From assembly GCA_944376295.1 (NCBI GenBank), contig CALWCE010000003.1:10723-74722 (forward strand): 64,000 bases of DNA. The letters run 5' to 3'. The notes beneath the pieces were generated by a model. The model worked only from the letters and a program-made list of their open reading frames with translations. It was not told the origin of the DNA and made no database searches. How positions within the stretch are numbered: position 1 is the first letter of the stretch; every line of letters begins with the position of its first letter. Positions 1 through 64,000 of this stretch are shown piece after piece. This DNA comes from an uncultured Clostridia bacterium. GTDB lineage: Bacteria > Bacillota > Clostridia > Christensenellales > Borkfalkiaceae. The position numbers and the translations under genes were made by a program.

Positions 1-111
1 TTCACAGACAAGTTTTTTGGTCTCTTCCGAAATATCTGCTGCGTTATTTAACGCCTTGGATACAGTTCCTGAGGAAAGATTGAGCTGTTGAGCAATCTCT
101 TTGATGGTCAT
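1..111 (-). CDS. LacI/GalR-family transcriptional regulator, N-terminal HTH only (gene runs off the window start)
   Basis: Reverse-strand translation from the ATG at 111..109 gives MTIKEIAQQLNLSSGTVSKALNNAADISEETKKLVCE, a typical LacI HTH. A GGAG RBS lies ~8 nt upstream. The gene is divergent from the glucan operon. Confidence 0.7.
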   Translation of the reverse strand, partial: MTIKEIAQQLNLSSGTVSKALNNAADISEETKKLVCE

Positions 112-193
112 ACGGGGTGCTCCTTTCGAAAAATAAAAAAATATTTACGAAAACTTTCGTTAGAATATCGAAAATATTTCGGTTTATGCGCCT

Positions 194-222
194 ATCGTAC
201 CACAGAAACATTTCGTTGTCAA
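194..222 (-). promoter_or_regulatory. Candidate promoter of the LacI-type regulator
   Basis: On the minus strand: TTGACA (rc of 217-222), 17-nt spacer, TACGAT (rc of 194-199). The palindrome at 203-216 sits in the spacer. Confidence 0.4.
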
Positions 223-312
223 GCGTATAGTGTTAACTTTTACAAATTAGAGGGAGTAAGCAACAAAACGATGAGAAATTTATGTTTGCGGCAAAAATTT
301 TTCGAAAAATGC

Positions 313-340
313 TTGACATAAGAATTATTTGTGATATAAT
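313..340 (+). promoter_or_regulatory. Sigma-70-type promoter of the glucan operon
   Basis: TTGACA 313-318, 16-nt spacer, TG-extended TATAAT 335-340. It is flanked by palindromes at 297-310 and 368-381. Confidence 0.55.
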
Positions 341-531
341 AAAGCACGAAATAGGTTAAGCAAATATCGAAAATGTTTTCGTATCAAATAAGCGTACTTA
401 TTTTATAGCAAAAAAACCCCGCTCGAAAGAGCGGAGTTTGAAGAAAAAATGTTGTTTACTGTTCAAAAAGAGCGTAAAAGCAAATCTCTAAAAAAAGTAC
501 ACATTTTTAGTAGTGAAAGGGGAAGGATGAA

Positions 532-2358
532 ATGTTGGGTGCGGCATGGAAAATTGATGAGACGGAATTTTCTGTTTTTGCGCCTGATGCGAAACAAGTT
601 TTCGTGAAAGTTTATAAGCAAAATGTTCGGACCCCGCTTCTGAAAGAGGAGATGACTAAGGTGCAGGACGGCGTTTGGTCGGCTGTCATTCGCGGGAATT
701 TGGACGGTAAATTTTACTTATATGAAATAGACGGCTGTGAGACAGTCGATCCCTATGCGCTCGGTACAAATGCGAATGCGGAAAAAGGTGTGATCCTCGA
801 CTTAAGGCGCACCGATCCGCCCGGATGGGGAAATGATTCTTTTACGCCGCGTCCGCCGATCGTTTGGGAAGTCCATGTGCGTGATTTCTCATCTGATCCC
901 TATCTTGCTCAGCCGGACGCAGGGAAGTATCGTGCGTTTCGCAGGGGTGTTCGTACTCCCAATGGGTATAGCGCACTTGTAGATCATATCGCCGAACTGG
1001 GCGTCTCTTATATTCATCTACTTCCCGTTATGGATTTTGCTATCCCCGATGAAAACAACGGCAACGAATATAATTGGGGGTATGACCCCGTTATGTACTT
1101 TTCTCCGGAGGGCAGCTACAGCTCCGATCCAAATGACGCTGTTGTTCGCATACGGGAGCTGAAAGAGCTGATCATGACCTTGCACAGTGCGGGATTGGGC
1201 GTTATCCTCGATGTAGTGTACAATCATACCTATTCCGTAACGGACAACGCTTTGGAAAAATGTGCTCCGGGTTATTATTATAGGCATGACGGAAACGGAA
1301 GACTGTGTGACGGTTCCGGATGCGGAAATGAGACAGCGAGCGAAAAGAAGATGTTCCGCCGTCTGATGATCGATAGTGTGGGCTATTGGGCGAAGGAATA
1401 TCATGTCGATGGGTTTCGTTTTGACCTGATGGGTCTTCATGATGTTGAGACAATGAATGAGATCCGCCAAGCATTGGATGAGGCGTTCCCCGATGGCCAC
1501 GGTAAAAACATTTTGATGTACGGAGAACCATGGTACTATCGTCCTCCGTACGGCATCGAAGGCGCAGACGTCAAGCATGTGAAGGAACTTTCCGAGCGGA
1601 TTGCGATCTTTAACGGATTTGCCCGCGACGGGATACGCGGCAGGCATTACGGCGGATTGAAACGTGGATTTGTTGAAGGTTCTTTTTCGTCGCTGGAAAA
1701 GGCGATGAGCGGTATATTGGGCGGCACAAAGGGGATAGATGCTGATAAGGACAGCATTGAGGTTTTATCTCCTTGTCAACAGATATTGTATTGCGCTTGC
1801 CACGATGACTATACTTTGTTCGATCATATCTCTGCCGTTACAAAGGATGGATTCGACGTGGAGCGTGCGCAGAGGATGGCAGCGTTTATGCTGTTCTCCG
1901 GGCTTGGCATCCCGTTTATACAGGCGGGGGAAGAGTTTCTTCGCACAAAACATATGGACGGGAACAGTTATCGTTCCCCCGATAGTATCAATATGCTTGA
2001 TTGGAAAAGGCGCGAAGAGTTTGCCGGCACAGTCGAGTATTATCGCGGCTTGATTGCGATACGAAGGAACAATCATGTTTTTGACGACCTTTCGGTTGTC
2101 CCTGAAAAAGTGTGTAGAAGGTTTTCATCGCGGCGCGGAACAGCTGTGTACTCGGTCGGAAACAATATATATTGCATAAATAACACGCATCGTCCGCTTG
2201 CATTATATTTGAGTGAAGCGGTGCAAGTTCTTGCCGATATCCATAGGGCAGATCCTGCCGGGCTGTATATGGCAGAGGGAAAAATCATGGTAGAAGCTCA
2301 TGGCGTACTATTACTTCATTCCCCCAAATCATGGTGCGTCATGAGTCTTCATAAATAG
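532..2358 (+). CDS. pulA: Type I pullulanase / debranching enzyme (GH13), no signal peptide
   Basis: 608-aa ORF with an RBS (GGGGAAGGA) upstream. Motifs: YNWGYDP (pullulanase signature), DVVYNHT, GFRFDLMG, YGEPW, CHDDYTLFD. Confidence 0.85.
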   Translation: MLGAAWKIDETEFSVFAPDAKQVFVKVYKQNVRTPLLKEEMTKVQDGVWSAVIRGNLDGKFYLYEIDGCETVDPYALGTNANAEKGVILDLRRTDPPGWGNDSFTPRPPIVWEVHVRDFSSDPYLAQPDAGKYRAFRRGVRTPNGYSALVDHIAELGVSYIHLLPVMDFAIPDENNGNEYNWGYDPVMYFSPEGSYSSDPNDAVVRIRELKELIMTLHSAGLGVILDVVYNHTYSVTDNALEKCAPGYYYRHDGNGRLCDGSGCGNETASEKKMFRRLMIDSVGYWAKEYHVDGFRFDLMGLHDVETMNEIRQALDEAFPDGHGKNILMYGEPWYYRPPYGIEGADVKHVKELSERIAIFNGFARDGIRGRHYGGLKRGFVEGSFSSLEKAMSGILGGTKGIDADKDSIEVLSPCQQILYCACHDDYTLFDHISAVTKDGFDVERAQRMAAFMLFSGLGIPFIQAGEEFLRTKHMDGNSYRSPDSINMLDWKRREEFAGTVEYYRGLIAIRRNNHVFDDLSVVPEKVCRRFSSRRGTAVYSVGNNIYCINNTHRPLALYLSEAVQVLADIHRADPAGLYMAEGKIMVEAHGVLLLHSPKSWCVMSLHK

Positions 2359-2445
2359 GTAAGGAGGTTCCAATCTATGTGATAGATGTTTCCCCATCAA
2401 ACAGAAAAAGTGGTAAAAAAATATTTTCAAGGAGGAAAAAATACC

Positions 2446-3717
2446 ATGAAAAAGAAACTTATTGCACTTGCGCTCTCGGCAACGATGGCGCTCTCCGCAG
2501 GGTTTATCCTTGCAGGCTGTAATCCCGATGAGCCCGGTCCCGGCCCTGGTCCTGGTCCTGGTCCTGACGGTGAAAAAGAGAAAGTTTCCCTTGTCCTTTG
2601 GGGCCCGTCGCAACAGCAGGAGATGGCTGAAGAGATGATTGAGGCATTCAAGCAGGAGTATACCGACAAAGAGTATACGATCACCTATAACGTTGTTTCC
2701 GAAGCGGATGCGGCGTCGCAGATCACGACCGATGTCAGTGCCGGTGCGGATGTTTATGCATTTGCCAATGACCAGCTGCTTGTCTTGCAGCGAGCAGGTG
2801 CTCTCGCTCAGATTGGCGGTACCTATCTTTCTGATATTCAGGCGAACAACTCGGCAAGTTCGGTAGAAGCGGCTACGTTTGACGGCAAGGTGTATGCTTA
2901 TCCTTATTCGGATGATAACGGATACTTCCTTTACTATGACAAGTCGAAAGTAACGCACGCTGATACGCTTGAAGGCATCCTTGCCGATTGTGCGGCAGCA
3001 AGCAGCACTTTCATCTTCGACCTTGATAATTCGTGGTATGATGCCGCCTTCTTCTTCGGTGCAGGCGCCAGCTACGATGTTACATACAATTCCGATGGTT
3101 CGGTCGCTTCCGTTGCTTGTGACTTCGATGACGCAACAAAGGGGACTATTGCGGGTAAGGCAATGATCAATCTTGCAAATTCCAGCGCATTTTTGAACGG
3201 TGACGACAACAGCATCAGTGCTGCTTTGACGGACGGTTCATTCGGTGCGGCTGTTTCCGGTACATGGAATGCGGAATTGGTATCCAATGCATTGGGCGAC
3301 AATTATGCCGCTTGCAAGCTTCCTACGTTTGAGGTAGACGGGAAGACCTATCAAATGGGCTCCTTTGCAGGGTGCAAGCTGTACGGCGTCAATCCTACTT
3401 CCGATCATCTTGCAGACGCACATCGCCTTGCTGCATTCCTTTCTGGTGAAGCAATGCAGCAGAAGAGATTCGACGACATGCAGATCGGTCCTTCCAACAC
3501 CAAGGTCGCATCTTCCGATGCGGTAAAAGCAAATATCGCACTTGCGGCTCTTGCCGAACAGGCGGAATTTGCGACGGCACAGGTTGCGGTCCCTGGCGGC
3601 TTCTGGTCTGCCGTGGAAGCGTTTGGGCAGGAAGTAGTGGCAAAGACTGTCACGACAGCAAATCTTGCAGAAAAACTGAAGACTATGGCTGACTTGATCA
3701 GAGCGTCTGAAAACTAA
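2446..3717 (+). CDS. Maltodextrin/oligosaccharide ABC transporter substrate-binding lipoprotein (MalE-like)
   Basis: AAGGAGG RBS before the ATG at 2446. Signal peptide with lipobox LAGC, a (PG)5 linker, and a family-1 solute-binding-protein-like body. Position lies in the operon before two permeases. Confidence 0.85.
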   Translation: MKKKLIALALSATMALSAGFILAGCNPDEPGPGPGPGPGPDGEKEKVSLVLWGPSQQQEMAEEMIEAFKQEYTDKEYTITYNVVSEADAASQITTDVSAGADVYAFANDQLLVLQRAGALAQIGGTYLSDIQANNSASSVEAATFDGKVYAYPYSDDNGYFLYYDKSKVTHADTLEGILADCAAASSTFIFDLDNSWYDAAFFFGAGASYDVTYNSDGSVASVACDFDDATKGTIAGKAMINLANSSAFLNGDDNSISAALTDGSFGAAVSGTWNAELVSNALGDNYAACKLPTFEVDGKTYQMGSFAGCKLYGVNPTSDHLADAHRLAAFLSGEAMQQKRFDDMQIGPSNTKVASSDAVKANIALAALAEQAEFATAQVAVPGGFWSAVEAFGQEVVAKTVTTANLAEKLKTMADLIRASEN

Positions 3718-3788
3718 TTTTTGATCGTGCGGCAAAGGGCATCCACGCAGCGCCGTGAATGCCCTTTGTTGACGATAAGGGAGAAAAC

Positions 3789-5294
3789 ATGCTGAATTTA
3801 GAATATCTGAAAATGAACCCTTGGCAAAAATTCATCTATCGGGCAGAGCATTTTTTCCGCAGGATCCCTGCAGGGCTAAAACGTTTTTTTCAAAAGCTCT
3901 GGGAGGTGCTCTGCGGCTTCGGCATGCAGTTTGTATCCGTGTTTCAAGAAGTATATCGTGCCGCAAAGGATGGAGACTGGAAGACAAGGCTGTCTTTCGT
4001 GATTATGGGGTTCGGTCACTTTGCTCGCCGTCAGTATCTGCGCGGTGCAATGTATCTCGGGTTTGAGATCATTTTTATATTATATCTTACTTTATTTGGC
4101 TGGAAGTATCTTGTAAAGATGGGCAGCCTTGGCGATGTGGCAATGGCCGAGGTCTTTAACGAAGAGACAGGCATTTTTGAGTACGTATATTATGATAACA
4201 GTATGCTGATCTTGCTCTATTCTGTTCTCACGATTTTCTTTATCGGTGCTTTCGTATATATGTGGTATCAGAATCTCCGTACCAATAACGTATTGCAGGA
4301 GATGGCTGAGATCGGTAAGAAATTGCCGAGTACCAAAGATGCATTGAATTCTATGGTCAATGAGCAGTACTATAAAACATTGCTCGGGATTCCGATGCTC
4401 GGCATTCTTGTCTTCAATATTATTCCTATTGTCTTCATGGTGCTGATCGCTTTTACCAATTACGATCAGGTGCATATGCCTCCGTCCCGTCTGTTCGATT
4501 GGGTTGGGATGCAGAACTTTGGAACGATCTTAGGTGGAACCGGTGTAACGGGACCCGCATTTGCATATACATTTCGCGAAGTCTTGATCTGGACTTTGCT
4601 TTGGGCATTTTTTGCTACATTTACAAACTATATCCTCGGGATGCTCGTTGCGCTTCTAATCAATAAAAAGGGAATACGATTTAAGAAGTTATGGAGGACT
4701 ATCCTTATCTTTTCCGTTGCCGTTCCTCAGTTCGTATCTCTGCTCCTGATGAGCCAAATGCTTGGTTCCGAAGGAATCATCAACAATCTGCTGAAAAGCT
4801 GGGGTTGGATCGAACAGTCTCTGCCGTTCCTGACAGACGGAATTTGGGCGAAGGTCACCGTGATCATCGTGAATATTTGGATCGGTATCCCGTTTACCGT
4901 CCTTATCACGACGGGTATCCTCATGAATATTCCCGCAGATCTCTATGAATCAGCCAAGATCGACGGGGCAAGCCCTTTCAGAACTTACATGAAGATAACG
5001 CTGCCGTATATGTGGTTTGTTACGACGCCTTATCTCATCAATACATTTGTCGGAAACATCAATAACTTTAATGTCATCTTCCTGCTGACGGGCGGCAATC
5101 CTCTTTCGTTGGATTATCAGAATGCGGGACAGACAGATTTGCTGATTACATGGTTGTATAAGTTGACGTATAATGAACAGAATTATAGTTTTGCCGCTGT
5201 CATCGGCATTGTCACTTTCATCATTATAGCCGTCATTTCTCTGATTTTTTACAACAAGTCAAAGGCCGTGAAGAATGAAGAGGAGTTTATGTGA
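3789..5294 (+). CDS. Sugar ABC transporter permease (MalF-like)
   Basis: Multi-TM protein with the EAA loop YESAKIDGASPFRTYMKITLP. A GGGAG RBS precedes the ATG at 3789; the ORF track starts at 3759. Confidence 0.85.
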   Translation: MLNLEYLKMNPWQKFIYRAEHFFRRIPAGLKRFFQKLWEVLCGFGMQFVSVFQEVYRAAKDGDWKTRLSFVIMGFGHFARRQYLRGAMYLGFEIIFILYLTLFGWKYLVKMGSLGDVAMAEVFNEETGIFEYVYYDNSMLILLYSVLTIFFIGAFVYMWYQNLRTNNVLQEMAEIGKKLPSTKDALNSMVNEQYYKTLLGIPMLGILVFNIIPIVFMVLIAFTNYDQVHMPPSRLFDWVGMQNFGTILGGTGVTGPAFAYTFREVLIWTLLWAFFATFTNYILGMLVALLINKKGIRFKKLWRTILIFSVAVPQFVSLLLMSQMLGSEGIINNLLKSWGWIEQSLPFLTDGIWAKVTVIIVNIWIGIPFTVLITTGILMNIPADLYESAKIDGASPFRTYMKITLPYMWFVTTPYLINTFVGNINNFNVIFLLTGGNPLSLDYQNAGQTDLLITWLYKLTYNEQNYSFAAVIGIVTFIIIAVISLIFYNKSKAVKNEEEFM

Positions 5295-6181
5295 TGATGG
5301 AAGCGATCAAAACCGGTAAACAAAAAAAATACAGAAGTAAAAAGCGCGTCGAACGTGTTTCCAATGCCGTAGGATATACGATCCTCGTTATCATAAGCAT
5401 TATCTGGGTGATTCCGTATATTTACCTGATTTTACAATCGTTCCGCGGCGAACCGGGGGCATACACAAGCTATCTGATCCCGAAAGAGTTCACGTTTGAT
5501 AACTATATCGAATTATTTACGGATACGTCTCTTTTCAATTTCCCCCGCTGGTATCTGAATACATTCATTACGGCCGTAGTGGTGTGTATCATTCAGACGA
5601 TCGTCGTTCTTGCGACAAGTTATGCACTTTCCCGTCTCCGTTTCCGCGGCAGAAAGGGATTGATGAATCTTTTGTTAGTGCTCGGTATGTTCCCGGGATT
5701 TATGTCGATGACGGCGGTATATTTTGTTCTGAAGGAGATCGGTCTGACGCAGAGCTTGGTAGGGCTTATTTTGGTGTATGTCGCAAGCAGCGCCATGCAG
5801 TATTATATTTGCAAGGGTTTTTTCGATACGATCCCGAAATCTATTGATGAAGCTGCAAAGATAGACGGGGCAAGCCGTCATACGATCTTCTTTAAGGTCA
5901 TTCTTCCTCTTTCCAAGCCGATCATCGTCTATACGATTTTGCAGGCATTCCTTATGCCATGGGGAGAGTATATGTTTTCGTCATTATTGATGCTTGGCGA
6001 TCAGGAAATGTTTAATGTGGCCAACGGGCTTCGTCAGATGCTTCAAAGAGAAAATATTGCAGAATACTTTACACGTTTCTGTGCGGGTGCAGTATTGGTA
6101 TCTATTCCGATTGCGGCATTGTTTATTTGGCTGCAGAAGTATTATGTTGAAGGAGTCACGGGAGGCGCCGTGAAGGGATGA
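5294..6181 (+). CDS. Sugar ABC transporter permease (MalG-like)
   Basis: 6-TM protein with the EAA loop DEAAKIDGASRHTIFFKVILP. The start overlaps the upstream stop (ATGTGATGATG); GTG 5291 or ATG 5294/5297 are all possible. Confidence 0.85.
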   Translation: MMEAIKTGKQKKYRSKKRVERVSNAVGYTILVIISIIWVIPYIYLILQSFRGEPGAYTSYLIPKEFTFDNYIELFTDTSLFNFPRWYLNTFITAVVVCIIQTIVVLATSYALSRLRFRGRKGLMNLLLVLGMFPGFMSMTAVYFVLKEIGLTQSLVGLILVYVASSAMQYYICKGFFDTIPKSIDEAAKIDGASRHTIFFKVILPLSKPIIVYTILQAFLMPWGEYMFSSLLMLGDQEMFNVANGLRQMLQRENIAEYFTRFCAGAVLVSIPIAALFIWLQKYYVEGVTGGAVKG

Positions 6182-6190
6182 TTGATCGCC

Positions 6191-7702
6191 ATGAAGAAAA
6201 AATCTTTGTTTTTGTCAATCGTCATTGTGTTTTGTTTTGCACTGTCTATGTTTGCGGGGTGCGGCGGCGAACACGAGTTGAAAGAAAATATCGTTGACGA
6301 TAAATATGACAACTATTACGAAATATTTGTGTATTCGTTCTATGATTCGGATGGGAACGGTGTAGGTGATTTTAACGGAGTAACCGAAAAACTCTCCTAT
6401 GTGCGAGAGATGGGATATACGGCAATTTGGCTGATGCCGATTTGCGCTTCGCCCTCTTACCATAAATATGACGTTACAGATTACTACGCAGTCGACCCTT
6501 TGTATGGCACTATGGATGATTTTGAAAATCTTGTCGGCTCCGCTCACGAGCTAGGGATCAAAGTCATACTCGATCTTGTGGTGAACCATACTTCCGACCA
6601 GCATCCTTGGTTCAAGCAAGCCGTTGTTGCGGCGCAGCTCGGAAAAACAGATGATCCTTATTTTGGATATTACAATTTCAGTGAGCAGCCGCTCAACGGG
6701 TATGCGCAAAAAGGGAATGTCTATTACGAGGCTCGCTTTTATAGCGGTATGCCTGATTTGAACTTGGATAATGACAGTGTTCGCAAAGAGATCTCATCCA
6801 TCATGCAGTTCTGGTTGGAAAAGGGAGTGGATGGTTTTCGTCTCGATGCATGCACAAGTTATTATACGGGAAACAATCAGAAGAGCGCTGCTTTTGCAGG
6901 ATGGATCCAATCGGAAGCGGAAAAATATGATCCCGACTGTTATATTGTGGGAGAGGTTTGGTCGAATCGAGCCGTCATTGAAGAATTTTATCAAGGCGGT
7001 GCGGACAGCTTCTTTTATTTCCCGATGTCGCAAGCTTCAGGATATATCAATCAAACACTTCTTTCCGTTACGCCCGCAGACTATTACTATTCCGCATTAG
7101 AAGAGCTGAATGAGGTGGCTGGGGATGCGATCGCCGCACCGTTTTTGGGCAATCACGATACGGGAAGGATCGCCGGCGTTTTGGGCAGAAAGGAAGATCG
7201 TATTAAATTTGGTTACGGGCTTGCCGGGATGCTGAACGGAAATCTGTTCACGTATTATGGCGATGAGATCGGTATGGTCGGGGCAGCTACAGATCCGGAC
7301 AAGCGTATCGGGATGCTTTGGGATACCGAGCAGGAATTCAAGATCTATCCTCCCGGTACAACGACGCGGGAATATGAGTTCGACGGCGTATTGCAGCAGC
7401 AAGCCGATGAAAGCTCGATCTTGAATTACTATAAGCAATGTAACCTGATAAGGAATGCGTTTCCGTCTATTATGCGGGGCGTTCCGTCGCGGATCGAATA
7501 TGATGAACCTGATGTTCTGCTGTTGAGCAAGAAGTGGAATGATGAAACGGTCTATATCGTTATCAATTTTGCGCAGGAAGAGCAGATCGTTGAATATGAA
7601 TGGCCTTGCGGACTTGCTGCATCTTTGACCATAGACGGAGAAGTGCAAGAAAGCAGCGGCGCATTGCGAATGCCGGGATATTCCATCGCGGTCATGGCAT
7701 AA
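6191..7702 (+). CDS. Lipoprotein GH13 alpha-amylase / alpha-glucosidase family enzyme
   Basis: Signal peptide MKKKSLFLSIVIVFCFALSMFAGC (lipobox). GH13 motifs DLVVNHTS, GFRLDA, GEVW, LGNHD. Confidence 0.8.
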   Translation: MKKKSLFLSIVIVFCFALSMFAGCGGEHELKENIVDDKYDNYYEIFVYSFYDSDGNGVGDFNGVTEKLSYVREMGYTAIWLMPICASPSYHKYDVTDYYAVDPLYGTMDDFENLVGSAHELGIKVILDLVVNHTSDQHPWFKQAVVAAQLGKTDDPYFGYYNFSEQPLNGYAQKGNVYYEARFYSGMPDLNLDNDSVRKEISSIMQFWLEKGVDGFRLDACTSYYTGNNQKSAAFAGWIQSEAEKYDPDCYIVGEVWSNRAVIEEFYQGGADSFFYFPMSQASGYINQTLLSVTPADYYYSALEELNEVAGDAIAAPFLGNHDTGRIAGVLGRKEDRIKFGYGLAGMLNGNLFTYYGDEIGMVGAATDPDKRIGMLWDTEQEFKIYPPGTTTREYEFDGVLQQQADESSILNYYKQCNLIRNAFPSIMRGVPSRIEYDEPDVLLLSKKWNDETVYIVINFAQEEQIVEYEWPCGLAASLTIDGEVQESSGALRMPGYSIAVMA

Positions 7703-7724
7703 ACAGGAAAAAAAGAGGTGTATT

Positions 7725-9623
7725 ATGGCAAGTCTGAGTCTGAAACATATTTACAAAGTCTATCCTAACGGGACGAAAGCGGTCAACGATTTTAATATGG
7801 AGATCGCGGATAAGGAGTTTATTGTATTTGTCGGTCCGTCGGGCTGCGGTAAATCGACAATGCTGCGTATGATCGCGGGATTGGAAGATATCTCGGCTGG
7901 TGAACTCAGCATCGGCGATGTGGTCGTGAACGATGTCGAGCCGAAGGACAGGGATATTGCGATGGTCTTTCAAAACTATGCGCTCTATCCGCATATGACC
8001 GTATATGAAAACATAGCATTCGGTCTTCGTGTGCGCAAGATGTCGAATGAAGAGATCCATGAGCGGGTCGTGCAGGCATCCGAAATTTTGGGCATCAAAG
8101 AATATCTCGACAAGAAGCCGAAGGAAATGAGCGGCGGTCAGCGTCAGCGCGTGTCGCTGGGCAGAGCCATCGTTCGCGATCCGAAGGTGATGCTGCTCGA
8201 TGAACCGCTTTCCAATCTTGATGCAAAACTCCGCACACAGATGCGCGCGGAGATCCTGAAATTGCACGCAAAGTTAAATACAACATTTATTTATGTTACA
8301 CACGATCAGGTCGAGGCAATGACCATGGGTACCCGCATCGTGGTCATGAAGAGTGGATTCGTGCAGCAGATCGATACGCCTAAAAATCTTTACCGATATC
8401 CGAAAAACAAGTTTGTTGCAGGGTTCATCGGTACGCCGCAGATGAACTTTTTTGAAGGAACATTAAAAAAGAGCGGCGAGAAAGTGGAGGTCGCTTTCAA
8501 ATATACGGATGCGCGCATGACGCTGCCCTATGAGTACCTGAGAAAGGCAAGACCGAAATATTTCGACGGAAACAGCGAAGTGTATATCGGTATCCGCGCC
8601 GAAGATATTTCGCTTGCTCCCAATGTTGTCGCCGCAAGCCCATATAAGGTCAAGATGATCGTTTCTCATGTGGAAGACCTTGGCGACGAGTCTCTCGTTT
8701 ACGGCGATATCAACATGAATGGAGACGGATATAGTGAGAGTTCAACGCGCATTATCGTAAAAACAACGCTGTCGCATACTTACCGCCCGGGGGATGTCTG
8801 CGAAGTTGCTTTTAATGTAAAGAAAATGCACTACTTTGACAAAGAGACGGAAGAGACGATCGTACCGCGTATTCCCGATATCAACGAAGTAGAGTGTGAA
8901 GTGCAAGACGGTACGTTGGAATTCTGTGAAACTTCGATCAAACTTCCTCCTGCGCTCTCTATAGGGAATGGCAGCGGAACAGTGCTTATCCCCTCAGATT
9001 GCATCATGTTTCACGGCACTATCCCTGCCCAGATCGTTGACTGTGAGCAGGTCGGAGATCGGTATCTTGTAAGTGTTGAATTGAAGGGCAGGCGCTTGTA
9101 TGCTGTATCGTCGGAAGAAAAAGTGCCCGAACCCTGTTTGATCGGATTCGATTTGAAAAAGATCACCCTGAGCGTAGGCAACGAGATTGTTCAGCCGCTC
9201 GAAGAGATGGTCCGTCTTGATGGCAGATTTGAAAAGAAAAAGGAAACAACCGAATGTGATGTAAACGGTAAACTCAAAAAGAAAAAGTCGATCAACTTCT
9301 ATTTAAATGTATGCGAAACGCTTTTCCCTGCACCCGAACACATTTCACAAAAATTATTCTCGGCATTATCTCCTCGAGAAGTCTTTTCCTCCCTGTTCAC
9401 TTTTGAATTTTCCCCTTATGACATAGAGTTTACACAAGAGGGGATCGAAGGCGATGTGGTTTCGTTCTGCGAGTATGGCACCGAAAGGTTCGCGCGGGTC
9501 CGCATCGGAGAGAATATTGTGAATGTGTTTACCGATAAACCTGTTTCCGGCAAAGTGTATCTTTCCCCCCGCTTTGATCGAGCAGGCGTTGTAGAGGCGG
9601 CGCGCGGCATAAAGCTCGTTTAA
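7725..9623 (+). CDS. Sugar ABC transporter ATP-binding protein (MsmK/MalK-like) with a ~260-aa C-terminal extension
   Basis: Walker A GPSGCGKST, signature LSGGQRQR, Walker B MLLDEPLSNLD. A normal MalK-type regulatory domain ends near ...KKMHYFDKETEETI (~aa 373), followed by extra OB/TOBE-like sequence. Confidence 0.85.
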   Translation: MASLSLKHIYKVYPNGTKAVNDFNMEIADKEFIVFVGPSGCGKSTMLRMIAGLEDISAGELSIGDVVVNDVEPKDRDIAMVFQNYALYPHMTVYENIAFGLRVRKMSNEEIHERVVQASEILGIKEYLDKKPKEMSGGQRQRVSLGRAIVRDPKVMLLDEPLSNLDAKLRTQMRAEILKLHAKLNTTFIYVTHDQVEAMTMGTRIVVMKSGFVQQIDTPKNLYRYPKNKFVAGFIGTPQMNFFEGTLKKSGEKVEVAFKYTDARMTLPYEYLRKARPKYFDGNSEVYIGIRAEDISLAPNVVAASPYKVKMIVSHVEDLGDESLVYGDINMNGDGYSESSTRIIVKTTLSHTYRPGDVCEVAFNVKKMHYFDKETEETIVPRIPDINEVECEVQDGTLEFCETSIKLPPALSIGNGSGTVLIPSDCIMFHGTIPAQIVDCEQVGDRYLVSVELKGRRLYAVSSEEKVPEPCLIGFDLKKITLSVGNEIVQPLEEMVRLDGRFEKKKETTECDVNGKLKKKKSINFYLNVCETLFPAPEHISQKLFSALSPREVFSSLFTFEFSPYDIEFTQEGIEGDVVSFCEYGTERFARVRIGENIVNVFTDKPVSGKVYLSPRFDRAGVVEAARGIKLV

Positions 9624-9743
9624 GAGCTTCGCCGTGCGGCCGTGATTCGGGAAAAACCGATTGCGGAGAGGCGATCTGTTTCGCGCCGCAATCGGTTTGG
9701 GTGTTTATATGATATAACAATACAGGGTGTTTAGAGGAGTCAG

Positions 9744-12023
9744 ATGGATAAAAAACAATTTTTACAAGAGTTGAATGAACTCGATGTTGCGGGCAAAAGC
9801 GTGGCTCGGTTGTATTGCGATATTTCCGCACTCGCAATGAAGTATGTCGATTTCAACAAAAGAGCAAATCGATGCGTACATTACCTTTCTATCGAGTTTT
9901 TGATCGGGAGAGTGTTTTTTAATAACCTCTTAGAGCTGGGCGTGTTGGATGAAGTAAACGCCGTATTAAAGAAAAAGGGCGTGGATATTGCGCTGTTTGA
10001 AGAAATCGAAGACGCTGCTCTCGGAAACGGTGGCCTGGGCAGATTAGCTGCCTGCTATATGGATTCGGGTGCCGCCGTCGGATTGCCGTTGTACGGCTAC
10101 GGGATACGCTATAAATACGGTTTGTTCCGCCAAACTTTCGAGAATGGTTTTCAGAAGGAAGTTCCGGACGATTGGCAGAAGTTCGGCGATCCTTGGAGCG
10201 TGCGCAAAGAGAATGAAAGCCAGATCATCCATTTCGCAGATATGGATGTCACGGCAGTTCCGTATGATATGCCTTTGATCGGCAAGCGTATCAATGGGCT
10301 GCGCTTATATCAAGCAGAAGGAAGCGAAGCTGCCGAAAAGATCAGCGGAGTATTGTATCCCGACGATAGTTCCGAGGAAGGGAAATTGCTTCGCATTCGC
10401 CAGGAATATTTTCTTTCGGCAGCAGCGGTCGGGGATATCGTGCGCGAATATGAGAGTCGTCACGGAAACGATTTTCACTATTTCGCAAGAGAAAACTGCA
10501 TTCAGCTCAACGATACACACCCCGTATTTGCCATTCCGGAATTGATCCGCGTGCTGAAAACAAAGGGCTTGAGCTATCGTAAGGCATTAAACATTGCCCA
10601 AAAGGTTTTCAATTATACCAACCATACCATTCTTCCGGAAGCTCTCGAATGCTGGGATAAAAAGCTGCTCGTAAAGATCCTTCCCGATATCGTTTCTATT
10701 TTGCAAAAGATGGACCAAACGCAGAGCAGGAAACATCGAAAAGAGGGCTATTCTGAGGAAGAGATAGTCCAAACGCATATTTATGATAAAGGCAGCCGGC
10801 GTTTTTCCATGGCAAATACGGCAGTTTTTGTTTCCGAAAAAGTCAACGGCGTGGCGGAGATCCATTCCGAAATAATCAAGCGCGATTTATTTGCCGCCGA
10901 GTATGCACATCATCCGGATAAGTTCACCAATGTGACAAACGGCGTGGCACAGCGCCGTTGGCTGGAACTTGCAGATCCTGAATTATGCAGGATTATTGAC
11001 GAAAAGATCGGCCCGCATTGGCGTGAACATTTTGAAGAACTTGCCTCTTTTGCGCCTTATATCACGGATCCAGACGTTTTGGATGGCTTTGCGGCGGCAA
11101 AAGAAGAAAAAAAGGACCAGCTGTTTGCTTATATCGGCAAAACAGAGGGGGTCGAACTTGGCTGCGGTAAGCTTTTGTATGCGCAGGTCAAGCGGCTGCA
11201 TGAATATAAGCGGCAGCTGATGACGGCGTTCGTTCTCTTGCGCCTGTACTTTGATTTGAAGGAACACAAAATAGACGGCTTTGCACCGAGCGTGTTCTTA
11301 TTCGGCGCAAAGAGTGCCCCGGGCTATGCCCGAGCGAAGGGAATCATCAAGTACCTCAACGAGATCATCAAAAAGATCAATGCGGATGAGGATACGAAAG
11401 CATCGCTCTTGGGCGTTTTTGTCACGGAATACAATGTGTCATATGCCGAAAAAATCGTGGCTGCGACCGATGTTTCACTGCAAGTATCGACGGCAGGGCT
11501 TGAAGCGAGCGGCACAGGCAATATGAAATTCATGATGAATGGGGCCGTGACGCTCGGAACAATGGATGGTGCGAATATAGAAATCGTGGAAAAAGCGGGT
11601 GAAGAGAGTAACTATATCTTTGGTGCCCGTGTTGAAGAGATCGAACGGCTGCGGAAGGACGGATACGATCCCGTCGCATGGCTTAGGGAACATCCCGAAT
11701 GGATGCGCGTTGTCAGTACGCTTATAGACGGGACCTTTTCCGATGACGGCACAGGCATCTTCCGTGAGTTATATGATTCTCTCACGGTAGGGGCGAGCTG
11801 GCATCGACCCGATCATTATTTTATCTTCCGCGATGTCGATGAATATTACCGTGCAGTGCTCAAGGTAAACAAAGACTATCAGGAGCGCGAGAAGTTTGCG
11901 GGCAAACAGCTTGCGAATGTGGTAAATTCCTATTATTTCTCATCCGATCGTTCCGTTAAAGATTATGCCGAACGCATTTGGCATATCTCTGTAAAGAAGA
12001 CAAAAGTGGAGGAAAAATCGTGA
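9744..12023 (+). CDS. glgP: Alpha-glucan (glycogen/maltodextrin) phosphorylase, GT35
   Basis: 759-aa ORF with the PLP-lysine motif EASGTGNMKFMMNG and conserved LGNGGLGRLAAC near the N-terminus. Confidence 0.9.
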   Translation: MDKKQFLQELNELDVAGKSVARLYCDISALAMKYVDFNKRANRCVHYLSIEFLIGRVFFNNLLELGVLDEVNAVLKKKGVDIALFEEIEDAALGNGGLGRLAACYMDSGAAVGLPLYGYGIRYKYGLFRQTFENGFQKEVPDDWQKFGDPWSVRKENESQIIHFADMDVTAVPYDMPLIGKRINGLRLYQAEGSEAAEKISGVLYPDDSSEEGKLLRIRQEYFLSAAAVGDIVREYESRHGNDFHYFARENCIQLNDTHPVFAIPELIRVLKTKGLSYRKALNIAQKVFNYTNHTILPEALECWDKKLLVKILPDIVSILQKMDQTQSRKHRKEGYSEEEIVQTHIYDKGSRRFSMANTAVFVSEKVNGVAEIHSEIIKRDLFAAEYAHHPDKFTNVTNGVAQRRWLELADPELCRIIDEKIGPHWREHFEELASFAPYITDPDVLDGFAAAKEEKKDQLFAYIGKTEGVELGCGKLLYAQVKRLHEYKRQLMTAFVLLRLYFDLKEHKIDGFAPSVFLFGAKSAPGYARAKGIIKYLNEIIKKINADEDTKASLLGVFVTEYNVSYAEKIVAATDVSLQVSTAGLEASGTGNMKFMMNGAVTLGTMDGANIEIVEKAGEESNYIFGARVEEIERLRKDGYDPVAWLREHPEWMRVVSTLIDGTFSDDGTGIFRELYDSLTVGASWHRPDHYFIFRDVDEYYRAVLKVNKDYQEREKFAGKQLANVVNSYYFSSDRSVKDYAERIWHISVKKTKVEEKS

Positions 12024-13519
12024 CGGAGGAAAGAGCAGCGGGAGTATTGCTGCATATTTCATCACTTCCCGGAAAATATGGTATCGGCACATTTGGAGAT
12101 GAGGCCTATCGTTTCGTCGATCTGTTGTCGCAGATGAAGGTCAGATATTGGCAAATTTTGCCGCTGGTACAGACGGGATTTGGCGATTCTCCCTATCAGT
12201 CGGTCTACAGCGGATCGGGCAACCCCTATTTCATTGATCTTGAAATTTTAGAAGAGGAAGGACTGCTAAAACGTTCCGAGCTTGCAGAATGCCGTTACAA
12301 AAAGGCAAACGTCGACTATTCTTTTCTGTATAAAAAAAAATATGCCGTGCTGCGCCGCGCTTTTGAAAGGTTCGATCTGCAAAATACGGAATTCCGAGCC
12401 TTTGTAGAAGAGGGCGAGTTTGAAGGCTATGCGCTCTTTATGGCGTTAAAAAAGCAGTTTGCGCAAGTATCCTTCTATTATTGGCCGCGGGAATATAAAA
12501 AGGCGTCTCCCGCCGCATTAAAAAAGTTCAAAGAAGAAAACATGCGGGAATATTTGTTCTGGCAGTTTCTGCAATATGTATTCCGCAAGCAATGGCTGGC
12601 TCTGAAGAAGTATGCCAACGATAGAAATGTTCTCATCATCGGCGATCTGCCGCTCTATGTCGCGTATGACAGCGTAGACGTCTGGCAGCACCCCGAACTT
12701 TTCAAACTTAACAATGATCTGAGCCTCAAAGTGGTTGCAGGGGTGCCACCTGATTTCTTTTCCGAGACGGGGCAATTATGGGGCAACCCCGTATATCGCT
12801 GGTCTGCACATAAAAAAGACGGCTATTCCTGGTGGATCGAACGCCTTCGTCAGGCATATCGTCTCTACGATGTGGTGCGTCTCGATCATTTCCGCGGCTT
12901 CGACCGTTATTACGAGATCGGGGCAGACAGCCCCAATGCCGTACACGGCGTATGGCGAAGCGGCCCCAAGAGCGAACTCTTCCGCTTTGCCGAACAAAAG
13001 TTGGGCAAGCTGAATATCATCGCCGAAGACTTAGGGGTGCAGGATGCCGGCGTGCGCCGTTTGGTGCGTGAAACCGGTTATCCGCGCATGAAGATCATGG
13101 GCTTTGCCTTTGACGGAGATCCTAAGAATCCGTATTTGCCGAAATACATCGAAGAGAACTCCGTGTGCTATACGGGAACGCACGACAACGATACCATGCT
13201 CGGCTTTCTGTATGCCATGAAGCCGAAGCAGTACGCGGCGTTTCACAATGGCGTTTCAAAAACGCTTACGGAGCTTGGCGAAACGATGCCCCTTGCCAAT
13301 AAGAAACAAGTCGTACGCGCGGTCGTCAAGATCGCCATGCTCTGCCCATCGTGGCTTACGGTCATTCCAATGCAGGATATCCTCGTGCAGAATAACCGTT
13401 CGCGCATGAATCTTCCGGGTACAGTCGGCGAAAATTGGAAATATCGCTTAAAGCATCGCCTGTCGGCAGAGGAACTGGCTTTTTTCGGCGAGCTCGTTGT
13501 TGCGTCCGATCGGGCATAA
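12020..13519 (+). CDS. malQ: 4-alpha-glucanotransferase (amylomaltase, GH77)
   Basis: Motifs GVLLHISSLPGKYGIGTFG, RLDHFRGF, YTGTHDNDT. The likely GTG start at 12020 overlaps the glgP stop (GTGA) and has a GGAGG RBS ~7 nt upstream. Confidence 0.9.
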   Translation: MTEERAAGVLLHISSLPGKYGIGTFGDEAYRFVDLLSQMKVRYWQILPLVQTGFGDSPYQSVYSGSGNPYFIDLEILEEEGLLKRSELAECRYKKANVDYSFLYKKKYAVLRRAFERFDLQNTEFRAFVEEGEFEGYALFMALKKQFAQVSFYYWPREYKKASPAALKKFKEENMREYLFWQFLQYVFRKQWLALKKYANDRNVLIIGDLPLYVAYDSVDVWQHPELFKLNNDLSLKVVAGVPPDFFSETGQLWGNPVYRWSAHKKDGYSWWIERLRQAYRLYDVVRLDHFRGFDRYYEIGADSPNAVHGVWRSGPKSELFRFAEQKLGKLNIIAEDLGVQDAGVRRLVRETGYPRMKIMGFAFDGDPKNPYLPKYIEENSVCYTGTHDNDTMLGFLYAMKPKQYAAFHNGVSKTLTELGETMPLANKKQVVRAVVKIAMLCPSWLTVIPMQDILVQNNRSRMNLPGTVGENWKYRLKHRLSAEELAFFGELVVASDRA

Positions 13520-13556
13520 AGTTCAGTAAAAAAACGCCGATATCGCGGGTACGGTG

Positions 13557-14243
13557 CTACTTTGAAGCGAGCGCCAAAAGATAATTTGCCATTTCTCGAA
13601 ACGACTCCGTTGCGAAGTCGGCAAGGCCTGTGGCGGCGGAGAGGCTGTCTTGCGCGGGGGAAAGATTGCTGTAAATATAGGCGGTCTTCCACCCTACACG
13701 CTTGGCTCCCTCGATGTCTGCCGCAAGGTCGTTGCCAATGTAAATGGTTTCGGAAGGATCGAGTTTATATCGCTGCATGAGATGTGTAAAGAAGGCCGCA
13801 GAGGGCTTTTTCTTCCCGAATTCGGAAGAAAGCACTATGCCGTTGAAGCAGGGCGTCAGGCGCAGCATATCTAGCTCTTTTCTTGTAAAGCACGCCTGGG
13901 CGTTGGAAAGCAGATAGACCTTTGCGCCGTGCCGCGCGAGCTCTCGCAGCAAGGGGCGTACACCGCAATAGACTCTTAAAAAAGCGCGTGATTTTTTCCG
14001 ATAGAGCGCTGCCGCTTGGGCTGCGGCGTCATTTTCGAAGATACTGCAAAATGCGGGAAAGAAGTCGGGCTCATCATCTTCTGCCGAGGAGTAAGGCGCT
14101 ACTGCTTGCAGCTGCTTGCAAAAATGCGCAATGCCGAATTTACGCAGCATCAGGGCATCCGTCTTTTTTCGGAAGCGGGCAGAAGTCTCGTCGGTGCGGA
14201 TATCCGCCAGCGTTCCGTATAAGTCAAATACAAAATTTTTCAT
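13557..14243 (-). CDS. HAD-superfamily hydrolase
   Basis: 228-aa ORF with motif I FDLYGTLADI and motif IV-like YIGNDLAADIEGA. Confidence 0.75.
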   Translation of the reverse strand: MKNFVFDLYGTLADIRTDETSARFRKKTDALMLRKFGIAHFCKQLQAVAPYSSAEDDEPDFFPAFCSIFENDAAAQAAALYRKKSRAFLRVYCGVRPLLRELARHGAKVYLLSNAQACFTRKELDMLRLTPCFNGIVLSSEFGKKKPSAAFFTHLMQRYKLDPSETIYIGNDLAADIEGAKRVGWKTAYIYSNLSPAQDSLSAATGLADFATESFREMANYLLALASK

Positions 14244-14416
14244 ATCCTCTCCACTCCTTGATTATATCATATCGGGCGGGCGCCCGTCAACAAGGGGGGT
14301 AGAATTTTTTAGAAGTAATATTTTTAGGGGAAATATGGCGCCGCCGTGCGCAAAACAGTGCGGCATCGCTGCACTTGTGACGTAAAAATTTTTTTCGGAA
14401 AAATCACACGGAACCC

Positions 14417-14445
14417 TTGACAATATCGTGATAGCACGATATAAT
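14417..14445 (+). promoter_or_regulatory. Consensus sigma-70 promoter upstream of tnpV (relic copy)
   Basis: TTGACA 14417-14422, 17-nt spacer, TATAAT 14440-14445. It is preceded by the inverted repeat TTTTTCgGAAAAA at 14391-14403. Confidence 0.5.
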
Positions 14446-14476
14446 AGGAGCACAATCTCAGAAAGGAGGCACAGTC

Positions 14477-14830
14477 ATGAACGCACAGGAGATCATTGCC
14501 AAAGCAGACAGGGGAGAGGGGCTGACCGTAGAAGAGATCAAAGTCTATCGGCAAGCAGTCAAGCCTGTCAAGCACACCTACGGCAAGTACGGAACGCTGA
14601 AGCGGCAGTATTTGGAAGAAAGGGGTATCGACTGGACGATTGCCGATCTTCCCGAATATCTGCACGGCATCGACCGTCAGGCGGACGAGTTGTATGAAAT
14701 CATGTATGCGAAGCTCTCCAAAGATGAACGTTACAAACGGACGGGCAACTTCATGGAGGACTACCGCAGGCAGACGGAGATACAGAGTCTCATAGAGGAG
14801 GAGATCCTCAATGAGCTTGTATATGTCTGA
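14477..14830 (+). CDS. tnpV: TnpV-family protein (relic copy)
   Basis: 117 aa with the TnpV-like pattern YGKYGTLKRQYLEE...IDRQADE...EEEILNELVYV. 114/117 aa are identical to the copy at 48632..48985. A GGAGG RBS is present. Confidence 0.7.
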   Translation: MNAQEIIAKADRGEGLTVEEIKVYRQAVKPVKHTYGKYGTLKRQYLEERGIDWTIADLPEYLHGIDRQADELYEIMYAKLSKDERYKRTGNFMEDYRRQTEIQSLIEEEILNELVYV

Positions 14831-14970
14831 GCCAACATTTATCCCGCAATACGGCGTCAGGGTTACGGGTCTGCTCGGTTACATACGTTTGAGTATGCGC
14901 CCTCGCAGCATTCCGCCCCTTCCTTGTCTTGCGGGCGACTGTTGACTCATAGAAAAGCGGAGGTTATAAT

Positions 14971-15090
14971 ATGAAAGCTGTTTTGAAATTTGGGAAAGGG
15001 CTTCTGAAAGCGTTGTTTATAGGCGTTGTCGCTGTCGGGGCGTTTATCATGAACTGCATCGGAGCAATGATCTGTGCGATCACGGAATGA
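14971..15090 (+). CDS. Small hydrophobic peptide (39 aa), conserved with 49128..49250
   Basis: MKAVLKFGKGLLKALFIGVVAVGAFIMNCIGAMICAITE. A GGAGG RBS lies 8 nt upstream. 26/39 aa are identical to the second copy although the DNA diverges here. Confidence 0.4.
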   Translation: MKAVLKFGKGLLKALFIGVVAVGAFIMNCIGAMICAITE

Positions 15091-15099
15091 GAGGATACT

Positions 15100-15336
15100 A
15101 TGGCAAAGAAAGAAGATACGCCGATCCGCCGCGCGCGCCGAAATTATGAGGCGCGGAATAAAGAGGAACGGGAGCAGGCGACAAAGCAATACAATACGCG
15201 GCTTCCGAGGTGGCTGCACGACGAGATCTGTGCCTTTCTCAAAAAGAACAGGATAACCAAGGTGGAGCTGATCGTTGCAGGGTATCAAGCCCTGCTCGAT
15301 CACTACGGCCCGAACAAACAACAGGATAAGCAATAA
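15100..15336 (+). CDS. Putative ribbon-helix-helix DNA-binding protein (relic copy)
   Basis: 78 aa with a beta-alpha-alpha pattern YNTRLPRWLHDEICAFLKKNRITKVELIVAGYQALL. Only 44/78 aa are identical to the paralogue at 49261..49497. Confidence 0.5.
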   Translation: MAKKEDTPIRRARRNYEARNKEEREQATKQYNTRLPRWLHDEICAFLKKNRITKVELIVAGYQALLDHYGPNKQQDKQ

Positions 15337-15516
15337 GTTTGAGAGCGCAAGGACTACGGCCCTTGCGCTCCTGCTATTATCAAGACAATAAAATACCATG
15401 CCGAACGACATAAGGAAGAAAACGACATCGGGAAGATGGAGCGTAACGGACTTATGCCGCCGCGCTTCGTCTTTCCTTATCATATAAAACAAACAGATGA
15501 AACGGGAGGCGTTAGA

Positions 15517-15876
15517 ATGTTGCGAAGTATAAAAAGAGTATTGCAAGAGGGTAAAACAGTTATTTGCGATCGATACATATATACCTCAGTGGCTAATATG
15601 GAGTCACGAGGATATGATAAGGAGCTGTGGTTTTATAAAGCTGCAACCAATATTATTCGACCTGACTTGTGTATTCTTGCATATGTGGAACCTGAGCTTG
15701 CTGTGAACCGTATCAGGTCTCGACCGGAAGAGGCTCGGCGGCACCTGGATGAAGAGCTGCTTCATAAAGTTGCAACATATTTTCTGGAGCATGCGGAGCA
15801 GTATCGTATGGTAATTGCAAGGACAGATCGGGGTGCGGAAATGGTGTTTTCAGATTTGCTACCATGGCCTGAATGA
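15517..15876 (+). pseudogene. Chimeric ORF: first 8 codons of xis fused to a thymidylate-kinase-like C-terminal fragment
   Basis: MLRSIKRV matches the xis start at 49678. After nt 15542 the sequence switches to LQEGKTVICDRYIYTSVA...PDLCILAYVEPELAVNRIRSR, which is dTMP-kinase-like (DRY motif) but lacks the N-terminal P-loop. Confidence 0.55.
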
Positions 15877-16249
15877 GTATGTCGCAGAGAACGATCTCCA
15901 AATCGATTACCATTCTGTTATGCAGGGAGATACGATCAATCTATCTGTTATGGATACATACTTAGACAATGAAGTACCGGTTCTGTTATTGTGTGAAACA
16001 TATAATATTGTCACTTTGATCAAAGATGAAGGCGATAGAATCGAATTATCGAAGATCAATAGCGATATTGCACATATGATGGTGGCTTATGGTTACGAAC
16101 AATATTCATATTATCGAAATGGCGTCAAATTACGCACAGACACCTATTTGAAAGTAGCATCCGGTGTTAATGGAGGGGAACTCTGTTATGCGAAATTAGA
16201 CGACGATATGGAATTGGTTGAAGCGTGGGCGATCGAAATTTATGAATAA
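15815..16249 (+). pseudogene. Probable fragment of a papain-like cysteine peptidase (C-terminal His region only)
   Basis: The AHMMVAYGY motif resembles the catalytic-His strand of papain-fold peptidases. No upstream Cys-containing half exists in frame. The region is AT-rich. Confidence 0.3.
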
Positions 16250-16958
16250 AAGAGACGGATATATAGATGATAAAAAAATAGAGGAGTACTTATCATCGAT
16301 CCCGGAACAACTCAAGGAGTCAGATGATTTCATGTTGGCGCAGAAGGGATTGGAGCATCTTCAAGAGAATAGATCTTTTGAAAGCGGCGACGTTTTAATT
16401 AAAGTAAAGCGTCGAAGCATTGTGTGCGTTGGTATTGTCGGAGTAATCATTCTGCTCATTGCAGCTATTATAATCGGGATAACAGTAGGGGAAAAGAGCT
16501 CACAAACCTTCTATGATGAGACGCTGATGTATCCCCAAGAGATTTTATCAGTACAAGATTATAATATAAATAATGGGACAAGTTTTCTAAATCTCGACGA
16601 CCATAGTGACATAATATCAAGCGCCTACACTAGTTGGCGGTTTGAGGAAGATGATAGCTTAGCTTATATAATATCCAACACATCGATTCGGTCGGAAACA
16701 AGTTACAGTGAGATCAGATATTATATTAAAGAGGTTGCGCAAGAGCTATCGGTTTTCAAACAATATGAATTAGCGGATGAGAATATTGCGATTGACGGAA
16801 TAGAAGTCAGCTTTGTATCGGAGATAATCAATCAGGTCATATACCATGTGGACGCGAAGTTTATCTATGAGGAAGTTTACTACTATCTGACGATCGATTC
16901 AACGGATGAAAATTGTCTGGAAAATACCGTAAGGTTGTTACTTGAGTCTGCAAAGTAA
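16242..16958 (+). CDS. Single-pass membrane protein of unknown function
   Basis: ~238 aa with a cytoplasmic N-terminus, the TM helix IVCVGIVGVIILLIAAIIIGITV, and an extracellular domain. The start is uncertain (ATG 16242 overlaps the upstream stop; TTG 16218 in the track). AT-rich. Confidence 0.45.
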   Translation: MNKRDGYIDDKKIEEYLSSIPEQLKESDDFMLAQKGLEHLQENRSFESGDVLIKVKRRSIVCVGIVGVIILLIAAIIIGITVGEKSSQTFYDETLMYPQEILSVQDYNINNGTSFLNLDDHSDIISSAYTSWRFEEDDSLAYIISNTSIRSETSYSEIRYYIKEVAQELSVFKQYELADENIAIDGIEVSFVSEIINQVIYHVDAKFIYEEVYYYLTIDSTDENCLENTVRLLLESAK

Positions 16959-16965
16959 ACGAAAG

Positions 16966-16989
16966 GGGGTGCCTGTGGCACCTCTTTTT
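16966..16989 (+). terminator. Rho-independent terminator
   Basis: GGGGTGCC-tgt-GGCACCTC stem (one G.U pair) followed by TTTTT. Confidence 0.65.
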
Positions 16990-17102
16990 CTGTAAAATAG
17001 ATATTATATCACAAGATATATGACAGACGTGCGCCGGTATATAAAAGATTTTTGCGGCTTGAAAAAATAATTTTTTGTCTCGGAAAAATTGCCTTTTTTC
17101 TC

Positions 17103-17131
17103 TTGACTTTTCCCCATGGAGGTGGTAAGAT
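17103..17131 (+). promoter_or_regulatory. Candidate promoter at the ICE left end
   Basis: TTGACT 17103-17108, 17-nt spacer, TAAGAT 17126-17131. It is preceded by a degenerate TTTTTT..CGGAAAAAT motif like those at 14391 and 48543. Confidence 0.4.
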
Positions 17132-17232
17132 AGGAACAGAAACAAACAAACGTTCGCATTTGAGCGGTTGTTTGTGAGATCGGTATCCCCGTTGCCGTCT
17201 CAACATGATCTTTGCTTTGGAGGTGATCTAAG

Positions 17233-17403
17233 TTGTGTAAACGAATGGTGCTAAAGTGTCCGTTCTGCGGCGCGACGCTATTGAAGGTAAGTATTTGCAA
17301 AGAGGTTGAGATCGAGTGCAGGGAGTGCGGTGCATCGCTGCTGATCTCGAAAGAGGAAAGCGGGTCCTGCGTGGTAAGCGCAAGACCGAGGAAAGCAAGC
17401 TAA
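17233..17403 (+). CDS. Small zinc-ribbon protein (Com-like, CxxC...CxxC)
   Basis: This ORF is not in the track (<60 aa). Sequence: (L)CKRMVLKCPFCGATLLKVSICKEVEIECRECGASLLISKEESGSCVVSARPRKAS. A GGAGG RBS at 17219-17223 lies 9 nt before TTG 17233; the alternative start is ATG 17245. Confidence 0.45.
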   Translation: MCKRMVLKCPFCGATLLKVSICKEVEIECRECGASLLISKEESGSCVVSARPRKAS

Positions 17404-17712
17404 TTCATGAGACAACTGAATAAGAATTAAAACGTATCACGTTCGTGGACAGAGGCAGTATAGAACCATAAGACCGAACTGCGCGGCGTGATATAAGTTG
17501 TGCAGAAACAGAAGCTATCCGTAAAAAGAAGTTATCCACGCCTCACAAGGATCTAACCCATATAGGGCTTTATTCTTGTGGGGCGTATTTTTTTGCGCCT
17601 TTTTGCGCCCGATCGCGGTTTGATCCGACCGCAGTCGGGCGTTTTTCATAGTTACGGGGCGGATCCGTCCGATTGCGTTTTTCAAAGAAAAATCAAATCG
17701 GAGGATCCAAAC

Positions 17713-18201
17713 ATGGAATGGAACAACGGCAAAGAACGTGCGCTCTTTCATAAAGAGCAAGCAGAACTTCGCAAGCAGTATCTTGCGGCAGGTATGACGG
17801 AAGAGCAGATACAAGCGCTTCATGCGTTTGACCGCGAATGGTATAAAAGCCGCCGCAGGGAAGCGGTACATACGCAGCGTCTGGATATTCAGACGAGCGA
17901 AGATGAGGACATCAATAAGGACAATCCTCTCTACAAGAAGTTTTTTGAAAAGCTGGCGGTAGAGGACAACCATGCCGACTATTCAAGATACGGGTGGATC
18001 GATGAACTTGAAAACGAAGAATTGGCAAAGGCGGTAAATGCTCTATCCGATGCCGACAAAGAGATTTTGACGATGTGGATAGAGGGCTTTCATCAGAATG
18101 AGATTGCAGTCTGTTTTGGCGTGAAAAAGGCGGCGCTTTCTCGAAAAATGGGACGGATAAAAAATTTTTTAAGAAATTTTCTTTCCGATGTAAACTTTTA
18201 G
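17713..18201 (+). CDS. Sigma-70 region-4-like HTH regulator (ICE regulatory protein)
   Basis: The C-terminus LSDADKEILTMWIEGFHQNEIAVCFGVKKAALSRKMGRIKNFL resembles sigma region 4 / LuxR-type HTH. A GGAGG RBS precedes the ATG at 17713. Confidence 0.5.
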   Translation: MEWNNGKERALFHKEQAELRKQYLAAGMTEEQIQALHAFDREWYKSRRREAVHTQRLDIQTSEDEDINKDNPLYKKFFEKLAVEDNHADYSRYGWIDELENEELAKAVNALSDADKEILTMWIEGFHQNEIAVCFGVKKAALSRKMGRIKNFLRNFLSDVNF

Positions 18202-18263
18202 CCCTCTCACTTGGCTACCTATTGAGGGGGAAAAACGAATCTTCCTTCAAAGGAGCAAGGAAC

Positions 18264-18524
18264 ATGAAGCTGAACATTGCAGGGTGCAGGGCATTTATCG
18301 AGCGAAACGGAATTGAGGACTATCAGGCGCTTTCGTCTGTGTTGGGCGTCAGCGTATCCGTTTTGAAGCTGCTCGAACAGGGCGGCAGGATCGGATACGA
18401 TGCCGTGCGGGAGATATACAACGATCTCGGTGAACAGACCGTTACGGAGCTCATCGACTTTGAGGAGGAAACATTAGATGGCTTCAAAAGCAAGTATATC
18501 CAAGTCGGCGATGCCTTGTATTGA
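18264..18524 (+). CDS. Small HTH-domain protein
   Basis: 86 aa; YQALSSVLGVSVSVLKLLEQGGRIGYDAVREIY looks like an Xre-type HTH. Confidence 0.4.
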   Translation: MKLNIAGCRAFIERNGIEDYQALSSVLGVSVSVLKLLEQGGRIGYDAVREIYNDLGEQTVTELIDFEEETLDGFKSKYIQVGDALY

Positions 18525-18978
18525 CTATTCTTCCGGGCTTTCGCTCAACCGCCGCGCCCTGCAAGGTTGGCTGAAATGCAAGAATATGCGTATGGGGAGG
18601 CTGGCAAAGCTGCTGAAAATTCCTTCCCGCAAACTGCGATGGAAATTATACAAGCACAAAACATTCGGCAAAAAGGAGATCACGACACTCATCTACTTTA
18701 TGGGCGCACGGCAGGCGCTCAGGGTGTTGTGGTTTCCGACATTGGAAGAAAAACGACGGATAAGAGAGATAGCGGAGGGAAGAAACATGAGCAACAAATT
18801 CAATCCGGATATCCCGTGCGGACGGGAATTGCCGGGAGAGAGAAGAAGCCGCAAGATAGAAGAAGAGTTTTGCGACGCCTATGATAATTGGGAAGAGAGT
18901 GGTGCGTTGGAGGACATGATGCTGTATTCGGACGAGCTTCCGAGCCGCAGAATGTTCGGGAGGCGCGGCAATGGCTGA
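18478..18978 (+). CDS. HTH-domain protein
   Basis: A GAGGAGG RBS lies 9 nt before the ATG at 18478. MRMGRLAKLLKIPSRKLRWKLYKHKTFGKKEITTLIYFMG is HTH-like. The gene overlaps both neighbours, consistent with translational coupling. Confidence 0.4.
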   Translation: MASKASISKSAMPCIDYSSGLSLNRRALQGWLKCKNMRMGRLAKLLKIPSRKLRWKLYKHKTFGKKEITTLIYFMGARQALRVLWFPTLEEKRRIREIAEGRNMSNKFNPDIPCGRELPGERRSRKIEEEFCDAYDNWEESGALEDMMLYSDELPSRRMFGRRGNG

Positions 18979-21900
18979 ACACAGACTTTCGGAACGCAAC
19001 GCGAAGATCGCGGCGATGCTCGAAAGCGGAGAGGGATTAAAAAACTTTTACCGTTTCATCGCACAGAATGAGTACATCAATCTGCACGATGCCTGTCAGA
19101 TCGTTGTAGAGCGCCCCAATGTCACCGTCTGCAATACGATGGAAGAATGGAACGCAATGGGCAGGCGGGTCATCAAAGGCAGAAAGAGCATCGCCTATTA
19201 CGATCATGACGGCTACAAACAATTCGTGTTCGATGCGAACGATACATACGGGGACGGGCGATATCAGCGCCCCATCCTTCCGCTCAAACACCTTCTCATC
19301 GGTTTGGACGAGCTGAACGGCACGAACGCTTATGAGGAGAACGGACGGAGCGACTATCGGAAGATCCACAACGGCGTATATACCTATCTGGAAAAGCAGA
19401 ACGAGCTTACGGGCGACGAACAGTACGACCGTCTGCTCGCGGAGGGGATCGCGTATTCGCTCTATTGCAAGACGGGCTTTCCGAAAACGCAGAACATCCG
19501 TCTGCACGAGCTGCCGTATTCGTACAGGGAAAACGCCGCGTTCGTCAAGGAACTGTATATCCGCTCGGAGCTTTTAGCGGAAGAGATCGAGGAAGCCTAT
19601 CAGAGCAAGCAGTCGGAAGTCGAAGTCATAATTGATATTGATGAAGAAACGGTATCGGACGAGCCTATTGTCCAAAGCGAACCCGCTGAACAGACGGAAA
19701 CGCGGGAGCAGCCCGAACAGGGCGTTGAAACGGCGGACGAGATACGCGCTTCCGAACAGGAGGGCGAAAATCTTGCGCCCGAACAGGATGCAGCGGTCAG
19801 TCCTGTATATCGTCAATATCTGGAAGCGCAGAAACGCGACCCAAAAGCGATCGTACTACTCCGCGTCGGTGACTTTTACGAGGTGATGGGCGAGAACGCG
19901 CGGATAGTTGCGGAAGAGGTCGGGCTCTCGCTTACGAGCCGCGACGTCGGGCTCTCGGAGCGCGTTCCCATGTGCGGCTTTCCGTACTTTGCATCGGATG
20001 CGTACATTGAAAAGATCCTCGAAAAGCACGGCGTGATCCTTGCGGAGGACGGCAAAGAGCCGCGCTACGTTCTATCTCACGCGGAAGCTCTCGAACAGAG
20101 GGAAAAGGAAGAAACCGCGCACGGCGAAGAAGCGGAAGAACTTGCCGAGCTTTTCGGGGAGGAAGCCGAACAGACCTCTTCGCCCGTCAGAAAGCCCATC
20201 CTTGTAGAGATCGACGACGAACCGAACCCCTTTGACGATGGACAATCGGAAGAGGAGAAAACGGAAGAGGATGATTTCGCGGATGACGAAGCCGATTTTG
20301 AGGATGAACCCGAACAGGAAGAAACCGAAACGGCTCCCGCGCCGAAGAAGGACGAGAAGGGGATACAGGACAGAAAGCGCAAACAAAAGCCGCAGATGTC
20401 CATGTTCGACCTGATCGAGCCGAAGTCTGAACGTGAGCAACTCATCGAACGGGCGCTGCAATACGGCAGCGGCTTTGAAAACGGGAAATACCGTATCTTT
20501 GACAAGTACAACGAAAACCCGACGCCCAAAGCGTTCACGGACTTTGTAAAGCACGAATACGGCATCGGCGGGCATGGGAGTACGAACGGCGACGACGAAT
20601 GGCACGACGGCAAGGGTATCCGTATTTCGCATGACGGTACAGACGGTAAGCTCGAAGTGCTTTTGAAGTGGCAAGATGTAGCCTTTCGGATCGCCGACCT
20701 CATCGACGACGATAACTACCTCACCGAACAGGAAAAGGCAGAGTATGTCAAATACCGTGCCGAGCAGAACAGGAAAAAGGAACTCCGTGCGGAGGAGGAA
20801 CGGCAGAAACGCGAGCTGATCGAACAGGTCATCGTGAAGGAGCCGCCCGCCCGCAAGCAGAGGATCTTGGACGAGTATTCTAAAATGTCCAAGGTCGTGG
20901 ATTTTGCCGTATTCCTGTGCGACGATTACGGCACGGCGACGGAAGCGACGAGCCAATACCATGCGCGTTACGATAAAAACGGCGTTTGGATGGCAAAGTA
21001 CGATCGTGTCGGCAACACCGAACTTCGCGTCTATCTTTCGTGGGAACAGTTTGCGGAGAAGGTCTGCGGCGTCATCGAAAGGGAGCGCCTGTTTGCACCG
21101 GAAGAAGCGGTATACAACCAAAGTTTTGCCGACCGTATGGTGGAACTTGGTACACAAAATACGACAGACGGGACATATTCATTCTATTTCGGAACGTTTG
21201 AAAAGGACGAGGGCTATGTCCGCGCGCATTGCGAGGAGATCAAGGAAGTGCTGCTTTCGCGTGAAGAAGTCAAAACGGTCGGCAGCGACGAGTGGTATAT
21301 CCGCGCGGAATTTTATAAGGAATACTGCGAGAAGCTGAAAGGCACGGAAGAGGCGCGGCGGGAACACGATGCGCGCATCGAAGCCATCGCGGCGCGGATC
21401 GTGGAAGAGGGTACGAAGAACACGACCGAGGGGAACTGGGTCACCTTTTTCGACGAGTTCGGCGAGGACGAAACGTTTGCAAGGGAGCACGCGGAAAAGA
21501 TCGCGGCGGAGCTGGAACGGCATCAGGAAGTATCGGACGTAGAGCTTACGCCGGACGCTTTCGATACAAACTTTTATCTCGACTACTGCCCGAACTATCT
21601 TCCCCAAGAGGGAGAGGACGGGTACGAGGAAAGCGAGCCGTCCAATTCCGAACAGGGCGAAAACACCGACCTTACAGCTATTCTCGACCAAACCGATCTC
21701 GGCGGCGCAAAGACGCGGTTCAAAAATAACGTCGCGGCGATCAGGCTTATCAACTTTTTGGATGAGCGCAATGCCGCGGCTACCGATACGGAAAAGAAAG
21801 TGCTTTCGCAGTTTGTCGGCTGGGGCGGACTTTCGCAGGCGTTTGATGAGAAAAACGAGAGCTGGAAAAAGGAATACGCGGAACTCAAAACTCTGCTTTC

Positions 21901-24900
21901 CGCGGAGGACTATGAACAGGCGCGGTCAAGTACCTTAAACGCCTACTATACCCCGAAGGAAGTCATCGGCGGCGTTTATGCTGCGCTTCAAAGGTTTGGT
22001 GTCAAAGCCAACAACCGCATTTTAGAGCCTGCAATGGGTACGGGCAACTTTTTCGGCTATATGCCGAAAGAGATCGCCGAAGGCAGCCGTCTGTACGGCG
22101 TGGAGCTTGACAACATCACGGGCAGGATCGCGGCGAAACTATACCCACAAGCAAGCGTACAGATAAAAGGCTTTGAGGATACGAGCTTTCCCGACGACAA
22201 GTTCGATCTTGTCGTCGGCAACGTGCCGTTCGGCGGATACGGCGTCGCGGACAGCGACTATAACCGCTATAACTTCAAGGTGCATGACTACTTTCTTGCC
22301 AAGAGCGTGGATAAGGTCAGACCGGGCGGCATCGTCGCCGTCATCACCTCGAAAGGCACGATGGACAAGCTCAATCCTTCTGCAAGAAAGTACGTTGCGG
22401 AGCGCGCGGAACTTTTGGGCGCGGTCAGGCTTCCCAACAACGCGTTCAAACAGACGGCAGGCACGGAGGCTGTCGCGGACATCCTGTTTTTCCGCAAGCG
22501 CGAGGAAAGGATAACTGATCTATCCCGCGAGGAATGGCTCGGCACAGGCAAGACAGAAGAAGGGTACGAGATCAACAATTACTTTCTCGCTCATCCCGAA
22601 ATGATCCTCGGCACTTTGGCGGAGGAACACGGCTTATACGGCGGCATCGACACGACGGTCAAGCCGGACGGCAGGGACTTAAAAGACGCCCTCGCCGAAG
22701 CGATACTACATCTGCCGCAGGGGTTTTATAACAATCCCGAAACGCCGCCCGAACAGGAGCGGGAAACGGAGGTCGATTACAACGTCAAGCCCTTCTGCTA
22801 TAAGGCGGAGCGGGGGAAGTTGTATCAGCGCGTGGGCGACGAGATGGTCGAACAGTCTATCCCCAAGACCCCGAAGGACGCATATCAAAGAATTTGCGGA
22901 ATGATAGGGCTGCGCGAAAGCCTGCACCATATCCTCGATATTCAAATCGCAGGCTGCTCGGACGAGGTGCTCAAAAGCGAACAGCAAAAGCTCAACAGCA
23001 GGTATGACTTGTTCGTAAAGAAGTACGGCAATCTCAACAGCCAGACAAACAGCAAGCTCTTCAAGGACGACGGTGACAGCGCGCTTTTATTTGCTTGTGA
23101 GGACGTTGACGAGCAGACCAAGACGGTCACAAAAGCGGGCGTGTTCTATATACGCACCATTCGCCCGTATGTCGTCCCCACTTCTACGGATGACCCGTTC
23201 GAGGCGTTGCAGATCAGTAAGAACGAGCGAGGGAGAGTCGATATTGCCTATATCGAGGAACTTACGGGAAAGAGTTATGATACCGTCCTTTCCGAACTTG
23301 GAAACGCCGTATTCCGCGACCCCGAACAGGTGAACGCGGAAGATCAATATTCGGGCTTTGTCACTTCGGAGGAATACCTTTCGGGGCAGGTCGTCACCAA
23401 ACTCGAACGGGCAAAGGCGCTTGCAGCGGAGCATCCCGAATACCCAAAGAACGTGGCGGCGTTGGAAGCGGTGCAGCCCGAACCGCTTTCGGCGAGCGAG
23501 ATCGCCGTCCGCCTCGGCGCAACGTGGGTGGATAAGGCGTACTATAAGCAGTTTTACTGCGAGCTTGTGGGGGTGCGCTGGTATCAGGAGAGCGATGTGG
23601 ATCTGTTCTATAACCCACACGATTCAAGTTGGCGGATAGACCAGACGCCGAACGTGCGCTATACCACGCAGATGAACCAGACGGAGGTGTACGGCACCAA
23701 ACGCGCGCCTGCATACAGACTGTTCATCGACGCGGTGAACTTAAAAGCCACGACCATCTACGATACCATCGAAGAGGACGGCAGGGAAAAGCGGGTACTC
23801 AATCAGGCGGAAACGATCGCAGCGCGTGAAAAGCAGAACAAGATCAAAGAAGCGTTCGCGGAATGGATCTTCAAAGACCCCGAGCGCAGGGAAGAATTGG
23901 AGGCGACGTACAACAGGCTGTTCAATCGGACACGGCTTCCGAGCTATGACGGCTCATACCTCAAATTCCCCGAAATGAACCCCGCGATAGAGCTGAAACC
24001 GCACCAAAGGAACGCGGTACACAGAATTATAACTTCGCCGTCAAGCACGCTACTTCATCACGTTGTGGGCGCGGGCAAGACGTTCACGGTCATTGCTTCC
24101 ATCATGAAAATGCGGCAGTTGGGGCTTTGCAAAAAGGCGATGGTGACTGTTCCCAATCACCTTGTGCAGCAATGGGCGGGCGAGTGGAGAAAACTCTATC
24201 CGAACGCAAACATTCTCGTCGCGTCCAAAGAGGATTTGGAAAAGGACAATCGCAAGAAGTTCGTCAGTAAAGTTGCTCTGGGCGACTGGGACGGTGTTAT
24301 CATCGCACAATCGAGCTTTGCCAAAATTCCCATCTCGCAGGAGCGGCAGATCGGAAAGCTGCAAGAAGAGATCGCGAGCGTGGAGGAAACCATAGAAAGG
24401 CAATGGGAAGAGAGCGGCGCGCCGCGCGGTGCGGTCAAGAATCTGGAGCGCATCAAAAAGACAAAGCTGGCGCAGCTCAAGAAGCTGATGTCAGACTCAG
24501 GCAAAGACGACGTATTGAAGTTCGAGGACTTGGGAGTCGATTACTTATTCGTGGACGAAGCGCAGAACTTCAAGAACCTCTTTCTGTTTTCGAAGATGAA
24601 CAACGTTGCAGGCATCTCCAACGCCGCAAGCCAACGGGCAAGCGATCTCAAACTCAAATGCGAGTATTTACAGGAACTGCACGGAAGCAATCGCGGTGTG
24701 GTGTTTGCGACGGGTACGCCTATCTCCAATTCCATGACGGAGATGTACACGATGCAGACGTACTTGCAGCCGTCCGTCTTGCGGGATCTGGGCATTACCT
24801 TTTTCGACGGTTGGGCGGCAGACTTCGGCGAAACTGTGACCGCAATGGAACTTTCGCCGAGCGGTCAGGGATACAGAGCGCGGACGAGATTCGCAAAGTT

Positions 24901-27900
24901 TACCAACCTTCCCGAACTTCTGAAATTGTATCGCTCGTTCGCCGACGTGCAGACGGCGGATATGGTCAAATTAAATGTCCCCGAAGCGGAGCGGCACGTC
25001 ATCAATCTGAAACCTTCGGATACCATTATCGAGCTTGCGGAGGAGATCGCCGACCGTGCGGACAGGATATACGGCGGTGGGGTGGACAGCCATATCGACA
25101 ATATGCTCAAAGTGACCTCGGACGGGAAAAAGCTCGCGCTCGATCCGCGATGCTATTTGCCGACCTCTGAGGACGATGCGGGGAGCAAACTCAACGCCTG
25201 CGCGCAAAACATTTTCGAGATATGGGGAGATACGCAAGACATTCGTGGAACGCAGATCGTGTTTTGCGATTTATCCACGCCGAAGGTGCGGTTTGACGAA
25301 TATAAGTACGGCACGGACTTCGACGCATACAACGACTTAAAGTACAAGCTCGTGCAAAAGGGCATCCCCGCGCAGGAGATCGCCTTTATCCATGAAGCAA
25401 ACACGGACGAGCAGAAACAGGCGCTCTTCGATAAGGTCAATGCGGGCGCGGTGCGGGTGCTTGTCGGCAGCACGGAAAAGTGCGGCGCGGGAACGAACGT
25501 ACAGAAACGGCTCGTGGCATTGCACCATTTGGATACGCCGTACCGCCCCAGCGACATGGAGCAGCGGGAAGGGCGCATTATCCGTCAAGGGAACACCAAT
25601 GAAAAAGTACAGATTTATACCTACGTCATGGAGCGCACGTTCGACAGTTATTCCTACCAGATTTTGGAGAATAAACAGCGGTTTATCTCGCAGATCAACA
25701 GGGGTGACTTGACAATCAGAGAAGCAGAGGACATCGACGAAACGACTTTGAGCTATGCGGAAATTAAGGCTATTACGGCGGCGAACCCGAAGATAAAGCG
25801 GAAAATGGAAGTGGATGCGGAAGTTGCGCGGCTGCGTGTTCTCGAAGGGCAGTACCGCAAGAACTTATACGACTTGCAGGACAAGATCTATAAGACGTAT
25901 CCCGAAGAGATACGCAAGCAGGAGCTGCTTATTGAACGCATCGGAAAAGATTTGGAAATGCTCAAAACGCGCCGCCCCGCCGATCCCGAAGCGTTTGAAA
26001 TCGGCGTAAACGGAAAAGTTTACTTGGGGCGTAAAGAGGGCGGAAAAGCCCTTATGGACGCGCTGTACGGGGGCAAGGTGGGAACGCCCGTGGCGGAGTA
26101 TTGCGGTTTCAAGATCGGTATGAACCCCATGAGCTTTCTCGCAACGGAGCGGGAGATCACGCTTGCGGGCGAGGGGCAGTACGTCATCACCATCGGTGAC
26201 AGCGCGAGCGGCAATCTGACGAGGTTGGATAACTTTCTGAATGACCTTCCCGAGCGCGAAAAGAGGCTGAAAAGCAAGTTGGAACAGTTGAAAAGCGATC
26301 TTGTCATTGCCAAAGAACAGGCGGGAAAGCCGTTCGAGCAGGCGGAACGGTTAAAGGAGCTCTTATCCGAGCAGGCGCAGCTCAATGCCGAACTGAACCT
26401 CAACAAGCGCGAAGAGGCGATCGTGGACGACGGCGACGAAGAAGAGGAAGATGAAACAGCGTACAGGGCATTGCCCGATATGCAAAGACAAAACAGGGAG
26501 GTGAACATCATAGACGAAGAGGATAAAGTTGCGGCGATGCAGGTGGACTTGCTGCCAGATTACACCGTAACGCAGGCGGATATGCACGCCTACGGCTACA
26601 CATGGGACGGGATGCTGCCCGTCGGCAGGCGCACGGCGTACAGGCTTTGGGCAATGGGACTGGGCGTACATAAACTTGCCCCGGACGATACGGATATGCC
26701 CATAGAACAATATGGCGATCTTAACCCGCATGAGCGGGTGTACTACGGCATCGAAAAGCCGGTATGGATCAATTATCTGAAAGACGAAAAATCTCTGCCG
26801 TATCTTTACGCAAGGAAGGTATTTTGCGATGCGGCGAGCAAGGTCGCAAACGAGGATATGTCCTCTGTGGACGAACGGTTTACGATAGACTTTATCGAAA
26901 CCAATTTCAAAGAGCGCACGGCGCTTGAACGGCATCTTGCAAATAAAGAAAGACCCGATCCAAACGTGCTGCCCGGGTATGTGCCGGAATTGTTGGATGA
27001 GTTTTCGGCGCGGATGTGGAGCGACGTGCTGCACGAATATGGCTGGACGGAAAGCGATGTGCCGCGGGCGATCGCGGAGCATCTCGAAGAGCCTGCCTTG
27101 CAGAAAGCGGCAAATCAATTTTTGTCGCGTGAAACGGAGAAGGAGGACGGCTCGCCGCTCTACGAAGAGAATAGCGGCATGACGAACTCTGTCAAGGAGA
27201 TCGACTACGAAGCAGAAGTCATTAAGTCCGTCAATACCGAGTTTGAGGTGTATAAGACAGACGTATTATCCCATTCGCCCGAAGATATTTTCTATGAGAA
27301 CTATAAAATTCACGTCATGACCGAAATCAAAGAGGTGATCGAAGAGGGCGTACAAGAGGGGTATCTGGAGAAGGAGCACTACAAGGCGCTCTATGAGGAG
27401 CGCGGCAGTATTCTTACGGCACTTTACGATGATTTCATCGGCGATGAGTATGCAAGCGTCAACAATTACGGCGAAACGGCAGAGTTCATCAAGAACTACT
27501 GCGAGCGGTATCACCTCAGCGCAATGGTCGAACACGAAAAGCAACCAAAAAAGGAGGAAGAAGATTTGGCGGAGAGCAAATATCTCAAAGAAACGGCGCG
27601 GGGCTACAAGGTCGTGAGTATCGCGCAGGACAAGAACGGCAGGAACGTCGCGGTCGTGCAGCGGAAGAACGATTTTACCGTTGCCGTCGGCTACGACACG
27701 TCGGACGGAACGTGGGCGCAGGGCGTGTATGACTTCAAGAATGAAGCGGCGGCGAATGAGTACCGCGAAAAATATTACGGGAAAGACGTCGAGCCGCCCG
27801 AAAAGTGGTACGAGGTGTTTGTGTCGCGTGACGCACTTATCAAAACGTATGAAAAATTCTCGCTCATGCGGATGCCGTCTGCAAACCGCGAATACGCGGA

Positions 27901-29671
27901 CTATACCTATTTCATCTACAACAACCGCATCAAGGAGAGCCGTCAGCTCGTGGATATGCAGTCGGATTCGCGGGAATTGTGTTATAAGATCCTGCTTTCG
28001 GAAGGCGAAGTCGTACACCTTCGCAATCGCGACGGCGACGAGGTGGAACTTACGGCGGAAGAGTTTGCTTCTCTTGTAAATCACACTTCGGATAAGGACT
28101 ATGCGCGCGAAGAAAAGCCGCGCATTGCGGTGCATATCCCGCAGGCGGCGATGATCAGGAGCTACGAAAAGGCGTCGCTCTTCCGCGCGCCGAACGGCAC
28201 CGACTTTGCGGGGTACAGCTACTATCTTCCCAATTCGGTACTGCATGAAAGCGCCGATGGAAGCAACGCGGCGGAGGCACGGCTTGCGGAGGACTTCACG
28301 GTCAGGATGCGCAAGGGCGAGGAGGAAGTGGAGCTTACGGCAAAAGAGTTTTCCGAACTTGTCGGGAAGACGACGGCGGAGGACTACAAGCGCGAGCCGA
28401 CCGCAATGGAAGAGTCCCGCGAGCAGCAGGCAGAGAAAGAGGAGTGGAAAGAGATCGCCGTGAGCGAACAGGCAGTCATTGCCAACTACGAAAAGAGTAC
28501 GCTTCTCAAGATGCCGAAGGGAAAGTACGAGGGGATGGTGTACTACATTCCGAGCGGCATGGTGCGCAAGGACGAAAACGGTATCCGTCTGCGCTTGCCC
28601 GAAGATTTCGAGGTGCATCTCAAAGACAAGAGCGCGGACGAGAACATCGACCTTTCTCCCGCGGAGCTTCAAGCCGAACTTGCGGGAAAAACGGACGAGG
28701 ACTACGAAAGCATTTACCGCCGTCCGAGTAAGGAAGCGAGGAAGAAGTTTAAACAGGTGGAGAAAAACTTACGCGAGAGCCTGCCCGACGAGATGAAGAA
28801 CAAGCCTAACTGGGTGGTCGTGCGCACACGCGAGAACAAGGAAACGGGCAGGCTGGACAAATTCCTCATCGACGTACATACGGGTAAGTTTGCCGAGAGC
28901 AATGAGCCCGAAACGTGGACGGACTTCGACGCGGCCTGCAAGTACGCGAAAGAACACGGCGGCGTGGCGCTTGCCTATGCGTTGGACGGCACGGACGGTA
29001 TCGCGTGCATCGACCTCGATCACTGTATCGGGGAGGATGGCAAGCGTTCCGCGCTTGCGGACGAAGTGCTTGCAAAGTGCGGCAAGACGTATGTCGAGCA
29101 TTCGGTCAGCGGCAGGGGCATCCATGTATTCGGTAGGACGAAGGGAACAGACCTTCGCTCGTTCTCCAAAGACGGGGATATGGAATACTACCAAGACAGA
29201 CACTTCATCACGATGACGGGCGACGGGGCAAACTGTTCCGAGCTTGCAAGTTTCGATGCGCCCGAAATGCAGAGCCTGCTTGAACGCAAGTTGGAGCGTC
29301 GGACGGAATGGAAGAACGTGGGCAAGGGCGAAGCAGGGCTTTCGCAGATGGATGATCGCGAACTTCTCGAAAAGGCGTTTTCGGCAAAGAACGGCGATAC
29401 GGTCAGGCGGCTGTATCACGGCGAAGACCTCAGGCACAACCATTCCAATTCGGATATGTCGCTCATGAACTATCTCGCCTTTTATTCGGGCGGGAATGTG
29501 GAGCAGATGACGCGCATCTTTGCAACGAGCGGACTTTTTCGCCCCGATAAACCTGCAAGCTATTACGAATACACGGCGATCAAAGCCGCAAAAGATACGC
29601 CGCACTATACGCCGCCGAAAGCGAAGAGTTCCGCGCCGAAAGCGGCAAGCGGCGGGAACAGTAAGGCGTAA
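18971..29671 (+). CDS. Giant polyvalent conjugative-element protein: ArdC-N-like + MutS-domain-I-like + N6-adenine MTase + SNF2 helicase + repeat domains + AEP primase-polymerase + PriCT-like
   Basis: Uninterrupted 3566-aa ORF. MutS-I-like: VSPVYRQYLEAQK..LLRVGDFYEVMGENA..MCGFPY (~19795-20080). MTase: GTGNFF (~22036) and NVPF (~22220). SNF2: GAGKTF (~24068), DEAQ (~24554), QREGRIIRQG (~25562). AEP: DLDH (29012) and SGRGIHVF (29108). Confidence 0.85.
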   Translation: MAEHRLSERNAKIAAMLESGEGLKNFYRFIAQNEYINLHDACQIVVERPNVTVCNTMEEWNAMGRRVIKGRKSIAYYDHDGYKQFVFDANDTYGDGRYQRPILPLKHLLIGLDELNGTNAYEENGRSDYRKIHNGVYTYLEKQNELTGDEQYDRLLAEGIAYSLYCKTGFPKTQNIRLHELPYSYRENAAFVKELYIRSELLAEEIEEAYQSKQSEVEVIIDIDEETVSDEPIVQSEPAEQTETREQPEQGVETADEIRASEQEGENLAPEQDAAVSPVYRQYLEAQKRDPKAIVLLRVGDFYEVMGENARIVAEEVGLSLTSRDVGLSERVPMCGFPYFASDAYIEKILEKHGVILAEDGKEPRYVLSHAEALEQREKEETAHGEEAEELAELFGEEAEQTSSPVRKPILVEIDDEPNPFDDGQSEEEKTEEDDFADDEADFEDEPEQEETETAPAPKKDEKGIQDRKRKQKPQMSMFDLIEPKSEREQLIERALQYGSGFENGKYRIFDKYNENPTPKAFTDFVKHEYGIGGHGSTNGDDEWHDGKGIRISHDGTDGKLEVLLKWQDVAFRIADLIDDDNYLTEQEKAEYVKYRAEQNRKKELRAEEERQKRELIEQVIVKEPPARKQRILDEYSKMSKVVDFAVFLCDDYGTATEATSQYHARYDKNGVWMAKYDRVGNTELRVYLSWEQFAEKVCGVIERERLFAPEEAVYNQSFADRMVELGTQNTTDGTYSFYFGTFEKDEGYVRAHCEEIKEVLLSREEVKTVGSDEWYIRAEFYKEYCEKLKGTEEARREHDARIEAIAARIVEEGTKNTTEGNWVTFFDEFGEDETFAREHAEKIAAELERHQEVSDVELTPDAFDTNFYLDYCPNYLPQEGEDGYEESEPSNSEQGENTDLTAILDQTDLGGAKTRFKNNVAAIRLINFLDERNAAATDTEKKVLSQFVGWGGLSQAFDEKNESWKKEYAELKTLLSAEDYEQARSSTLNAYYTPKEVIGGVYAALQRFGVKANNRILEPAMGTGNFFGYMPKEIAEGSRLYGVELDNITGRIAAKLYPQASVQIKGFEDTSFPDDKFDLVVGNVPFGGYGVADSDYNRYNFKVHDYFLAKSVDKVRPGGIVAVITSKGTMDKLNPSARKYVAERAELLGAVRLPNNAFKQTAGTEAVADILFFRKREERITDLSREEWLGTGKTEEGYEINNYFLAHPEMILGTLAEEHGLYGGIDTTVKPDGRDLKDALAEAILHLPQGFYNNPETPPEQERETEVDYNVKPFCYKAERGKLYQRVGDEMVEQSIPKTPKDAYQRICGMIGLRESLHHILDIQIAGCSDEVLKSEQQKLNSRYDLFVKKYGNLNSQTNSKLFKDDGDSALLFACEDVDEQTKTVTKAGVFYIRTIRPYVVPTSTDDPFEALQISKNERGRVDIAYIEELTGKSYDTVLSELGNAVFRDPEQVNAEDQYSGFVTSEEYLSGQVVTKLERAKALAAEHPEYPKNVAALEAVQPEPLSASEIAVRLGATWVDKAYYKQFYCELVGVRWYQESDVDLFYNPHDSSWRIDQTPNVRYTTQMNQTEVYGTKRAPAYRLFIDAVNLKATTIYDTIEEDGREKRVLNQAETIAAREKQNKIKEAFAEWIFKDPERREELEATYNRLFNRTRLPSYDGSYLKFPEMNPAIELKPHQRNAVHRIITSPSSTLLHHVVGAGKTFTVIASIMKMRQLGLCKKAMVTVPNHLVQQWAGEWRKLYPNANILVASKEDLEKDNRKKFVSKVALGDWDGVIIAQSSFAKIPISQERQIGKLQEEIASVEETIERQWEESGAPRGAVKNLERIKKTKLAQLKKLMSDSGKDDVLKFEDLGVDYLFVDEAQNFKNLFLFSKMNNVAGISNAASQRASDLKLKCEYLQELHGSNRGVVFATGTPISNSMTEMYTMQTYLQPSVLRDLGITFFDGWAADFGETVTAMELSPSGQGYRARTRFAKFTNLPELLKLYRSFADVQTADMVKLNVPEAERHVINLKPSDTIIELAEEIADRADRIYGGGVDSHIDNMLKVTSDGKKLALDPRCYLPTSEDDAGSKLNACAQNIFEIWGDTQDIRGTQIVFCDLSTPKVRFDEYKYGTDFDAYNDLKYKLVQKGIPAQEIAFIHEANTDEQKQALFDKVNAGAVRVLVGSTEKCGAGTNVQKRLVALHHLDTPYRPSDMEQREGRIIRQGNTNEKVQIYTYVMERTFDSYSYQILENKQRFISQINRGDLTIREAEDIDETTLSYAEIKAITAANPKIKRKMEVDAEVARLRVLEGQYRKNLYDLQDKIYKTYPEEIRKQELLIERIGKDLEMLKTRRPADPEAFEIGVNGKVYLGRKEGGKALMDALYGGKVGTPVAEYCGFKIGMNPMSFLATEREITLAGEGQYVITIGDSASGNLTRLDNFLNDLPEREKRLKSKLEQLKSDLVIAKEQAGKPFEQAERLKELLSEQAQLNAELNLNKREEAIVDDGDEEEEDETAYRALPDMQRQNREVNIIDEEDKVAAMQVDLLPDYTVTQADMHAYGYTWDGMLPVGRRTAYRLWAMGLGVHKLAPDDTDMPIEQYGDLNPHERVYYGIEKPVWINYLKDEKSLPYLYARKVFCDAASKVANEDMSSVDERFTIDFIETNFKERTALERHLANKERPDPNVLPGYVPELLDEFSARMWSDVLHEYGWTESDVPRAIAEHLEEPALQKAANQFLSRETEKEDGSPLYEENSGMTNSVKEIDYEAEVIKSVNTEFEVYKTDVLSHSPEDIFYENYKIHVMTEIKEVIEEGVQEGYLEKEHYKALYEERGSILTALYDDFIGDEYASVNNYGETAEFIKNYCERYHLSAMVEHEKQPKKEEEDLAESKYLKETARGYKVVSIAQDKNGRNVAVVQRKNDFTVAVGYDTSDGTWAQGVYDFKNEAAANEYREKYYGKDVEPPEKWYEVFVSRDALIKTYEKFSLMRMPSANREYADYTYFIYNNRIKESRQLVDMQSDSRELCYKILLSEGEVVHLRNRDGDEVELTAEEFASLVNHTSDKDYAREEKPRIAVHIPQAAMIRSYEKASLFRAPNGTDFAGYSYYLPNSVLHESADGSNAAEARLAEDFTVRMRKGEEEVELTAKEFSELVGKTTAEDYKREPTAMEESREQQAEKEEWKEIAVSEQAVIANYEKSTLLKMPKGKYEGMVYYIPSGMVRKDENGIRLRLPEDFEVHLKDKSADENIDLSPAELQAELAGKTDEDYESIYRRPSKEARKKFKQVEKNLRESLPDEMKNKPNWVVVRTRENKETGRLDKFLIDVHTGKFAESNEPETWTDFDAACKYAKEHGGVALAYALDGTDGIACIDLDHCIGEDGKRSALADEVLAKCGKTYVEHSVSGRGIHVFGRTKGTDLRSFSKDGDMEYYQDRHFITMTGDGANCSELASFDAPEMQSLLERKLERRTEWKNVGKGEAGLSQMDDRELLEKAFSAKNGDTVRRLYHGEDLRHNHSNSDMSLMNYLAFYSGGNVEQMTRIFATSGLFRPDKPASYYEYTAIKAAKDTPHYTPPKAKSSAPKAASGGNSKA

Positions 29672-29676
29672 AGTAA

Positions 29677-29698
29677 GCGGCTGCCGAAAGGCAGCCGC
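29677..29698. terminator. Bidirectional terminator-like hairpin between convergent genes
   Basis: GCGGCTGCC-gaaa-GGCAGCCGC, a perfect 9-bp stem. There is no clear U-tract on either side. Confidence 0.45.
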
Positions 29699-29709
29699 GA
29701 GGGGATGAG

Positions 29710-31137
29710 TTATTGGGAAAGAATATCGTCGGCGGTGATCAGAACAGTATTCGGATGAGCGGCCGCATATTCCTTTACGCCGTCTGTAAAACCGGATAAG
29801 GAGAAGAGATAATACCATACTTCGCCCTGAAGCGATAATTTTGCTTGCAGCTTTTTTAGCTGCCCCATATCGAACGGCTCACCGGTAAATTTACATTCTC
29901 CCAAAATGTATTTCGTTTGGGTGCTGTCGGTGGCATAGATGTCGATCTCTTCCGACGTCGTATAAGGCTTTGTGCCCTCATCCCGATGTGTGACTTTTCC
30001 CCAAAACCTTCCGATCTTGAGGAAACGGAAGGGCGTTTTTCCCGACTTGCGCAGATTTCTCAGATAGGAAATGCAGATATTCTCGAAAGGGGAGGCGGAA
30101 ATGCGGTGCAGGTTGGGCTGTATCACTTCTTCATAGACGGTCTGCGCTTCGCCCTGTACAAGCTCGGAGAGATAGGGATAGCAGAAAGAATACCAGAACG
30201 CGAAGAAGCTGTCCGTCAGCTTGTATTCGCCCTGTGTCCGCTTGGTCATGTTTTTGGAACTTTCCGTAACGGAAAATTCGTGCGTGATGAGCCCGATCTC
30301 GATCATTGCCTTTAAGTATGGATAGAGTTTGCTGCTTTCGAGCAGGGAGCGTTCGCCGATCTCGTTGAATCGGCTGCTCCCATAGGCGATGGCCTCGGCG
30401 ATCGTATTGTAGACGGCAGGTTCGCGGAATTCCTGATGCAGGATATATTCGACCTCGTTAAAGAGCACAGACCCTTTGGAGAGGATATTCTTGATGATAT
30501 TGTCGCGCAGGGAGAGTTTTTCGTCAAACTGAATGAGATAGTGCGGGATGCCGCCAAGAATGGAGTAGGCAATGACCTTTTCTTCCGTCGAATAGCGGGG
30601 AAAGAATTTGATCGCATCCGAAAAGGGCAGGGGCTCCAGCTTGTAGTTTCCCGTCATTCTGCCATAGAGCGGATTTTTGGAGGAGAGGATCTCATCTTCC
30701 ATAAAGCTCAAAGAGCTGCCGCAGATCACGAGCATCAGGTTGGAATGTTTCAGCTTATGATCCCAAAGCGCTTGCAAAATAGATGGGATGCCGCTGTTTC
30801 CCTTGCACATATAGGGAAATTCGTCGATGACGACGACGAGTTTCTCCTCTCCCGCAAGGTCGGGCAAGCGGGAAAAGACATCCTCCCAATCTGCAAAAGC
30901 CTTGATGAAAGAACGGGAATTGCCAAAGGAGAGGACGCATTCGGAAAACTTTGCAAATTGCTGTTTATCCGTCGTTTCCGTACAGGCATAAAAAAGATTT
31001 GGTTTATCTTTGCAAAACTCGGTCAAAAGCTCGGTCTTTCCGACGCGGCGCCTGCCATACAGGACGATAAATTCAGCTTTTGAAGAATGATAATGCTCAT
31101 TCAAAAATTGCAGCTCCTGCGTTCTTCCGATAAACAT
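29710..31137 (-). CDS. AAA+ ATPase with winged-helix and C-terminal PD-(D/E)xK-like (DUF234-type) domain
   Basis: 475 aa. Walker A GRRRVGKT, Walker B VVVIDEFPY, and a central wHTH-like segment. The C-terminus EIDIYATD...ILGECKF fits a D...ExK nuclease-fold motif. It lies on the opposite strand to the ICE backbone. Confidence 0.75.
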   Translation of the reverse strand: MFIGRTQELQFLNEHYHSSKAEFIVLYGRRRVGKTELLTEFCKDKPNLFYACTETTDKQQFAKFSECVLSFGNSRSFIKAFADWEDVFSRLPDLAGEEKLVVVIDEFPYMCKGNSGIPSILQALWDHKLKHSNLMLVICGSSLSFMEDEILSSKNPLYGRMTGNYKLEPLPFSDAIKFFPRYSTEEKVIAYSILGGIPHYLIQFDEKLSLRDNIIKNILSKGSVLFNEVEYILHQEFREPAVYNTIAEAIAYGSSRFNEIGERSLLESSKLYPYLKAMIEIGLITHEFSVTESSKNMTKRTQGEYKLTDSFFAFWYSFCYPYLSELVQGEAQTVYEEVIQPNLHRISASPFENICISYLRNLRKSGKTPFRFLKIGRFWGKVTHRDEGTKPYTTSEEIDIYATDSTQTKYILGECKFTGEPFDMGQLKKLQAKLSLQGEVWYYLFSLSGFTDGVKEYAAAHPNTVLITADDILSQ

Positions 31138-31185
31138 GATCTACCTCAACAGAATTTAGTTTAGCATAATCACGATTATATAAAT

Positions 31186-31214
31186 ATTATAACTCACGCA
31201 AATGATTTTGTCAA
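31186..31214 (-). promoter_or_regulatory. Consensus promoter of the ATPase gene
   Basis: On the minus strand: TTGACA (rc 31209-31214), 17-nt spacer, TATAAT (rc 31186-31191). The spacer contains ATTTGCG (rc 31197-31203), the same core as the upstream repeat array but inverted. Confidence 0.55.
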
Positions 31215-31275
31215 GAGGAAAGTTTGTCGAAAAAGAAAGGGAAGGATCGAAACGTTCTGAGCGTTCATTCGGAGA

Positions 31276-31430
31276 ATATGCGGCGCTCTGTTTTATAGAT
31301 TTGCGGAATTTCATTTAACAGATTTGCGCTGTTCTGTTGCGGTGATTTGCGGCATTTTGTTGGAGTAATTTGCGGTATTTTACCGAAGAGATTTGCGGTA
31401 AACAACGGGAACAGCAAATAAAATATGCGG
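31276..31430. repeat. Iteron-like array: AT(T/A)TGCG(G/C) repeated six times at exactly 23-bp spacing, plus one more copy
   Basis: Core starts at 31276 (ATATGCGG), 31299, 31322 (ATTTGCGC), 31345, 31368 and 31391 (ATTTGCGG), plus ATATGCGG at 31423. The array is intergenic, between the DinD-like stop and the ATPase promoter. Confidence 0.85.
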
Positions 31431-31455
31431 CTGCTGTTCGGCAGCCGCAGGAGGG

Positions 31456-32295
31456 TCAGTCGTTTTTGGATTTGAGTTGTTTGCGGGTTTCGGCTTCCAG
31501 CTCTTTGATGCTTTTTTCGGGAGTAGGAAGATCTTCCGGCATGGTGCCGCCGAGTCCTTTGATCGTTTCCCGAACGGCTTTGCCGACCTGATAGTGTGCG
31601 GCATTGGCATTTTGCGGGGTGTCCGTTCCTTCGCGGCGCATTTTAGCTTCGGTCTGTGTGATGCGGAAGAGGTTGGCGGCGAGTTCTTCGCTGCCCATAA
31701 AATCCAGGATCTCTTCACCGTCTTTCAGTCCCTTGTTTTCGGCAATGTCCTGCGCGGTCATGCCGCCATAGAGGCCTTGATAGCCCGCATCCTGGAAGGT
31801 GGCATATTCCAAGGAGGTGATGATACCCGCCTTTTTTGCGGCTTCGGCAAGCAGCATATTCTTTTGCTTGATGTCACCGCGGATGAACAGGCGTTTTTCA
31901 TCTTCGGAGAGGCATTCATAAAGTTCGGCGAGCTCTTGTTGCCGTGTTTTGACGGCGAAATATGTTTGCCCCCAAGCGATGACATCTTTGCGGGGATCCC
32001 CGTTCATCACGATGAGATAGCAAGCATAGCGGGTGAGTTTGTAATCGATGATCTCACTCTTCCGCCCTTTCCCGGAGATGATTGACTTCCTGACCTCAGG
32101 AAAACAATCCGCAACACTTTGTTGGCTGATCTTACAGGCGATTTGCGCGGTCTTTATGACCTTATGGAAATTTTCCCATTTGGTGTATTGCAATGCAGTT
32201 TGCAATTCACGGGCAAGCCAGTATTCGTTGCCGTTTTCATCGATGTGCCGAAGGTCATCAAACAACTTTTTCTGTGTGGTGTCAAGCTCATTCAT
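31456..32295 (-). CDS. dinD: DinD-like DNA-damage-inducible protein D family protein (Bro-N-type N-terminus)
   Basis: 279 aa from the ATG at 32295. NGNEYWLARELQTALQYTKWENF and YACYLIVMNGDPRKDVIAWGQTYFAVKTRQQELAE closely match the conserved DinD core. The longer track ORF (to 32526) overlaps plus-strand genes and looks spurious. Confidence 0.7.
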   Translation of the reverse strand: MNELDTTQKKLFDDLRHIDENGNEYWLARELQTALQYTKWENFHKVIKTAQIACKISQQSVADCFPEVRKSIISGKGRKSEIIDYKLTRYACYLIVMNGDPRKDVIAWGQTYFAVKTRQQELAELYECLSEDEKRLFIRGDIKQKNMLLAEAAKKAGIITSLEYATFQDAGYQGLYGGMTAQDIAENKGLKDGEEILDFMGSEELAANLFRITQTEAKMRREGTDTPQNANAAHYQVGKAVRETIKGLGGTMPEDLPTPEKSIKELEAETRKQLKSKND

Positions 32296-32301
32296 AAAAT
32301 C

Positions 32302-32330
32302 ATTATAGCACAAGAGCCCGGGAATGGCAA
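32302..32330 (-). promoter_or_regulatory. Candidate promoter giving a (near-)leaderless DinD-like mRNA
   Basis: On the minus strand: TTGCCA (rc 32325-32330), 17-nt spacer, TG-extended TATAAT (rc 32302-32307). The -10 ends only 6 nt before the ATG, and there is no SD sequence. Confidence 0.4.
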
Positions 32331-32367
32331 CCCTTGCCCTATACAAAAAAACAGTTAGGAGGAGAAC

Positions 32368-32502
32368 ATGAAAAACAAAGAAAAACCTGAAATTCTGATC
32401 CCGAAAGGGTATTCGGTGGACGAGATGCTCGATCTGGACGGGGATCTGTGGGATGAAAAGCCCATCGGGGTGGAGGAGGTAAAGATACACTTTGAGCGAT
32501 GA
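32368..32502 (+). CDS. Small acidic ORF (44 aa) preceding ardC
   Basis: This ORF is not in the track. An AGGAGG RBS lies 6 nt before the ATG at 32368. Sequence: MKNKEKPEILIPKGYSVDEMLDLDGDLWDEKPIGVEEVKIHFER. Its stop overlaps the ardC start. Confidence 0.3.
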   Translation: MKNKEKPEILIPKGYSVDEMLDLDGDLWDEKPIGVEEVKIHFER

Positions 32503-34180
32503 ACTGAAAACTTCGGCGTATGACAAATTGACGCCGCAGCGGAAGCTGCTCGTAGATGCCGTTCTTTCTAATCTTGAAAAAGGTACGGGGCTGTGGGAAC
32601 AGGGTTGGTCTGGCGGCAGCGCGCCGGTATCGGCGATTACGGGAAAGCAGTATAACGGGGTAAACCGTATCTTTTTGCTGCTCGCCTCGATGGAGAAGGG
32701 GTATGCGGATAACCGCTGGCTGACTTATAAGCAGATGGAGGACAAGGGCTGGCACTTCAAAACGGACGAAGAAGGCAGAAGCCTCGGCAAAGGTGCGGGC
32801 GTTGCCATCGAATACTTTGAGCTTCGGGATAAGGAAACCAAACAGCCCTTTGACAGGCATACGTTGGACGGCATGACGGCGGAGGAGCGCGCGGAATACA
32901 TGGACGAGAACGTGTATCCTTTGCGCAAATATTACCGCGTGTTCAACGGCGATGTCATCGAGGGCATCCCCGAACGCAAGAGGACGGAGCATGATCACTC
33001 GGGGCAGAACGCCCGCGCGGAAGCGCTCATCGGCTTTTGGAGCGATACGGAAAGCCCGATCCGCTACGGCGGGAGTGCGGCGTATTACTCGCCGAAAACG
33101 GACGAGATACACTTGCCGCAAAAAGAGGACTTCGTGGATATGCCCGAATACTATTCAACGGCATTGCACGAGATCGGACACAGCACGGGTCATGAAAAGC
33201 GGCTGAACCGCAGTCTATCGTCAGACCGCAGTTCTTCCGAATATGCAACGGAGGAGCTGCGTGCGGAGATCGCGTCCATGTTTTTCGAACAGGACTTGGG
33301 GGTAGCGGTCAAGGACAAGCATATCGAGAACAACAGCGCGTACATAGCGGCGTGGAAAAGCGCCATCAAAGAAGACCCGAACATCCTGTTCAAAGCCATT
33401 GCCGATGCCGAGCGTATCACAAAGTTCGTCATGGCAAAAGAAAAAGAAATCAAGAAAGAAACGGAAGCCTACGCCGTGGTAGAGGAAACGGACGAATACG
33501 GCGAACCCGTCTATAAGGTCATGATGGCTTCGGAATACGGGCAGACGCAGTACGCATTGAGCGGGTATCCCTTCCGCAGCCGCGAGGCGCTTATGGCAGA
33601 GTTCGGCAAAATGCAGGAGCTGCCGCTTTGGAAGGACAAGCAGTTCGAGGAAGTGAGCCGCGAAGAGTTGGAAGCGAGGAGCATCAAACGCGCGGAGGAG
33701 CAGGACGCGAAAGCCGAGCGGCTCTCAAAAATTCAGGAGGAGAAGTCGGACGTATTTGCCCCGCCCAGCGAATTTGCGGCATCCATGTCCGAAGAGAAGC
33801 CTGCGGCAAAAGCCGTGGATATGTCGGGCAGGGGGATAGACAGCCTTACCCGCATGGAGGACAGGGAACTTGTCGAACGGGCAAGCGCAACCAAACAGGG
33901 CGCAAAGTTTTCCGCATTGTTCAACGGCATTTCTGTTCTCGGCAGCGAGGAAAAGAACGAGCGCTCGCTTATGGCGCGGCTCGCGGTACATACGACAGAC
34001 AAGGAAAAGCTGCTGCGCGTGTTCCGCGCGTCGGGGCAATACCGCGACGAAAAGCCGAACGCCTATTATGAGAAACTGGCAGCGGAAGAGCTCGGCTTTA
34101 TTGCAGGGCTTCGCCGCAGGCAAGAGCAGGGACAGACCAAAACGGAGCACAGGCGCGCAGGCGTCAATGCAAAGAGTTAA
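32492..34180 (+). CDS. ardC: ArdC-like antirestriction protein (ssDNA-binding N-domain + zincin HExxH protease) with long C-terminal extension
   Basis: N-terminus LEKGTGLWEQGW..ITGKQYNGVNRIFLL..RWLTYKQMEDKGWHFK (DUF1738-like) and metalloprotease motif ALHEIGHSTGH. The start is TTG 32492. At 562 aa it is far longer than the ~300 aa typical for the family. Confidence 0.8.
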   Translation: MSDELKTSAYDKLTPQRKLLVDAVLSNLEKGTGLWEQGWSGGSAPVSAITGKQYNGVNRIFLLLASMEKGYADNRWLTYKQMEDKGWHFKTDEEGRSLGKGAGVAIEYFELRDKETKQPFDRHTLDGMTAEERAEYMDENVYPLRKYYRVFNGDVIEGIPERKRTEHDHSGQNARAEALIGFWSDTESPIRYGGSAAYYSPKTDEIHLPQKEDFVDMPEYYSTALHEIGHSTGHEKRLNRSLSSDRSSSEYATEELRAEIASMFFEQDLGVAVKDKHIENNSAYIAAWKSAIKEDPNILFKAIADAERITKFVMAKEKEIKKETEAYAVVEETDEYGEPVYKVMMASEYGQTQYALSGYPFRSREALMAEFGKMQELPLWKDKQFEEVSREELEARSIKRAEEQDAKAERLSKIQEEKSDVFAPPSEFAASMSEEKPAAKAVDMSGRGIDSLTRMEDRELVERASATKQGAKFSALFNGISVLGSEEKNERSLMARLAVHTTDKEKLLRVFRASGQYRDEKPNAYYEKLAAEELGFIAGLRRRQEQGQTKTEHRRAGVNAKS

Positions 34181-34202
34181 AGAATAAGGAGGAAGAACAA
34201 AG

Positions 34203-34526
34203 ATGAAAGACGTCAGGATCAAGCAGGAGCACTACGGCGTCATCAAGGAGATGACGGACAGACAGGCGGGGGAGTTTGTGAAAAAGCTCTGCGCCCGTAT
34301 CTATGAAGGGAAGCCGCTTTTTACAAAGGACGCATATCTGAAGGGTGTGTTCGTCTCGGTGGAACGCGAGCTTGCCGTGTCGCGACAGAACAGCCTCAAC
34401 GCAAGAAAGGGCGCGGAGAAGCGCGCAGAAAGACAGCGCGGGAAACAGCTTGCAGGGCTGGGGTTTGCGCTCGGGAGCGTGTTGGCGGCTGCGCAGGATG
34501 CGGAGAAAGAGGGCGCGGATGAGTGA
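34203..34526 (+). CDS. Hypothetical protein
   Basis: 107 aa with an RBS (AGGAGG) upstream. It is translationally coupled to the MTase (ATGAGTGA overlap). I recognise no family. Confidence 0.45.
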   Translation: MKDVRIKQEHYGVIKEMTDRQAGEFVKKLCARIYEGKPLFTKDAYLKGVFVSVERELAVSRQNSLNARKGAEKRAERQRGKQLAGLGFALGSVLAAAQDAEKEGADE

Positions 34527-35463
34527 ACTTTATTGCGGCGACGCAGCGCAAGTTCTTCAAAGCATTCCCCGGCGAAGCGTGCAAATGTGCGTGACAAGCC
34601 CGCCCTATTACGGACTCAGAGACTATGAGAAGGACGGGCAGATCGGCAGAGAAAGCAGCCCCGAAGCGTATATCGCAAACCTTGTCAAAGTCTTTGACGA
34701 AGTATACCGCGTCCTCATGGACGACGGTACCCTGTGGCTGAATATCGGCGATGCATACGCACATAGACCGTATGCAAACGTCAAGCGAAAAGATCTCATC
34801 GGCATTCCGTGGATGCTCGCTTTTGCCCTTCGTGAGCGCGGTTGGTATCTGCGGTCGGACGTCATCTGGCGCAAGACGAACGCCATGCCGGAGGGCGCGA
34901 AAGACAGACCGTCGAGATGCTACGAGCATATCTTTCTGTTCGCAAAATCGCCGCGCTATTACTTTGACTATCATGCGTTGGAACAGCCCGTTGCGGCGGA
35001 AACCAAAGCGCGGTATCAAAGAAACCGCTCGGAAAGGTCGAAGTATTTTGCGAGCAGCTATGGGCAGGGGCTTGAAAAGCATCTCGGACAAGTGACGGAA
35101 GAGGGCAGGCAGGTTTGCAGGGGAAAGGACGTGTGGGACATCAGCACGAACGCTTACCGCATGGGGGAACACTTTGCCATGTTTCCCGAAAAGCTCGTCG
35201 AGCCTTGCATCCTCGCAGGAAGCAAGGAAGGCGATACAGTGTTAGACCCGTTCTTCGGCAGCGGCACGACGGGTGCGGTCGCGAAACGGCTCGGAAGAAG
35301 TTACATCGGGATAGACCTCAACCCGTGCTATCTTGAAAAGGCGGAGATGCGGATCGCGTTGGTCAAATCAAAACCGTCGCAGGAAAATGCGGCGGAAAAG
35401 CTCCAAAAACCGCAGGAAAATGCGGCAGAGGAGAGTCCGAAACGACCGCGGGAGGTGGGATGA
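34519..35463 (+). CDS. DNA methyltransferase (N6A/N4C, beta-class; no cognate nuclease adjacent)
   Basis: Starts MSELYCGDAAQVL. Motif IV SPPY comes before motif I DPFFGSGTT (order IV...I). The track ORF begins further upstream at 34345. Confidence 0.85.
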   Translation: MSELYCGDAAQVLQSIPRRSVQMCVTSPPYYGLRDYEKDGQIGRESSPEAYIANLVKVFDEVYRVLMDDGTLWLNIGDAYAHRPYANVKRKDLIGIPWMLAFALRERGWYLRSDVIWRKTNAMPEGAKDRPSRCYEHIFLFAKSPRYYFDYHALEQPVAAETKARYQRNRSERSKYFASSYGQGLEKHLGQVTEEGRQVCRGKDVWDISTNAYRMGEHFAMFPEKLVEPCILAGSKEGDTVLDPFFGSGTTGAVAKRLGRSYIGIDLNPCYLEKAEMRIALVKSKPSQENAAEKLQKPQENAAEESPKRPREVG

Positions 35464-35491
35464 TTTGACGCAAAAAAACAGGCAGGATAAG

Positions 35492-35550
35492 GAAAGTGCC
35501 ACAGGCACTTTCGAAACGCCGAAATCGGCGTTACAAAGCGGGAAACCCGC
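35492..35550. other. Three consecutive hairpins upstream of the mobilisation genes (candidate oriT and/or terminator)
   Basis: GAAAGTGCC-aca-GGCACTTTC 35492-35512; AACGCC-gaaatc-GGCGTT 35515-35532; GCGGG-aaa-CCCGC 35538-35550, followed by CTTTGTGTTTTTC. Confidence 0.35.
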
Positions 35551-35573
35551 CTTTGTGTTTTTCGGGGACGGAC

Positions 35574-36035
35574 ATGGCTGAAAACAGAATAGAGGATCAT
35601 CGAAGCAGGCGGTATATTCGCATTACCGATGAGGATAGTTGGCTCATGATCGATGAGATCGCAAGGACAGACTACTATAGTAAGAGCTTCAATAAGATCA
35701 TCAACGACGCGCTCTTTTATGGCTTGCCGATTTTATATGATAAAGTGATCGGAGCGGAAAATATCGCGGAACAGGAAAAGCGAGAGTTGACCGGCGGTGA
35801 AGAGGTGACGGCGGGGAATTTGCGGTTTTACGCACTGCTTGTAAGACTTCTTCGTGAAGTCATCCTCAATGTGACGATCAATAAATCCTTGCTTTCAACG
35901 CTATGCAATGAAAAGGAATGCGAATTGCGCAGAGAGAAAATAACGGCAGAGAAGTTTGCGGGCGGATATTATTCGGATACGCCGGACTATCTTGTGAGGT
36001 ATGAAGCAGAGGAGCTAAAGAAGTTAAGGAAATGA
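35574..36035 (+). CDS. Putative relaxosome accessory protein (MobC/RHH-like)
   Basis: 153 aa from the ATG at 35574 (RRYIRITDEDSWLMIDEIAR...). It lies immediately upstream of the relaxase and overlaps it (ATGA). Confidence 0.4.
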   Translation: MAENRIEDHRSRRYIRITDEDSWLMIDEIARTDYYSKSFNKIINDALFYGLPILYDKVIGAENIAEQEKRELTGGEEVTAGNLRFYALLVRLLREVILNVTINKSLLSTLCNEKECELRREKITAEKFAGGYYSDTPDYLVRYEAEELKKLRK

Positions 36036-37339
36036 GCAATCAACCCATCGTTTTCAATATCCAATACACCCCTTACAAACTGCCCAAAAACGCAACGGCG
36101 GCAGAACGCGAGCAGCACGCATCGGACAGGGCATTCTTCGATATGACGGGAGGGAAGAATATTTTTGACTATATCACGACAGAGGAAAAATGTACAGGCG
36201 GCTATTCGATGTTTGATTACCTACAAAAGAACACGGGCGTATTTAATGAAACGGGGATGCTGCCCGAGCGAGACATTGCAAGCATGAAAGCGCGGCTGAA
36301 GGAGAACCGCGGCGTGATCTGGCACGGCTTCGTGTCGCTTGGGGCGGAAGATTCCTATAAGATCGATTCCCCGGAGAAATGTATCCGCATGGTCAAGCAG
36401 ATTTTTCCGACATTTTTCAGGGATATGAATCTTAAACCCCAGAATGTCGATTTGATGTGCGCATTGCATTTGGATAAGCCTCATCATCTGCATTGTCACT
36501 TTGTTTTTTGGGAAAAAGAGCCGAAGTTCAAAGACGCAAAGAACGGGCAGCTTGTATATCGGCGGCAAGGAAAGGTGCGGAAAGATGCAATCGATAAAAT
36601 GTTTGTACGTCTTGGGTTATTTTTCAGCGATGACAAAGATGTGCTGTATAAAAGTCGTGACGAGGCGATCCGTGACTTAAAAGAACTGCTCGGAGCAAAG
36701 GCGTTTGTCTATAAGCCGGAAGACGTGAAAAAAGAGATTCTCGCGCTTGCGCGGGATCTGCCCAAAAGCGGGCGCGTCACTTACGGCAGCAAGGACATGG
36801 AGCCGTTCCGTGCGCGGGTGGACAAGATCGTGCAGATGCTGCTTTTGACGGACAGGCGTGCGCGTATGGCGGACAGGCGGTTTCACCGCGCGCTTGCAGG
36901 GCGCGAGAGGGAGATCGCGAACATTTGCGGGCAGCCGTTTGCCTATTCCAATAAAAATATCTCGCCCGAAAAAATGGAGAGCGAACTCCCGAAGTACCAC
37001 AATGTGATCGACGGGAAAAATATTCGCATCATCGACGAAATCAAAGCGGACTACAAGCGTCGGCAGGGGAATCTCGTCGTGAATCTTGCAAAATCCATCA
37101 AGCCCGAATGCTACGAGAATAAACGCAAGAGAAAAGTCAACGATCATGCTTTGAAGAGAACGCTTGCTATTTCTAAGAAAAAGATTGGCGGTTCGTTCAA
37201 AGAATTTTTGAATTCGTTCGGGGCAGAGTGCGAGTATATCGAGCGTGACTACTGCCGTAGGTTGCAGGAGATCGAGGAGGAGATGAAGCGCGAAAAAGAA
37301 AAGGATGACGCCGCAGAACACGACGGCGAAACCAAGTAA
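36032..37339 (+). CDS. Conjugative relaxase (MobL/MOBP-like)
   Basis: 435 aa with a histidine triad-like motif HLDKPHHLHCHFVFWE. It sits between the accessory protein and the coupling protein. Confidence 0.6.
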   Translation: MSNQPIVFNIQYTPYKLPKNATAAEREQHASDRAFFDMTGGKNIFDYITTEEKCTGGYSMFDYLQKNTGVFNETGMLPERDIASMKARLKENRGVIWHGFVSLGAEDSYKIDSPEKCIRMVKQIFPTFFRDMNLKPQNVDLMCALHLDKPHHLHCHFVFWEKEPKFKDAKNGQLVYRRQGKVRKDAIDKMFVRLGLFFSDDKDVLYKSRDEAIRDLKELLGAKAFVYKPEDVKKEILALARDLPKSGRVTYGSKDMEPFRARVDKIVQMLLLTDRRARMADRRFHRALAGREREIANICGQPFAYSNKNISPEKMESELPKYHNVIDGKNIRIIDEIKADYKRRQGNLVVNLAKSIKPECYENKRKRKVNDHALKRTLAISKKKIGGSFKEFLNSFGAECEYIERDYCRRLQEIEEEMKREKEKDDAAEHDGETK

Positions 37340-37563
37340 ACGGAGGTGTAACAGTGAAATGACTTTAATTAATAATTGCGGCGCAAGCAAAATCACACTT
37401 TTGCACAGCGCAACTCAATTTGTGCATACTTGCGCCTCAGCGGTGGAAATGCCAGCGATTATAAAATTGTGTGCCCTTAAATATCGCGGGCAGGGAGGCA
37501 GCGCCTCCAAAAATCACGGAATTTCGCAGGCGCATCAAGCCGAGAAATTCGTGAGGAGTTTGT

Positions 37564-39768
37564 ATGAAATTAAAACGACATAGGAAGACCAAATCGTGGA
37601 AGGGTGGGATAGGGGTAGGAGTATTTGTTGCCGTCTGTGTGAGCGTGCTCGTGGCGTTCCTGTTTGCGTTGGCGGGATGTGATCTTGCGGGGATATTCGG
37701 GAACAGGAATTACTGGCTCTCGGTCGGGGTCGCAAACGGGCTGCTGCTCGTCGCGTTCCTTCTGATGTACCGCATCGACGCGCAGAACGTTGCGCTCCAT
37801 GAGAACGATTTGGAAGATACCGAGTGGCTGACGACGAAGAAACTTAAAAAGCTCAAAGAGTTTGCGGTCACGACTTGGGAGAAGATGCCGGAGCACGACG
37901 ACGAGATCGTCATCGGCGCGGAGAAGAAAGGAAAGGAATTGGAGATCATCTCCACGAGCGCCCTGCACGCGCTCATCGTCGGTACGACGGGCAGCGGCAA
38001 AACGACGGGCTTTGTCGATCAGAATATCGCCGTTTTAGGCAAGAGCAAAGGGAAACCGAGCCTTATCATCGCCGACCCCAAAAAGGAGCTGTACGAAAAG
38101 CACGCAAAGCAGTTAGAAAGCGAGGGCTATAAAATCTCCACGCTCGATCTCAGAGAGCCGTATTCGTCGGCACGATGGAACCCCATGCAGGTGCTCATCC
38201 GCCGTATCCGTCAGGTGAAAGAGTTGCAGAACGACCTAAAACAGGAGGACGGCAAATACTACGCCTGCGGCGAGGTGTTCTTATCCCACCGTGACGCCCG
38301 CACAAGGGTGCAGGAGTTAAAGGACGAGATCTTCGAGAACGCGATGGATTTGGTATATACGCTCTGTCCCGTTCAAAACAAAGACCAGCCCACATGGGAA
38401 GAGGGTGCGCGTAACCTCATCTTCGGTCTGGTGCTTGCCTTCTGCGAGGATGTCATTTCGGGCAAGATGGACGAAAAGCAGTTGCAGCTCTTTAACGTGT
38501 ACCATAATGTGACCAAATATTGCTCTGAGGACACGACGGCATTAAAGCAATACCTGCTCGAAGGCAGGGATGAGTTTTCAAAGGTGAGGGGGCTTGTCAA
38601 CACGGTACTCATCACGAGCGACAAGACATTGACGAGCTATCTTTCCGAAGTCAACAGCTATATGCAGCAGCTTTCGGACGACGGCATTCTTTCGATGACG
38701 AGCGAAAATGACATCGACATAGCAAACATGGACGAAAGTCCGAACGCGCTGTTTGTCATCGTGCCGGACGAGCGGTTCACGCGCCACCGATTTGTTACGC
38801 TGTTTCTCACGCAGACCTATAAGGAGCTGGTCGAAAAGGCGAATACCAATCTTCGTAAGAAGCAGACGGATACGGCGATCTTAAAACGCCGCGCCTATTA
38901 CATTTTGGACGAGTTTGCAAATCTTCCGAAGATGGAGAACATCGAAGGCATGGTCACGGTCGGGCGTTCAAGGGGTATCCGGTATCTGTTCGTGTTACAG
39001 AGCTTTTCACAGTTGAATGCCAAGTACGGGAAAGACGTTGCGGATATTCTGAAGTCCAACTGCAATGTAAAGTTGTTTATCGGCTCGGACGATGCGGAGA
39101 CGAGGAAAGAGTTTTCCGAACTTTGCGGGCAGAAGAAGGTCAAGAGCTTTTCGGTGAATACAAGCGCGGAAAACCCTGCGTCCTCGAATACGGGCGCGAG
39201 CAATCAGCCGCTCATAACGCCGGGGATGCTCGAGCGTTTGAACGGCGACGAAAAGGGCGACGCGATTGTTTCGGTGAGAGGCTATGAGCCGATCTGGACG
39301 CGGTTCACATCGTCGTATGAGCTAAAACACATTTATTTTGCGGCGGGTAAGGCGGATATTGGGAAGCGCGAAGCGCGGCTTTTCGATAAGAGCCAATATG
39401 TGTTCGATATTTGCGGCGGAAGTCAGGCAGAGGAAGAAGAAAGACAGCTCATCGCGATCGAGCAGCGGGAGCGGGAAGGAACAGGGAGTGCGCCGAACAT
39501 TGCCGAGCTCGACGCGGCATGGTCAGAGCAGCGCGAAGCGATCCGGAAGAAGGTGAGCTCTGCTGCGGCGGTCCTCGGCGATGAGGACGCTCAGGCGTTG
39601 GTGGAAGCAAAGCTGGAGAATAAGCAGACGCTGATCGCGCTCCTCTTGCAGGAGTACACCGATTTTTCTGTCCGCCAAAAGCTCAACTCGCTCTCGGCAT
39701 ATCTGAGCGAAGCGCTCCCCAAACTGCTCGAATTGCAGGAAAAGGCAAAACAATATCCCGCCGCATGA
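37564..39768 (+). CDS. Type IV coupling protein (VirD4/TraG family)
   Basis: Two N-terminal TM helices, Walker A GTTGSGKT, Walker B YYILDEFANL, and TVGRSRGIRYLFVLQSFSQL. Confidence 0.85.
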   Translation: MKLKRHRKTKSWKGGIGVGVFVAVCVSVLVAFLFALAGCDLAGIFGNRNYWLSVGVANGLLLVAFLLMYRIDAQNVALHENDLEDTEWLTTKKLKKLKEFAVTTWEKMPEHDDEIVIGAEKKGKELEIISTSALHALIVGTTGSGKTTGFVDQNIAVLGKSKGKPSLIIADPKKELYEKHAKQLESEGYKISTLDLREPYSSARWNPMQVLIRRIRQVKELQNDLKQEDGKYYACGEVFLSHRDARTRVQELKDEIFENAMDLVYTLCPVQNKDQPTWEEGARNLIFGLVLAFCEDVISGKMDEKQLQLFNVYHNVTKYCSEDTTALKQYLLEGRDEFSKVRGLVNTVLITSDKTLTSYLSEVNSYMQQLSDDGILSMTSENDIDIANMDESPNALFVIVPDERFTRHRFVTLFLTQTYKELVEKANTNLRKKQTDTAILKRRAYYILDEFANLPKMENIEGMVTVGRSRGIRYLFVLQSFSQLNAKYGKDVADILKSNCNVKLFIGSDDAETRKEFSELCGQKKVKSFSVNTSAENPASSNTGASNQPLITPGMLERLNGDEKGDAIVSVRGYEPIWTRFTSSYELKHIYFAAGKADIGKREARLFDKSQYVFDICGGSQAEEEERQLIAIEQREREGTGSAPNIAELDAAWSEQREAIRKKVSSAAAVLGDEDAQALVEAKLENKQTLIALLLQEYTDFSVRQKLNSLSAYLSEALPKLLELQEKAKQYPAA

Positions 39769-39776
39769 GCGGCGGG
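39757..39776. terminator. Hairpin between convergent genes
   Basis: CCCGCCGC-atga-GCGGCGGG, a perfect 8-bp stem spanning the T4CP stop codon. Confidence 0.4.
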
Positions 39777-39781
39777 ATGGG

Positions 39782-40183
39782 TCAGAACCTTTTCAAGAAC
39801 TCGGCGGGGGTCACGATCTCAGGGTGCGTTAAACCGGTATCCGAAAAGTCATCGTCACCCGAAAGAAGGACGTCGACGTTTTCGATGACGGCAGTATACA
39901 AGATAGGGTAGTCTTTGGGATCGCGGATGGAAAACAGAGCTTTTTCGATATGTTCGGGCGTATAGACAAGTTCAAAGGAAAGTTTTTCAAAGAACGTGTC
40001 AAGCTCGCTCAGACGGGAGGGGAATTTCTTCCGTACAACGCGCTTGAGTTCGTCTAAGACATACGAGCAGATGACAAGCTCATGTTTCCGAATGCAGTGC
40101 GACAAAGCTTCCGCCGCACGCCCTTGAGGGAAGAGGATGGCGGAAAATAGGACATTGGTATCGACCATGATTCGCTCGAGCAA
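39782..40183 (-). CDS. PIN-domain toxin (VapC-like)
   Basis: 133 aa with IMVDTNVLFSAIL (first acidic residue of the PIN fold) and a C-terminal LLSGDDDF. It is paired with an upstream AbrB-type gene. Confidence 0.8.
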   Translation of the reverse strand: MLERIMVDTNVLFSAILFPQGRAAEALSHCIRKHELVICSYVLDELKRVVRKKFPSRLSELDTFFEKLSFELVYTPEHIEKALFSIRDPKDYPILYTAVIENVDVLLSGDDDFSDTGLTHPEIVTPAEFLKRF

Positions 40184-40189
40184 TACCTC

Positions 40190-40432
40190 TTATACGCTTT
40201 TCAAAAAAGCTGCGACGTCATCCTCGCTTTGTAGCCCCGCTTCTTCGGCGGCGCCCGCAAAAGCTGACTGCACATCTTTGAGTGCCAGTATGGAAGAGTT
40301 GGCAAGATAGACGCGGTCGTTTTCATCGGTGATAAAAGCGACTTTACAGCCTTCGGTGAGGTGGAGTTTTTTACGCAGTTCTAAGGGGATCGTGACTTGC
40401 CCCTTGGACGAGATCTTGGATACTTCGATCAT
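40190..40432 (-). CDS. AbrB/SpoVT-family antitoxin
   Basis: 80 aa; KISSKGQVTIPLELRKKLHL is the AbrB/MazE swapped-hairpin motif. It ends 7 nt before the PIN gene. Confidence 0.8.
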   Translation of the reverse strand: MIEVSKISSKGQVTIPLELRKKLHLTEGCKVAFITDENDRVYLANSSILALKDVQSAFAGAAEEAGLQSEDDVAAFLKSV

Positions 40433-40548
40433 GCCATATACCTCCGATATGATTTGGTAAAGAAAGTAAAGAAATCTTTACCTTATCTATAGTATATGCT
40501 ACATCGATCGATTTGTCAAGAGGGAAAAAGAAAAAAAGGAGGGATGAT

Positions 40549-41883
40549 TTGAAAAAGTTTTTATTGGCAGGACTGATGGTATGCGGCATGCTCGTGCCCG
40601 TGGCACTGATGGGGTGTGCCGCATCGGAAAGCAATGCGGATCCACCCGCGGCATGGGAAGAGACGGCAGGCGTTGTCCGGAGCGTGGCGGAAGGGGTATC
40701 GCTGCAAGCTGCGGCGCTAGCGAACATATCCTGTGACCATACCTTTGCCGCGGTGCAGACGGTGGAGCCGTCCTGTACGGAGCAGGGTTATACCCTATAC
40801 GCCTGCTCGCAGTGCGGGCAGAGCTATATGGACGACTTTACCCCCGCGAAGGGGCATACGATGCGAGAGATCGTTGTGGAGCCGACTTGCACGCATCAGG
40901 GGTACACGACGCACTTTTGCACCGTCTGCGGCTATGAGTATTCAGACGCTTACAAGGAGGAGCGCGGGCATAAGTATGTTTCGGAAAAGATAGACCCCAC
41001 CTGCACGCAGGCGGGCTGCACGCTGCATACCTGTTCGGTCTGCGGCGACAGCTATCGGGACGATTACCGCGAAGCGCTCGGGCATGCGTATGCCGAAGAG
41101 ACGTTTGCCCCGACCTGCACGAGCGAAGGTTACACGAAACAGACTTGTTCAAGGTGCGGCGACGAGGTAACGATGGACTATGTGCCCGCACTCGGGCATA
41201 CATACACCCAAACGACGATCGCGCCGACGTGCGTGAGCTACGGATATACCGAACACCTCTGCTCCGTCTGCGGGGATCGGTACGTTACCGACTATACCGA
41301 GGCAAAGGGGCATACCTTTCTCGACGTGCTCGTCGAGGCGACGCCCGAGAGCATCGGCTATACGCGGCACATCTGCATCGTCTGCGACTACAGCTATATC
41401 TCCGACTATGTGACGAGCGGCGATACGGGCTATATCGAACCGCCCGGACAAGACCATGCGCATGCGTATGCGTTCTATGTGCAGGATGCGCCCGAGGAGA
41501 AGTACTTCATCGCGCGCTATGTCTGTGACTGCGGTGCAAGCGCCGTGGGCAATGTGTCGGTCATGGCGGTCGGCGAAGACGGCGCGGCGGTACAACTTTC
41601 TGTCAACGAATACGGGCAGGTGGACTATTCCCGCCTTTCGGGAAGCTATACGGTGCGCATCACGGACGGAGCGGGGGAACTTCTCAAAGAGTTTTCCGTG
41701 ACGGCGGAAGGGAAATCGCCCGAGGACAAGCCGCAGGAGCCGCCCGAAGAGACGGAACAGGGAAAAGAGGGGCGCAGTACGGGGACGACGGTCCTGCTGC
41801 TGTTCATCCTCATACTACTCGCCGCAGGCGGTGCCGCGGCATGGCTTCTTATCAGAAGGAAGAAAAAGAAAGATCAAAAGTAA
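40549..41883 (+). CDS. Cys3His-repeat surface lipoprotein with C-terminal TM anchor
   Basis: TTG 40549 lies 6 nt after a GGAGG RBS and gives (M)KKFLLAGLMVCGMLVPVALMGC (lipobox). There are five full and one degenerate ~38-aa repeats CTxxGYTxxxCxxCG..Y..x9-11..GH. The C-terminal TM is LLLFILILLAAGGAAAWLLI followed by RRKKKK. Confidence 0.7.
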   Translation: MKKFLLAGLMVCGMLVPVALMGCAASESNADPPAAWEETAGVVRSVAEGVSLQAAALANISCDHTFAAVQTVEPSCTEQGYTLYACSQCGQSYMDDFTPAKGHTMREIVVEPTCTHQGYTTHFCTVCGYEYSDAYKEERGHKYVSEKIDPTCTQAGCTLHTCSVCGDSYRDDYREALGHAYAEETFAPTCTSEGYTKQTCSRCGDEVTMDYVPALGHTYTQTTIAPTCVSYGYTEHLCSVCGDRYVTDYTEAKGHTFLDVLVEATPESIGYTRHICIVCDYSYISDYVTSGDTGYIEPPGQDHAHAYAFYVQDAPEEKYFIARYVCDCGASAVGNVSVMAVGEDGAAVQLSVNEYGQVDYSRLSGSYTVRITDGAGELLKEFSVTAEGKSPEDKPQEPPEETEQGKEGRSTGTTVLLLFILILLAAGGAAAWLLIRRKKKKDQK

Positions 41884-41899
41884 AGGGAGGATATAAGAT

Positions 41900-42196
41900 A
41901 TGAATTTTAACTTACTTACGGAAACCGGACTGGACAGTAATCTTGCCGAGATCGTGGCAAAATTGCAGAGCCTGATGGATAGCTTCTGGGTCTATATCGT
42001 TATCGCGCTCGCGGCAGTCGTCGTTATCTGGGGCGCGTATATCGGCATCAAGATCGCCATTGCACATAGGAACGAAGAGAAGATCAACGCCAAAGACATG
42101 GTGAAGCAGCTCATCATCGGCATCGTCATTATCTTCGTCGTGGCGATGGGCGCACCGCTTCTCATCAACGGCTTGTCCGCTTGGGTCGGCGCGTAA
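41900..42196 (+). CDS. VirB2/TrbC-like pilin-type protein (two-TM hairpin)
   Basis: 98 aa with two hydrophobic helices separated by HRNEEKINAKD. A strong RBS is present, and the gene is the first of the T4SS block. Confidence 0.6.
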   Translation: MNFNLLTETGLDSNLAEIVAKLQSLMDSFWVYIVIALAAVVVIWGAYIGIKIAIAHRNEEKINAKDMVKQLIIGIVIIFVVAMGAPLLINGLSAWVGA

Positions 42197-42214
42197 AAAC
42201 GGAAGTCTGAACAG

Positions 42215-42241
42215 AAAGGCGGCGCGTTGTTTGCCGCCTTT
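42215..42241 (+). terminator. Intra-operon terminator/attenuator after the pilin-like gene
   Basis: AAAGGCGGC-9 nt loop-GCCGCCTTT followed by CATTTTC. Confidence 0.4.
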
Positions 42242-42267
42242 CATTTTCAGATAATGGAGGAGGTTAA

Positions 42268-43488
42268 ATGCTGATATTTTTACAGGAGATAGGCTTACAG
42301 CTTTTTCTATGGCTGTTGCAGCTTGTGGACGGGCTGATGGACTTATTTTCCGCCATGACGGGTATTGCCGCGGTCAACTACCACGGGCAGCAAGTCAATC
42401 TCATCGAGTTCATCGTCGGCGACTCCGCCATCGGCACCGTCTTTTGGTGTATCTTTATCACGGCTGTGGGGCTCACCTGTATCTTTGCGATCGCGGGGCT
42501 CATCAAGAATATGATCTCCGGCAACCGCGGCGTGGCGACGGTCGTGGGGAAGTTCTTTCTCGCGCTTTTGGGAACGATGGCAATGCTGGCGGTCGTTATC
42601 TTGGGTATCCTCATCGCCAACGGCTCGCTGCAACTTCTGGCGCGCATCTTTCAAGTGGAGAATACGACCAAGCTCTCGAACGCCATTTTCAATGCCTGCG
42701 TCGGTGATTGGCTGAACGGGTATTCGGCGGGGGATGTGGACGTGACGTCGCTCACGGTGCGCGAGATCCTGGGTGGTTACGATACGGCGCTGTTCGGGAT
42801 CTGGCCTACGTCCTGGAAGGGGAACGGCATGGTCGACCCGAATACGTTCCTGTATCTTCCCTCGCTCGTAGCGGGCATCGCGCTCTGCGTGGCGCTCGTG
42901 ATCGCCGTTCTCAATCTCGCAAAGCGGGTATATGAGATCGTTTTTACTTACTTCATGATGCCAATCGCCATGTCGACCTTGCCGCTTGACGATGGGGCGC
43001 GGTTCAAAAACTGGCGGGAGCTCTTCGTCTCTAAACTCATCCTCGCCTATGGCGCGGTGTTCGCGGTCAATATCTTTGCGCTCGTTCTGCCGCTCATCAA
43101 TGCGGTGCATCTGGACGGTGTCAACGGCTTCGGAAACGCCATGTTCACGATCTTCATGATCGTGGGCGGCGCGATGCTCATCCCCGCAGGGCAGACGTTG
43201 TTTGCCCGTCTGTTCGGGCAGGGCGACGATATGCGTGCCGGCGGCGGATGGCTCAGAAGCGCGTTCTACGGCGGACGCATTGCAAGCGCCATGACGGTAG
43301 GGCTTGCCGCGAAAGGCATCAAGGCAATCGCTTCCCGCAAAAAGGGAGACAGCGGCAACGGAAACAGCGGCGATTCGAGCGACGGTTCCGACGATTCGGG
43401 CGACAAATATACGGAGGACAGCGCCGAGAGCACGGACGCCGCAGACGAGAGCACTGCGGCGCAAACGCAAGGAGGAGAAAGCAGTTGA
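42268..43488 (+). CDS. Polytopic membrane protein, VirB6/TrbL-like
   Basis: 406 aa with at least 6 TM helices and an acidic Ser/Gly/Asp-rich tail. It sits between the pilin-like and VirB4-like genes. Confidence 0.55.
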   Translation: MLIFLQEIGLQLFLWLLQLVDGLMDLFSAMTGIAAVNYHGQQVNLIEFIVGDSAIGTVFWCIFITAVGLTCIFAIAGLIKNMISGNRGVATVVGKFFLALLGTMAMLAVVILGILIANGSLQLLARIFQVENTTKLSNAIFNACVGDWLNGYSAGDVDVTSLTVREILGGYDTALFGIWPTSWKGNGMVDPNTFLYLPSLVAGIALCVALVIAVLNLAKRVYEIVFTYFMMPIAMSTLPLDDGARFKNWRELFVSKLILAYGAVFAVNIFALVLPLINAVHLDGVNGFGNAMFTIFMIVGGAMLIPAGQTLFARLFGQGDDMRAGGGWLRSAFYGGRIASAMTVGLAAKGIKAIASRKKGDSGNGNSGDSSDGSDDSGDKYTEDSAESTDAADESTAAQTQGGESS

Positions 43489-46115
43489 GAATTATCCCTA
43501 AAAAAATTAAAGTGAAGAATACGGTATGGAAGTGCTATTCCATGACGGATGTGATTGTGGCGCTGTTTGTGTTTGCGCTCATCTTCATCGCAGTCACGGC
43601 TGGGAACTGGGCGCTTGCGATCATTATGGGACTTATAGCGGTCGTCATGTTCATGCCCATGCCGGACGGCATTTTCTATACCTGCATCTTTGAAAACGTA
43701 AAATTTCTGTTCGCTAAAAAGCGATATACGGCGGATGCAAAGAACCCGAAAGAGAATATTGACACGCTCATCGGGCTGAAAGAGATCAAGACAAACGGCT
43801 TGCTCGCATACAGCGGCGGAATGTTCGGCAGAGTCATCAAGGTGGGGCAAAAGAACTTCGGCATTGAGGACGTGGTGCAGCAGAACATCGACATCGGCTA
43901 CATAGCAAACGCCTTAAAAATTCTCGATGCCAACCAAAGCGCGGACATCATCAAGATCGACCGCCCTGTAAATCTGGACGGTTTCTCGGAGGAACTGTTT
44001 GCTCGTCTTTCTGCATTGCGGGAAGAAGAATCGCAGACGCGGGAGATCCGACAGGACATTTTGCAGGAACGCATCGACCGTATCGACAAGCTCAACAATA
44101 TCCGCAAGCAGTACTTGTCCGACTATTATATTATAGTGTATGGCAGGAACGAACTTGATTTAGAGAGCGCGGCGATCAATATCGCGGGCGAGGTCGGAAA
44201 GAGCGGACTGTCTACAAAACTTCTCGGTATGCGCGAGGCGGCGGTGTTCTTAAAATACAGTTTTTCTCGCAATTTTGACGAGAGAGAGGAAAAGGACATT
44301 GCCGATGAGGATTTGCTCGCGTGGGTAAAGCCGAAAGAAGTGGTATTCCACAGCAATAGGTTCGTCATCGACGGAACGGAAGCGAGCGTGCTTACGGTCG
44401 CGGACTATCCACTGCGCGTCAAAAACGCATGGGGAGCAAAGCTGTTCAATATTCCCAACACGAAGGTCGTGATGCACGTTCGACCCGTGGATAAGTACAA
44501 GGCGATCCGCCGTATCGACAAGTGCATCGGCGAGATGGCGACCAAGCAGATCGTGGCGGAAAAAGCGAGCGAAGCGAACAGCGCGGAAACGCATCAGGAA
44601 ACGATGAACGCGCTTTTGGATAGTTTGCAGACGGAAAACGAAAGCCTTTTGGACGTTACCTTGACCGTTACTGCCTATAACTATCTCAAAAATGAGAATT
44701 ACAAAAAGGCTGTGCGTAGAGCTTTGCTCACGGAAAACTTCAAACCGTCCACGCTGTACGGCTTGCAGATCGAAGGGTTTAAGACTGCGGCGGTATCGCC
44801 CGTAAGCACGCTTAAAAACCATGAGCGAGGTATCAACAGTTCAAGCCTCGCGGCGGTGTTCCCGTTTGTGAGGACTTGTGTTCTCGATGATGGGGGTATC
44901 CTTCTCGGCGAAAATAAGACGAACGGCTATCCGTTTATTCTCAATTTGTGGAAGCGCGGCAATCTTTATCAAAATAGCAACGCCATGATCATCGGCAAGT
45001 CGGGCTCGGGCAAATCGTATTTTTTGAAAACGCTTATCGCCAACGAATGGGCGAACGGCACGAGAGTCATCGTGTTAGACCCCGAAGCCGAATACCTCAC
45101 GCTCACCCGCAATTTGAGCGGCAACATCATTGATGTGGGCAACGCAAAGGAGGGGCGCATCAATCCGTTCCATATCTATAAGATCCTCACGGAGGACGGC
45201 ACGCCTGCCGACCCGAAGGTCACGTTCAATACGCACCTCAAGATGCTTGAATCGTTTTTCAAGATCGTGCTTGCGGATGCGCCCGTGGACGTCATTGAAC
45301 TCATCAATAACCTTGTGGTGGAAACATACGAGAAAATGGGTATCACGGAAAATACCGACTGCTCGGCGTTCCCTGCGGACTACTTTCCGCTGTTTTCGGA
45401 CTTGCTCGAAACGTTGCAGAGTAAGAACAGGGAAAGCATAGATGAGCTTACCAAGAGGGATATGCGCACGGCGGAGCTGTATCTCAAAAAGTTTGTGAGC
45501 GGGCGGTATTCGGACATCTGGAACGCGCCGTCCACGTTAAAGACGGACGCAGACCTTATAGATTTCGATTTCCAGAGCCTGTTTGCGAATAAGAACAATA
45601 CGGTGGCGAACGCGCAGATGCTGCTCATTTTCCGATTCATCGAGCAGGAAGTCATCAACGCGAGAGAGAAGAACAAGGGCGGAGCAAACCTTCATACGCT
45701 CATCATTGCAGACGAAGCGCACCTCTACATAGACCCTAAATTCCCCATCGCATTGGACTTCTTCTATTCGATGTCAAAGCGTATCCGCAAGTACAACGGC
45801 TCGTTCGTTCCCGCCACGCAGAATATCGCCGATTGGAATGCGAACGAAGAACTGCGCGGCAAGACCTCGGCGATCATCAAGAACAGTCAGTATAGCTTTA
45901 TCTTCAAACTGTCCGCGCCCGACATGAAAGACGTTTTGGATATTTACAAGGCGGGCGACAGCTTCAACGACGAGGAGCAGCGCATGATCATCTCGGCGGT
46001 TACGGGACAGACGTTCTTTGTGGGAAGCACGGAGCTTCGCAACTGCATTCTCGTCAAGGCGGGGGACTATACGCAGTCGCTCTTTGAGGAGAGAAAGGAG
46101 GAGGAAACGAATTGA
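43485..46115 (+). CDS. VirB4-family conjugation ATPase with N-terminal VirB3-like TM segment
   Basis: The probable TTG start at 43485 lies 8 nt after a GGAGGAG RBS and overlaps the upstream stop. The N-terminal TM pair is VIVALFVFALIFIAV..LAIIMGLIAVVMF. Walker A GKSGSGKS, Walker B LIIADEAHLY. Confidence 0.85.
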   Translation: MRIIPKKIKVKNTVWKCYSMTDVIVALFVFALIFIAVTAGNWALAIIMGLIAVVMFMPMPDGIFYTCIFENVKFLFAKKRYTADAKNPKENIDTLIGLKEIKTNGLLAYSGGMFGRVIKVGQKNFGIEDVVQQNIDIGYIANALKILDANQSADIIKIDRPVNLDGFSEELFARLSALREEESQTREIRQDILQERIDRIDKLNNIRKQYLSDYYIIVYGRNELDLESAAINIAGEVGKSGLSTKLLGMREAAVFLKYSFSRNFDEREEKDIADEDLLAWVKPKEVVFHSNRFVIDGTEASVLTVADYPLRVKNAWGAKLFNIPNTKVVMHVRPVDKYKAIRRIDKCIGEMATKQIVAEKASEANSAETHQETMNALLDSLQTENESLLDVTLTVTAYNYLKNENYKKAVRRALLTENFKPSTLYGLQIEGFKTAAVSPVSTLKNHERGINSSSLAAVFPFVRTCVLDDGGILLGENKTNGYPFILNLWKRGNLYQNSNAMIIGKSGSGKSYFLKTLIANEWANGTRVIVLDPEAEYLTLTRNLSGNIIDVGNAKEGRINPFHIYKILTEDGTPADPKVTFNTHLKMLESFFKIVLADAPVDVIELINNLVVETYEKMGITENTDCSAFPADYFPLFSDLLETLQSKNRESIDELTKRDMRTAELYLKKFVSGRYSDIWNAPSTLKTDADLIDFDFQSLFANKNNTVANAQMLLIFRFIEQEVINAREKNKGGANLHTLIIADEAHLYIDPKFPIALDFFYSMSKRIRKYNGSFVPATQNIADWNANEELRGKTSAIIKNSQYSFIFKLSAPDMKDVLDIYKAGDSFNDEEQRMIISAVTGQTFFVGSTELRNCILVKAGDYTQSLFEERKEEETN

Positions 46116-48505
46116 GAGGTAAAATAAAAAGAACAACGTGGCTTGTGAGCTTTGCGGCAATGCTCTGTTTGCTGTTGCCGTTTTGGTTTCCGAGAGGGGA
46201 AACAGTATCCGCCGCTACCACCCCGAGTTACACCGTAGCCTTTGACTACACGCATACATATACCTACGGTTCGGGCGCCGGTACGCGCAAAGAGACATCG
46301 GGCGACAACAATGTTTATTCTGCCGTTGTGCAGAGTGGTTCGAATACGACGGCGACCATCTCCGTTATTCTGTATGGGAGTGGGGCATCGGGGAATGCGT
46401 ATCTTTCCAATGGCGGCACGATCAAGTCGGATACGGTGAATATCCAGATCTCAGGCTATAACGAGCGTAGGATCACGGTGACTGACGCATCGGGAAGAAC
46501 AGTGGGGAGCGGCAGCTCTTCCGTACATCTGAGTGGTCTTTCCGACGGAAGTTATTCGGTGTCTGTACAGTTTGGCTTTTTTGCCTGGACGATCAATTCG
46601 CGTGCGGGCGCCAGTGTTACGACGACGGGTTCCTTTAGCTTTACCGTTGCGGCGGAAGAACACGTCCATCAGTACGGTAAGCGCGTTGTGGCTCCCACTT
46701 GCACAGCAAGCGGTTATACCCAATATACCTGTAAGACTTGCGGGTACTCTTATACCGGGGATCGTACGTCGGCTTTAGGGCATAATTATACATCCACAAC
46801 GAGCGGAGCGACTTGCACGTCAGGCGGTACCGTGCTTTATACCTGTACCCGCTGCGGGGACAGCTATACGAAGACGACTTCCGCGCTCGGACATGATTAT
46901 GAGAGCATGCTGACTGCTGCCACTTGTACGGAAGAGGGGTATATCAAATATGTCTGTACTCGCTGCGGGGATAGCTATACCGAAGATATTCCCGCAACGG
47001 GGCATAGTTATCAGAGCAAGACGGTCTCTCCGACCTGCACATCGGGCGGTTATAGCCGCCATACCTGTACCCGCTGCGGAGACAGCTATACGACTAACCG
47101 CACGCAAGCGCTCGGGCATAGCTACACGGTATCGTCCGAGCGCGATCCGACCTGTACGAGCGGGTCGGTGACGGTCTATCGCTGTACGCGCTGCGGCAGC
47201 ACTTACTCGGACGAGGATTCCGACGCTCTGGGTCACAGCTATGACGCGGATGTCGTCAATCCCACCTGCACGGCGGGCGGCTATACGGTGTTCTCGTGCA
47301 GGCGATGCAGCTACAGCTATACAGGCAATGCGACGGCGGCTTTAGGGCATAGCTATAAAGCTGCGACGACGCCCTCTTCCTGTACGACGGAAGGATATAC
47401 GACCTACGAATGCATCCGCTGCGGCGCAAGTTATACCGACAGTCCCACGCAGGCGACAGGGCATAGCTATGTCGCCGAGATCGTGTCATCCACCTGTACG
47501 GAGCGGGGCTATACCGTCTATACTTGCAGCAAGTGCGGCGACAGCTATCGCACCAATGAAACGCAGCCGCTGGGGCATAGCTATGTCATCTCCACGGAAG
47601 GGGCGACCTGTACGGAGAGCGGCGTTTCCGTATATACCTGCACCCGCTGCGGGTCGAGCTACGAGGGCTGGCTGACGGCACCGCTCGGGCATAACTATGT
47701 AGCGGAGCAGAGACCCGCAGGCTGTACGGAGGAGGGCGGCACCGTCTACACCTGTACGCGATGCGGAGACGGTTATAACGGAGAGCCGACGCCGCCTCTC
47801 GGCCATGCGTATATCTCCAAAGCCGTTGCCGCGACGTGTGAAGAAGGGGGATATGTCCTCCACACTTGCATCCGCTGCGGGGACAGCTATCAAGACAACG
47901 AGACGCAGCTGCTCGGGCATAATTTCGTGACGGAGGAACGCCCGCCTTCCTGCACCGAGGGCAGCCGCACCGTCTATATCTGTCAGGTATGCGGCTTTGA
48001 AAAGACGGAGGAGACGGGGACTTACCCGACGGGGCACGACTATACTTCCACCGTGCTTCGCGCGGCGACCTGTACGCAGGCGGGGGAGCGGAAATTTGTC
48101 TGCGACAAGTGCGGAGAAGAATATATCGAGACCATCCCGGCGACGGGCCACACTTATGCGATCACCGATTCAATCTCTCAGAACGGCGTGACTGTCCGTA
48201 CCTATACCTGTTCGGTCTGCGGCGATACTTTCGCGCAGGAGCTCGGCGATCAGTACGAGGAAGTGGCGTCTTACATCGAATATCTGTTCGAGCAATACCG
48301 CCCGTATATGATTTGGGTCTTTCTCGCCACGGCGGGCGTATGGAGCATCGTGATGGGGGTGTGCTTCGCCATTGCCCAAAAACATGAGGAGAAGGAGAAA
48401 GCCAAGCGCATGATCTTCAACTACCTCATCGGGCTTGTCGTCATCTTCTGTATCCTCGTCGCCGCCCCGCTCCTCGTCCGCGGCATCGCTGCACTTGTAA
48501 CGTAA
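46112..48505 (+). CDS. Secreted Cys3His-repeat protein (13 full + 1 degenerate repeat) ending in a VirB2-like two-TM pilin module
   Basis: The TTG start overlaps the VirB4 stop (TTGA). There is a signal peptide, a ~150-aa beta-rich domain, and repeats at ~46664-48240. The last ~70 aa align ungapped with the 98-aa pilin-like protein (25/69 identical). Confidence 0.75.
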   Translation: MRGKIKRTTWLVSFAAMLCLLLPFWFPRGETVSAATTPSYTVAFDYTHTYTYGSGAGTRKETSGDNNVYSAVVQSGSNTTATISVILYGSGASGNAYLSNGGTIKSDTVNIQISGYNERRITVTDASGRTVGSGSSSVHLSGLSDGSYSVSVQFGFFAWTINSRAGASVTTTGSFSFTVAAEEHVHQYGKRVVAPTCTASGYTQYTCKTCGYSYTGDRTSALGHNYTSTTSGATCTSGGTVLYTCTRCGDSYTKTTSALGHDYESMLTAATCTEEGYIKYVCTRCGDSYTEDIPATGHSYQSKTVSPTCTSGGYSRHTCTRCGDSYTTNRTQALGHSYTVSSERDPTCTSGSVTVYRCTRCGSTYSDEDSDALGHSYDADVVNPTCTAGGYTVFSCRRCSYSYTGNATAALGHSYKAATTPSSCTTEGYTTYECIRCGASYTDSPTQATGHSYVAEIVSSTCTERGYTVYTCSKCGDSYRTNETQPLGHSYVISTEGATCTESGVSVYTCTRCGSSYEGWLTAPLGHNYVAEQRPAGCTEEGGTVYTCTRCGDGYNGEPTPPLGHAYISKAVAATCEEGGYVLHTCIRCGDSYQDNETQLLGHNFVTEERPPSCTEGSRTVYICQVCGFEKTEETGTYPTGHDYTSTVLRAATCTQAGERKFVCDKCGEEYIETIPATGHTYAITDSISQNGVTVRTYTCSVCGDTFAQELGDQYEEVASYIEYLFEQYRPYMIWVFLATAGVWSIVMGVCFAIAQKHEEKEKAKRMIFNYLIGLVVIFCILVAAPLLVRGIAALVT

Positions 48506-48631
48506 AAAAAATGGAACTTACCTTTGCTCAGCCCGTAAAAATTTTTTCGGAAAAATGCTCCGAACCCCTTGACAAACGGGAGAAAATGTGATATTCGTAT
48601 TAACACGAAGCAAGAAAAAGGAGGCGCAGTC

Positions 48632-48985
48632 ATGAACGCACAGGAGATCATTGCCAAAGCAGACAGGGGAGAGGGGCTGACCGAAGAGGAGATCAAAGTC
48701 TATCGGCAAGCAGTCAAGCCTGTCAAGCACACCTACGGTAAGTACGGAACGCTGAAGCGGCAGTATTTGGAAGAAAGGGGTATCGACTGGACGATTGCCG
48801 ATCTTCCCGAATATCTGCACGGCATCGACCGTCAGGCGGACGAGTTGTATGAAATCATGTATGCGAAGCTCTCCAAAGATGAACGTTACAAACGGACGGG
48901 CAACTTCATGGAGGACTACCGCAGGCAGACGGAGATACAGAAGCTCATAGAGGAGGAGATTCTTTCCGAGCTTGTGTATGTCTGA
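48632..48985 (+). CDS. tnpV: TnpV-family protein
   Basis: 117 aa from the ATG at 48632 (GGAGG RBS). It shows the same family pattern as 14477..14830. Confidence 0.7.
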   Translation: MNAQEIIAKADRGEGLTEEEIKVYRQAVKPVKHTYGKYGTLKRQYLEERGIDWTIADLPEYLHGIDRQADELYEIMYAKLSKDERYKRTGNFMEDYRRQTEIQKLIEEEILSELVYV

Positions 48986-49127
48986 GCCAACATTCATCCC
49001 GCAATACGGCGTCAGGGTTACGGGTCTGCTCGGTTACATACGTTTAAGTATGCGCCCTCGCAGCATTCCGCCCCTTCCTTGTCTTGCGGGCGACTGTTGA
49101 CTCATAGAAAAAACGGGAGGTTACAAT

Positions 49128-49250
49128 ATGAAAGCTGTTTTAAGGATCGGGAAGGGCTTGCTGAAAGTTTTGTTCATGGGCGTCGTGATGATCGGGACTT
49201 GCGTCATGAACTTCATCGGCGCGATCATCTGCGCGATAGCGGGAAACTGA
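49128..49250 (+). CDS. Small hydrophobic peptide (40 aa)
   Basis: MKAVLRIGKGLLKVLFMGVVMIGTCVMNFIGAIICAIAGN with a GGGAGG RBS. It is a paralogue of 14971..15090. Confidence 0.4.
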   Translation: MKAVLRIGKGLLKVLFMGVVMIGTCVMNFIGAIICAIAGN

Positions 49251-49260
49251 GAGGTGGAGC

Positions 49261-49497
49261 ATGGAGCGTAAACCGGATACGCCCGTTCGCAAGAGCCGCA
49301 GGAAGTATGAGGAGCGGAACAAAGACGAGCGGAAGGAAAAGAACAAGGTGTGGGGAACGAGCATTGACCGCCAATATGCGAACGAGATAGACGAGTTCCT
49401 CGCAAGGCATGATCTTACAAAGGTGGAACTGATCGTCGCGGGGTATCAAGCCCTGCTCGATCACTACGGCCCGAAGGAAGAACAGAATAAGCAATAA
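49261..49497 (+). CDS. Putative ribbon-helix-helix DNA-binding protein
   Basis: 78 aa. The C-terminal half is identical to the relic copy and the N-terminal half is diverged. Confidence 0.5.
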   Translation: MERKPDTPVRKSRRKYEERNKDERKEKNKVWGTSIDRQYANEIDEFLARHDLTKVELIVAGYQALLDHYGPKEEQNKQ

Positions 49498-49677
49498 GTT
49501 TGAGAGCGCAAGGACTATGGCCCTTGCGCTCCTGCTTTTATCAAGACGATAAAATACCATGCCGAACGGCATAAGGAAGAAAACGACATCGGGAAGATGG
49601 AGCGTAACGGACTTATGCCGCCGCGCTTCGTCTTTCCTTATCATATAAAACAAACAGATGAAACGGGAGGCGTTAGA

Positions 49678-49857
49678 ATGTTGCGAAGTATAAAAAGAGT
49701 ATTCGATATGGTCAAGCAGGAAGATCCGGATACGGCGATCACCGTACATACCATCCGTATGTGGTGTAAGGAGGGCAAGATAAAATACTTGACCGCCGGC
49801 AACAAAATTCTGGTCGATGTGCAAAGCCTGATGGACTATATCGCTATCAAGGAGTAA
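49678..49857 (+). CDS. xis: Excisionase (HTH, excisionase family)
   Basis: 59 aa from the ATG at 49678 (GGGAGG RBS 7 nt upstream). ITVHTIRMWCKEGKIKYLTAGNKILVDVQSL is a typical MerR-like excisionase HTH. It lies directly upstream of int. Confidence 0.7.
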   Translation: MLRSIKRVFDMVKQEDPDTAITVHTIRMWCKEGKIKYLTAGNKILVDVQSLMDYIAIKE

Positions 49858-49863
49858 CACACT

Positions 49864-51288
49864 ATGGCTTATTTCAAAATCACACAGAACAAAAAAGGAG
49901 AGCTTCAAGCAAAAATACAGGTCAGCGGCAAAGACTTATCCACAGGGAAAAGCAAGGTCTTTACCAAGCGCGTCTATAATACCGACGAATTGACCGAGGC
50001 TAAATTCCGCAAGCAGGTCGAAAAGACTGCCATCGCCTTTGAAGAGGAGGTTTCGCGCGCCTATCAGGACGGCAAAACGCAGCTCCGCTCAAAGGTGCTG
50101 ACTTTTTCCGAACTCATGCAGGAATGGAAGGCAAATATCAAAGCCGGACTTTCCGTCAACTACTATGAACGTGCCGAAAAGGTCGAAAAGATATTCGGCG
50201 AGTTTCTGGAACAGAATGGGCTGGCCGACAAGCCCATCTCTGCCATCACGGTACGCGACGTGCAGAGGTTCCTGTCGTCGTTCACCCTTTCGGGGTATAA
50301 AAGCGCGCCCAAAGCACGATTAAAAAAGCCGCTCCCCAAGCAAATGAACTTTCGGCTGATGGCGCGGGAAAATGTCATTGACCGCTGCGCCTCGTATAAC
50401 CTTAATAAAAAGGGAGCGAACATCGCAAAGGAAACGGCGGAAACGCTCTGCGACCGCTGTGGGCTTGACTATGACGAATACTTTGAAACGGTCGTCATTG
50501 AAAAACCCTATGCCGCCGAAACAATCAAAGGCTATCGCCGTATCCTGCGCGCGTTGTTCAACGAAGCTGTCCGCTATGAATGGATCGCCAAGAACCCCGT
50601 ATGCGCAACGAAGGTGGGCGCGGAAAAAGGCAATACCTCTTTGCGCCCCGTTGCCGAAAAGGAAGTGTTTACCGTAAATGAAGCGCGCGCTTTCCTGCGA
50701 AAGCTGGATGAGGACATTCCCGACGACGAAATGCACAAGAAAGTCATCTTGAAGTTTATCCTTTTGACGAGCGTCCGTAACGGTGAGATGTGCGGTCTGA
50801 AATGGTCGGACATCGACTTTGACAAAAAAGTCGTACACATACGGCGTAACAGGCTGTATTCCAAACAATTCGGCTACTATGAAAAGACGCCCAAGACAAA
50901 GACGTCCGTCCGCGACATTCCTTTGACGGATGTGCTGATAGACGATTTGAAGAAGTACATGGGCTGGTTCAGGCTCGCCGACGAGGAGTTTGACAGCCGT
51001 CTTGACGAAACCTATCTCGCCGTAAATGTATATCGGCAGCCGCTGTACCCGCAGTCCATCGGGCAATGGCTGACCTTCTATGAGCGCAAATGGGACATGA
51101 AACACGTCACTTGTCACGGCTTGCGGCATACCTATTGCAGCCTGCTTCTGGCGCAGAACGTGCCTATACAGACAGTGAGCAAATACATGGGACACAGCGA
51201 TTCGACCGTCACATTGAAAGTGTACAGCCACTTTATCCCTGATACGCAGGGCATCGCGGTGAACGCTCTGAACCGCCTGACAGAGTAA
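49864..51288 (+). CDS. int: Tyrosine recombinase / integrase (Tn916-like, with N-terminal arm-binding domain)
   Basis: 474 aa with the C-terminal catalytic signature HGLRHTYCSLLL...GHSDSTVTLKVYSH (R..HxxR..Y). Confidence 0.9.
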   Translation: MAYFKITQNKKGELQAKIQVSGKDLSTGKSKVFTKRVYNTDELTEAKFRKQVEKTAIAFEEEVSRAYQDGKTQLRSKVLTFSELMQEWKANIKAGLSVNYYERAEKVEKIFGEFLEQNGLADKPISAITVRDVQRFLSSFTLSGYKSAPKARLKKPLPKQMNFRLMARENVIDRCASYNLNKKGANIAKETAETLCDRCGLDYDEYFETVVIEKPYAAETIKGYRRILRALFNEAVRYEWIAKNPVCATKVGAEKGNTSLRPVAEKEVFTVNEARAFLRKLDEDIPDDEMHKKVILKFILLTSVRNGEMCGLKWSDIDFDKKVVHIRRNRLYSKQFGYYEKTPKTKTSVRDIPLTDVLIDDLKKYMGWFRLADEEFDSRLDETYLAVNVYRQPLYPQSIGQWLTFYERKWDMKHVTCHGLRHTYCSLLLAQNVPIQTVSKYMGHSDSTVTLKVYSHFIPDTQGIAVNALNRLTE

Positions 51289-51289
51289 A

Positions 51290-51318
51290 AGGAATGGCCT
51301 TTGAGGTCATTCCTTTTT
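51290..51318 (+). terminator. Rho-independent terminator of int
   Basis: AGGAATGGCC-tttga-GGTCATTCCT (one G.U pair) followed by TTTT. Confidence 0.6.
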
Positions 51319-51392
51319 GCCGGATAGTAAAATTTTCTGGTATAACTCGTTTTTTATACCAATTTTGGAAAATCTTGCCTAAATATTGTGGT

Positions 51393-51424
51393 AGAAAAGA
51401 AAAAGACCACAATATCTTGTGGTC
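51393..51424 (-). terminator. Rho-independent terminator of the tRNA gene
   Basis: On the minus strand, 4 nt after the tRNA 3' end: GACCACAA-gata-TTGTGGTC followed by TTTTTCTTTTC. Confidence 0.6.
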
Positions 51425-51428
51425 AAAG

Positions 51429-51503
51429 TGGTACTCCCGGCGGGAATCGAACCCACAACGGCCCCTTAGGAGGGGGCTGTTATATCCATTTAACTACGGA
51501 AGC
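51429..51503 (-). tRNA. tRNA-Arg (anticodon CCU), CCA encoded
   Basis: Manual fold of the reverse complement, GCTTCCGTAGTTAAATGGATATAACAGCCCCCTCCTAAGGGGCCGTTGTGGGTTCGATTCCCGCCGGGAGTACCA. It has a 7-bp acceptor stem (two G.U pairs), a D arm GTTA/TAAC, an anticodon stem GCCCC/GGGGC with loop CT-CCT-AA, and a T arm GTGGG-TTCGATT-CCCGC. Confidence 0.9.
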
Positions 51504-51644
51504 ATATTTTATTATCCCGCTCGGGAATACTTCGTCGCTGCGCTCCTCGTGCCACCGCAAGCGGTGGGGCGAACCCGGAATGATCTTTTATGCCTCTATG
51601 AAGAAGCATATTTTATTATCCCGCCGAAAATACGTCGCCGCGCT
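51499..51644. repeat. Direct repeat of the tRNA 5' end plus upstream flank
   Basis: gaagcatattttattatcccgc occurs at 51499-51520 and 51603-51624 (22/22). Weaker similarity continues ~20 nt (aatac..cgtcgcYgcgct). Confidence 0.8.
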
Positions 51645-51765
51645 TGGAACGCTCTTTATTTTACAACGTTTCGCGCAAAAAGGCAACTGTTTTCGAGGGG
51701 GAAGTTTGAAAGTGCCCCCGCGCTGCCCCGATCGCGGTTTCTGTCGGAAAATATCATTCAAACAC

Positions 51766-51793
51766 TTGACAATGAGGCGGGAATATGTATAAT
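51766..51793 (+). promoter_or_regulatory. Sigma-70-type promoter
   Basis: TTGACA 51766-51771, 16-nt spacer, TG-extended TATAAT 51788-51793. Confidence 0.5.
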
Positions 51794-51853
51794 AAAATTA
51801 GATATGATTCAAATGGTTTGCAGTGGATCCGCTGCAGCCGGAAGGGAGGGAAT

Positions 51854-52177
51854 ATGAAATACTGTCCGCATTGCGGAGCAGAACTTGTCGATGATGCCGT
51901 AGTGTGCGTCAAGTGCGGGCGCAGCGTTGCGCCGTCGGCGCCCGTCAGGCAGGAAGACGACACGATGAGCACGGTCGCCAAGGTCTTTCTCATTCTGGGG
52001 TGCATCTCACAGGGGTGGCTGCTTCTGCCGCTCGCGTGGTGCCTTCCCATCACGATCTCGGTTTTTAACCGCCTGCGCGATAAGCGCCCCGTCGGCACGG
52101 GCCTCAAGGTGTGTTCGCTGCTTTTTGTCAGCCTCATCGGCGGGATCTGCCTCTTGTGCATGCACGACGATCGCTGA
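51854..52177 (+). CDS. Zinc-ribbon membrane protein
   Basis: MKYCPHCGAELVDDAVVCVKCG followed by two TM helices. A GGGAGGG RBS precedes the ATG at 51854. Confidence 0.6.
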   Translation: MKYCPHCGAELVDDAVVCVKCGRSVAPSAPVRQEDDTMSTVAKVFLILGCISQGWLLLPLAWCLPITISVFNRLRDKRPVGTGLKVCSLLFVSLIGGICLLCMHDDR

Positions 52178-52216
52178 CATCGTCCTGCAGATAGAAAAAT
52201 TTAAGGAGAGAATATT

Positions 52217-52714
52217 ATGGCTTTCTGTACCAAATGCGGAAAAGAACTCGAGGGCGGCGCGTCTGTCTGCCCGAACTGCGGCGCTCCCGCGCCGTCTGCT
52301 GTCCCGTCTGCGCCTGCCGTGCAGCTCAAGACCAACCGCGGCCTCATCAAGTACGTCCTCTTGTCCATCATCACCCTCGGCATCTACGGCCTTGTCGTCA
52401 TGTCGTCGGTGAGTACGGACATCAACACCATCGCGAGCCGTTACGACGGCAAGAAGACCATGCACTTCTGTCTGCTCGTCTTTCTCGTGAGCTGGCTGAC
52501 GCTGGGTATCGGCGTGCTCGTCTGGCACCACAGGATCTGTTCGAGGATCGGCAAAGAGCTCGACCGCCGCGGCATCGGTTATTCCTTCGGCGCGGGCACC
52601 TTCTGGGGATGGGAGATCCTCGGCGCGCTCATCGCCGTGGGCCCGTTCATCTATCTGCACAAGCTGTTCAAGGCGATGAACCTCCTTTCCGAAGATTACA
52701 ACACGAAAGGCTGA
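52217..52714 (+). CDS. Zinc-ribbon membrane protein (DUF4234-like)
   Basis: MAFCTKCGKELEGGASVCPNCG followed by a TM domain containing the LGIYGL motif. Confidence 0.6.
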   Translation: MAFCTKCGKELEGGASVCPNCGAPAPSAVPSAPAVQLKTNRGLIKYVLLSIITLGIYGLVVMSSVSTDINTIASRYDGKKTMHFCLLVFLVSWLTLGIGVLVWHHRICSRIGKELDRRGIGYSFGAGTFWGWEILGALIAVGPFIYLHKLFKAMNLLSEDYNTKG

Positions 52715-52961
52715 GAAAAAGAGCAGGCAAACGCCTGCTTTTTTTGTGCCCGCGCGGTCTCCCGCTGCGCCGTCGCCGGAAAGAGGGCAGGGGAGCATAA
52801 GAAGAAGTCTTATAACGGGAAGAGGGCTCATCCGCGCCCATTTCGGGGGAAGGAATGTGTTATCCATAAGTCACGCTTATAATTCATATAACGAACGCGA
52901 AACGGCGAACGCGCGAATGCGGGGGTAAAATCTTTGCGTTCGGCTGCGCGTTCTGCTATAA

Positions 52962-54347
<1,386 letters not shown>

Positions 54348-54376
54348 GATCTGCTGTTGGGAATAATAAAATTGAG

Positions 54377-54403
54377 ATCGGCGGAGTTTTTCCGCCGATT
54401 TTC
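54377..54403 (+). terminator. Rho-independent terminator of gdhA
   Basis: ATCGGCGGA-gtttt-TCCGCCGAT followed by TTTC. Confidence 0.65.
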
Positions 54404-54519
54404 ACATTCTTTGTCCCGTCTTCAATTTTTCACGATTGACTTTTGAACGATAACATGTTACAATAGCACAGTATGAAGTCAATAACGCGGGCGATCTCCG
54501 CGGAAATGGAGTATAGTGA

Positions 54520-55785
54520 ATGAACAAGTATCAGGAAGAAGCGGTCCGTGCCATATCGGACCTCGTCAGGACAGATTCCTCGTTCTCCAAAGGAACACCG
54601 GAAAAGCCTTTCGGCGAAGGTGCGGCAAAATGCCTGCAAGATTTTCTCTCCCTTGCGGAAGAGATGGGGTTCGAAACGCAGAACTATGAGAATTATATCG
54701 GCGAAGTCTCTTACGGGAGAGGGGAAGATCTTGCCGTCCTCTGTCATCTCGACGTCGTTCCCGCAGGGAACGGCTGGACGCACGATCCCTTCGGCGGCGA
54801 AGTTTCGGACGGGAAGATCTGGGGGCGCGGTACGACGGACGACAAGGGTCCTGCCGTTTGTGCGCTCTTCGCCCTGAAAGCGCTCAAGGACAAGGGTTTC
54901 GTGCCGCAAAGGACGATCAAACTCATCGTCGGGTGCAACGAGGAGGACGGATGGCGGTGTATCGAATACTATAATAAGGTCGCAAGGCTCCCCCGCGACG
55001 GATTTTCGCCCGATGCGGAATTCCCCGTCATCTATGCGGAAAAGGGGATCCTGCAGGTGCGGTTCCACTTTGAATTCGACCGTGCGCCCTTCCTCTATCT
55101 GCAGGGAGGGGAGGCGCCCAACATGGTCTGCAGCAGATGCGAAGCGCTGCCCAGGAGCGTCCAGGCGTCGCGTGCGGAAAAGTGCGGGTTAACGACGAAG
55201 GGGAAAAAGCTCATCGCCTACGGAAAAAGCGCGCACGGTTCCACGCCCGAGCTCGGCGAGAACGCCATCCTTCCCATCCTCAGGTATTTTGAGCGCGACA
55301 GCGTCATCAAGTATATCATCGACAGTCTCTTCAACGATCAATACGGCCTGACGGAGCTCAAAGACGATACGGGCAGGCTCACGATGTCTCCCAACATGAT
55401 CAAGTTCCGCAAGAGCCAGCTGCAGGTCGTCACCGATTTCCGCTATCCCGCCTCCTTCACCCTTGCCGATATCATGCATGAGATCGATAAGCTCGGCGTG
55501 CCTTACGAGACCATTCATCATCAGGCGCCCATCTTCCACGGGAAGGACAGCGCGCTCGTAAGAACGCTCGGCGAGGTCTTCGAAGAGTGTACAGGGCAAA
55601 AGGCGGAGCCCATTGCCATCGGCGGCGGCACTTATGCGCGCGCCCTCGAGAACGGCGTCGGGTTCGGTCCGGAGTTCCCTGGCGACGAGCCGGTCGCGCA
55701 TCAGCCCGACGAGTATATCCTCGTCGAACGCGTGGGGCTGCTCATCGACATCTATCAAAAAGCGCTCGAACGGCTGACCGCATGA
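54520..55785 (+). CDS. M20-family dipeptidase (PepV/Sapep-like)
   Basis: 421 aa with HLDVVPAG...GRGTTDDKGP metal-binding motifs typical of M20 dipeptidases. Confidence 0.8.
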   Translation: MNKYQEEAVRAISDLVRTDSSFSKGTPEKPFGEGAAKCLQDFLSLAEEMGFETQNYENYIGEVSYGRGEDLAVLCHLDVVPAGNGWTHDPFGGEVSDGKIWGRGTTDDKGPAVCALFALKALKDKGFVPQRTIKLIVGCNEEDGWRCIEYYNKVARLPRDGFSPDAEFPVIYAEKGILQVRFHFEFDRAPFLYLQGGEAPNMVCSRCEALPRSVQASRAEKCGLTTKGKKLIAYGKSAHGSTPELGENAILPILRYFERDSVIKYIIDSLFNDQYGLTELKDDTGRLTMSPNMIKFRKSQLQVVTDFRYPASFTLADIMHEIDKLGVPYETIHHQAPIFHGKDSALVRTLGEVFEECTGQKAEPIAIGGGTYARALENGVGFGPEFPGDEPVAHQPDEYILVERVGLLIDIYQKALERLTA

Positions 55786-55897
55786 GCGAAGAAGGCTTCT
55801 TCCGTTCCCGAAGGAGCCTTCAGGTTTTTTGGAGCGTATGGTTGACAGGGGCGGCGGGGGCATGGTATAATGGAACAAAGAAAAAAGGAGCGAATGC

Positions 55898-56590
55898 GTG
55901 ATGAAAAAGAGAAATCTTATTGCTTCTGCCCTGGCGGTCGGATTGGCCGCGGTATCCGTGATCGGTCTTGCCGCCTGCGATACGCCCGACGACGAGACGA
56001 AGGAGATCGTTTTCCCCGAGGGCGCAGTCATGACTGCGGACGGGATCTTCGAGACCGATATCGTCGACCCGTGGGAGACAGAGGTCCGGCTCACCGGCGA
56101 TGAGGGTAAGAGGATCGAGATCGTTTCGGGATATCTGAACGGAAATTCCGTCGGCACGACCATCGTCGTGAAAAATCATTCGGACGAGGGGAAGGTGTCT
56201 CCCATGCCCGGCATTGCCGAACGCAACGACACATACGAATGGCAGCCGCAGGGGATGCCCTATTTCGAATGGCTGGAAAAAGTGCAGAATGCCGCCGACC
56301 GTTCCGCAATGGCGGCGCTGAAAGCGGAAGATCACGTTTCGCTCGTTGTTTACCGCGACGGCCATCCCGTGGCATATTTCGTCTGGAAGTACGTTGCCGA
56401 AGGGTTCGGCGCCACGATCAGCGGGAATTATTCCTATTATGACGAACAGGTCGTCCGTATCCCCGTCGTTGCGAGGGAACTGCCCCTCGTCGACGGACAG
56501 TATCAGGAAGTCGATGAGGCATGGGTCGACGCGCGCATCGCGTACTATGTCGGCATGCACAGCGAGGCGACGGACAGCAATCCCGCCTGA
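55898..56590 (+). CDS. Lipoprotein of unknown function
   Basis: The signal peptide MMKKRNLIASALAVGLAAVSVIGLAAC carries a lipobox. Confidence 0.55.
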   Translation: MMKKRNLIASALAVGLAAVSVIGLAACDTPDDETKEIVFPEGAVMTADGIFETDIVDPWETEVRLTGDEGKRIEIVSGYLNGNSVGTTIVVKNHSDEGKVSPMPGIAERNDTYEWQPQGMPYFEWLEKVQNAADRSAMAALKAEDHVSLVVYRDGHPVAYFVWKYVAEGFGATISGNYSYYDEQVVRIPVVARELPLVDGQYQEVDEAWVDARIAYYVGMHSEATDSNPA

Positions 56591-56687
56591 ACAAGACGAT
56601 CGCAAAGGGCTCCCGCGGGAGCCCTTTTTGCATATCTGCTTGACGGTAAAAAGGAAATGTGTTACAATAAAGCGCAGGGAGGCAGAT

Positions 56688-57401
56688 ATGCACGAGGGAC
56701 ACCGAAAACGTATGCTGGAGCGGCTGGAACATGCCGAAAGTTCCCTTGAGGAGCATGAACTTTTGGAGATCCTGCTCTTTAACGCCATCCCGCGGAAGAA
56801 CACAAACGAGCTGGCGCACGCGCTTCTTTCGGCGTTCGGGAGCCTGGACGCCCTCTTTCATGCGGGCTTGGATGAGCTCAAAGCCGTGCCGGGCGTGGGA
56901 GGAGCCACCGCCGCATACCTGCGCATCATCGGTATGTTTCTGGAGCGGGCGGAGGTCAAACAGCCTGTTTTCCCGTCCGCGTTCAGCTTTGCCGCGTTCC
57001 GTCCCTATCTTTTAGAACGCTTCCGCGGCGTTTCGGAGGAGTATGTCGAGCTGTATTCGCTCGACAGGCGGGACGCCGTGAAGTGCGTCCGCCGCTTTAC
57101 TTCGCAGAAGCCGTATCACGCGAGCGTCGATCCCAAAGAGATCACCCGCTTTCTGGTGGGGTCCAAACCTTTTGCAATGGTGGCGGTACACAATCATGTG
57201 AACGGACCCGCGACGCCCTCGGGAGAGGACGACGACTTTACGGCGCAGCTCGAGATCTTGTGCTCCATGCATAACGTCGCCCTGCGCGACCACATCATCT
57301 GCAGCCCGGAGGGGACTTACAGTTATTTTCTTTCGGGTAAGCTCAACGAGCTCTCTGCCCGTTTCAGCATTTCAAGTGTCTTGGGGAGGGATCACACTTG
57401 A
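56688..57401 (+). CDS. radC: RadC-family JAB-domain protein
   Basis: Starts MHEGHRKRMLERL with a GGGAGG RBS. It has an HhH region LKAVPGVGGATA and the JAMM motif HNHVNGPATPSGEDD. Confidence 0.8.
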   Translation: MHEGHRKRMLERLEHAESSLEEHELLEILLFNAIPRKNTNELAHALLSAFGSLDALFHAGLDELKAVPGVGGATAAYLRIIGMFLERAEVKQPVFPSAFSFAAFRPYLLERFRGVSEEYVELYSLDRRDAVKCVRRFTSQKPYHASVDPKEITRFLVGSKPFAMVAVHNHVNGPATPSGEDDDFTAQLEILCSMHNVALRDHIICSPEGTYSYFLSGKLNELSARFSISSVLGRDHT

Positions 57402-58627
57402 GCTTAAAAGAACGTTTCGAACGCAATCCGATCCCCTTCGAGCGGATGGCGGCGATCGGCAAGGTGCTCATCTTTCTTGCGCTCGTGCTTGCCGAGATCA
57501 TCCTCGCGGTGGACTGCCGCAACGCGGAAGTGGAGGGGATCCCCGCGCTTCTCGTCATCCTGCCCGTTTCTGCGGCGCTGGCGGCGGAAAACGCCGTCAA
57601 GCTGTTTGCTCTGCGCTCTTTTAAGCGCCGCATCGTCTGTTATGTCATCGATATCCTTCTTCTGCTCGTGCTCACCTATTTTTCGGGCGGAAGACTCATT
57701 TCGACGCTCTTTGTCGTCATCCTTTCGGAGTTCTATCTGAGCCAGGAAAAGCTCGCGGGCAACATCGCGATGGGCGTGTGCAGTTCCGTCCTGTATCTTG
57801 CGATGCTCGCCGTTTCGCAGATGCTGCGCGATGAGCCCGTCGCGCTGGACGTGCTCATCTCCAACGCCTTCGAAGACCTCATCATCTTCGTCCTGCATTT
57901 CCTCATCATGAACTTCCTGCTCCTCATCTACCGCAAGAACGAGGAGATCGCAAAGCGCGTCAAGGAGCTCGACGAGAGCAACAAAAAGCTTGCCGAGGCG
58001 ATGGAAAAGCTCAAAGAAGTGACGGCGCTCGAGGAGCGTCAGCGCATCGCCAAAGATATCCACGATACGGCAGGGCATTCCATCACGACGGTCATCATGC
58101 AGACGGAGGCGGCAAAGCTTGCCATCGAACGCGACCCCGAAGGGGCGAAGCGCTCCGTCGTGGCTGCCAATCTGCAGGCAAAGCACGCCCTCGAGGAACT
58201 GCGCGAAAGCGTGCATCTCCTTTCGGGCAGCCGCACGCAGATGACGCTCAAAGACATGCTGCTCGATATCATCCACGAATCGACGGACGGGACGGGCATC
58301 GCGGTGCGCTGCGATATCGACGACGTCGGGCTGTGCGACGCCAAGTGCCGCTTTTTGTGCAACACGCTCAAAGAGGGGATCTCGAACGGGCTGCGCCACG
58401 GCAAGGCGACGGCGTTCTATTTCGAACTCAAAAAAGGGGAGAAGGACGTGAGTTTCCTGCTCTCCGACAACGGCACGGGAATGGATATCTCCGCGCTCAG
58501 AGAGGGGTTCGGGCTCAAGGGCATGCACAGCCGCGCGGCGAGCCTCGGCGGCATGGTGTGGTTCGAAACGGAGATAGACGAAGGATTTGAAATTCATTTG
58601 CGCCTTCCGCTCGACGGCGGGCGCTGA
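57398..58627 (+). CDS. Sensor histidine kinase (HisKA_3 / NarL-partner type), polytopic N-terminus
   Basis: At least 5 TM helices, the H-box HDTAGHSITTV, and ATP-lid motifs SDNGTGM and GFGLKGM. TTG 57398 overlaps the radC stop; the start is uncertain. Confidence 0.8.
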   Translation: MSLKERFERNPIPFERMAAIGKVLIFLALVLAEIILAVDCRNAEVEGIPALLVILPVSAALAAENAVKLFALRSFKRRIVCYVIDILLLLVLTYFSGGRLISTLFVVILSEFYLSQEKLAGNIAMGVCSSVLYLAMLAVSQMLRDEPVALDVLISNAFEDLIIFVLHFLIMNFLLLIYRKNEEIAKRVKELDESNKKLAEAMEKLKEVTALEERQRIAKDIHDTAGHSITTVIMQTEAAKLAIERDPEGAKRSVVAANLQAKHALEELRESVHLLSGSRTQMTLKDMLLDIIHESTDGTGIAVRCDIDDVGLCDAKCRFLCNTLKEGISNGLRHGKATAFYFELKKGEKDVSFLLSDNGTGMDISALREGFGLKGMHSRAASLGGMVWFETEIDEGFEIHLRLPLDGGR

Positions 58628-58636
58628 GGAGGAGTT

Positions 58637-59281
58637 ATGATCAAAGTCCTGATCGCGGACGACCAGGCGATCCTCGCCGACGGCATCAAGAGCGTGCTCT
58701 CGTCGGATGACGGGATCGAAGTCACGGGCATCGCGCCGAACGGGGAGGAGGCCGTGCGCCTCACGGAACTGCAAAGACCGGACGTCGTGCTCATGGATAT
58801 CAGGATGCCCGTCATGAACGGCGTCATCGCGACGCAGCAGATCAAGCGGAAATTTCCCGAAGTCAAAGTGCTCGTTTTAACGACGTTTGACGACAGCGAC
58901 TATATCCTGGGCGCCATCAACAACGGCGCGAGCGGGTATCTTTTGAAGGATACCTCCGCTTCGGCGCTCATCGATTCCATCAAGAACGCCTATGCGGGGG
59001 ATACCATCCTGCCCGCCAAGATCGCCCGCCATATCGCCGACGCCGCGCGCATGGTGGGGAGCGACCGCGAACTCAGGCTGAAGCGCGCCTTTTCCTTTTC
59101 CGACCGTGAAACGGAGATCGCGCTCATGCTCCTTGACGGATTTACGAACAAACAGATCGCTTCGGCGCTGAAACTTTCGGACGGTACGGCGCGCAATTAT
59201 ATCTCGTCCATCTATGAAAAGACGGGCGCGGACGGCAGGGCGAGCGCCATTGCCGCCCTTTCGGAAGCGGCGAAAAAGTGA
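58637..59281 (+). CDS. Response regulator, NarL/LuxR family
   Basis: Receiver domain (DDQ..DVVLMDIRMP) plus a LuxR HTH (ETEIALMLLDGFTNKQIASALKLSDGTARNYISSIYEK). Confidence 0.88.
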   Translation: MIKVLIADDQAILADGIKSVLSSDDGIEVTGIAPNGEEAVRLTELQRPDVVLMDIRMPVMNGVIATQQIKRKFPEVKVLVLTTFDDSDYILGAINNGASGYLLKDTSASALIDSIKNAYAGDTILPAKIARHIADAARMVGSDRELRLKRAFSFSDRETEIALMLLDGFTNKQIASALKLSDGTARNYISSIYEKTGADGRASAIAALSEAAKK

Positions 59282-59429
59282 CTGCGGGCTCCTTGTCCGC
59301 ACGGCGGCGCTCCGCATCTTTCCCGGGTGCGGGGCGTTTTCACGCAATATGCACCTTTGCAAGATTGACGAACGCCGAATAAGAAGGTATAATATAGGAA
59401 ACATTTCAAAATGAGAGGACTTATGCCGT

Positions 59430-60665
59430 ATGGAAAAGCAATATGAAGAGGGCGTGTCGGTCGGAGAGCTGTGCCGCATGATCGGAAAGCATATCTGGAA
59501 GGTGCTGCTTGCATCGGCTGCCTGCGCCGTCGTGCTCACCCTTCTCTTTGCCTTTGTCGTCAACCCGCTGAGCAGAGAGTATTCGATGGAGTTTTACCTT
59601 TCTTATCCCGGAAGCGACACGCTCAAGTATCCAGACGGCTCGTCGTTTTCCTACCGGGAGCTCATCGCCTATGAAGCGCTGTCTTCGGCGCGCAATTCCG
59701 ACGAGAGCCTCAGTTCCGTCGATATCGATAAGATGGTGAAGGAAGACGATATCGGCGTGACTGCGGAATTTGTCACCGTCAACGAGAGATATGTCCAGAC
59801 GGGAGATTATACCATCACCGTGCAGGGGAAATATTTTTCTTCCCGCGAAACGGCGCAGCTTTTTATCCGCAAGCTGGCGGAGACTGCCGTAGATTCCGTG
59901 ATCGGGAAAGCGTCCGGGGTCGCATATACCATCGATACCGAAGTGTTTTCGCAGGCGACGTTCAGCGAGAAGCTCACCCTGCTTGCCGAACAGCGCGAGA
60001 GCATCCTTTCCGCGTATGACGAGTGGATCGCAGAATACCGCAGCGGATATCAGGCGGGCGGGAAGACGCTCTCTCAATACCGCGCGGAAGCCGCCGTTGC
60101 CTGCGGCGAGAGCGAACTTGCCACGCTGCAGAACGAGTTGGAGATGCGCGGCTATGTGCCTCTCGACGAGATGGACGGGCGTATCGCCGAGCTCAAGCTC
60201 GAACAGGTGCTCAACGAAGAGAAGATCGCCGCCCTCAGAGAAACGCTCGATTCCATGACGACAGGCATCGGTTCGGACAGTGCGATCGCCGAAATGATCG
60301 CCGAACTCGTCGTGCGGAACGTGCAGATCGAGAGCGAGATCGCGGCGCTCACCGAGGAGAACATCTCCGCGTTCGAAGGGAAAGTGCAGAAGCTTTACAA
60401 TGCGATGCAGAGCGCGGCAGAGACGCTGCGTTCGGTCTCCGTGGCGCTCTGCGAGCAGGAGACGAATGTCCATTTTATCACCAACCGCGCCGCCGTCTCG
60501 GGAGAGATCAGCCTGGCGGTCATCGCGGTCGGCGGATTTCTCCTCGGCTTCCTTGTCGCGGGCATTGTCGTCTGCCGGATGGGGCTCAAACGTCCCGCCG
60601 ATGCGGCATCCCCCGAGGACGGGGAAAAACAGGCGGACCCGGACGGAGAGCATGACGGCGAATAA
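59430..60665 (+). CDS. Membrane protein with Wzz-like (N- and C-terminal TM, coiled periplasmic domain) topology
   Basis: 411 aa with TM helices near aa 25-45 and 370-392. The assignment rests on topology alone. Confidence 0.4.
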   Translation: MEKQYEEGVSVGELCRMIGKHIWKVLLASAACAVVLTLLFAFVVNPLSREYSMEFYLSYPGSDTLKYPDGSSFSYRELIAYEALSSARNSDESLSSVDIDKMVKEDDIGVTAEFVTVNERYVQTGDYTITVQGKYFSSRETAQLFIRKLAETAVDSVIGKASGVAYTIDTEVFSQATFSEKLTLLAEQRESILSAYDEWIAEYRSGYQAGGKTLSQYRAEAAVACGESELATLQNELEMRGYVPLDEMDGRIAELKLEQVLNEEKIAALRETLDSMTTGIGSDSAIAEMIAELVVRNVQIESEIAALTEENISAFEGKVQKLYNAMQSAAETLRSVSVALCEQETNVHFITNRAAVSGEISLAVIAVGGFLLGFLVAGIVVCRMGLKRPADAASPEDGEKQADPDGEHDGE

Positions 60666-60933
60666 ACGCTATTTTGCCTATCTCCTCCTCTGCGCGGACG
60701 GGAGCTATTATGCGGGTTATACCACCGACCTTGCGCGCCGCGCCGCCGTTCACAATGCGGGGAAGGGCGCAAAGTACACGAAGAGCCGTTTGCCCGTCAC
60801 CCTTGTCTACTTCGAGGAATTTGACAGCGAGCACGCCGCAAGAAGCCGCGAGTGGCACTTAAAGCGGCTGACGCATGCAGAAAAAGAGGCGCTCGCGGAG
60901 AAAGGGGTCCCCGCAACGGAGTTGTCATGTTGA
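60652..60933 (+). CDS. GIY-YIG nuclease-family protein (UPF0213-like)
   Basis: 93 aa; YFAYLLLCADGSYYAGYTTDLARRAAVHNAGKGAKYT is a GIY-YIG motif pair. Confidence 0.75.
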   Translation: MTANKRYFAYLLLCADGSYYAGYTTDLARRAAVHNAGKGAKYTKSRLPVTLVYFEEFDSEHAARSREWHLKRLTHAEKEALAEKGVPATELSC

Positions 60934-61721
60934 AACACCACGAAGAGAGTATCAGAAACCTCGTTTCCTACTATAAAGAGGAAGAGGGCGTAATCGCCGT
61001 CGTCCTGGACGGCTCCATCGTGCACGGCAACGCGCGGCCCGATTCCGACATCGACGCCGTCATCGTCGTCACGGAAGAAGAATACGAAAAACGCAAGAGG
61101 GAGAACCGCCTTGCCGAAGTCGTCACGGGGCACTGCACCTACGAGGGCGGTTATTTCGACGTCAAGTTCAAGAGCAAAAAAGTGCTGGAACTTGCGGCGG
61201 AACGCGCGAGCGAACCCACCCGCAACGCCTATCTCGGCGCCGTCACCGTCTATACGAAGGATGAGAGCATCGAGGGGCTTATCGGGCGCATCTCCGCCTA
61301 TCCCGAAGGGGAAATCGCCGCCAAAGTGCGCTGTTTTAACAGCAATTTGCAGCTCAACCGCGGCTATTTCCTCGCCTGCGTTAAAGAGGACAACGCCTAC
61401 ATGCGCGCCCATCTTGCTCAGGAGATCGTCTACTCGGTCTACCGCCTCATCCTTCTCGAAAACCGCGTGCTCTTCCCCTGCAACCGCCGTTTGGAAGACG
61501 CCGTGCGCGCCTGTCCTCACCGCCCCGCAAACATTTTAGAGCTGGGCGCCGCCTTTTTGAAGGACATTTCTACAGAGAAGTGCGAAGCGTTCGTCACCGC
61601 CTTTTGGGCGCAGAGCGTGCTCCCTTTGACCGATGACGTGAGCGAAAACTGCTCGGCTTACGTTCATTTTTACGAGGATTGGTGGATGGAAGAACGTCCG
61701 CCCTTCCCCAACGAATGGTGA
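60927..61721 (+). CDS. Nucleotidyltransferase-domain protein
   Basis: GSIVHGNARPDSDIDAVIVV is a Pol-beta-type G[SG]...DxD motif. The ATG at 60927 overlaps the upstream stop (ATGTTGA). Confidence 0.6.
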   Translation: MLKHHEESIRNLVSYYKEEEGVIAVVLDGSIVHGNARPDSDIDAVIVVTEEEYEKRKRENRLAEVVTGHCTYEGGYFDVKFKSKKVLELAAERASEPTRNAYLGAVTVYTKDESIEGLIGRISAYPEGEIAAKVRCFNSNLQLNRGYFLACVKEDNAYMRAHLAQEIVYSVYRLILLENRVLFPCNRRLEDAVRACPHRPANILELGAAFLKDISTEKCEAFVTAFWAQSVLPLTDDVSENCSAYVHFYEDWWMEERPPFPNEW

Positions 61722-62335
61722 GGTTTGCCGCCCTCCGCTTCACGGAGGATGAAAACATCCGGGACCGCGTCTATTGGTACCGCTGCGCCTTCGAAGTAAA
61801 GGCGGGTGAGCGGGTGCTCGCGCCCGTCGGCTCGCACGATCGGTTGCAGTGCGCCCGCGTGGAGCGAGTCCTTCTGGCAGAAGAAGGGGATGCGCCTTAC
61901 GATATGGCGCTTTTGAAAGACGTCGCCGCGCCTTTGGGCGCGCGCTCCTTTTTGTGGGAGGGCAGGACGTGCTTTGAACTCGGCGGCGTGCGGTACGATC
62001 AAAAGCGGTTCACCCGCTTTCACGTCTTTGCCTGCCTCTTCGGCGATGTGCCCGTCTCCGTACCCGCAGGATACGCTCTTATTCCCGTTTCGGGCGGGGA
62101 AGACCTCTTTGAGCGGGAGGAGACGTTTGAACTCTTCGCCCGCCTTGCAGACCTTCGCGAAGGCGCGCTTCTGTGCGGGAAGGAGGGGACGCTCAAGCTG
62201 CTCGCCTCGGCGCTTCTGGAGCTCGCGGGCGCGCAGGGCAAAGTGCGCATTTCTCCCCTCGGCGCGGAAGGGTATCTTGCCGACCTCGGCTATCCCCAAG
62301 AGGTGTTGGAGCGGTTGAAGACCAAGCTCCGCTAA
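61715..62335 (+). CDS. Hypothetical protein
   Basis: 206 aa from the ATG at 61715, which overlaps the upstream stop (ATGGTGA). I recognise no family. Confidence 0.4.
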   Translation: MVRFAALRFTEDENIRDRVYWYRCAFEVKAGERVLAPVGSHDRLQCARVERVLLAEEGDAPYDMALLKDVAAPLGARSFLWEGRTCFELGGVRYDQKRFTRFHVFACLFGDVPVSVPAGYALIPVSGGEDLFEREETFELFARLADLREGALLCGKEGTLKLLASALLELAGAQGKVRISPLGAEGYLADLGYPQEVLERLKTKLR

Positions 62336-62340
62336 CAAAT

Positions 62341-63351
62341 ATGCTGTTTACAAGATCCAAAAAGAAGATCCTCATGATCGCCACGGGCGGCACCATCGCC
62401 TCCAAACCGACGGGCAGCGGGCTCGCGCCCGCGCTTACTTCGGAAGAGCTGTTGGAGTGCGTACCCGAGATCGCAGAATTTTGCTCCGTCCAAACGGTGC
62501 AGCCCTTCAATCTCGACAGTACGGACGTCTACTACCCGCACTGGCTGAAGATCGCCTCGATCGTCGAAGAAAACTACCGCGCCTTCGACGGGTTCGTCGT
62601 CACGCACGGCACCGATACGATGGCATATACCGCGGCGGCGCTTTCTTACCTCGTCGAAGGGAGCAGAAAGCCCGTCGTTCTGACGGGCTCGCAGAAGTCC
62701 GCTTATCTTCGCGATACCGACGCCCGCCGCAATCTCGTCGACGCTTTCCGTTTCTGTACGGACGAGGGGGCGTACGGCGTCCGTATCGTCTTCGACGGCA
62801 GCGTCATCTTAGGCACCCGCGCACGAAAGACGCGGACGCGCAGCTATAACGCCTTTTCGAGCGTCGATTTCCCTTCCGTCGCCGTCATGCGCGACGGGGC
62901 GCCCTTCTATTATCTGCGCGGAGAGAAGCCGCGCGGCATGCCCGCCTTTCTGCACGAACTCAACGAGCGCATCTTCGTGCTCAAAATGACGCCCGGGCTC
63001 GATCCCGCCATTTTTTCCTATCTCGAAGACAGGTGCGACGGGCTCATTTTAGAGACGTTCGGTTCGGGCGGGCTCCCCAATTATAACGAAGACGCCTACT
63101 TCGAAGCCGTGAAACGCTTTGCGGAGAAGGGTAGGCTCGTCGTCATTGCGACGCAGGTGGAGCGGGAGGGGAGCGCGCTCGCTTCCTATGCGGTGGGGCG
63201 GCGGCTCTTAGACTGCGGCAACGTCATCGAGGCGCGCTGTATGACGCTCGAGGCGGCGTATGCCAAGCTCATGGCGGCGCTCGCGGGAGGAAGGCGTGGG
63301 AAGGCGGCGGAACAGTTCTTCCGTACTCCCGTCGAATACGATATTTTTTGA
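62341..63351 (+). CDS. ansA: L-asparaginase, type I
   Basis: Starts MLFTRSKKKILMIATGGTIAS (TGGTIA motif); also HGTDTM. Confidence 0.85.
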   Translation: MLFTRSKKKILMIATGGTIASKPTGSGLAPALTSEELLECVPEIAEFCSVQTVQPFNLDSTDVYYPHWLKIASIVEENYRAFDGFVVTHGTDTMAYTAAALSYLVEGSRKPVVLTGSQKSAYLRDTDARRNLVDAFRFCTDEGAYGVRIVFDGSVILGTRARKTRTRSYNAFSSVDFPSVAVMRDGAPFYYLRGEKPRGMPAFLHELNERIFVLKMTPGLDPAIFSYLEDRCDGLILETFGSGGLPNYNEDAYFEAVKRFAEKGRLVVIATQVEREGSALASYAVGRRLLDCGNVIEARCMTLEAAYAKLMAALAGGRRGKAAEQFFRTPVEYDIF

Positions 63352-63443
63352 GAGTGACATGCGCCCCGCGCCGCTTTGAAAGCCAAGCGGCGCGGGGCGC
63401 GCCCGTTTGAAAAGACGGCGCGGGAAGGCGCAAAGGAGGCAAT

Positions 63444-64000
63444 ATGCAGCACATCATGATCGGCACGCTCACCCTCTACGAGGTGTTTGCCTATTTCTTC
63501 TGTTATTCTTTTCTCGGGTGGGTGACGGAAGTCGCCTTTCACGCCGTCACGCAGGGCAAGTTCGTCAACCGCGGCTTTCTCAATGGTCCCGTCTGCCCCA
63601 TCTACGGCACGGGGATGGTCGCCGTTCTCCTCATCCTGGGGGAGAACATCTCCCGCGCGTGGCTCGTCTTTCTCGTCGGCGTGGGGCTTCCGACGCTCAT
63701 CGAGCTTGTCACGGGCTGGGTGCTCGAACGCTTCTTCCACAACAAGTGGTGGGATTATTCCTCCCGCCGCTTCAACCTCAAGGGGTATATCTGCCTTGAA
63801 TTTTCCATTCTGTGGGGCGTTGCCGTGCTGTTTGCGGTCGAAGTCGTTCATCCCGCCGTCGCGTGGTTTTCAGGGCTGTTCAACGAGCTTTGGGGAACGG
63901 TATTTATCTCCTTCTGCCTTGCTCTCCTCATTGCCGATGTCGTTGTCACCGTGCTGCAAGTGCTCAAACTCAACCGCATCCTCGGCGAGATCGACCGCGC
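63444..64000 (+). CDS. Polytopic membrane protein (putative ABC-transporter type IV / DUF1113-like), 3' end outside the window
   Basis: This ORF is not in the track because it is open-ended. An AAAGGAGG RBS precedes the ATG at 63444. Motifs: CYSFLGWVTEV and NGPVCPIYGTG. Confidence 0.6.
   Translation, partial: MQHIMIGTLTLYEVFAYFFCYSFLGWVTEVAFHAVTQGKFVNRGFLNGPVCPIYGTGMVAVLLILGENISRAWLVFLVGVGLPTLIELVTGWVLERFFHNKWWDYSSRRFNLKGYICLEFSILWGVAVLFAVEVVHPAVAWFSGLFNELWGTVFISFCLALLIADVVVTVLQVLKLNRILGEIDR

Follow-up and report, generated by a model that had tools for sequence, protein, structure and literature searches.

Tandem Cys3His repeats predicted to form metal-stapled stalks in two T4SS-linked surface proteins of a Clostridia ICE family

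The window analyzed here is a stretch of 64,000 nucleotides from an uncultured Clostridia bacterium of the Borkfalkiaceae (GenBank assembly GCA_944376295.1, contig CALWCE010000003.1, positions 10,723 to 74,722 of the forward strand). Two of its genes, referred to here as p1 and p2, encode proteins that share a short Cys/His repeat and, as the preliminary description of this DNA had observed, bracket T4SS genes, here a pilin-like gene, a VirB6-like gene and virB4 (Table 1). Both proteins have an N-terminal signal sequence and C-terminal membrane segment(s), and the C-terminal tether claimed for each was recovered as a single TM helix followed by RRKKKKDQK in p1 and as two TM helices in p2. The product of 42268..43488 had no match in Pfam and was assigned through its place in the operon and a 39%-identical paralogue that occupies the same position in a second element (contig C8), the layout of which is the same as that of the element described here.

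Table 1. Location of the genes and protein features discussed in the text, in positions of the window.
Feature	Position	Strand	Basis
VirD4-type coupling protein (context)	37564..39768	+	PF02534, 169.5 bits
p1, 444-aa exported protein	40549..41883	+	ORF; TTG start at 40549
p1 lipobox L-M-G-C, end of signal peptide	40606..40617	+	motif location
p1 array N-terminal cap C-D-H-T-F, with extra Cys	40732..40746	+	homologue conservation, cap counts
p1 array, 6 units	40735..41421	+	repeat alignment, AF2 strands
p1 C-terminal all-beta domain	41452..41715	+	AF2: 7 strands, pLDDT about 85-93
p1 TM anchor and Lys/Arg-rich cytoplasmic tail	41776..41883	+	26 hydrophobic residues, then RRKKKKDQK
98-aa two-TM pilin-like protein	41900..42196	+	PF18895 T4SS_pilin, 22.1 bits (cut-off 26.6)
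Polytopic membrane protein, VirB6-like	42268..43488	+	position and paralogy
VirB4-type ATPase, two N-terminal TM helices	43533..46115	+	PF19044, PF01935, PF12846
p2, 797 aa	46112..48505	+	ORF; repeat HMM; start overlaps virB4 stop by 4 nt
p2 N-terminal head, distal end	46214..46663	+	weak beta-sandwich-type Pfam matches (Por_Secre_tail, 14.4 bits)
p2 array cap H-V-H-Q-Y	46661-46675	+	motif location
p2 array, 14 units	46664..48259	+	HMM, 14 units found
p2 C-terminal VirB2-like pilin module	48254..48502	+	PF18895, 26.1 bits (cut-off 26.6); BLAST to the 98-aa pilin-like protein

The TTG start of p1 is preceded by AGGAGG 6 nt upstream, and the protein is composed, in order, of a signal peptide with a lipobox, the six-unit array, a beta-sandwich domain, a Pro/Glu-rich linker and the TM anchor. 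The lipobox form [LAV]-[AV]-[GA]-C is kept only in the closest homologues, with distant ones having a plain signal peptide; the TM anchor and basic tail are kept in homologues. The beta domain opens with an isolated quartet of H-x-H (41455-41469) and C-x-C (41524-41532), of which one His and both Cys are invariant in the p1 family. Comparison of p1 with PF14283 (CD1107-like/DUF4366) returned 19.3 bits against a cut-off of 26 and covered profile positions 105-158 at the TM end only, and this identity was not accepted; the DUF4366 literature concerns Tn1549-type ICEs, a family other than that of the present ICE.

In p2, which is probably translationally coupled to virB4, a signal peptide is followed by a beta head of ~150 aa, the 14-unit array and a pilin-like module of two TM helices separated by a Lys/Glu-rich cytoplasmic loop. 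Similarity to the head was detectable by BLAST in only 32 of 56 p2-like proteins. The C-terminus is 33% identical to the 98-aa pilin-like protein of the same element (BLAST E = 1.5e-13), and we know of no described pilin with an ectodomain of ~700 aa.

The coordinates and unit counts given earlier for the repeat held on recheck: p1 carries six units (five full and one without the first Cys) and p2 carries 14 (13 full and one without the first Cys), with a period of 37-40 aa. The best phase was G-H-x-Y-x7-8-C-T-x2-G-x5-C-x2-C-G for a unit of ~38 aa; in an alignment of the 20 p1 and p2 units His2, Cys23 and Cys26 are invariant, and Gly1, Cys13, Gly17 and Gly27 are each at least 90% conserved. 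The motif first proposed for the unit thus described a real repeat but began it at the first Cys. Since a His-x-[YF] with a Cys/His two residues earlier lies upstream of that Cys in both proteins (“CDHTF” in p1, “HVHQY” in p2), the natural unit begins at G-H. A search of the genome’s own ORFs with an HMM of the unit returned p1 at E = 6.5e-95 and p2 at E = 2.9e-204, values which rule out chance as the source of the repeat. Pairwise amino acid identity between units is 27-57%, and Tandem Repeats Finder detected no tandem array at the DNA level across 40400-48600.

AlphaFold2 (AF2) modeling of p1 units 1-4 gave three beta-strands of 6-7 residues per unit and no helix (pLDDT 94.2, pTM 0.56), with pLDDT maintained at 93-97 across the unit junctions, and a model of the full p1 ectodomain (pLDDT 86) contained 18 strands and no helix over the six units. 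Whole-model rmsd of the p1 models against globular targets was 29-55 Å, which is compatible with a very elongated model. Foldseek searches of the four-unit model against the PDB returned no fold match (best E = 0.034, TM ≤ 0.17); the whole ectodomain returned only weak matches to multi-domain beta surface proteins (Sap S-layer and GhpA fibre, TM ≤ 0.21), which, for these predicted models, we read as the absence of a fold match. The unit would accordingly be described as a small extracellular structural module of three antiparallel beta-strands, and tandem units may stack into a stiff rod.

By the AF2 strand order, the lone Cys and the CxxC knuckle of one unit lie at opposite ends of a seven-residue strand, and the four ligands of a putative site appear to be split between neighbors: unit i would supply its lone Cys, from the beta1-beta2 loop, and unit i+1 its opening His and the CxxC knuckle at its beta2-beta3 turn. 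The proposed junction geometry is based on sequence logic, on the order of the strands and on what has been published about an IgA protease (below). In 250 homologues we scored the final unit that the HMM detected in each array and found the lone Cys present with His and knuckle downstream in 212 cases and absent with nothing downstream in 133, against 9 cases in which it was present with nothing downstream and 2 in which it was absent with both downstream. The resulting odds ratio is ~1,600, for a sample of related sequences biased toward high scores, so that p-values overstate independence. The last unit would not need a lone Cys, and in 32/32 p1 homologues it is absent there, with a Pro in its place in p1. 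The first site may be completed by the Cys/His cap just ahead of the first His: a Cys or His within 5 residues before the first His was found at 205 of 300 array starts and in 74 of 3,398 internal units, with about a third of array starts having no obvious cap, and both residues of the p1 cap, Cys and His, reach at least 90% conservation in 32 homologues.

These data bear directly on the “beads on a string” arrangement of the preliminary description, in which each unit would be a self-contained zinc knuckle (Cys, CxxC and the next His) joined to its neighbors by flexible linkers. Three Cys and one His per period are compatible with either phase, and SEC-SAXS showed flexible hinges between larger domains of the IgA protease (PMC12237041; PMC12415215). 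The terminal units, however, keep His and CxxC and lose the lone Cys together with the following His (133 versus 9 cases in the counts above), the His and extra cap at array starts would be unneeded, the lone Cys and knuckle are separated by the length of a strand, model confidence does not drop at the junctions and extends over four units, and the published IgA-protease models put the sites at subdomain interfaces (PMC12237041; PMC12415215). We consider independent beads improbable; array-end statistics and strand topology place the quartets across junctions in a continuous rod. With the ligands split across neighbors in this way, the array therefore reads as a metal-stapled rod, and we think it likely that three-stranded units form a stiff rod with Zn(Cys3His) at the junctions and that this stalk was recruited into two proteins of the ICE mating apparatus.

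The metal was considered from the ligands themselves. Each unit contributes three Cys and one His, Cys and His swap at the cap and at the lone-Cys position, and the Y-x-C-x-x-C-G-x-x-Y stretch resembles rubredoxin and C2H2 knuckles among PDB sequence matches. Zn(Cys3His) is the most likely occupant of the predicted tetrahedral site, and metal binding itself is what we infer from this ligand set; the earlier proposal of extracytoplasmic Cys3His mini-modules common to the two T4SS-bracketing proteins is supported, with the metal type predicted. Covalent Cys links such as disulfides, with no metal and with the His in another role, would suit extracytoplasmic proteins in that disulfides are common there in aerobes, and AF2 does not model metals. 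This alternative is very improbable in our estimation, as the number of Cys per unit is odd, the His is invariant, Cys and His interchange at two positions, the knuckle is like those of rubredoxin and C2H2 fingers, the hosts are strict gut anaerobes (going by the record titles of VirB4-related loci), and the IgA protease has no seen or predicted disulfides though it contains 24 Cys (PMC12237041; PMC12415215).

It is scarcely credible that the Cys3His centers instead bind iron in a rubredoxin-like manner or store metal, so that the array would be a redox relay or metal buffer and not a stalk. Rubredoxin knuckles are among the best local PDB matches and the number of sites per protein is large (as many as 80 units), but the centers would lie ~2.5-3.5 nm apart, too distant for efficient electron hopping, a spacing estimated from the AF2 strand length and the ~110 Å reported per three IgA-protease subdomains. 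A link to redox genes is absent, the heads attached to arrays are enzymes and adhesins, and Cys3His and Cys2His2 sets are typical of structural Zn sites. A haem wire or multihaem c-type cytochrome was rejected because neither p1 nor p2 contains a CxxCH haem-attachment motif.

The preliminary description knew of no function or structure assigned to such repeats, and it remains the case that no structure has been solved; two 2025 papers on the M64 IgA protease of Thomasclavelia ramosa, though, predict a Zn-linked rod spacer (PMC12237041; PMC12415215). The ZBD1 and ZBD2 regions (CTD2/CTD4) of that enzyme are described there as three-stranded up-and-down beta-sheet subdomains of ~34-40 residues, with putative Zn sites at the subdomain interfaces and ~110 Å for three subdomains. 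By SAXS, CTD2 is compatible with a fully extended rod only, and the regions are called a rod-shaped periscope or spacer; they were not resolved in the map, and their Zn sites are predictions (PMC12237041; PMC12415215). A broader, two-unit profile (A4) searched against PDB sequences matched 9qa6_A, “IgA protease”, weakly (E = 0.0036, 20.5 bits) over three stretches of 11-13 bits each that match the motifs, namely an H-x-H-capped first unit (ATCTTAG...YYTCDGC) and two units without the lone Cys. The one-unit (A1) and four-unit (A2) profiles did not list the IgA protease, and together with phmmer of p2 they returned only knuckle-level C2H2-finger and rubredoxin matches among PDB sequences.

By motif and predicted strand content, the p1/p2 repeat appears to be the module type of ZBD1/ZBD2, with a sequence link that is weak in score. 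Common to both are three strands per unit, interface quartets (here from sequence logic) and a place between anchor and functional domain. The IgA protease differs in having only 2-3 divergent subdomains per domain, mostly His2Cys2, among Ig-like domains, and its ZBD was treated as the unique fold of one enzyme, whereas the family here comprises tens of thousands of clusters and p1 and p2 hold long, regular, canonical Cys3His arrays (6 and 14 units) that are T4SS-linked and in one case pilin-fused. That one IgA-cutting enzyme is the only prior notice of the repeat module (PMC12237041; PMC12415215).

Among better-known systems, RTX adhesins (MpIBP RII, SiiE BIg) and cadherins likewise use tandem beta-repeats stiffened by linker metal to project an adhesive head from the cell (PMC7493085; PMC5380327). 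Their repeats are ~100-aa Ig-like sandwiches with exchangeable Ca2+ held by acidic residues; here each unit is a single sheet of 38 aa whose Cys/His ligands are of the kind that holds Zn tightly. RTX adhesins are T1SS substrates of Gram-negative bacteria and cadherins belong to animal cells, in contrast to the Gram-positive anaerobes considered here. The G5-E rods of the periscope proteins SasG and Aap are alike in being single-layer beta-sheet repeat rods linked to zinc and in varying in repeat number among close relatives (4-15 in p2-like proteins). In Aap, Zn bridges two molecules through surface His/Asp/Glu, unlike the intra-rod sites predicted here, and canonical periscope arrays are near-identical in DNA, unlike the divergent units of p1 and p2. 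Zinc ribbons, rubredoxin and C2H2 fingers have Y-x-C-x-x-C-G-x-x-[YF] at a beta-turn, and C2H2 fingers are also tandem small metal modules. A classical zinc ribbon was rejected because it needs two knuckles per domain and the unit has one CxxC, a single Cys and a single His. The C2H2 finger was rejected because the AF2 models have no helix and the PDB matches cover only T-G-x-x-x-Y-x-C-x-x-C-G-x-x-F; these fingers have a helix with two His and bind nucleic acid inside the cell, whereas p1 and p2 are exported. PrgB of pCF10 and VirB2 pilins share with p1 and p2 their encoding in transfer operons, surface exposure and candidacy for donor-recipient contact, and the p2 anchor is PF18895-like, but a sequence relation to PrgB and an LPXTG motif are absent. 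Gram-positive T4SS classes are said to use adhesins instead of pili.

With the VirB4 ATPase as query, 68 related loci were recovered. In 56 of 57 related loci, virB4 is directly followed at its 3' end by a repeat ORF (52 with a pilin-like C-terminus), and 31 of 34 related ICE loci have a p1 homologue upstream of virB4, so that p1- and p2-type genes are backbone genes of this ICE family. Unit number is 4-15 in the 56 p2-like proteins, ranging from 10 to 14 even where VirB4 is 89-96% identical, and 5-10 in p1-like proteins. Conservation among p1 units goes beyond the ligands and holds position by position (e.g., TCT..GYTTHFC..CG.EY.D in unit 2), a pattern in the alignments that suggests a specific partner.

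In a further alternative, the array would be no passive stalk but a multivalent binder of cell-wall polymers, glycans or a partner protein, which for p1 could be p2 or the recipient surface. Short repeats in tandem are a usual feature of modules that bind the wall, the p1 array is the distal part of a protein that has no other head, its units are conserved as just described, and the IgA-protease authors left extra functions open (PMC12237041; PMC12415215). Outside p1, though, the array nearly always lies between an anchor and an evident functional head, unit number varies from 4 to 15 among close relatives, and in 5,474 units the surface residues vary once ligand and core positions are set aside. 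We judge a binding array to be unlikely. Against the simple stalk reading, p1 departs from the anchor-stalk-head order, with the array distal and with close relatives having both a lipobox and a C-terminal TM helix.

The unit profile matched 39,488 protein clusters, 5,032 of them at E ≤ 1e-30, in agreement with the earlier statement that similar strings occur in other gut Firmicutes surface proteins: gut and rumen Clostridia have the repeat in surface-protein clusters that number in the tens of thousands. Also as anticipated, no curated family exists, with Pfam and NCBIfam lacking a model for the repeat and no solved structure covering it. The suggested enrichment on conjugative elements stood in part, in that the two ICE genes are backbone genes, but the family overall is not tied to T4SSs: 26 of 38 repeat-bearing genomes of the order have no VirB4 relative, and we read the repeat as a stalk module of general use. 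Of the 17 repeat proteins in this genome, at least 14 have the array next to a membrane anchor, either a lipobox at the N-terminus or a TM or pilin module at the C-terminus, with an LRR, beta-helix or enzyme as distal head. Homologues carry S8, CAP, GH20, F5/8C, LRR_5, cohesin and dockerin domains. The repeat was also present in two records of annotated plasmids, both “hypothetical protein”, and in four unannotated metagenomic phage records.

Proteins with the repeat are at present labeled “hypothetical protein” or, in error, RNA polymerase subunit RpoP. PF05495 zf-CHY scored 35.0 bits on p2 (cut-off 31.3), summed over three partial stretches (positions 16-65 of 68), which we read as a compositional Cys/His-knuckle match; p1 had no match and a close homologue, P0001, reached 30.7 bits, under the cut-off. 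CHY fingers are intracellular, and zf-CHY was not accepted for the repeat. PF24893 DUF7743 was not accepted either (homologue P0047, 26.8 against a cut-off of 27; absent from the genome of the window), and DUF1660 and Zn_ribbon were considered and not accepted. Literature searches on repeats of zinc-ribbon or Cys-rich type in T4SS proteins or surface proteins of Firmicutes turned up nothing of relevance.

Taken as a stalk, the array would act as a “periscope” of roughly 2.5-3.5 nm per unit, or ~15-20 nm in p1 and ~35-50 nm in p2, lengths that, like the rigidity of the rod, we infer, and would keep a functional part off the membrane and carry it through the Gram-positive wall. In p2, a variable beta head would sit on a rod of 4-15 units whose root in the membrane is a copy of the element’s own VirB2-like pilin module, most likely making p2 a surface or adhesin arm with which the T4SS spans the wall. 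In p1, a rod of 5-10 units and a beta-sandwich would be displayed on a flexible Pro/Glu linker.

A bolder reading is that the rods are the Gram-positive counterpart of a conjugative pilus, zinc-stapled arms that grip recipients in zinc-switched mating. In such a system the VirB2-like module of p2 would let it assemble together with the 98-aa pilin-like protein at the VirB6/VirB4 channel, and arm length would be tunable and allow reach through the wall. Because a metal ion would be needed at every junction, gut zinc (e.g., as limited by host calprotectin) would switch mating on or off. We hold this combination of features to be decidedly unlikely; if it were true, the zinc switch would also govern the reach of thousands of surface enzymes on the same stalk.

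For the stalk reading preferred here, the long canonical arrays and the two-unit site rule give a clear design for first tests of structure, metal and mechanics, and recognition of the repeat would improve annotation over “hypothetical protein” and RpoP labels. In this ICE family there is a specific candidate for the means by which a Gram-positive T4SS may span the wall and contact its partner: a rod, variable in length, that has a pilin-like module as its root and is coupled to virB4. Should the metal sites prove real, limitation of zinc by the host might influence gene transfer as well as the way surface enzymes are displayed.

A pattern scan of the two exported proteins p1 (444 amino acids) and p2 (797 amino acids) recovered five and 13 full units, respectively, with a period of 37-40 residues, together with one extra unit in each that keeps the CxxC knuckle and lacks the first cysteine (the lone Cys). 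When cut at G-H, the 20 units aligned nearly without gaps, with His2, Cys23 and Cys26 invariant and Gly1, Cys13, Gly17 and Gly27 at least 90% conserved (consensus: GHxYxxxxxxPTCTxxGYTxYTCxRCGDSYxxxxTxxL). A unit HMM searched against the ORFs of the same genome retrieved p1 (E=6.5e-95) and p2 (E=2.9e-204), so that scan, alignment and HMM all bear out the unit counts of the preliminary description. Its p1 start also stands, a TTG at 40549 six bases past AGGAGG. The arrays are old, because no DNA-level tandem repeat was found in either and the units are only 27-57% identical to one another. Both proteins carry a signal peptide (in p1 with the lipobox LMGC); p1 ends in a single TM helix followed by RRKKKKDQK and p2 in two TM helices flanking a Lys/Glu-rich loop, and both are extracytoplasmic. 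Some homologues (P0121, P0128, P0135 and others) have a knuckle shorter by one residue (C-x-C-G) inside otherwise regular arrays, as well as short terminal caps (G-H-x5-7-C-x-x-C-G), and other proteins of the window's genome alternate the 38-residue type with shorter ones (e.g. GHTPGPEATCTQAQVCxxC).

AF2 modeled p1 units 1-4 from four-unit windows of p1 and p2 aligned with one another (pLDDT 94.2; pTM 0.56), giving exactly three strands (6-7 residues) in each unit and zero helices. The whole p1 ectodomain (31 homologues; pLDDT 86) was modeled with 18 strands over the six units and, beyond a linker of 18 residues that is poorly defined, a C-terminal domain of seven strands. Foldseek searches of the models against the PDB did not find a fold match; whole-model alignments gave rmsd values of 29-55 Å, so the model is strongly elongated. 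Within a modeled unit, the lone Cys precedes and the CxxC follows the 7-residue strand 2, at opposite ends, so by this model they cannot bind a common ion. The strand 2-3 hairpin is flanked by the lone Cys of unit i and the opening His of unit i+1, and the strand 1-2 hairpin of unit i+1 by its opening His and CxxC, positions at which all four ligand residues would meet at the unit junction.

Array ends were scored at the last HMM-detected unit in 250 homologues. The lone Cys was present with His and knuckle downstream in 212 cases and absent with neither downstream in 133, against nine in which it was present with neither and two in which it was absent with both (odds ratio ~1,600); sequences in these and the array-start counts are related and hence not independent, and the effect is very large. 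Many arrays terminate in a short G-H-x5-7-C-x-x-C-G, a source of His and knuckle only. At array starts, a Cys or His (the cap) occurs no more than five residues ahead of the first His in 205 of 300 cases (position -2 in 132, -4 in 54), compared with 74 of 3,398 internal units. Across the p1 family (32 homologues), the cap Cys of 'C-x-H-x-Y' is at least 90% conserved and the lone Cys is missing from the last unit in 32/32; the window's p1 ('CDHTF') and p2 ('HVHQY') obey the same end-capping rule. Because topology, array ends and the p1 family agree, the predicted metal sites are common to adjacent units, and the array would be a rod rather than the beads on a string initially proposed. The earlier metal-module reading is otherwise broadly right on sequence grounds: metal is favored over disulfides by the three Cys and one His per unit, by the Cys/His swaps, seen both in the cap and where the lone Cys sits, by the resemblance of the knuckle to those of known metal sites, and by the anaerobic hosts. 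The CxxCH motif was not present, which was likewise reckoned in favor of metal.

p1 stands apart from the other array proteins: its array occupies the distal side of a Pro/Glu-rich linker whose length varies greatly. Conservation of its units is position-specific and extends past the ligand residues, which hints at a specific partner. Window 41452-41535, where the p1 C-terminal domain starts, has an isolated H-x-H...C-x-C quartet with one His and both Cys invariant across 32 homologues; it resembles the putative junction site in a free-standing form that caps itself. This domain is duplicated in some relatives (loci L055, L064-L066).

Neither Pfam-A nor NCBIfam holds a model for the unit. The zf-CHY model scored 35.0 bits on p2 (cut-off: 31.3), summed over three partial stretches, did not match p1, and fell under the cut-off in a p2 relative at 90% identity; DUF7743 gave a near-match in one homologue and no match within the window's genome. 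Against PDB sequences, the matches of p2 and the unit profiles were confined to the local knuckle, Y-x-C-x-x-C-G-x-x-[YF], as it occurs in rubredoxins and C2H2 fingers. Annotated plasmid records label such proteins 'hypothetical protein', and one metagenome source uses 'RNA polymerase subunit RPC12/RpoP', a mislabel owing to the knuckle. A word-indexed search yielded at least 7,242 significant sequences among 8,000 scored candidates. An exhaustive profile search of 1.84 billion representatives yielded 39,488 proteins at E ≤ 1e-3 (a tier that may take in eukaryotic C2H2 arrays, since the profile touches these too), 19,428 at 1e-10 and 5,032 at 1e-30, with maxima of 80 units and 7,583 residues. 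Domains beside arrays include subtilase, CAP, GH20, F5/8-type C, LRR_5, Listeria-Bacteroides repeat, cohesin, dockerin and further extracellular domains. The unit occurs in 19 ORFs of the window's genome (2.03 Mb), in 39/151 genomes and 28/96 genera of its order (E ≤ 1e-5 per unit), and in at least 8/401 of an even sample of the phylum (1e-6); the titles of related records indicate Christensenellales along with other gut or rumen Clostridia.

The p1 and p2 region lies inside an integrative conjugative element (ICE), with the host's maltodextrin locus left of ~13.5 kb in the window. The virB4 stop and p2 start share a four-base overlap.

Coordinates of genes in the ICE region of the window
Feature	Position	Strand
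TnpV (left copy)	14477-14830	
'Polyvalent' ICE protein, 3,566 aa	18971-29671	
ArdC-like protein	32492-34180	
N6/N4 DNA methylase	34345-35463	
MobL-type relaxase	36032-37339	
VirD4-type coupling protein	37564-39768	+
PIN/AbrB-type pair	39782-40432	minus
p1	40549-41883	+
Pilin-like protein, 98 aa, two-TM	41900-42196	+
VirB6-like protein, polytopic	42268-43488	+
VirB4	43533-46115	+
p2	46112-48505	+
TnpV (right copy)	48569-48985	
Tyrosine integrase	49864-51288	

The 3,566-residue protein combines MutS domain I, an Eco57I-type methylase, an SNF2/ResIII helicase, DUF3848 and the NrS-1 polymerase HBD. Between virD4 and p1, a PIN-domain toxin gene and a small AbrB/SpoVT-like antitoxin-type gene run opposite to the transfer genes. 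Two hydrophobic helices (MTDVIVALFVFALIFIAV...GLIAVVMFMPMP) open VirB4 (window 43533-43700) and give the impression of a fused VirB3-like segment; neither a VirB1-type wall hydrolase nor a VirB8-like gene was recognised among the ORFs scanned. The two TnpV proteins are 93% identical and lie near opposite element ends, the left immediately right of the maltodextrin locus and the right immediately before the integrase; a third follows a p2 paralogue on contig C11 of the same genome. The copies are possible markers of tandem or composite elements.

Co-occurrence with VirB4, a check suggested in the preliminary description, does not extend to the repeat family overall, which is not tied to T4SS, since 26/38 repeat-bearing genomes of the order lack a VirB4 relative; the repeat is also rare among plasmid and phage records. 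It does hold within the ICE family. In loci recovered with VirB4 at 56-96% identity, a repeat ORF (4-15 units) adjoins the virB4 3' end in 56/57 testable cases, with a pilin-like C-terminus in 52/56, and a p1-like gene (5-10 units, mostly 7) lies 1.5-5.5 kb upstream in 31/34; p1 and p2 are thus backbone genes of this family. The p2-like proteins vary from 10 to 14 units even at VirB4 89-96% identity and the p2 head is recognisable in only 32/56, the picture being one of a variable head on a variable-length stalk. Six loci with VirB4 67-74% identical (L044, L045, L051, L053, L063, L069) come from MAGs labelled Bacilli or even Spirochaetia, reflecting either wide host range or binning errors. 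A second element in the same genome, on contig C8, carries a diverged conjugation module (C8:75892-93138) in the window's gene order: MobL, VirD4, pilin, a 2,143-residue protein (22 units), VirB6 and VirB4, then a 344-residue protein (four units and pilin module) and a 167-residue protein (two units and TM helix). In the 2,143-residue protein, the units are followed by a long helical repeat region of acidic character and by a TM anchor; its gene, between those for the pilin-like protein and VirB6, sits near p1's place in the window. A third p2 paralogue is located at a contig end, and about one third of the genome's repeat-bearing ORFs thus lie on ICEs.

In 2025, Gomis-Ruth's group used AI models to describe ZBD1 and ZBD2 (CTD2 and CTD4) in the IgA protease of T. 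ramosa. In these, each subdomain spans ~34-56 residues and forms a three-stranded up-and-down sheet, and ZBD1, with three subdomains, is ~110 Å long; the map resolved residues 32-876 only. The second paper found isolated CTD2 to be a fully extended rod by SAXS and proposed that the tail projects the protease off the cell; neither recognised the large family or its tandem arrays (PMC12237041; PMC12415215). A two-unit profile built from 40 diverse homologues was tested on the 9qa6_A SEQRES ('IgA protease') and matched three stretches of it (E=0.0036), one of which (EEHTHNLTLVAAKAATCTTAGNSAYYTCDGC) has an H-x-H cap, lone Cys and knuckle, the remaining two being units without the lone Cys. We conclude that the repeat in the window represents this module type, with its predicted metal sites, in the canonical, long-array form. 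The preliminary description knew of no assigned function or structure; the curated databases agree, but the module type is already known, having been noticed in 2025 in one enzyme. Four points are new: the canonical form is a tandem array, array ends follow a capping rule, the family is large and uncurated, and two proteins of an ICE mating apparatus carry the repeat as a fixed feature.

Of 17 clear cases in the window's genome, at least 14 have the array directly against the membrane anchor, be the anchor N- or C-terminal, which gives a stalk layout in three forms: N-terminal lipobox, array, then LRR or enzyme head; beta-helix or other head, array, then C-terminal TM helix; and array followed by pilin module. 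The array is predicted to act as a rigid stalk holding a head off the membrane, and its reach would be ~35-50 nm for p2 and ~15-20 nm for p1, assuming 2.5-3.5 nm per unit from AF2 strand length and the published ~110 Å per three subdomains. Since Gram-positive T4SS classes reportedly lack VirB2 pilins and depend on adhesins, a stalked head with a pilin-like root would be a plausible contact arm.

Follow-up and report, generated by a model that had tools for sequence, protein, structure and literature searches.

Fusion of a predicted extracellular repeat stalk to a pilin-like hairpin in the transfer operon of an integrative conjugative element from Clostridia

The transfer operon and its fusion gene

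The window analysed here, a stretch of 64,000 nucleotides of DNA from an uncultured Clostridia bacterium, carries an integrative conjugative element (ICE) that is inserted beside a tRNA-Arg gene; the features described below lie on the forward strand unless stated otherwise. The element encodes a MobL-type relaxase (36032–37339; PF18555, E=2.3e-8), a VirD4/TraG-like type IV coupling protein (T4CP; 37564–39768; PF02534, E=1.6e-49), a predicted lipoprotein of 456 aa (40513–41883) that combines six Cys3His repeats with an Ig-like region and a C-terminal transmembrane (TM) segment plus KKKK anchor, a stand-alone 98-aa pilin-like protein with two TM segments (41900–42196), a polytopic VirB6-like membrane protein of the MMCAP2_0566/Mbov_0396 family (42268–43488; NF045848, 169.8 bits with a cut-off of 90; NF045889, 89.3 bits with a cut-off of 70), and a VirB4 ATPase with an N-terminal VirB3-like TM segment (43485–46115; NF045975, 573 bits with a cut-off of 590, over residues 82–946 of the maximal ORF). 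The last of these genes probably starts at the TTG at 43485, which overlaps the stop codon of the VirB6-like gene (TTGA). It is followed by the gene that is the subject of this work (46112–48505), which encodes a predicted secreted stalk protein with a C-terminal pilin-like hairpin and has conserved full-length homologues. The right end of the element is formed by a tyrosine integrase (49864–51288) adjoining a tRNA-Arg(CCT) gene on the reverse strand (51429–51503). Within the element we recognised no VirB1, VirB8 or LPXTG adhesin and no homologue of VirB5, and the fusion protein and the lipoprotein, which share the same repeats, are its only large extracytoplasmic products.

Read from the window sequence, the fusion gene is a single uninterrupted ORF of 797 aa. 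Its TTG start (46112–46114) overlaps the VirB4 stop codon TGA (46113–46115) in a 4-nt TTGA overlap and is preceded at a distance of about 7 nt by AGGAGG, and the homologues start at the equivalent residue through ATGA overlaps, all of which bears out the translational coupling to virB4 that a preliminary description of this DNA had proposed. The same description had placed a signal peptide, a beta-rich domain and repeats ahead of the C-terminus, and this layout is confirmed by the sequence, the count of CxxC motifs and AlphaFold2. The predicted signal peptide (residues 1–35; 46112–46216) is apparent from sequence and hydropathy, having a basic n-region (RGKIKR), a hydrophobic stretch at residues 8–27 and an end reading ...VSA/ATT, and its N-terminal pattern recurs in the homologues. 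The protein has no adhesin-domain or polymer-adhesin match in Pfam and no LPXTG signal at its C-terminus, the only two LPXTG-like matches (both IPATG) falling within the repeats.

Database and locus searches bore out the expectation that the union of repeats and pilin-like module is conserved across related elements: the module sits at the extreme C-terminus in 87 of the 120 best database relatives, the fused relatives being 577–1094 aa long with 7–20 repeats, and it is encoded by at least 146 species-level genomes, mostly of Borkfalkia, Christensenellales and uncultured Clostridia. At every one of the 38 loci with the stand-alone pilin region in view, the gene order is T4CP, repeat lipoprotein, pilin-like gene (in one or two copies), VirB6-like gene, VirB4 and fusion gene, and several paralogous pilin copies per operon, tandem duplicates included, occur in related loci. 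That separate genes for an ectodomain and a small pilin were merged here by an assembly or sequencing error is next to impossible. Such an explanation could appeal to a stop codon in the linker between ectodomain and hairpin of Pumilibacter intestinalis (locus L070), the only cultured carrier seen, and to short frames at three other loci, but the frame is continuous in this window, the linker itself (DQYEEV(S/A)xY(V/I)EYLF) is conserved among homologues, and the artefact is ruled out by the 87 independently assembled database proteins that are fused and by the uninterrupted frame of at least 480 codons that runs into the module at 51 of the 55 loci with a defined 5' end.

The pilin-like module and its 98-residue paralogue

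The module itself (residues 713–797; 48248–48502) consists of an acidic amphipathic helix, TM1 (732–756), the loop QKHEEKEKAKRM and TM2 (764–797), and it is a true paralogue of the operon's 98-aa two-TM protein. BLASTP aligns the two without gaps at E=1e-9 with 25 identities in 65 positions (not in 69, as first counted), and their Smith-Waterman score of 135 was reached by none of 5000 shuffles that kept the composition of TM1, loop and TM2 (37.5 ± 8.3, maximum 82), so that the similarity does exceed what generic TM composition would give. The ungapped alignment takes in the amphipathic helix before TM1 and covers about 85 aa in total, and 11 columns, the pre-TM helix and loop among them, are invariant across both paralogue classes. 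The 98-aa gene lies three genes upstream of the fusion gene, and not four (98-aa gene, VirB6-like gene, VirB3/4, then fusion), and the proposal that one type IV secretion system (T4SS) operon encodes one bare paralogue and one bearing an ectodomain is upheld by paralogy, family membership in PF18895 and synteny. No gene of the transfer operon is more conserved than the bare form, whose median identity is 84% across 37 loci; its product has 1938 relatives, the top 120 listed being nearly all 87–100% identical, and a near-identical variant is present on 488 contigs. AlphaFold2 models a 99-aa fragment of the fusion protein as a helix of 47 residues (13–59), a turn of three residues and a second helix of 36 (63–98), with a mean pLDDT of 75. 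Hydropathy and charge distribution fit an N-out/loop-in orientation of the hairpin, and the ectodomain would thus occupy the position of the short acidic N-tail of the 98-aa protein.

PF18895 (T4SS_pilin) is the family by which pilins of monoderm and Patescibacterial T4SSs are designated 'VirB2-like' (PMC12102498). Measured by its gathering threshold of 26.6 bits, the isolated module (residues 699–797) scores above it (30.5 bits, E=3.9e-7), the full-length fusion protein slightly below it (26.1 bits) and the 98-aa protein below it (22.1 bits, E=1.6e-4), with some near-identical relatives of the latter carrying a precomputed PF18895 annotation; the family is matched by all 16 of the diverse fused modules examined. 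Two hydrophobic helices with a short charged loop, as in this family, are present in the fused module, and the usual setting in a T4SS cluster near virB4 is present as well, the fusion gene being directly downstream of VirB4; the usual stand-alone length of about 70–120 aa applies to the 98-aa paralogue and not to the 797-aa fusion. Both proteins remain under the 40-bit cut-off of NF045849 (Mbov_0395 family), at 27.1 bits (E=2.4e-6) for the 98-aa protein and 15.2 bits for the fusion.

Comparison with canonical pilins revealed no relationship in sequence or profile: none of the same 16 modules matched PF04956 (VirB2/TrbC) at E≤1, and hhalign of the module profile with six annotated VirB2/TrbC proteins gave a probability of 2.9%. 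Foldseek of the modelled hairpin, a bare structure of moderate confidence and hence a poor query, likewise detected no similarity to solved pilins, its best match in the PDB being at E=3.2 with no pilin among the 50 matches shown, an outcome with which structural similarity is still compatible. The designation 'VirB2-like' consequently survives in part, upheld by the PF18895 match and the two-helix topology but not extending to kinship with canonical VirB2/TrbC; it is a label carried by family assignment and predicted topology, and the word 'pilin' is itself a prediction for PF18895 proteins, none of which has been demonstrated to form filaments (PMC12857230). On the three points that it had itself named as able to undo it, the preliminary description stands: the module has its PF18895 match, the fusion is conserved, and the similarity to the 98-aa protein is significant against shuffles.

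The repeat stalk and the variable tip

Between tip and module, 14 tandem repeats of about 38 aa (46664–48256) follow the pattern H-x10-C-x9-C-x2-C and are predicted to form a stalk of zinc-ribbon-like beta-hairpins; in the final repeat the first Cys is missing. The 14 CxxC motifs are spaced by about 38 aa over residues 207–700, and AlphaFold2 likewise places beta-hairpin repeats after the tip domain. In a survey of 886 repeats from 88 family members, for which the CxxC pair served as the search anchor, 87% have a Cys at −10 and 70% a His at −21, the dominant period is 38 aa, and the set shows a conserved ligand register of H(−21), C(−10), C(0), C(+3). The hairpins are probably stabilised by zinc. 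The repeats have neither a Pfam nor any other curated family; zf-CHY reaches 35 bits over the whole protein though no single stretch passes, and matches to the TFIIS/RPA12 and SprT ribbons are sub-threshold. Among 8000 proteins scored, 4801 contain the repeat at E≤1e-5, and it occurs in thousands of secreted Clostridia proteins beside subtilase, cohesin, SLH and glycosidase domains; being found beside so many unrelated domains, it acts as a generic extracellular spacer.

These properties bring up a structural role, in which the repeat rod, perhaps with the lipoprotein as a second component, would carry a minimal T4SS without VirB8 and VirB1 across the wall as its scaffold or conduit and would bind no partner. 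We consider this improbable. The element has no recognisable VirB8-like or hydrolase gene, the same rod repeats occur in two proteins of one operon, and the range of 7 to 20 repeats is that of a length-tuned spacer, but a distal domain that is hypervariable and exchanged as a cassette suggests recognition of a variable external target, and the T4SS family of Mollicutes ICEs, which provides the best match of the VirB6-like and VirB4 proteins, works without a wall (PMC6030558). As for the lipoprotein, it could itself be the real adhesin of the element, which would count against a mating-adhesin role for the fusion protein.

The distal domain in question is an N-terminal beta-sandwich (approximately residues 36–182; 46217–46657) predicted by AlphaFold2 with a pLDDT of 92–98. 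Foldseek returned only generic Ig/FN3-like matches for it (E≥2e-3), and no known adhesive domain or family was matched in Pfam, Foldseek or profile comparison. Identity among homologues is 30–50% in this tip domain and 63–81% in the fused module, the corresponding medians being 36% for the tip, 70% for the fused module and 84% for the stand-alone pilin. A clean cassette swap relative to L006/P0001 is confined to the first 280 residues, with flanks that are 91–100% identical. The hypervariability of the tip is compatible with a binding role, and a variable tip on a constrained module is what one would expect if an assembly module carried a recognition domain.

Proposed function and relation to known systems

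Taking the architecture, the hypervariable tip and analogy with other systems together, the best reading is that the protein is a fibrillar adhesin for mating, which its pilin-like module keeps at the transfer channel, and we lean neither for nor against it being correct. The protein would be exported by the Sec system and then anchored N-out/C-out by the C-terminal hairpin, with TM1 serving as a stop-transfer segment, TM2 re-inserting into the membrane and the net-positive loop KHEEKEKAKR remaining cytoplasmic. The rod of 14 small Cys3His beta-hairpins, plausibly long enough to cross the cell wall, would bear the variable beta-sandwich at its far end. At the VirB6-like/VirB4 platform, the fusion would most likely dock in the site or oligomer of the 98-aa subunits and serve there as a tip or minor subunit; since an appendage of 700 aa per subunit is too bulky for a compact filament, it could only be a minor component. 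A partner-recognition domain would thereby be set directly at the DNA-translocation channel, and a single polypeptide would join the anchoring or polymerising role of VirB2 to the role of VirB5 or of an LPXTG adhesin such as PrgB. The proposed co-assembly with PF18895 subunits is drawn by analogy, and related precedents include a surface lipoprotein and the TM cluster CDS15–19 that are essential in Mycoplasma ICEA (PMC6030558), small two-TM proteins that are essential in pIP501 (PMC9083827), and the modular adhesin-bearing pilins of type IV pili (PMC8179133). Weighing against the mating-adhesin reading are the negative comparison with canonical VirB2/TrbC, the failure of the tip to match a known adhesive domain, the intact fusion genes of decayed elements described below, and the nonsense codon between ectodomain and hairpin in the cultured carrier. 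A bolder form of the proposal, which we regard as doubtful, is that walled Firmicutes-type T4SSs build a short heteropolymeric PF18895 stalk or pilus with the 98-aa protein as its major subunit; the 797-aa protein would then be a 'modular' pilin, the first of its kind in a T4SS, and as a minor or tip subunit would bear an exchangeable adhesin on a wall-spanning zinc-ribbon rod, with the VirB2 and VirB5 roles in one gene.

It is also conceivable, though on balance unlikely, that the hairpin is a mere membrane anchor that arose by duplication of a nearby gene, and that the protein is a free-standing adhesin or stalk for aggregation or for attachment to host or mucus, without assembling with the channel or with pilin-like subunits. 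In decayed elements that have no stand-alone pilin, VirB6-like gene or T4CP, the fusion gene is still intact next to a VirB4 that is truncated, so that the protein may work, or at least persist, without them; this explanation would also suit a repeat that serves as a generic spacer in many non-T4SS proteins and a family whose polymerisation is without evidence (PMC12857230). The constraint on the module (63–81% identity against 30–47% for the tip, with the 11 invariant columns) is, however, far above the needs of a simple anchor, the gene position and VirB4 overlap are strict, and the sister lipoprotein has an ordinary single-TM anchor, meaning that a plain anchor was available and the hairpin was kept nonetheless.

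Among the closest known systems are the Patescibacterial PF18895 pilin arrays (PMC12102498; PMC12857230). Their pilins share with the fused module and the 98-aa protein the same Pfam match, and they are likewise two-helix hairpins encoded beside VirB4, VirB6 and VirB3 of a monoderm, MPF_FATA-related T4SS, with several paralogous copies per operon as in loci related to this element; but they are described as small and stand-alone, in systems usually without a relaxase, whereas here a Clostridia-type ICE with relaxase and T4CP has one paralogue with a 700-aa ectodomain. The best NCBIfam matches of the VirB6-like protein (over cut-off) and of VirB4 (573 against 590 bits) are to the Mycoplasma ICEA/ICEB module, which comprises the pilin-like Mbov_0395, the TM protein Mbov_0396, the VirB4 Mbov_0397 and the CDS14 surface lipoprotein; this too is a minimal T4SS that includes small TM proteins and cannot do without its surface lipoprotein (PMC6030558). 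Its pilin-like family NF045849, by contrast, takes in neither of our two paralogues above cut-off, its hosts have no wall, no ectodomain-hairpin fusion has been reported there, and ICEA uses a DDE transposase in place of a tyrosine recombinase at a tRNA gene. TraB of pIP501, encoded in the T4SS operon of a Gram-positive system, likewise forms a small hairpin of two membrane helices and is likened by topology; it is essential for conjugation and, despite its pilin-like topology, not demonstrably related to VirB2, but it has a cleaved signal peptide and no described paralogue with a fused ectodomain (PMC9083827).

Canonical VirB2/TrbC/TraA pilins have the same topology, in which two hydrophobic helices form a hairpin around a short basic loop and the N- and C-termini both face outward, and the same VirB3/4/6 gene neighbourhood, yet show no likeness in sequence or profile and no Foldseek match. 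VirB2 and VirB5 together offer the same proposed division of labour between polymerising module and distal adhesin; VirB5 of Gram-negative systems, of which the element has no homologue, is a separate protein, whereas here the adhesin would be a covalent part of a paralogue of a predicted pilin. Two-domain adhesins of the FimH type, in chaperone-usher pili, graft a pilin module to an adhesive one. The same principle of a pilin module joined to a functional or adhesive module, in a subunit that is minor or sits at the tip and accompanies a bare major subunit encoded nearby, is found in the type IV pilin PilB of Streptococcus sanguinis (PMC8179133), although type IV pilins and FimH-type adhesins have unrelated folds and assembly machines, and type IV pilins carry the extra module on the C-terminal side of the pilin module, the fusion protein on the N-terminal side. 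PrgB-type LPXTG adhesins and other fibrillar adhesins (PMC12857230; PMC9210967) share the layout of signal peptide, distal domain, repeat stalk and cell-proximal anchor, and PrgB-type adhesins are also encoded by a conjugative element; the fusion has the tandem-repeat stalk of this class (14 repeats; 7–20 in the family) and a confidently predicted distal beta-sandwich, albeit one with generic Ig/FN3-like matches only, but it has neither LPXTG signal nor polymer-adhesin domain, its stalk being of Cys3His type and its anchor a T4SS pilin-like hairpin.

In the open-access literature we found no described ectodomain-hairpin fusion of this type, and a surface protein anchored by a copy of the element's own pilin-like protein may reveal the way in which DNA-transfer machines of Gram-positive bacteria span the wall to take hold of a partner. 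Reviews hold Gram-positive T4SSs to be without equivalents of VirB2 and VirB5, save for the Patescibacterial exception, and to use sortase-anchored adhesins instead (PMC12857230); the fusion may bear on how they cross a thick wall and engage recipients. The ICE family concerned is very common in gut Clostridia, moves genes through the animal and human gut microbiota, and combines a conserved PF18895 pilin-like gene with a stalked paralogue whose tip is swappable. Should the hairpin link the stalk to the channel, the result would be a concrete, testable model of monoderm mating-pair formation, in which exchange of tip cassettes would explain host-range switching, and were the heteropolymeric stalk to prove true, the textbook view that Gram-positive conjugation lacks pilins and pili would be overturned. 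Even conservatively, the protein represents an undescribed type of bacterial surface-protein anchor together with a widespread extracellular repeat that has no curated family, and thousands of 'hypothetical proteins' become annotatable from these two findings.

One further function that a variable tip might serve is surface or entry exclusion, or self-recognition, the tip identifying cells with a related element and blocking redundant mating. Hypervariability and cassette exchange resemble those of known exclusion-specificity determinants, and related elements accumulate side by side in the window (14360–15542); even so, we think this very improbable, seeing that known Gram-positive exclusion proteins (ICEBs1 YddJ, pCF10 PrgA) are small lipoproteins or wall-anchored proteins and not 800-aa stalks, and that this window contains a tandem or sibling element even though its fusion gene is intact. 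The trace of that sibling is a relic at 14360–14388, comprising the last eight codons and stop of a second fusion gene and followed by the sibling's TnpV-side sequence (14381–15542), with 1.2 kb at 86% identity to 48534–49703. The relic is 96.6% identical to 48480–48508 and encodes ...GIAALVT followed by the stop, and it confirms that the sibling element also carried this gene, as its retained C-terminal codons had suggested.

Layout of the fusion gene and its repeats

The 797-aa fusion is encoded by one unbroken ORF in the window (46112..48505, +), whose TTG start codon, about 7 nt 3' of AGGAGG, shares nucleotides with the VirB4 stop codon, TGA (tTGA). In homologues, the start codon falls at the equivalent residue, within an ATGA overlap, and VirB4 itself probably starts at TTG 43485, overlapping the VirB6-like stop in the same manner. 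Scanning the + strand of 36000-49200 for promoters and terminators returned nothing above shuffle expectation. The protein begins with a signal peptide of the Sec type (a basic n-region, a hydrophobic stretch at residues 8-27, and ...VSA/ATT), followed by a beta-sandwich at approximately residues 37-180, the tip domain, modeled by AlphaFold2 with pLDDT 92-98; by 14 tandem repeats of about 38 aa each (CxxC at 207...700); and by two C-terminal hydrophobic segments (732-756 and 764-797) with QKHEEKEKAKRM between them. These segments belong to the pilin-like module, which AlphaFold2 models as a hairpin with helices of 47 and 36 residues (mean pLDDT 75).

Across the family, 886 repeats were collected from 88 members using CxxC as the anchor, and these have a dominant period of 38 aa, with Cys at -10 in 87% and His at -21 in 70%, frequencies that make the Cys3His pattern a family feature; the ectodomain of the fusion itself holds 41 Cys (13 x 3 + 2). 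Tandem Repeats Finder detected no array at the DNA level, where the repeats show 64-70% identity, and this divergence marks them as old, and neither a recent expansion nor an assembly artifact. They are modeled as small beta-hairpins, and their sequences show a conserved four-ligand register and weak zinc-ribbon similarity. Thousands of secreted Clostridia proteins also contain the 38-aa repeat, beside subtilase, cohesin, SLH, glycoside-hydrolase, and other domains (for example, in the matches P0010, P0014, P0037, and P0072), and no curated Pfam or NCBIfam family describes it. It appears to be a widespread, as yet unnamed extracellular stalk repeat, and we infer that it acts as a spacer in the fusion.

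The hairpin and its pilin-like relatives

The hairpin has a paralogue within the same operon, the stand-alone 98-aa pilin-like protein (41900..42196, +), the gene of which was placed four genes upstream in the preliminary description and is actually three genes upstream. BLASTP aligns the fusion C-terminus with this protein without gaps (25/65 identities, E=1e-9), and the Smith-Waterman score of the hairpin against it is 135, compared with 37.5 +/- 8.3 (maximum 82) for shuffled sequences. None of 5000 shuffles reached 135, even though TM1, the loop, and TM2 were shuffled separately so that TM composition was kept, and the similarity is therefore significant, as had been proposed. An alignment of the two window sequences with five stand-alone relatives and eight fused modules extends the ungapped match to about 85 aa, from the acidic amphipathic helix before TM1 through the C-terminus, with 11 columns invariant in both paralogue classes. 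Kinship of the hairpin with TM1-2 of the VirB6-like protein of the operon was rejected (hhalign 0.2%; Smith-Waterman 37 versus 38 +/- 6.6 for shuffles), and the weak matches of the NCBIfam VirB6-like profiles Mbov_0396, MMCAP2_0566, and pLS20_p028 to the 98-aa protein look like an effect of TM composition.

The description of the C-terminus as VirB2-like holds with respect to the Pfam T4SS_pilin family PF18895; no link to canonical VirB2 was found. PF18895 scores 26.1 bits on the full-length fusion, just below its gathering threshold of 26.6, and 30.5 bits on the isolated module, and it matches all of 16 diverse fused modules; the 98-aa protein matches PF18895 (E=1.6e-4) and NCBIfam Mbov_0395, "pilin-like conjugal transfer protein" (E=2.4e-6), both below the curated cut-offs. 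The canonical VirB2/TrbC model, PF04956, matched none of the 16 fused modules at E<=1, and hhalign of the module profile against six VirB2/TrbC proteins, five of them annotated in plasmid records and the sixth a Ti VirB2 sequence 99% identical to an annotated virB2, gave a probability of only 2.9%. Against PDB sequences, the module profile found only chance GPCR and ninjurin TM matches (E>0.2), and in a Foldseek search of PDB with the modeled hairpin, a bare helical hairpin being an uninformative query, no match was better than E=3 and no pilin appeared among the 50 matches listed. We therefore use "VirB2-like" for PF18895 membership and shared topology, as distinct from demonstrated homology. 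PF18895 and PF04956 are the models used to call VirB2-like pilins in Patescibacteria (PMC12102498), and a 2025 nomenclature review regards a pilus made of PF18895 proteins as no more than possible so far (PMC12857230).

The databases already know pilin-like genes of monoderm T4SSs, since the module falls in PF18895 and NCBI names the Mollicutes relatives "pilin-like", and the 2025 review describes VirB2 and VirB5 as absent from Gram-positive systems, Patescibacteria excepted (PMC12857230). In open-access papers and preprints, we found no account of a large ectodomain joined to a T4SS pilin-like module, nor of this ICE family or the Cys3His repeat. Source names are attached to few of the database members, and these are called "hypothetical protein", bar one JGI mis-annotation, "Elf1". 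By its sequence features, the fusion would combine a PF18895 pilin-like protein with a fibrillar adhesin. Every part has precedents and the function is predicted only, so we do not regard it as categorically new; its architecture and prevalence make it notable and readily testable for a specialist in Gram-positive conjugation.

Conserved architecture and exchanged distal end

Among the 8000 proteins scored in a search of 5.8 billion protein clusters, 4801 are relatives at E<=1e-5, detected mainly via the repeats, and the module lies at the extreme C-terminus in 87 of the 120 best relatives; module-bearing relatives are 577-1094 aa long, with 7-20 repeats and 180-600 aa before the first repeat. 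In an exhaustive search, an HMM of both paralogue classes matched only 375 of 1.84 billion cluster representatives at E<=1e-3, and the hairpin group is therefore a compact subfamily. Among 144 newly fetched, analyzable proteins from the best 150 of these 375 clusters, 64 are long repeat fusions, 48 are stand-alone proteins of 150 aa or less, and about a dozen represent a second fused type, in which a signal peptide and a non-Cys ectodomain of about 160 aa precede the module (277-288 aa in total; for example, P0332, P0339, P0341, and 9001-9849 of L086). At L086, one of the related loci in other genomes, this type lies between two small ORFs (106 and 99 aa), presumed from size and position to be pilin-like, and a 401-aa gene presumed on the same grounds to be VirB6-like.

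Scanning one genome per species, we found the module in at least 146 genomes, most of them Borkfalkia, Christensenellales, and "uncultured Clostridia" MAGs that come from the guts of chickens, rabbits, mice, and humans; the 98-aa protein of the window is identical to one from Candidatus Borkfalkia faecavium. The gene order T4CP, repeat lipoprotein, pilin-like gene, VirB6-like, VirB4, and fusion recurs in 38/38 loci in which the stand-alone pilin region is visible, with one or two copies of the pilin-like gene per locus (tandem duplicates in L012, L055, L059, and L082). An open frame of at least 480 codons runs into the module in 51 of the 55 loci with a defined 5' end. The proposed fusion in one ORF is borne out and recurs across related elements, and the 87/120 fused relatives and 51/55 open loci exclude separate genes joined by a sequencing or assembly error, a reading to which we assign practically no probability. 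Short frames into the module occur in L007, L065, and L020, and in L070, from Pumilibacter intestinalis CLA-AA-M10, the one carrier in culture among those found, the linker between ectodomain and hairpin is interrupted by an in-frame TAA (10055-10057, DQYE*V), which may reflect a sequencing error, a pseudogene, or a gene that is naturally split. The decayed elements L001-L003, found in many samples, no longer have genes for the relaxase, T4CP, lipoprotein, pilin, and VirB6-like protein and carry a serine recombinase in place of the tyrosine integrase; they retain an intact 860-aa fusion gene (10001-12583 of L001) beside a 376-aa VirB4 remnant.

Conservation is uneven along the transfer module. 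In 37 species-level loci (L007-L085), median identity to the window proteins is 84% for the stand-alone pilin-like protein, the highest in the transfer module, 75% for T4CP, 70% for the fused module, 64% for the VirB6-like protein, 42% for both VirB4 and the repeat lipoprotein, and 36% for the tip. VirB4 is usually the most conserved T4SS gene, and the contrast between its 42% and the 84% of the pilin-like protein suggests either that the half from VirB4 to the tip is mosaic or that the small protein is under unusually strong constraint. It is possible, though doubtful, that the hairpin merely holds a free-standing adhesin in the membrane; the module is constrained far beyond the needs of an anchor, and the neighboring lipoprotein makes do with a plain TM.

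The tip is exchanged over a conserved base. Against its closest relative, P0001 (838 aa, with an extra inserted domain), identity in 50-residue windows is 92-100% over residues 285-797, and it is 28-58% over residues 1-280. Between 46075-46954 of the window and 7486-8482 of L006 (Ca. Borkfalkia faecavium), DNA similarity is absent, whereas the flanks are 91-92% identical; the unmatched part corresponds to the first ~280 codons of the fusion (signal peptide, tip, and first repeats), and the distal end has thus undergone a clean cassette replacement from start codon to third repeat. The tip alone retrieves only nine homologues, mainly fragments, which points to a rare allele in the window. Foldseek searches of the N-terminal model against PDB and a viral library gave only generic Ig/FN3-like matches or ones of low TM-score (0.26-0.27: a leucine-rich-repeat protein and an S-layer-homology-domain protein). 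A constrained proximal module below a fast-changing, recombining distal domain bears the signature of a recognition protein carried on an assembly module; that this recognition is surface exclusion or self-recognition we consider very unlikely.

A candidate adhesin and its element

Given the observed architecture, paralogy, operon position, and diversification pattern of the fusion, we see an even chance that it is the mating-pair-formation adhesin of the element. The charges of the pre-TM helix (-4), loop (+2), and tail (+1), together with the positive-inside rule, indicate a probable N-out/loop-in/C-out topology, and the 700-aa ectodomain would sit in the very position that the short acidic N-tail (charge -3) occupies in the 98-aa protein. 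Serving as a minor or tip subunit, the fusion would dock through its hairpin with the 98-aa subunits on the VirB6-like/VirB4 platform, and the variable tip would be displayed at the channel mouth, beyond the wall; co-assembly or filament formation would be the key step. Precedents include VirB5 on the VirB2 pili of Gram-negative systems (PMC12857230), adhesin-bearing modular type IV pilins (PMC8179133), the essential surface lipoprotein and TM cluster of Mycoplasma ICEA (PMC6030558), and an essential two-helix protein of pIP501 (PMC9083827). Several points count against the adhesin model: PF04956 and hhalign gave the module no link to canonical pilins, polymerization of PF18895 proteins stands without proof (PMC12857230), Pfam and Foldseek recognized no known adhesive domain in the tip, and decayed elements keep an intact fusion without pilin, VirB6-like protein, and T4CP, and with a truncated VirB4.

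The transfer system appears to be of MPF_FATA type, nearest to Mycoplasma ICE machinery: the VirB6-like protein scores above the NCBIfam cut-offs of Mollicutes-ICE families, and VirB4 reaches 573 bits with the Mbov_0397 family model, the cut-off of which is 590. The minimal T4SS set of the wall-less Mycoplasma ICE resembles that of the window, the host lineage of which is expected to be walled, and the rod of the fusion could conceivably be the wall-spanning element of such a minimal T4SS, which we think unlikely. No VirB1-like hydrolase, VirB8-like protein, or LPXTG adhesin was recognized in the ICE (~17500-51400), and its only large extracytoplasmic products are the fusion and a 456-aa predicted lipoprotein (40513-41883, +). 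The latter is encoded by the first gene of the transfer module and has six Cys3His repeats, a single TM with a KKKK tail, and a weakly CD1107-like C-terminus. This lipoprotein may be a partner of the fusion, or the adhesin may be the lipoprotein itself.

Other products of the element are an ArdC-like protein, a DNA methylase, a MobL relaxase, and a T4CP; the five-gene transfer module is followed by TnpV and a tyrosine integrase adjoining tRNA-Arg(CCT). A PIN-domain toxin and MazE/AbrB-type antitoxin pair (39782-40432, -) separates the T4CP gene from the T4SS membrane genes, a position at which L004 and L005 lack the insertion. A 3566-aa ORF (18971-29671, +) unites MutS domain I, an Eco57I-like methylase region, an NrS-1 polymerase helix-bundle domain, and a SNF2/ResIII helicase, and it has the look of a multi-domain protein that is ICE cargo or acts against restriction.

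The proposed sibling-element relic was found to comprise the last eight codons and stop of a second fusion copy (14360-14388), followed by 1.2 kb of 86% identity to 48534-49703, downstream of the intact gene. This right-end remnant diverges after 15542, with fragmentary ORFs to ~17500, among them a thymidylate-kinase-like piece (15436-15876). Finally, a 40-nt direct repeat of 87.5% identity (51499-51538 / 51603-51641), which extends from the edge of tRNA-Arg(CCT) (51429-51503, -) and lies past the integrase, may be related to the attachment site.
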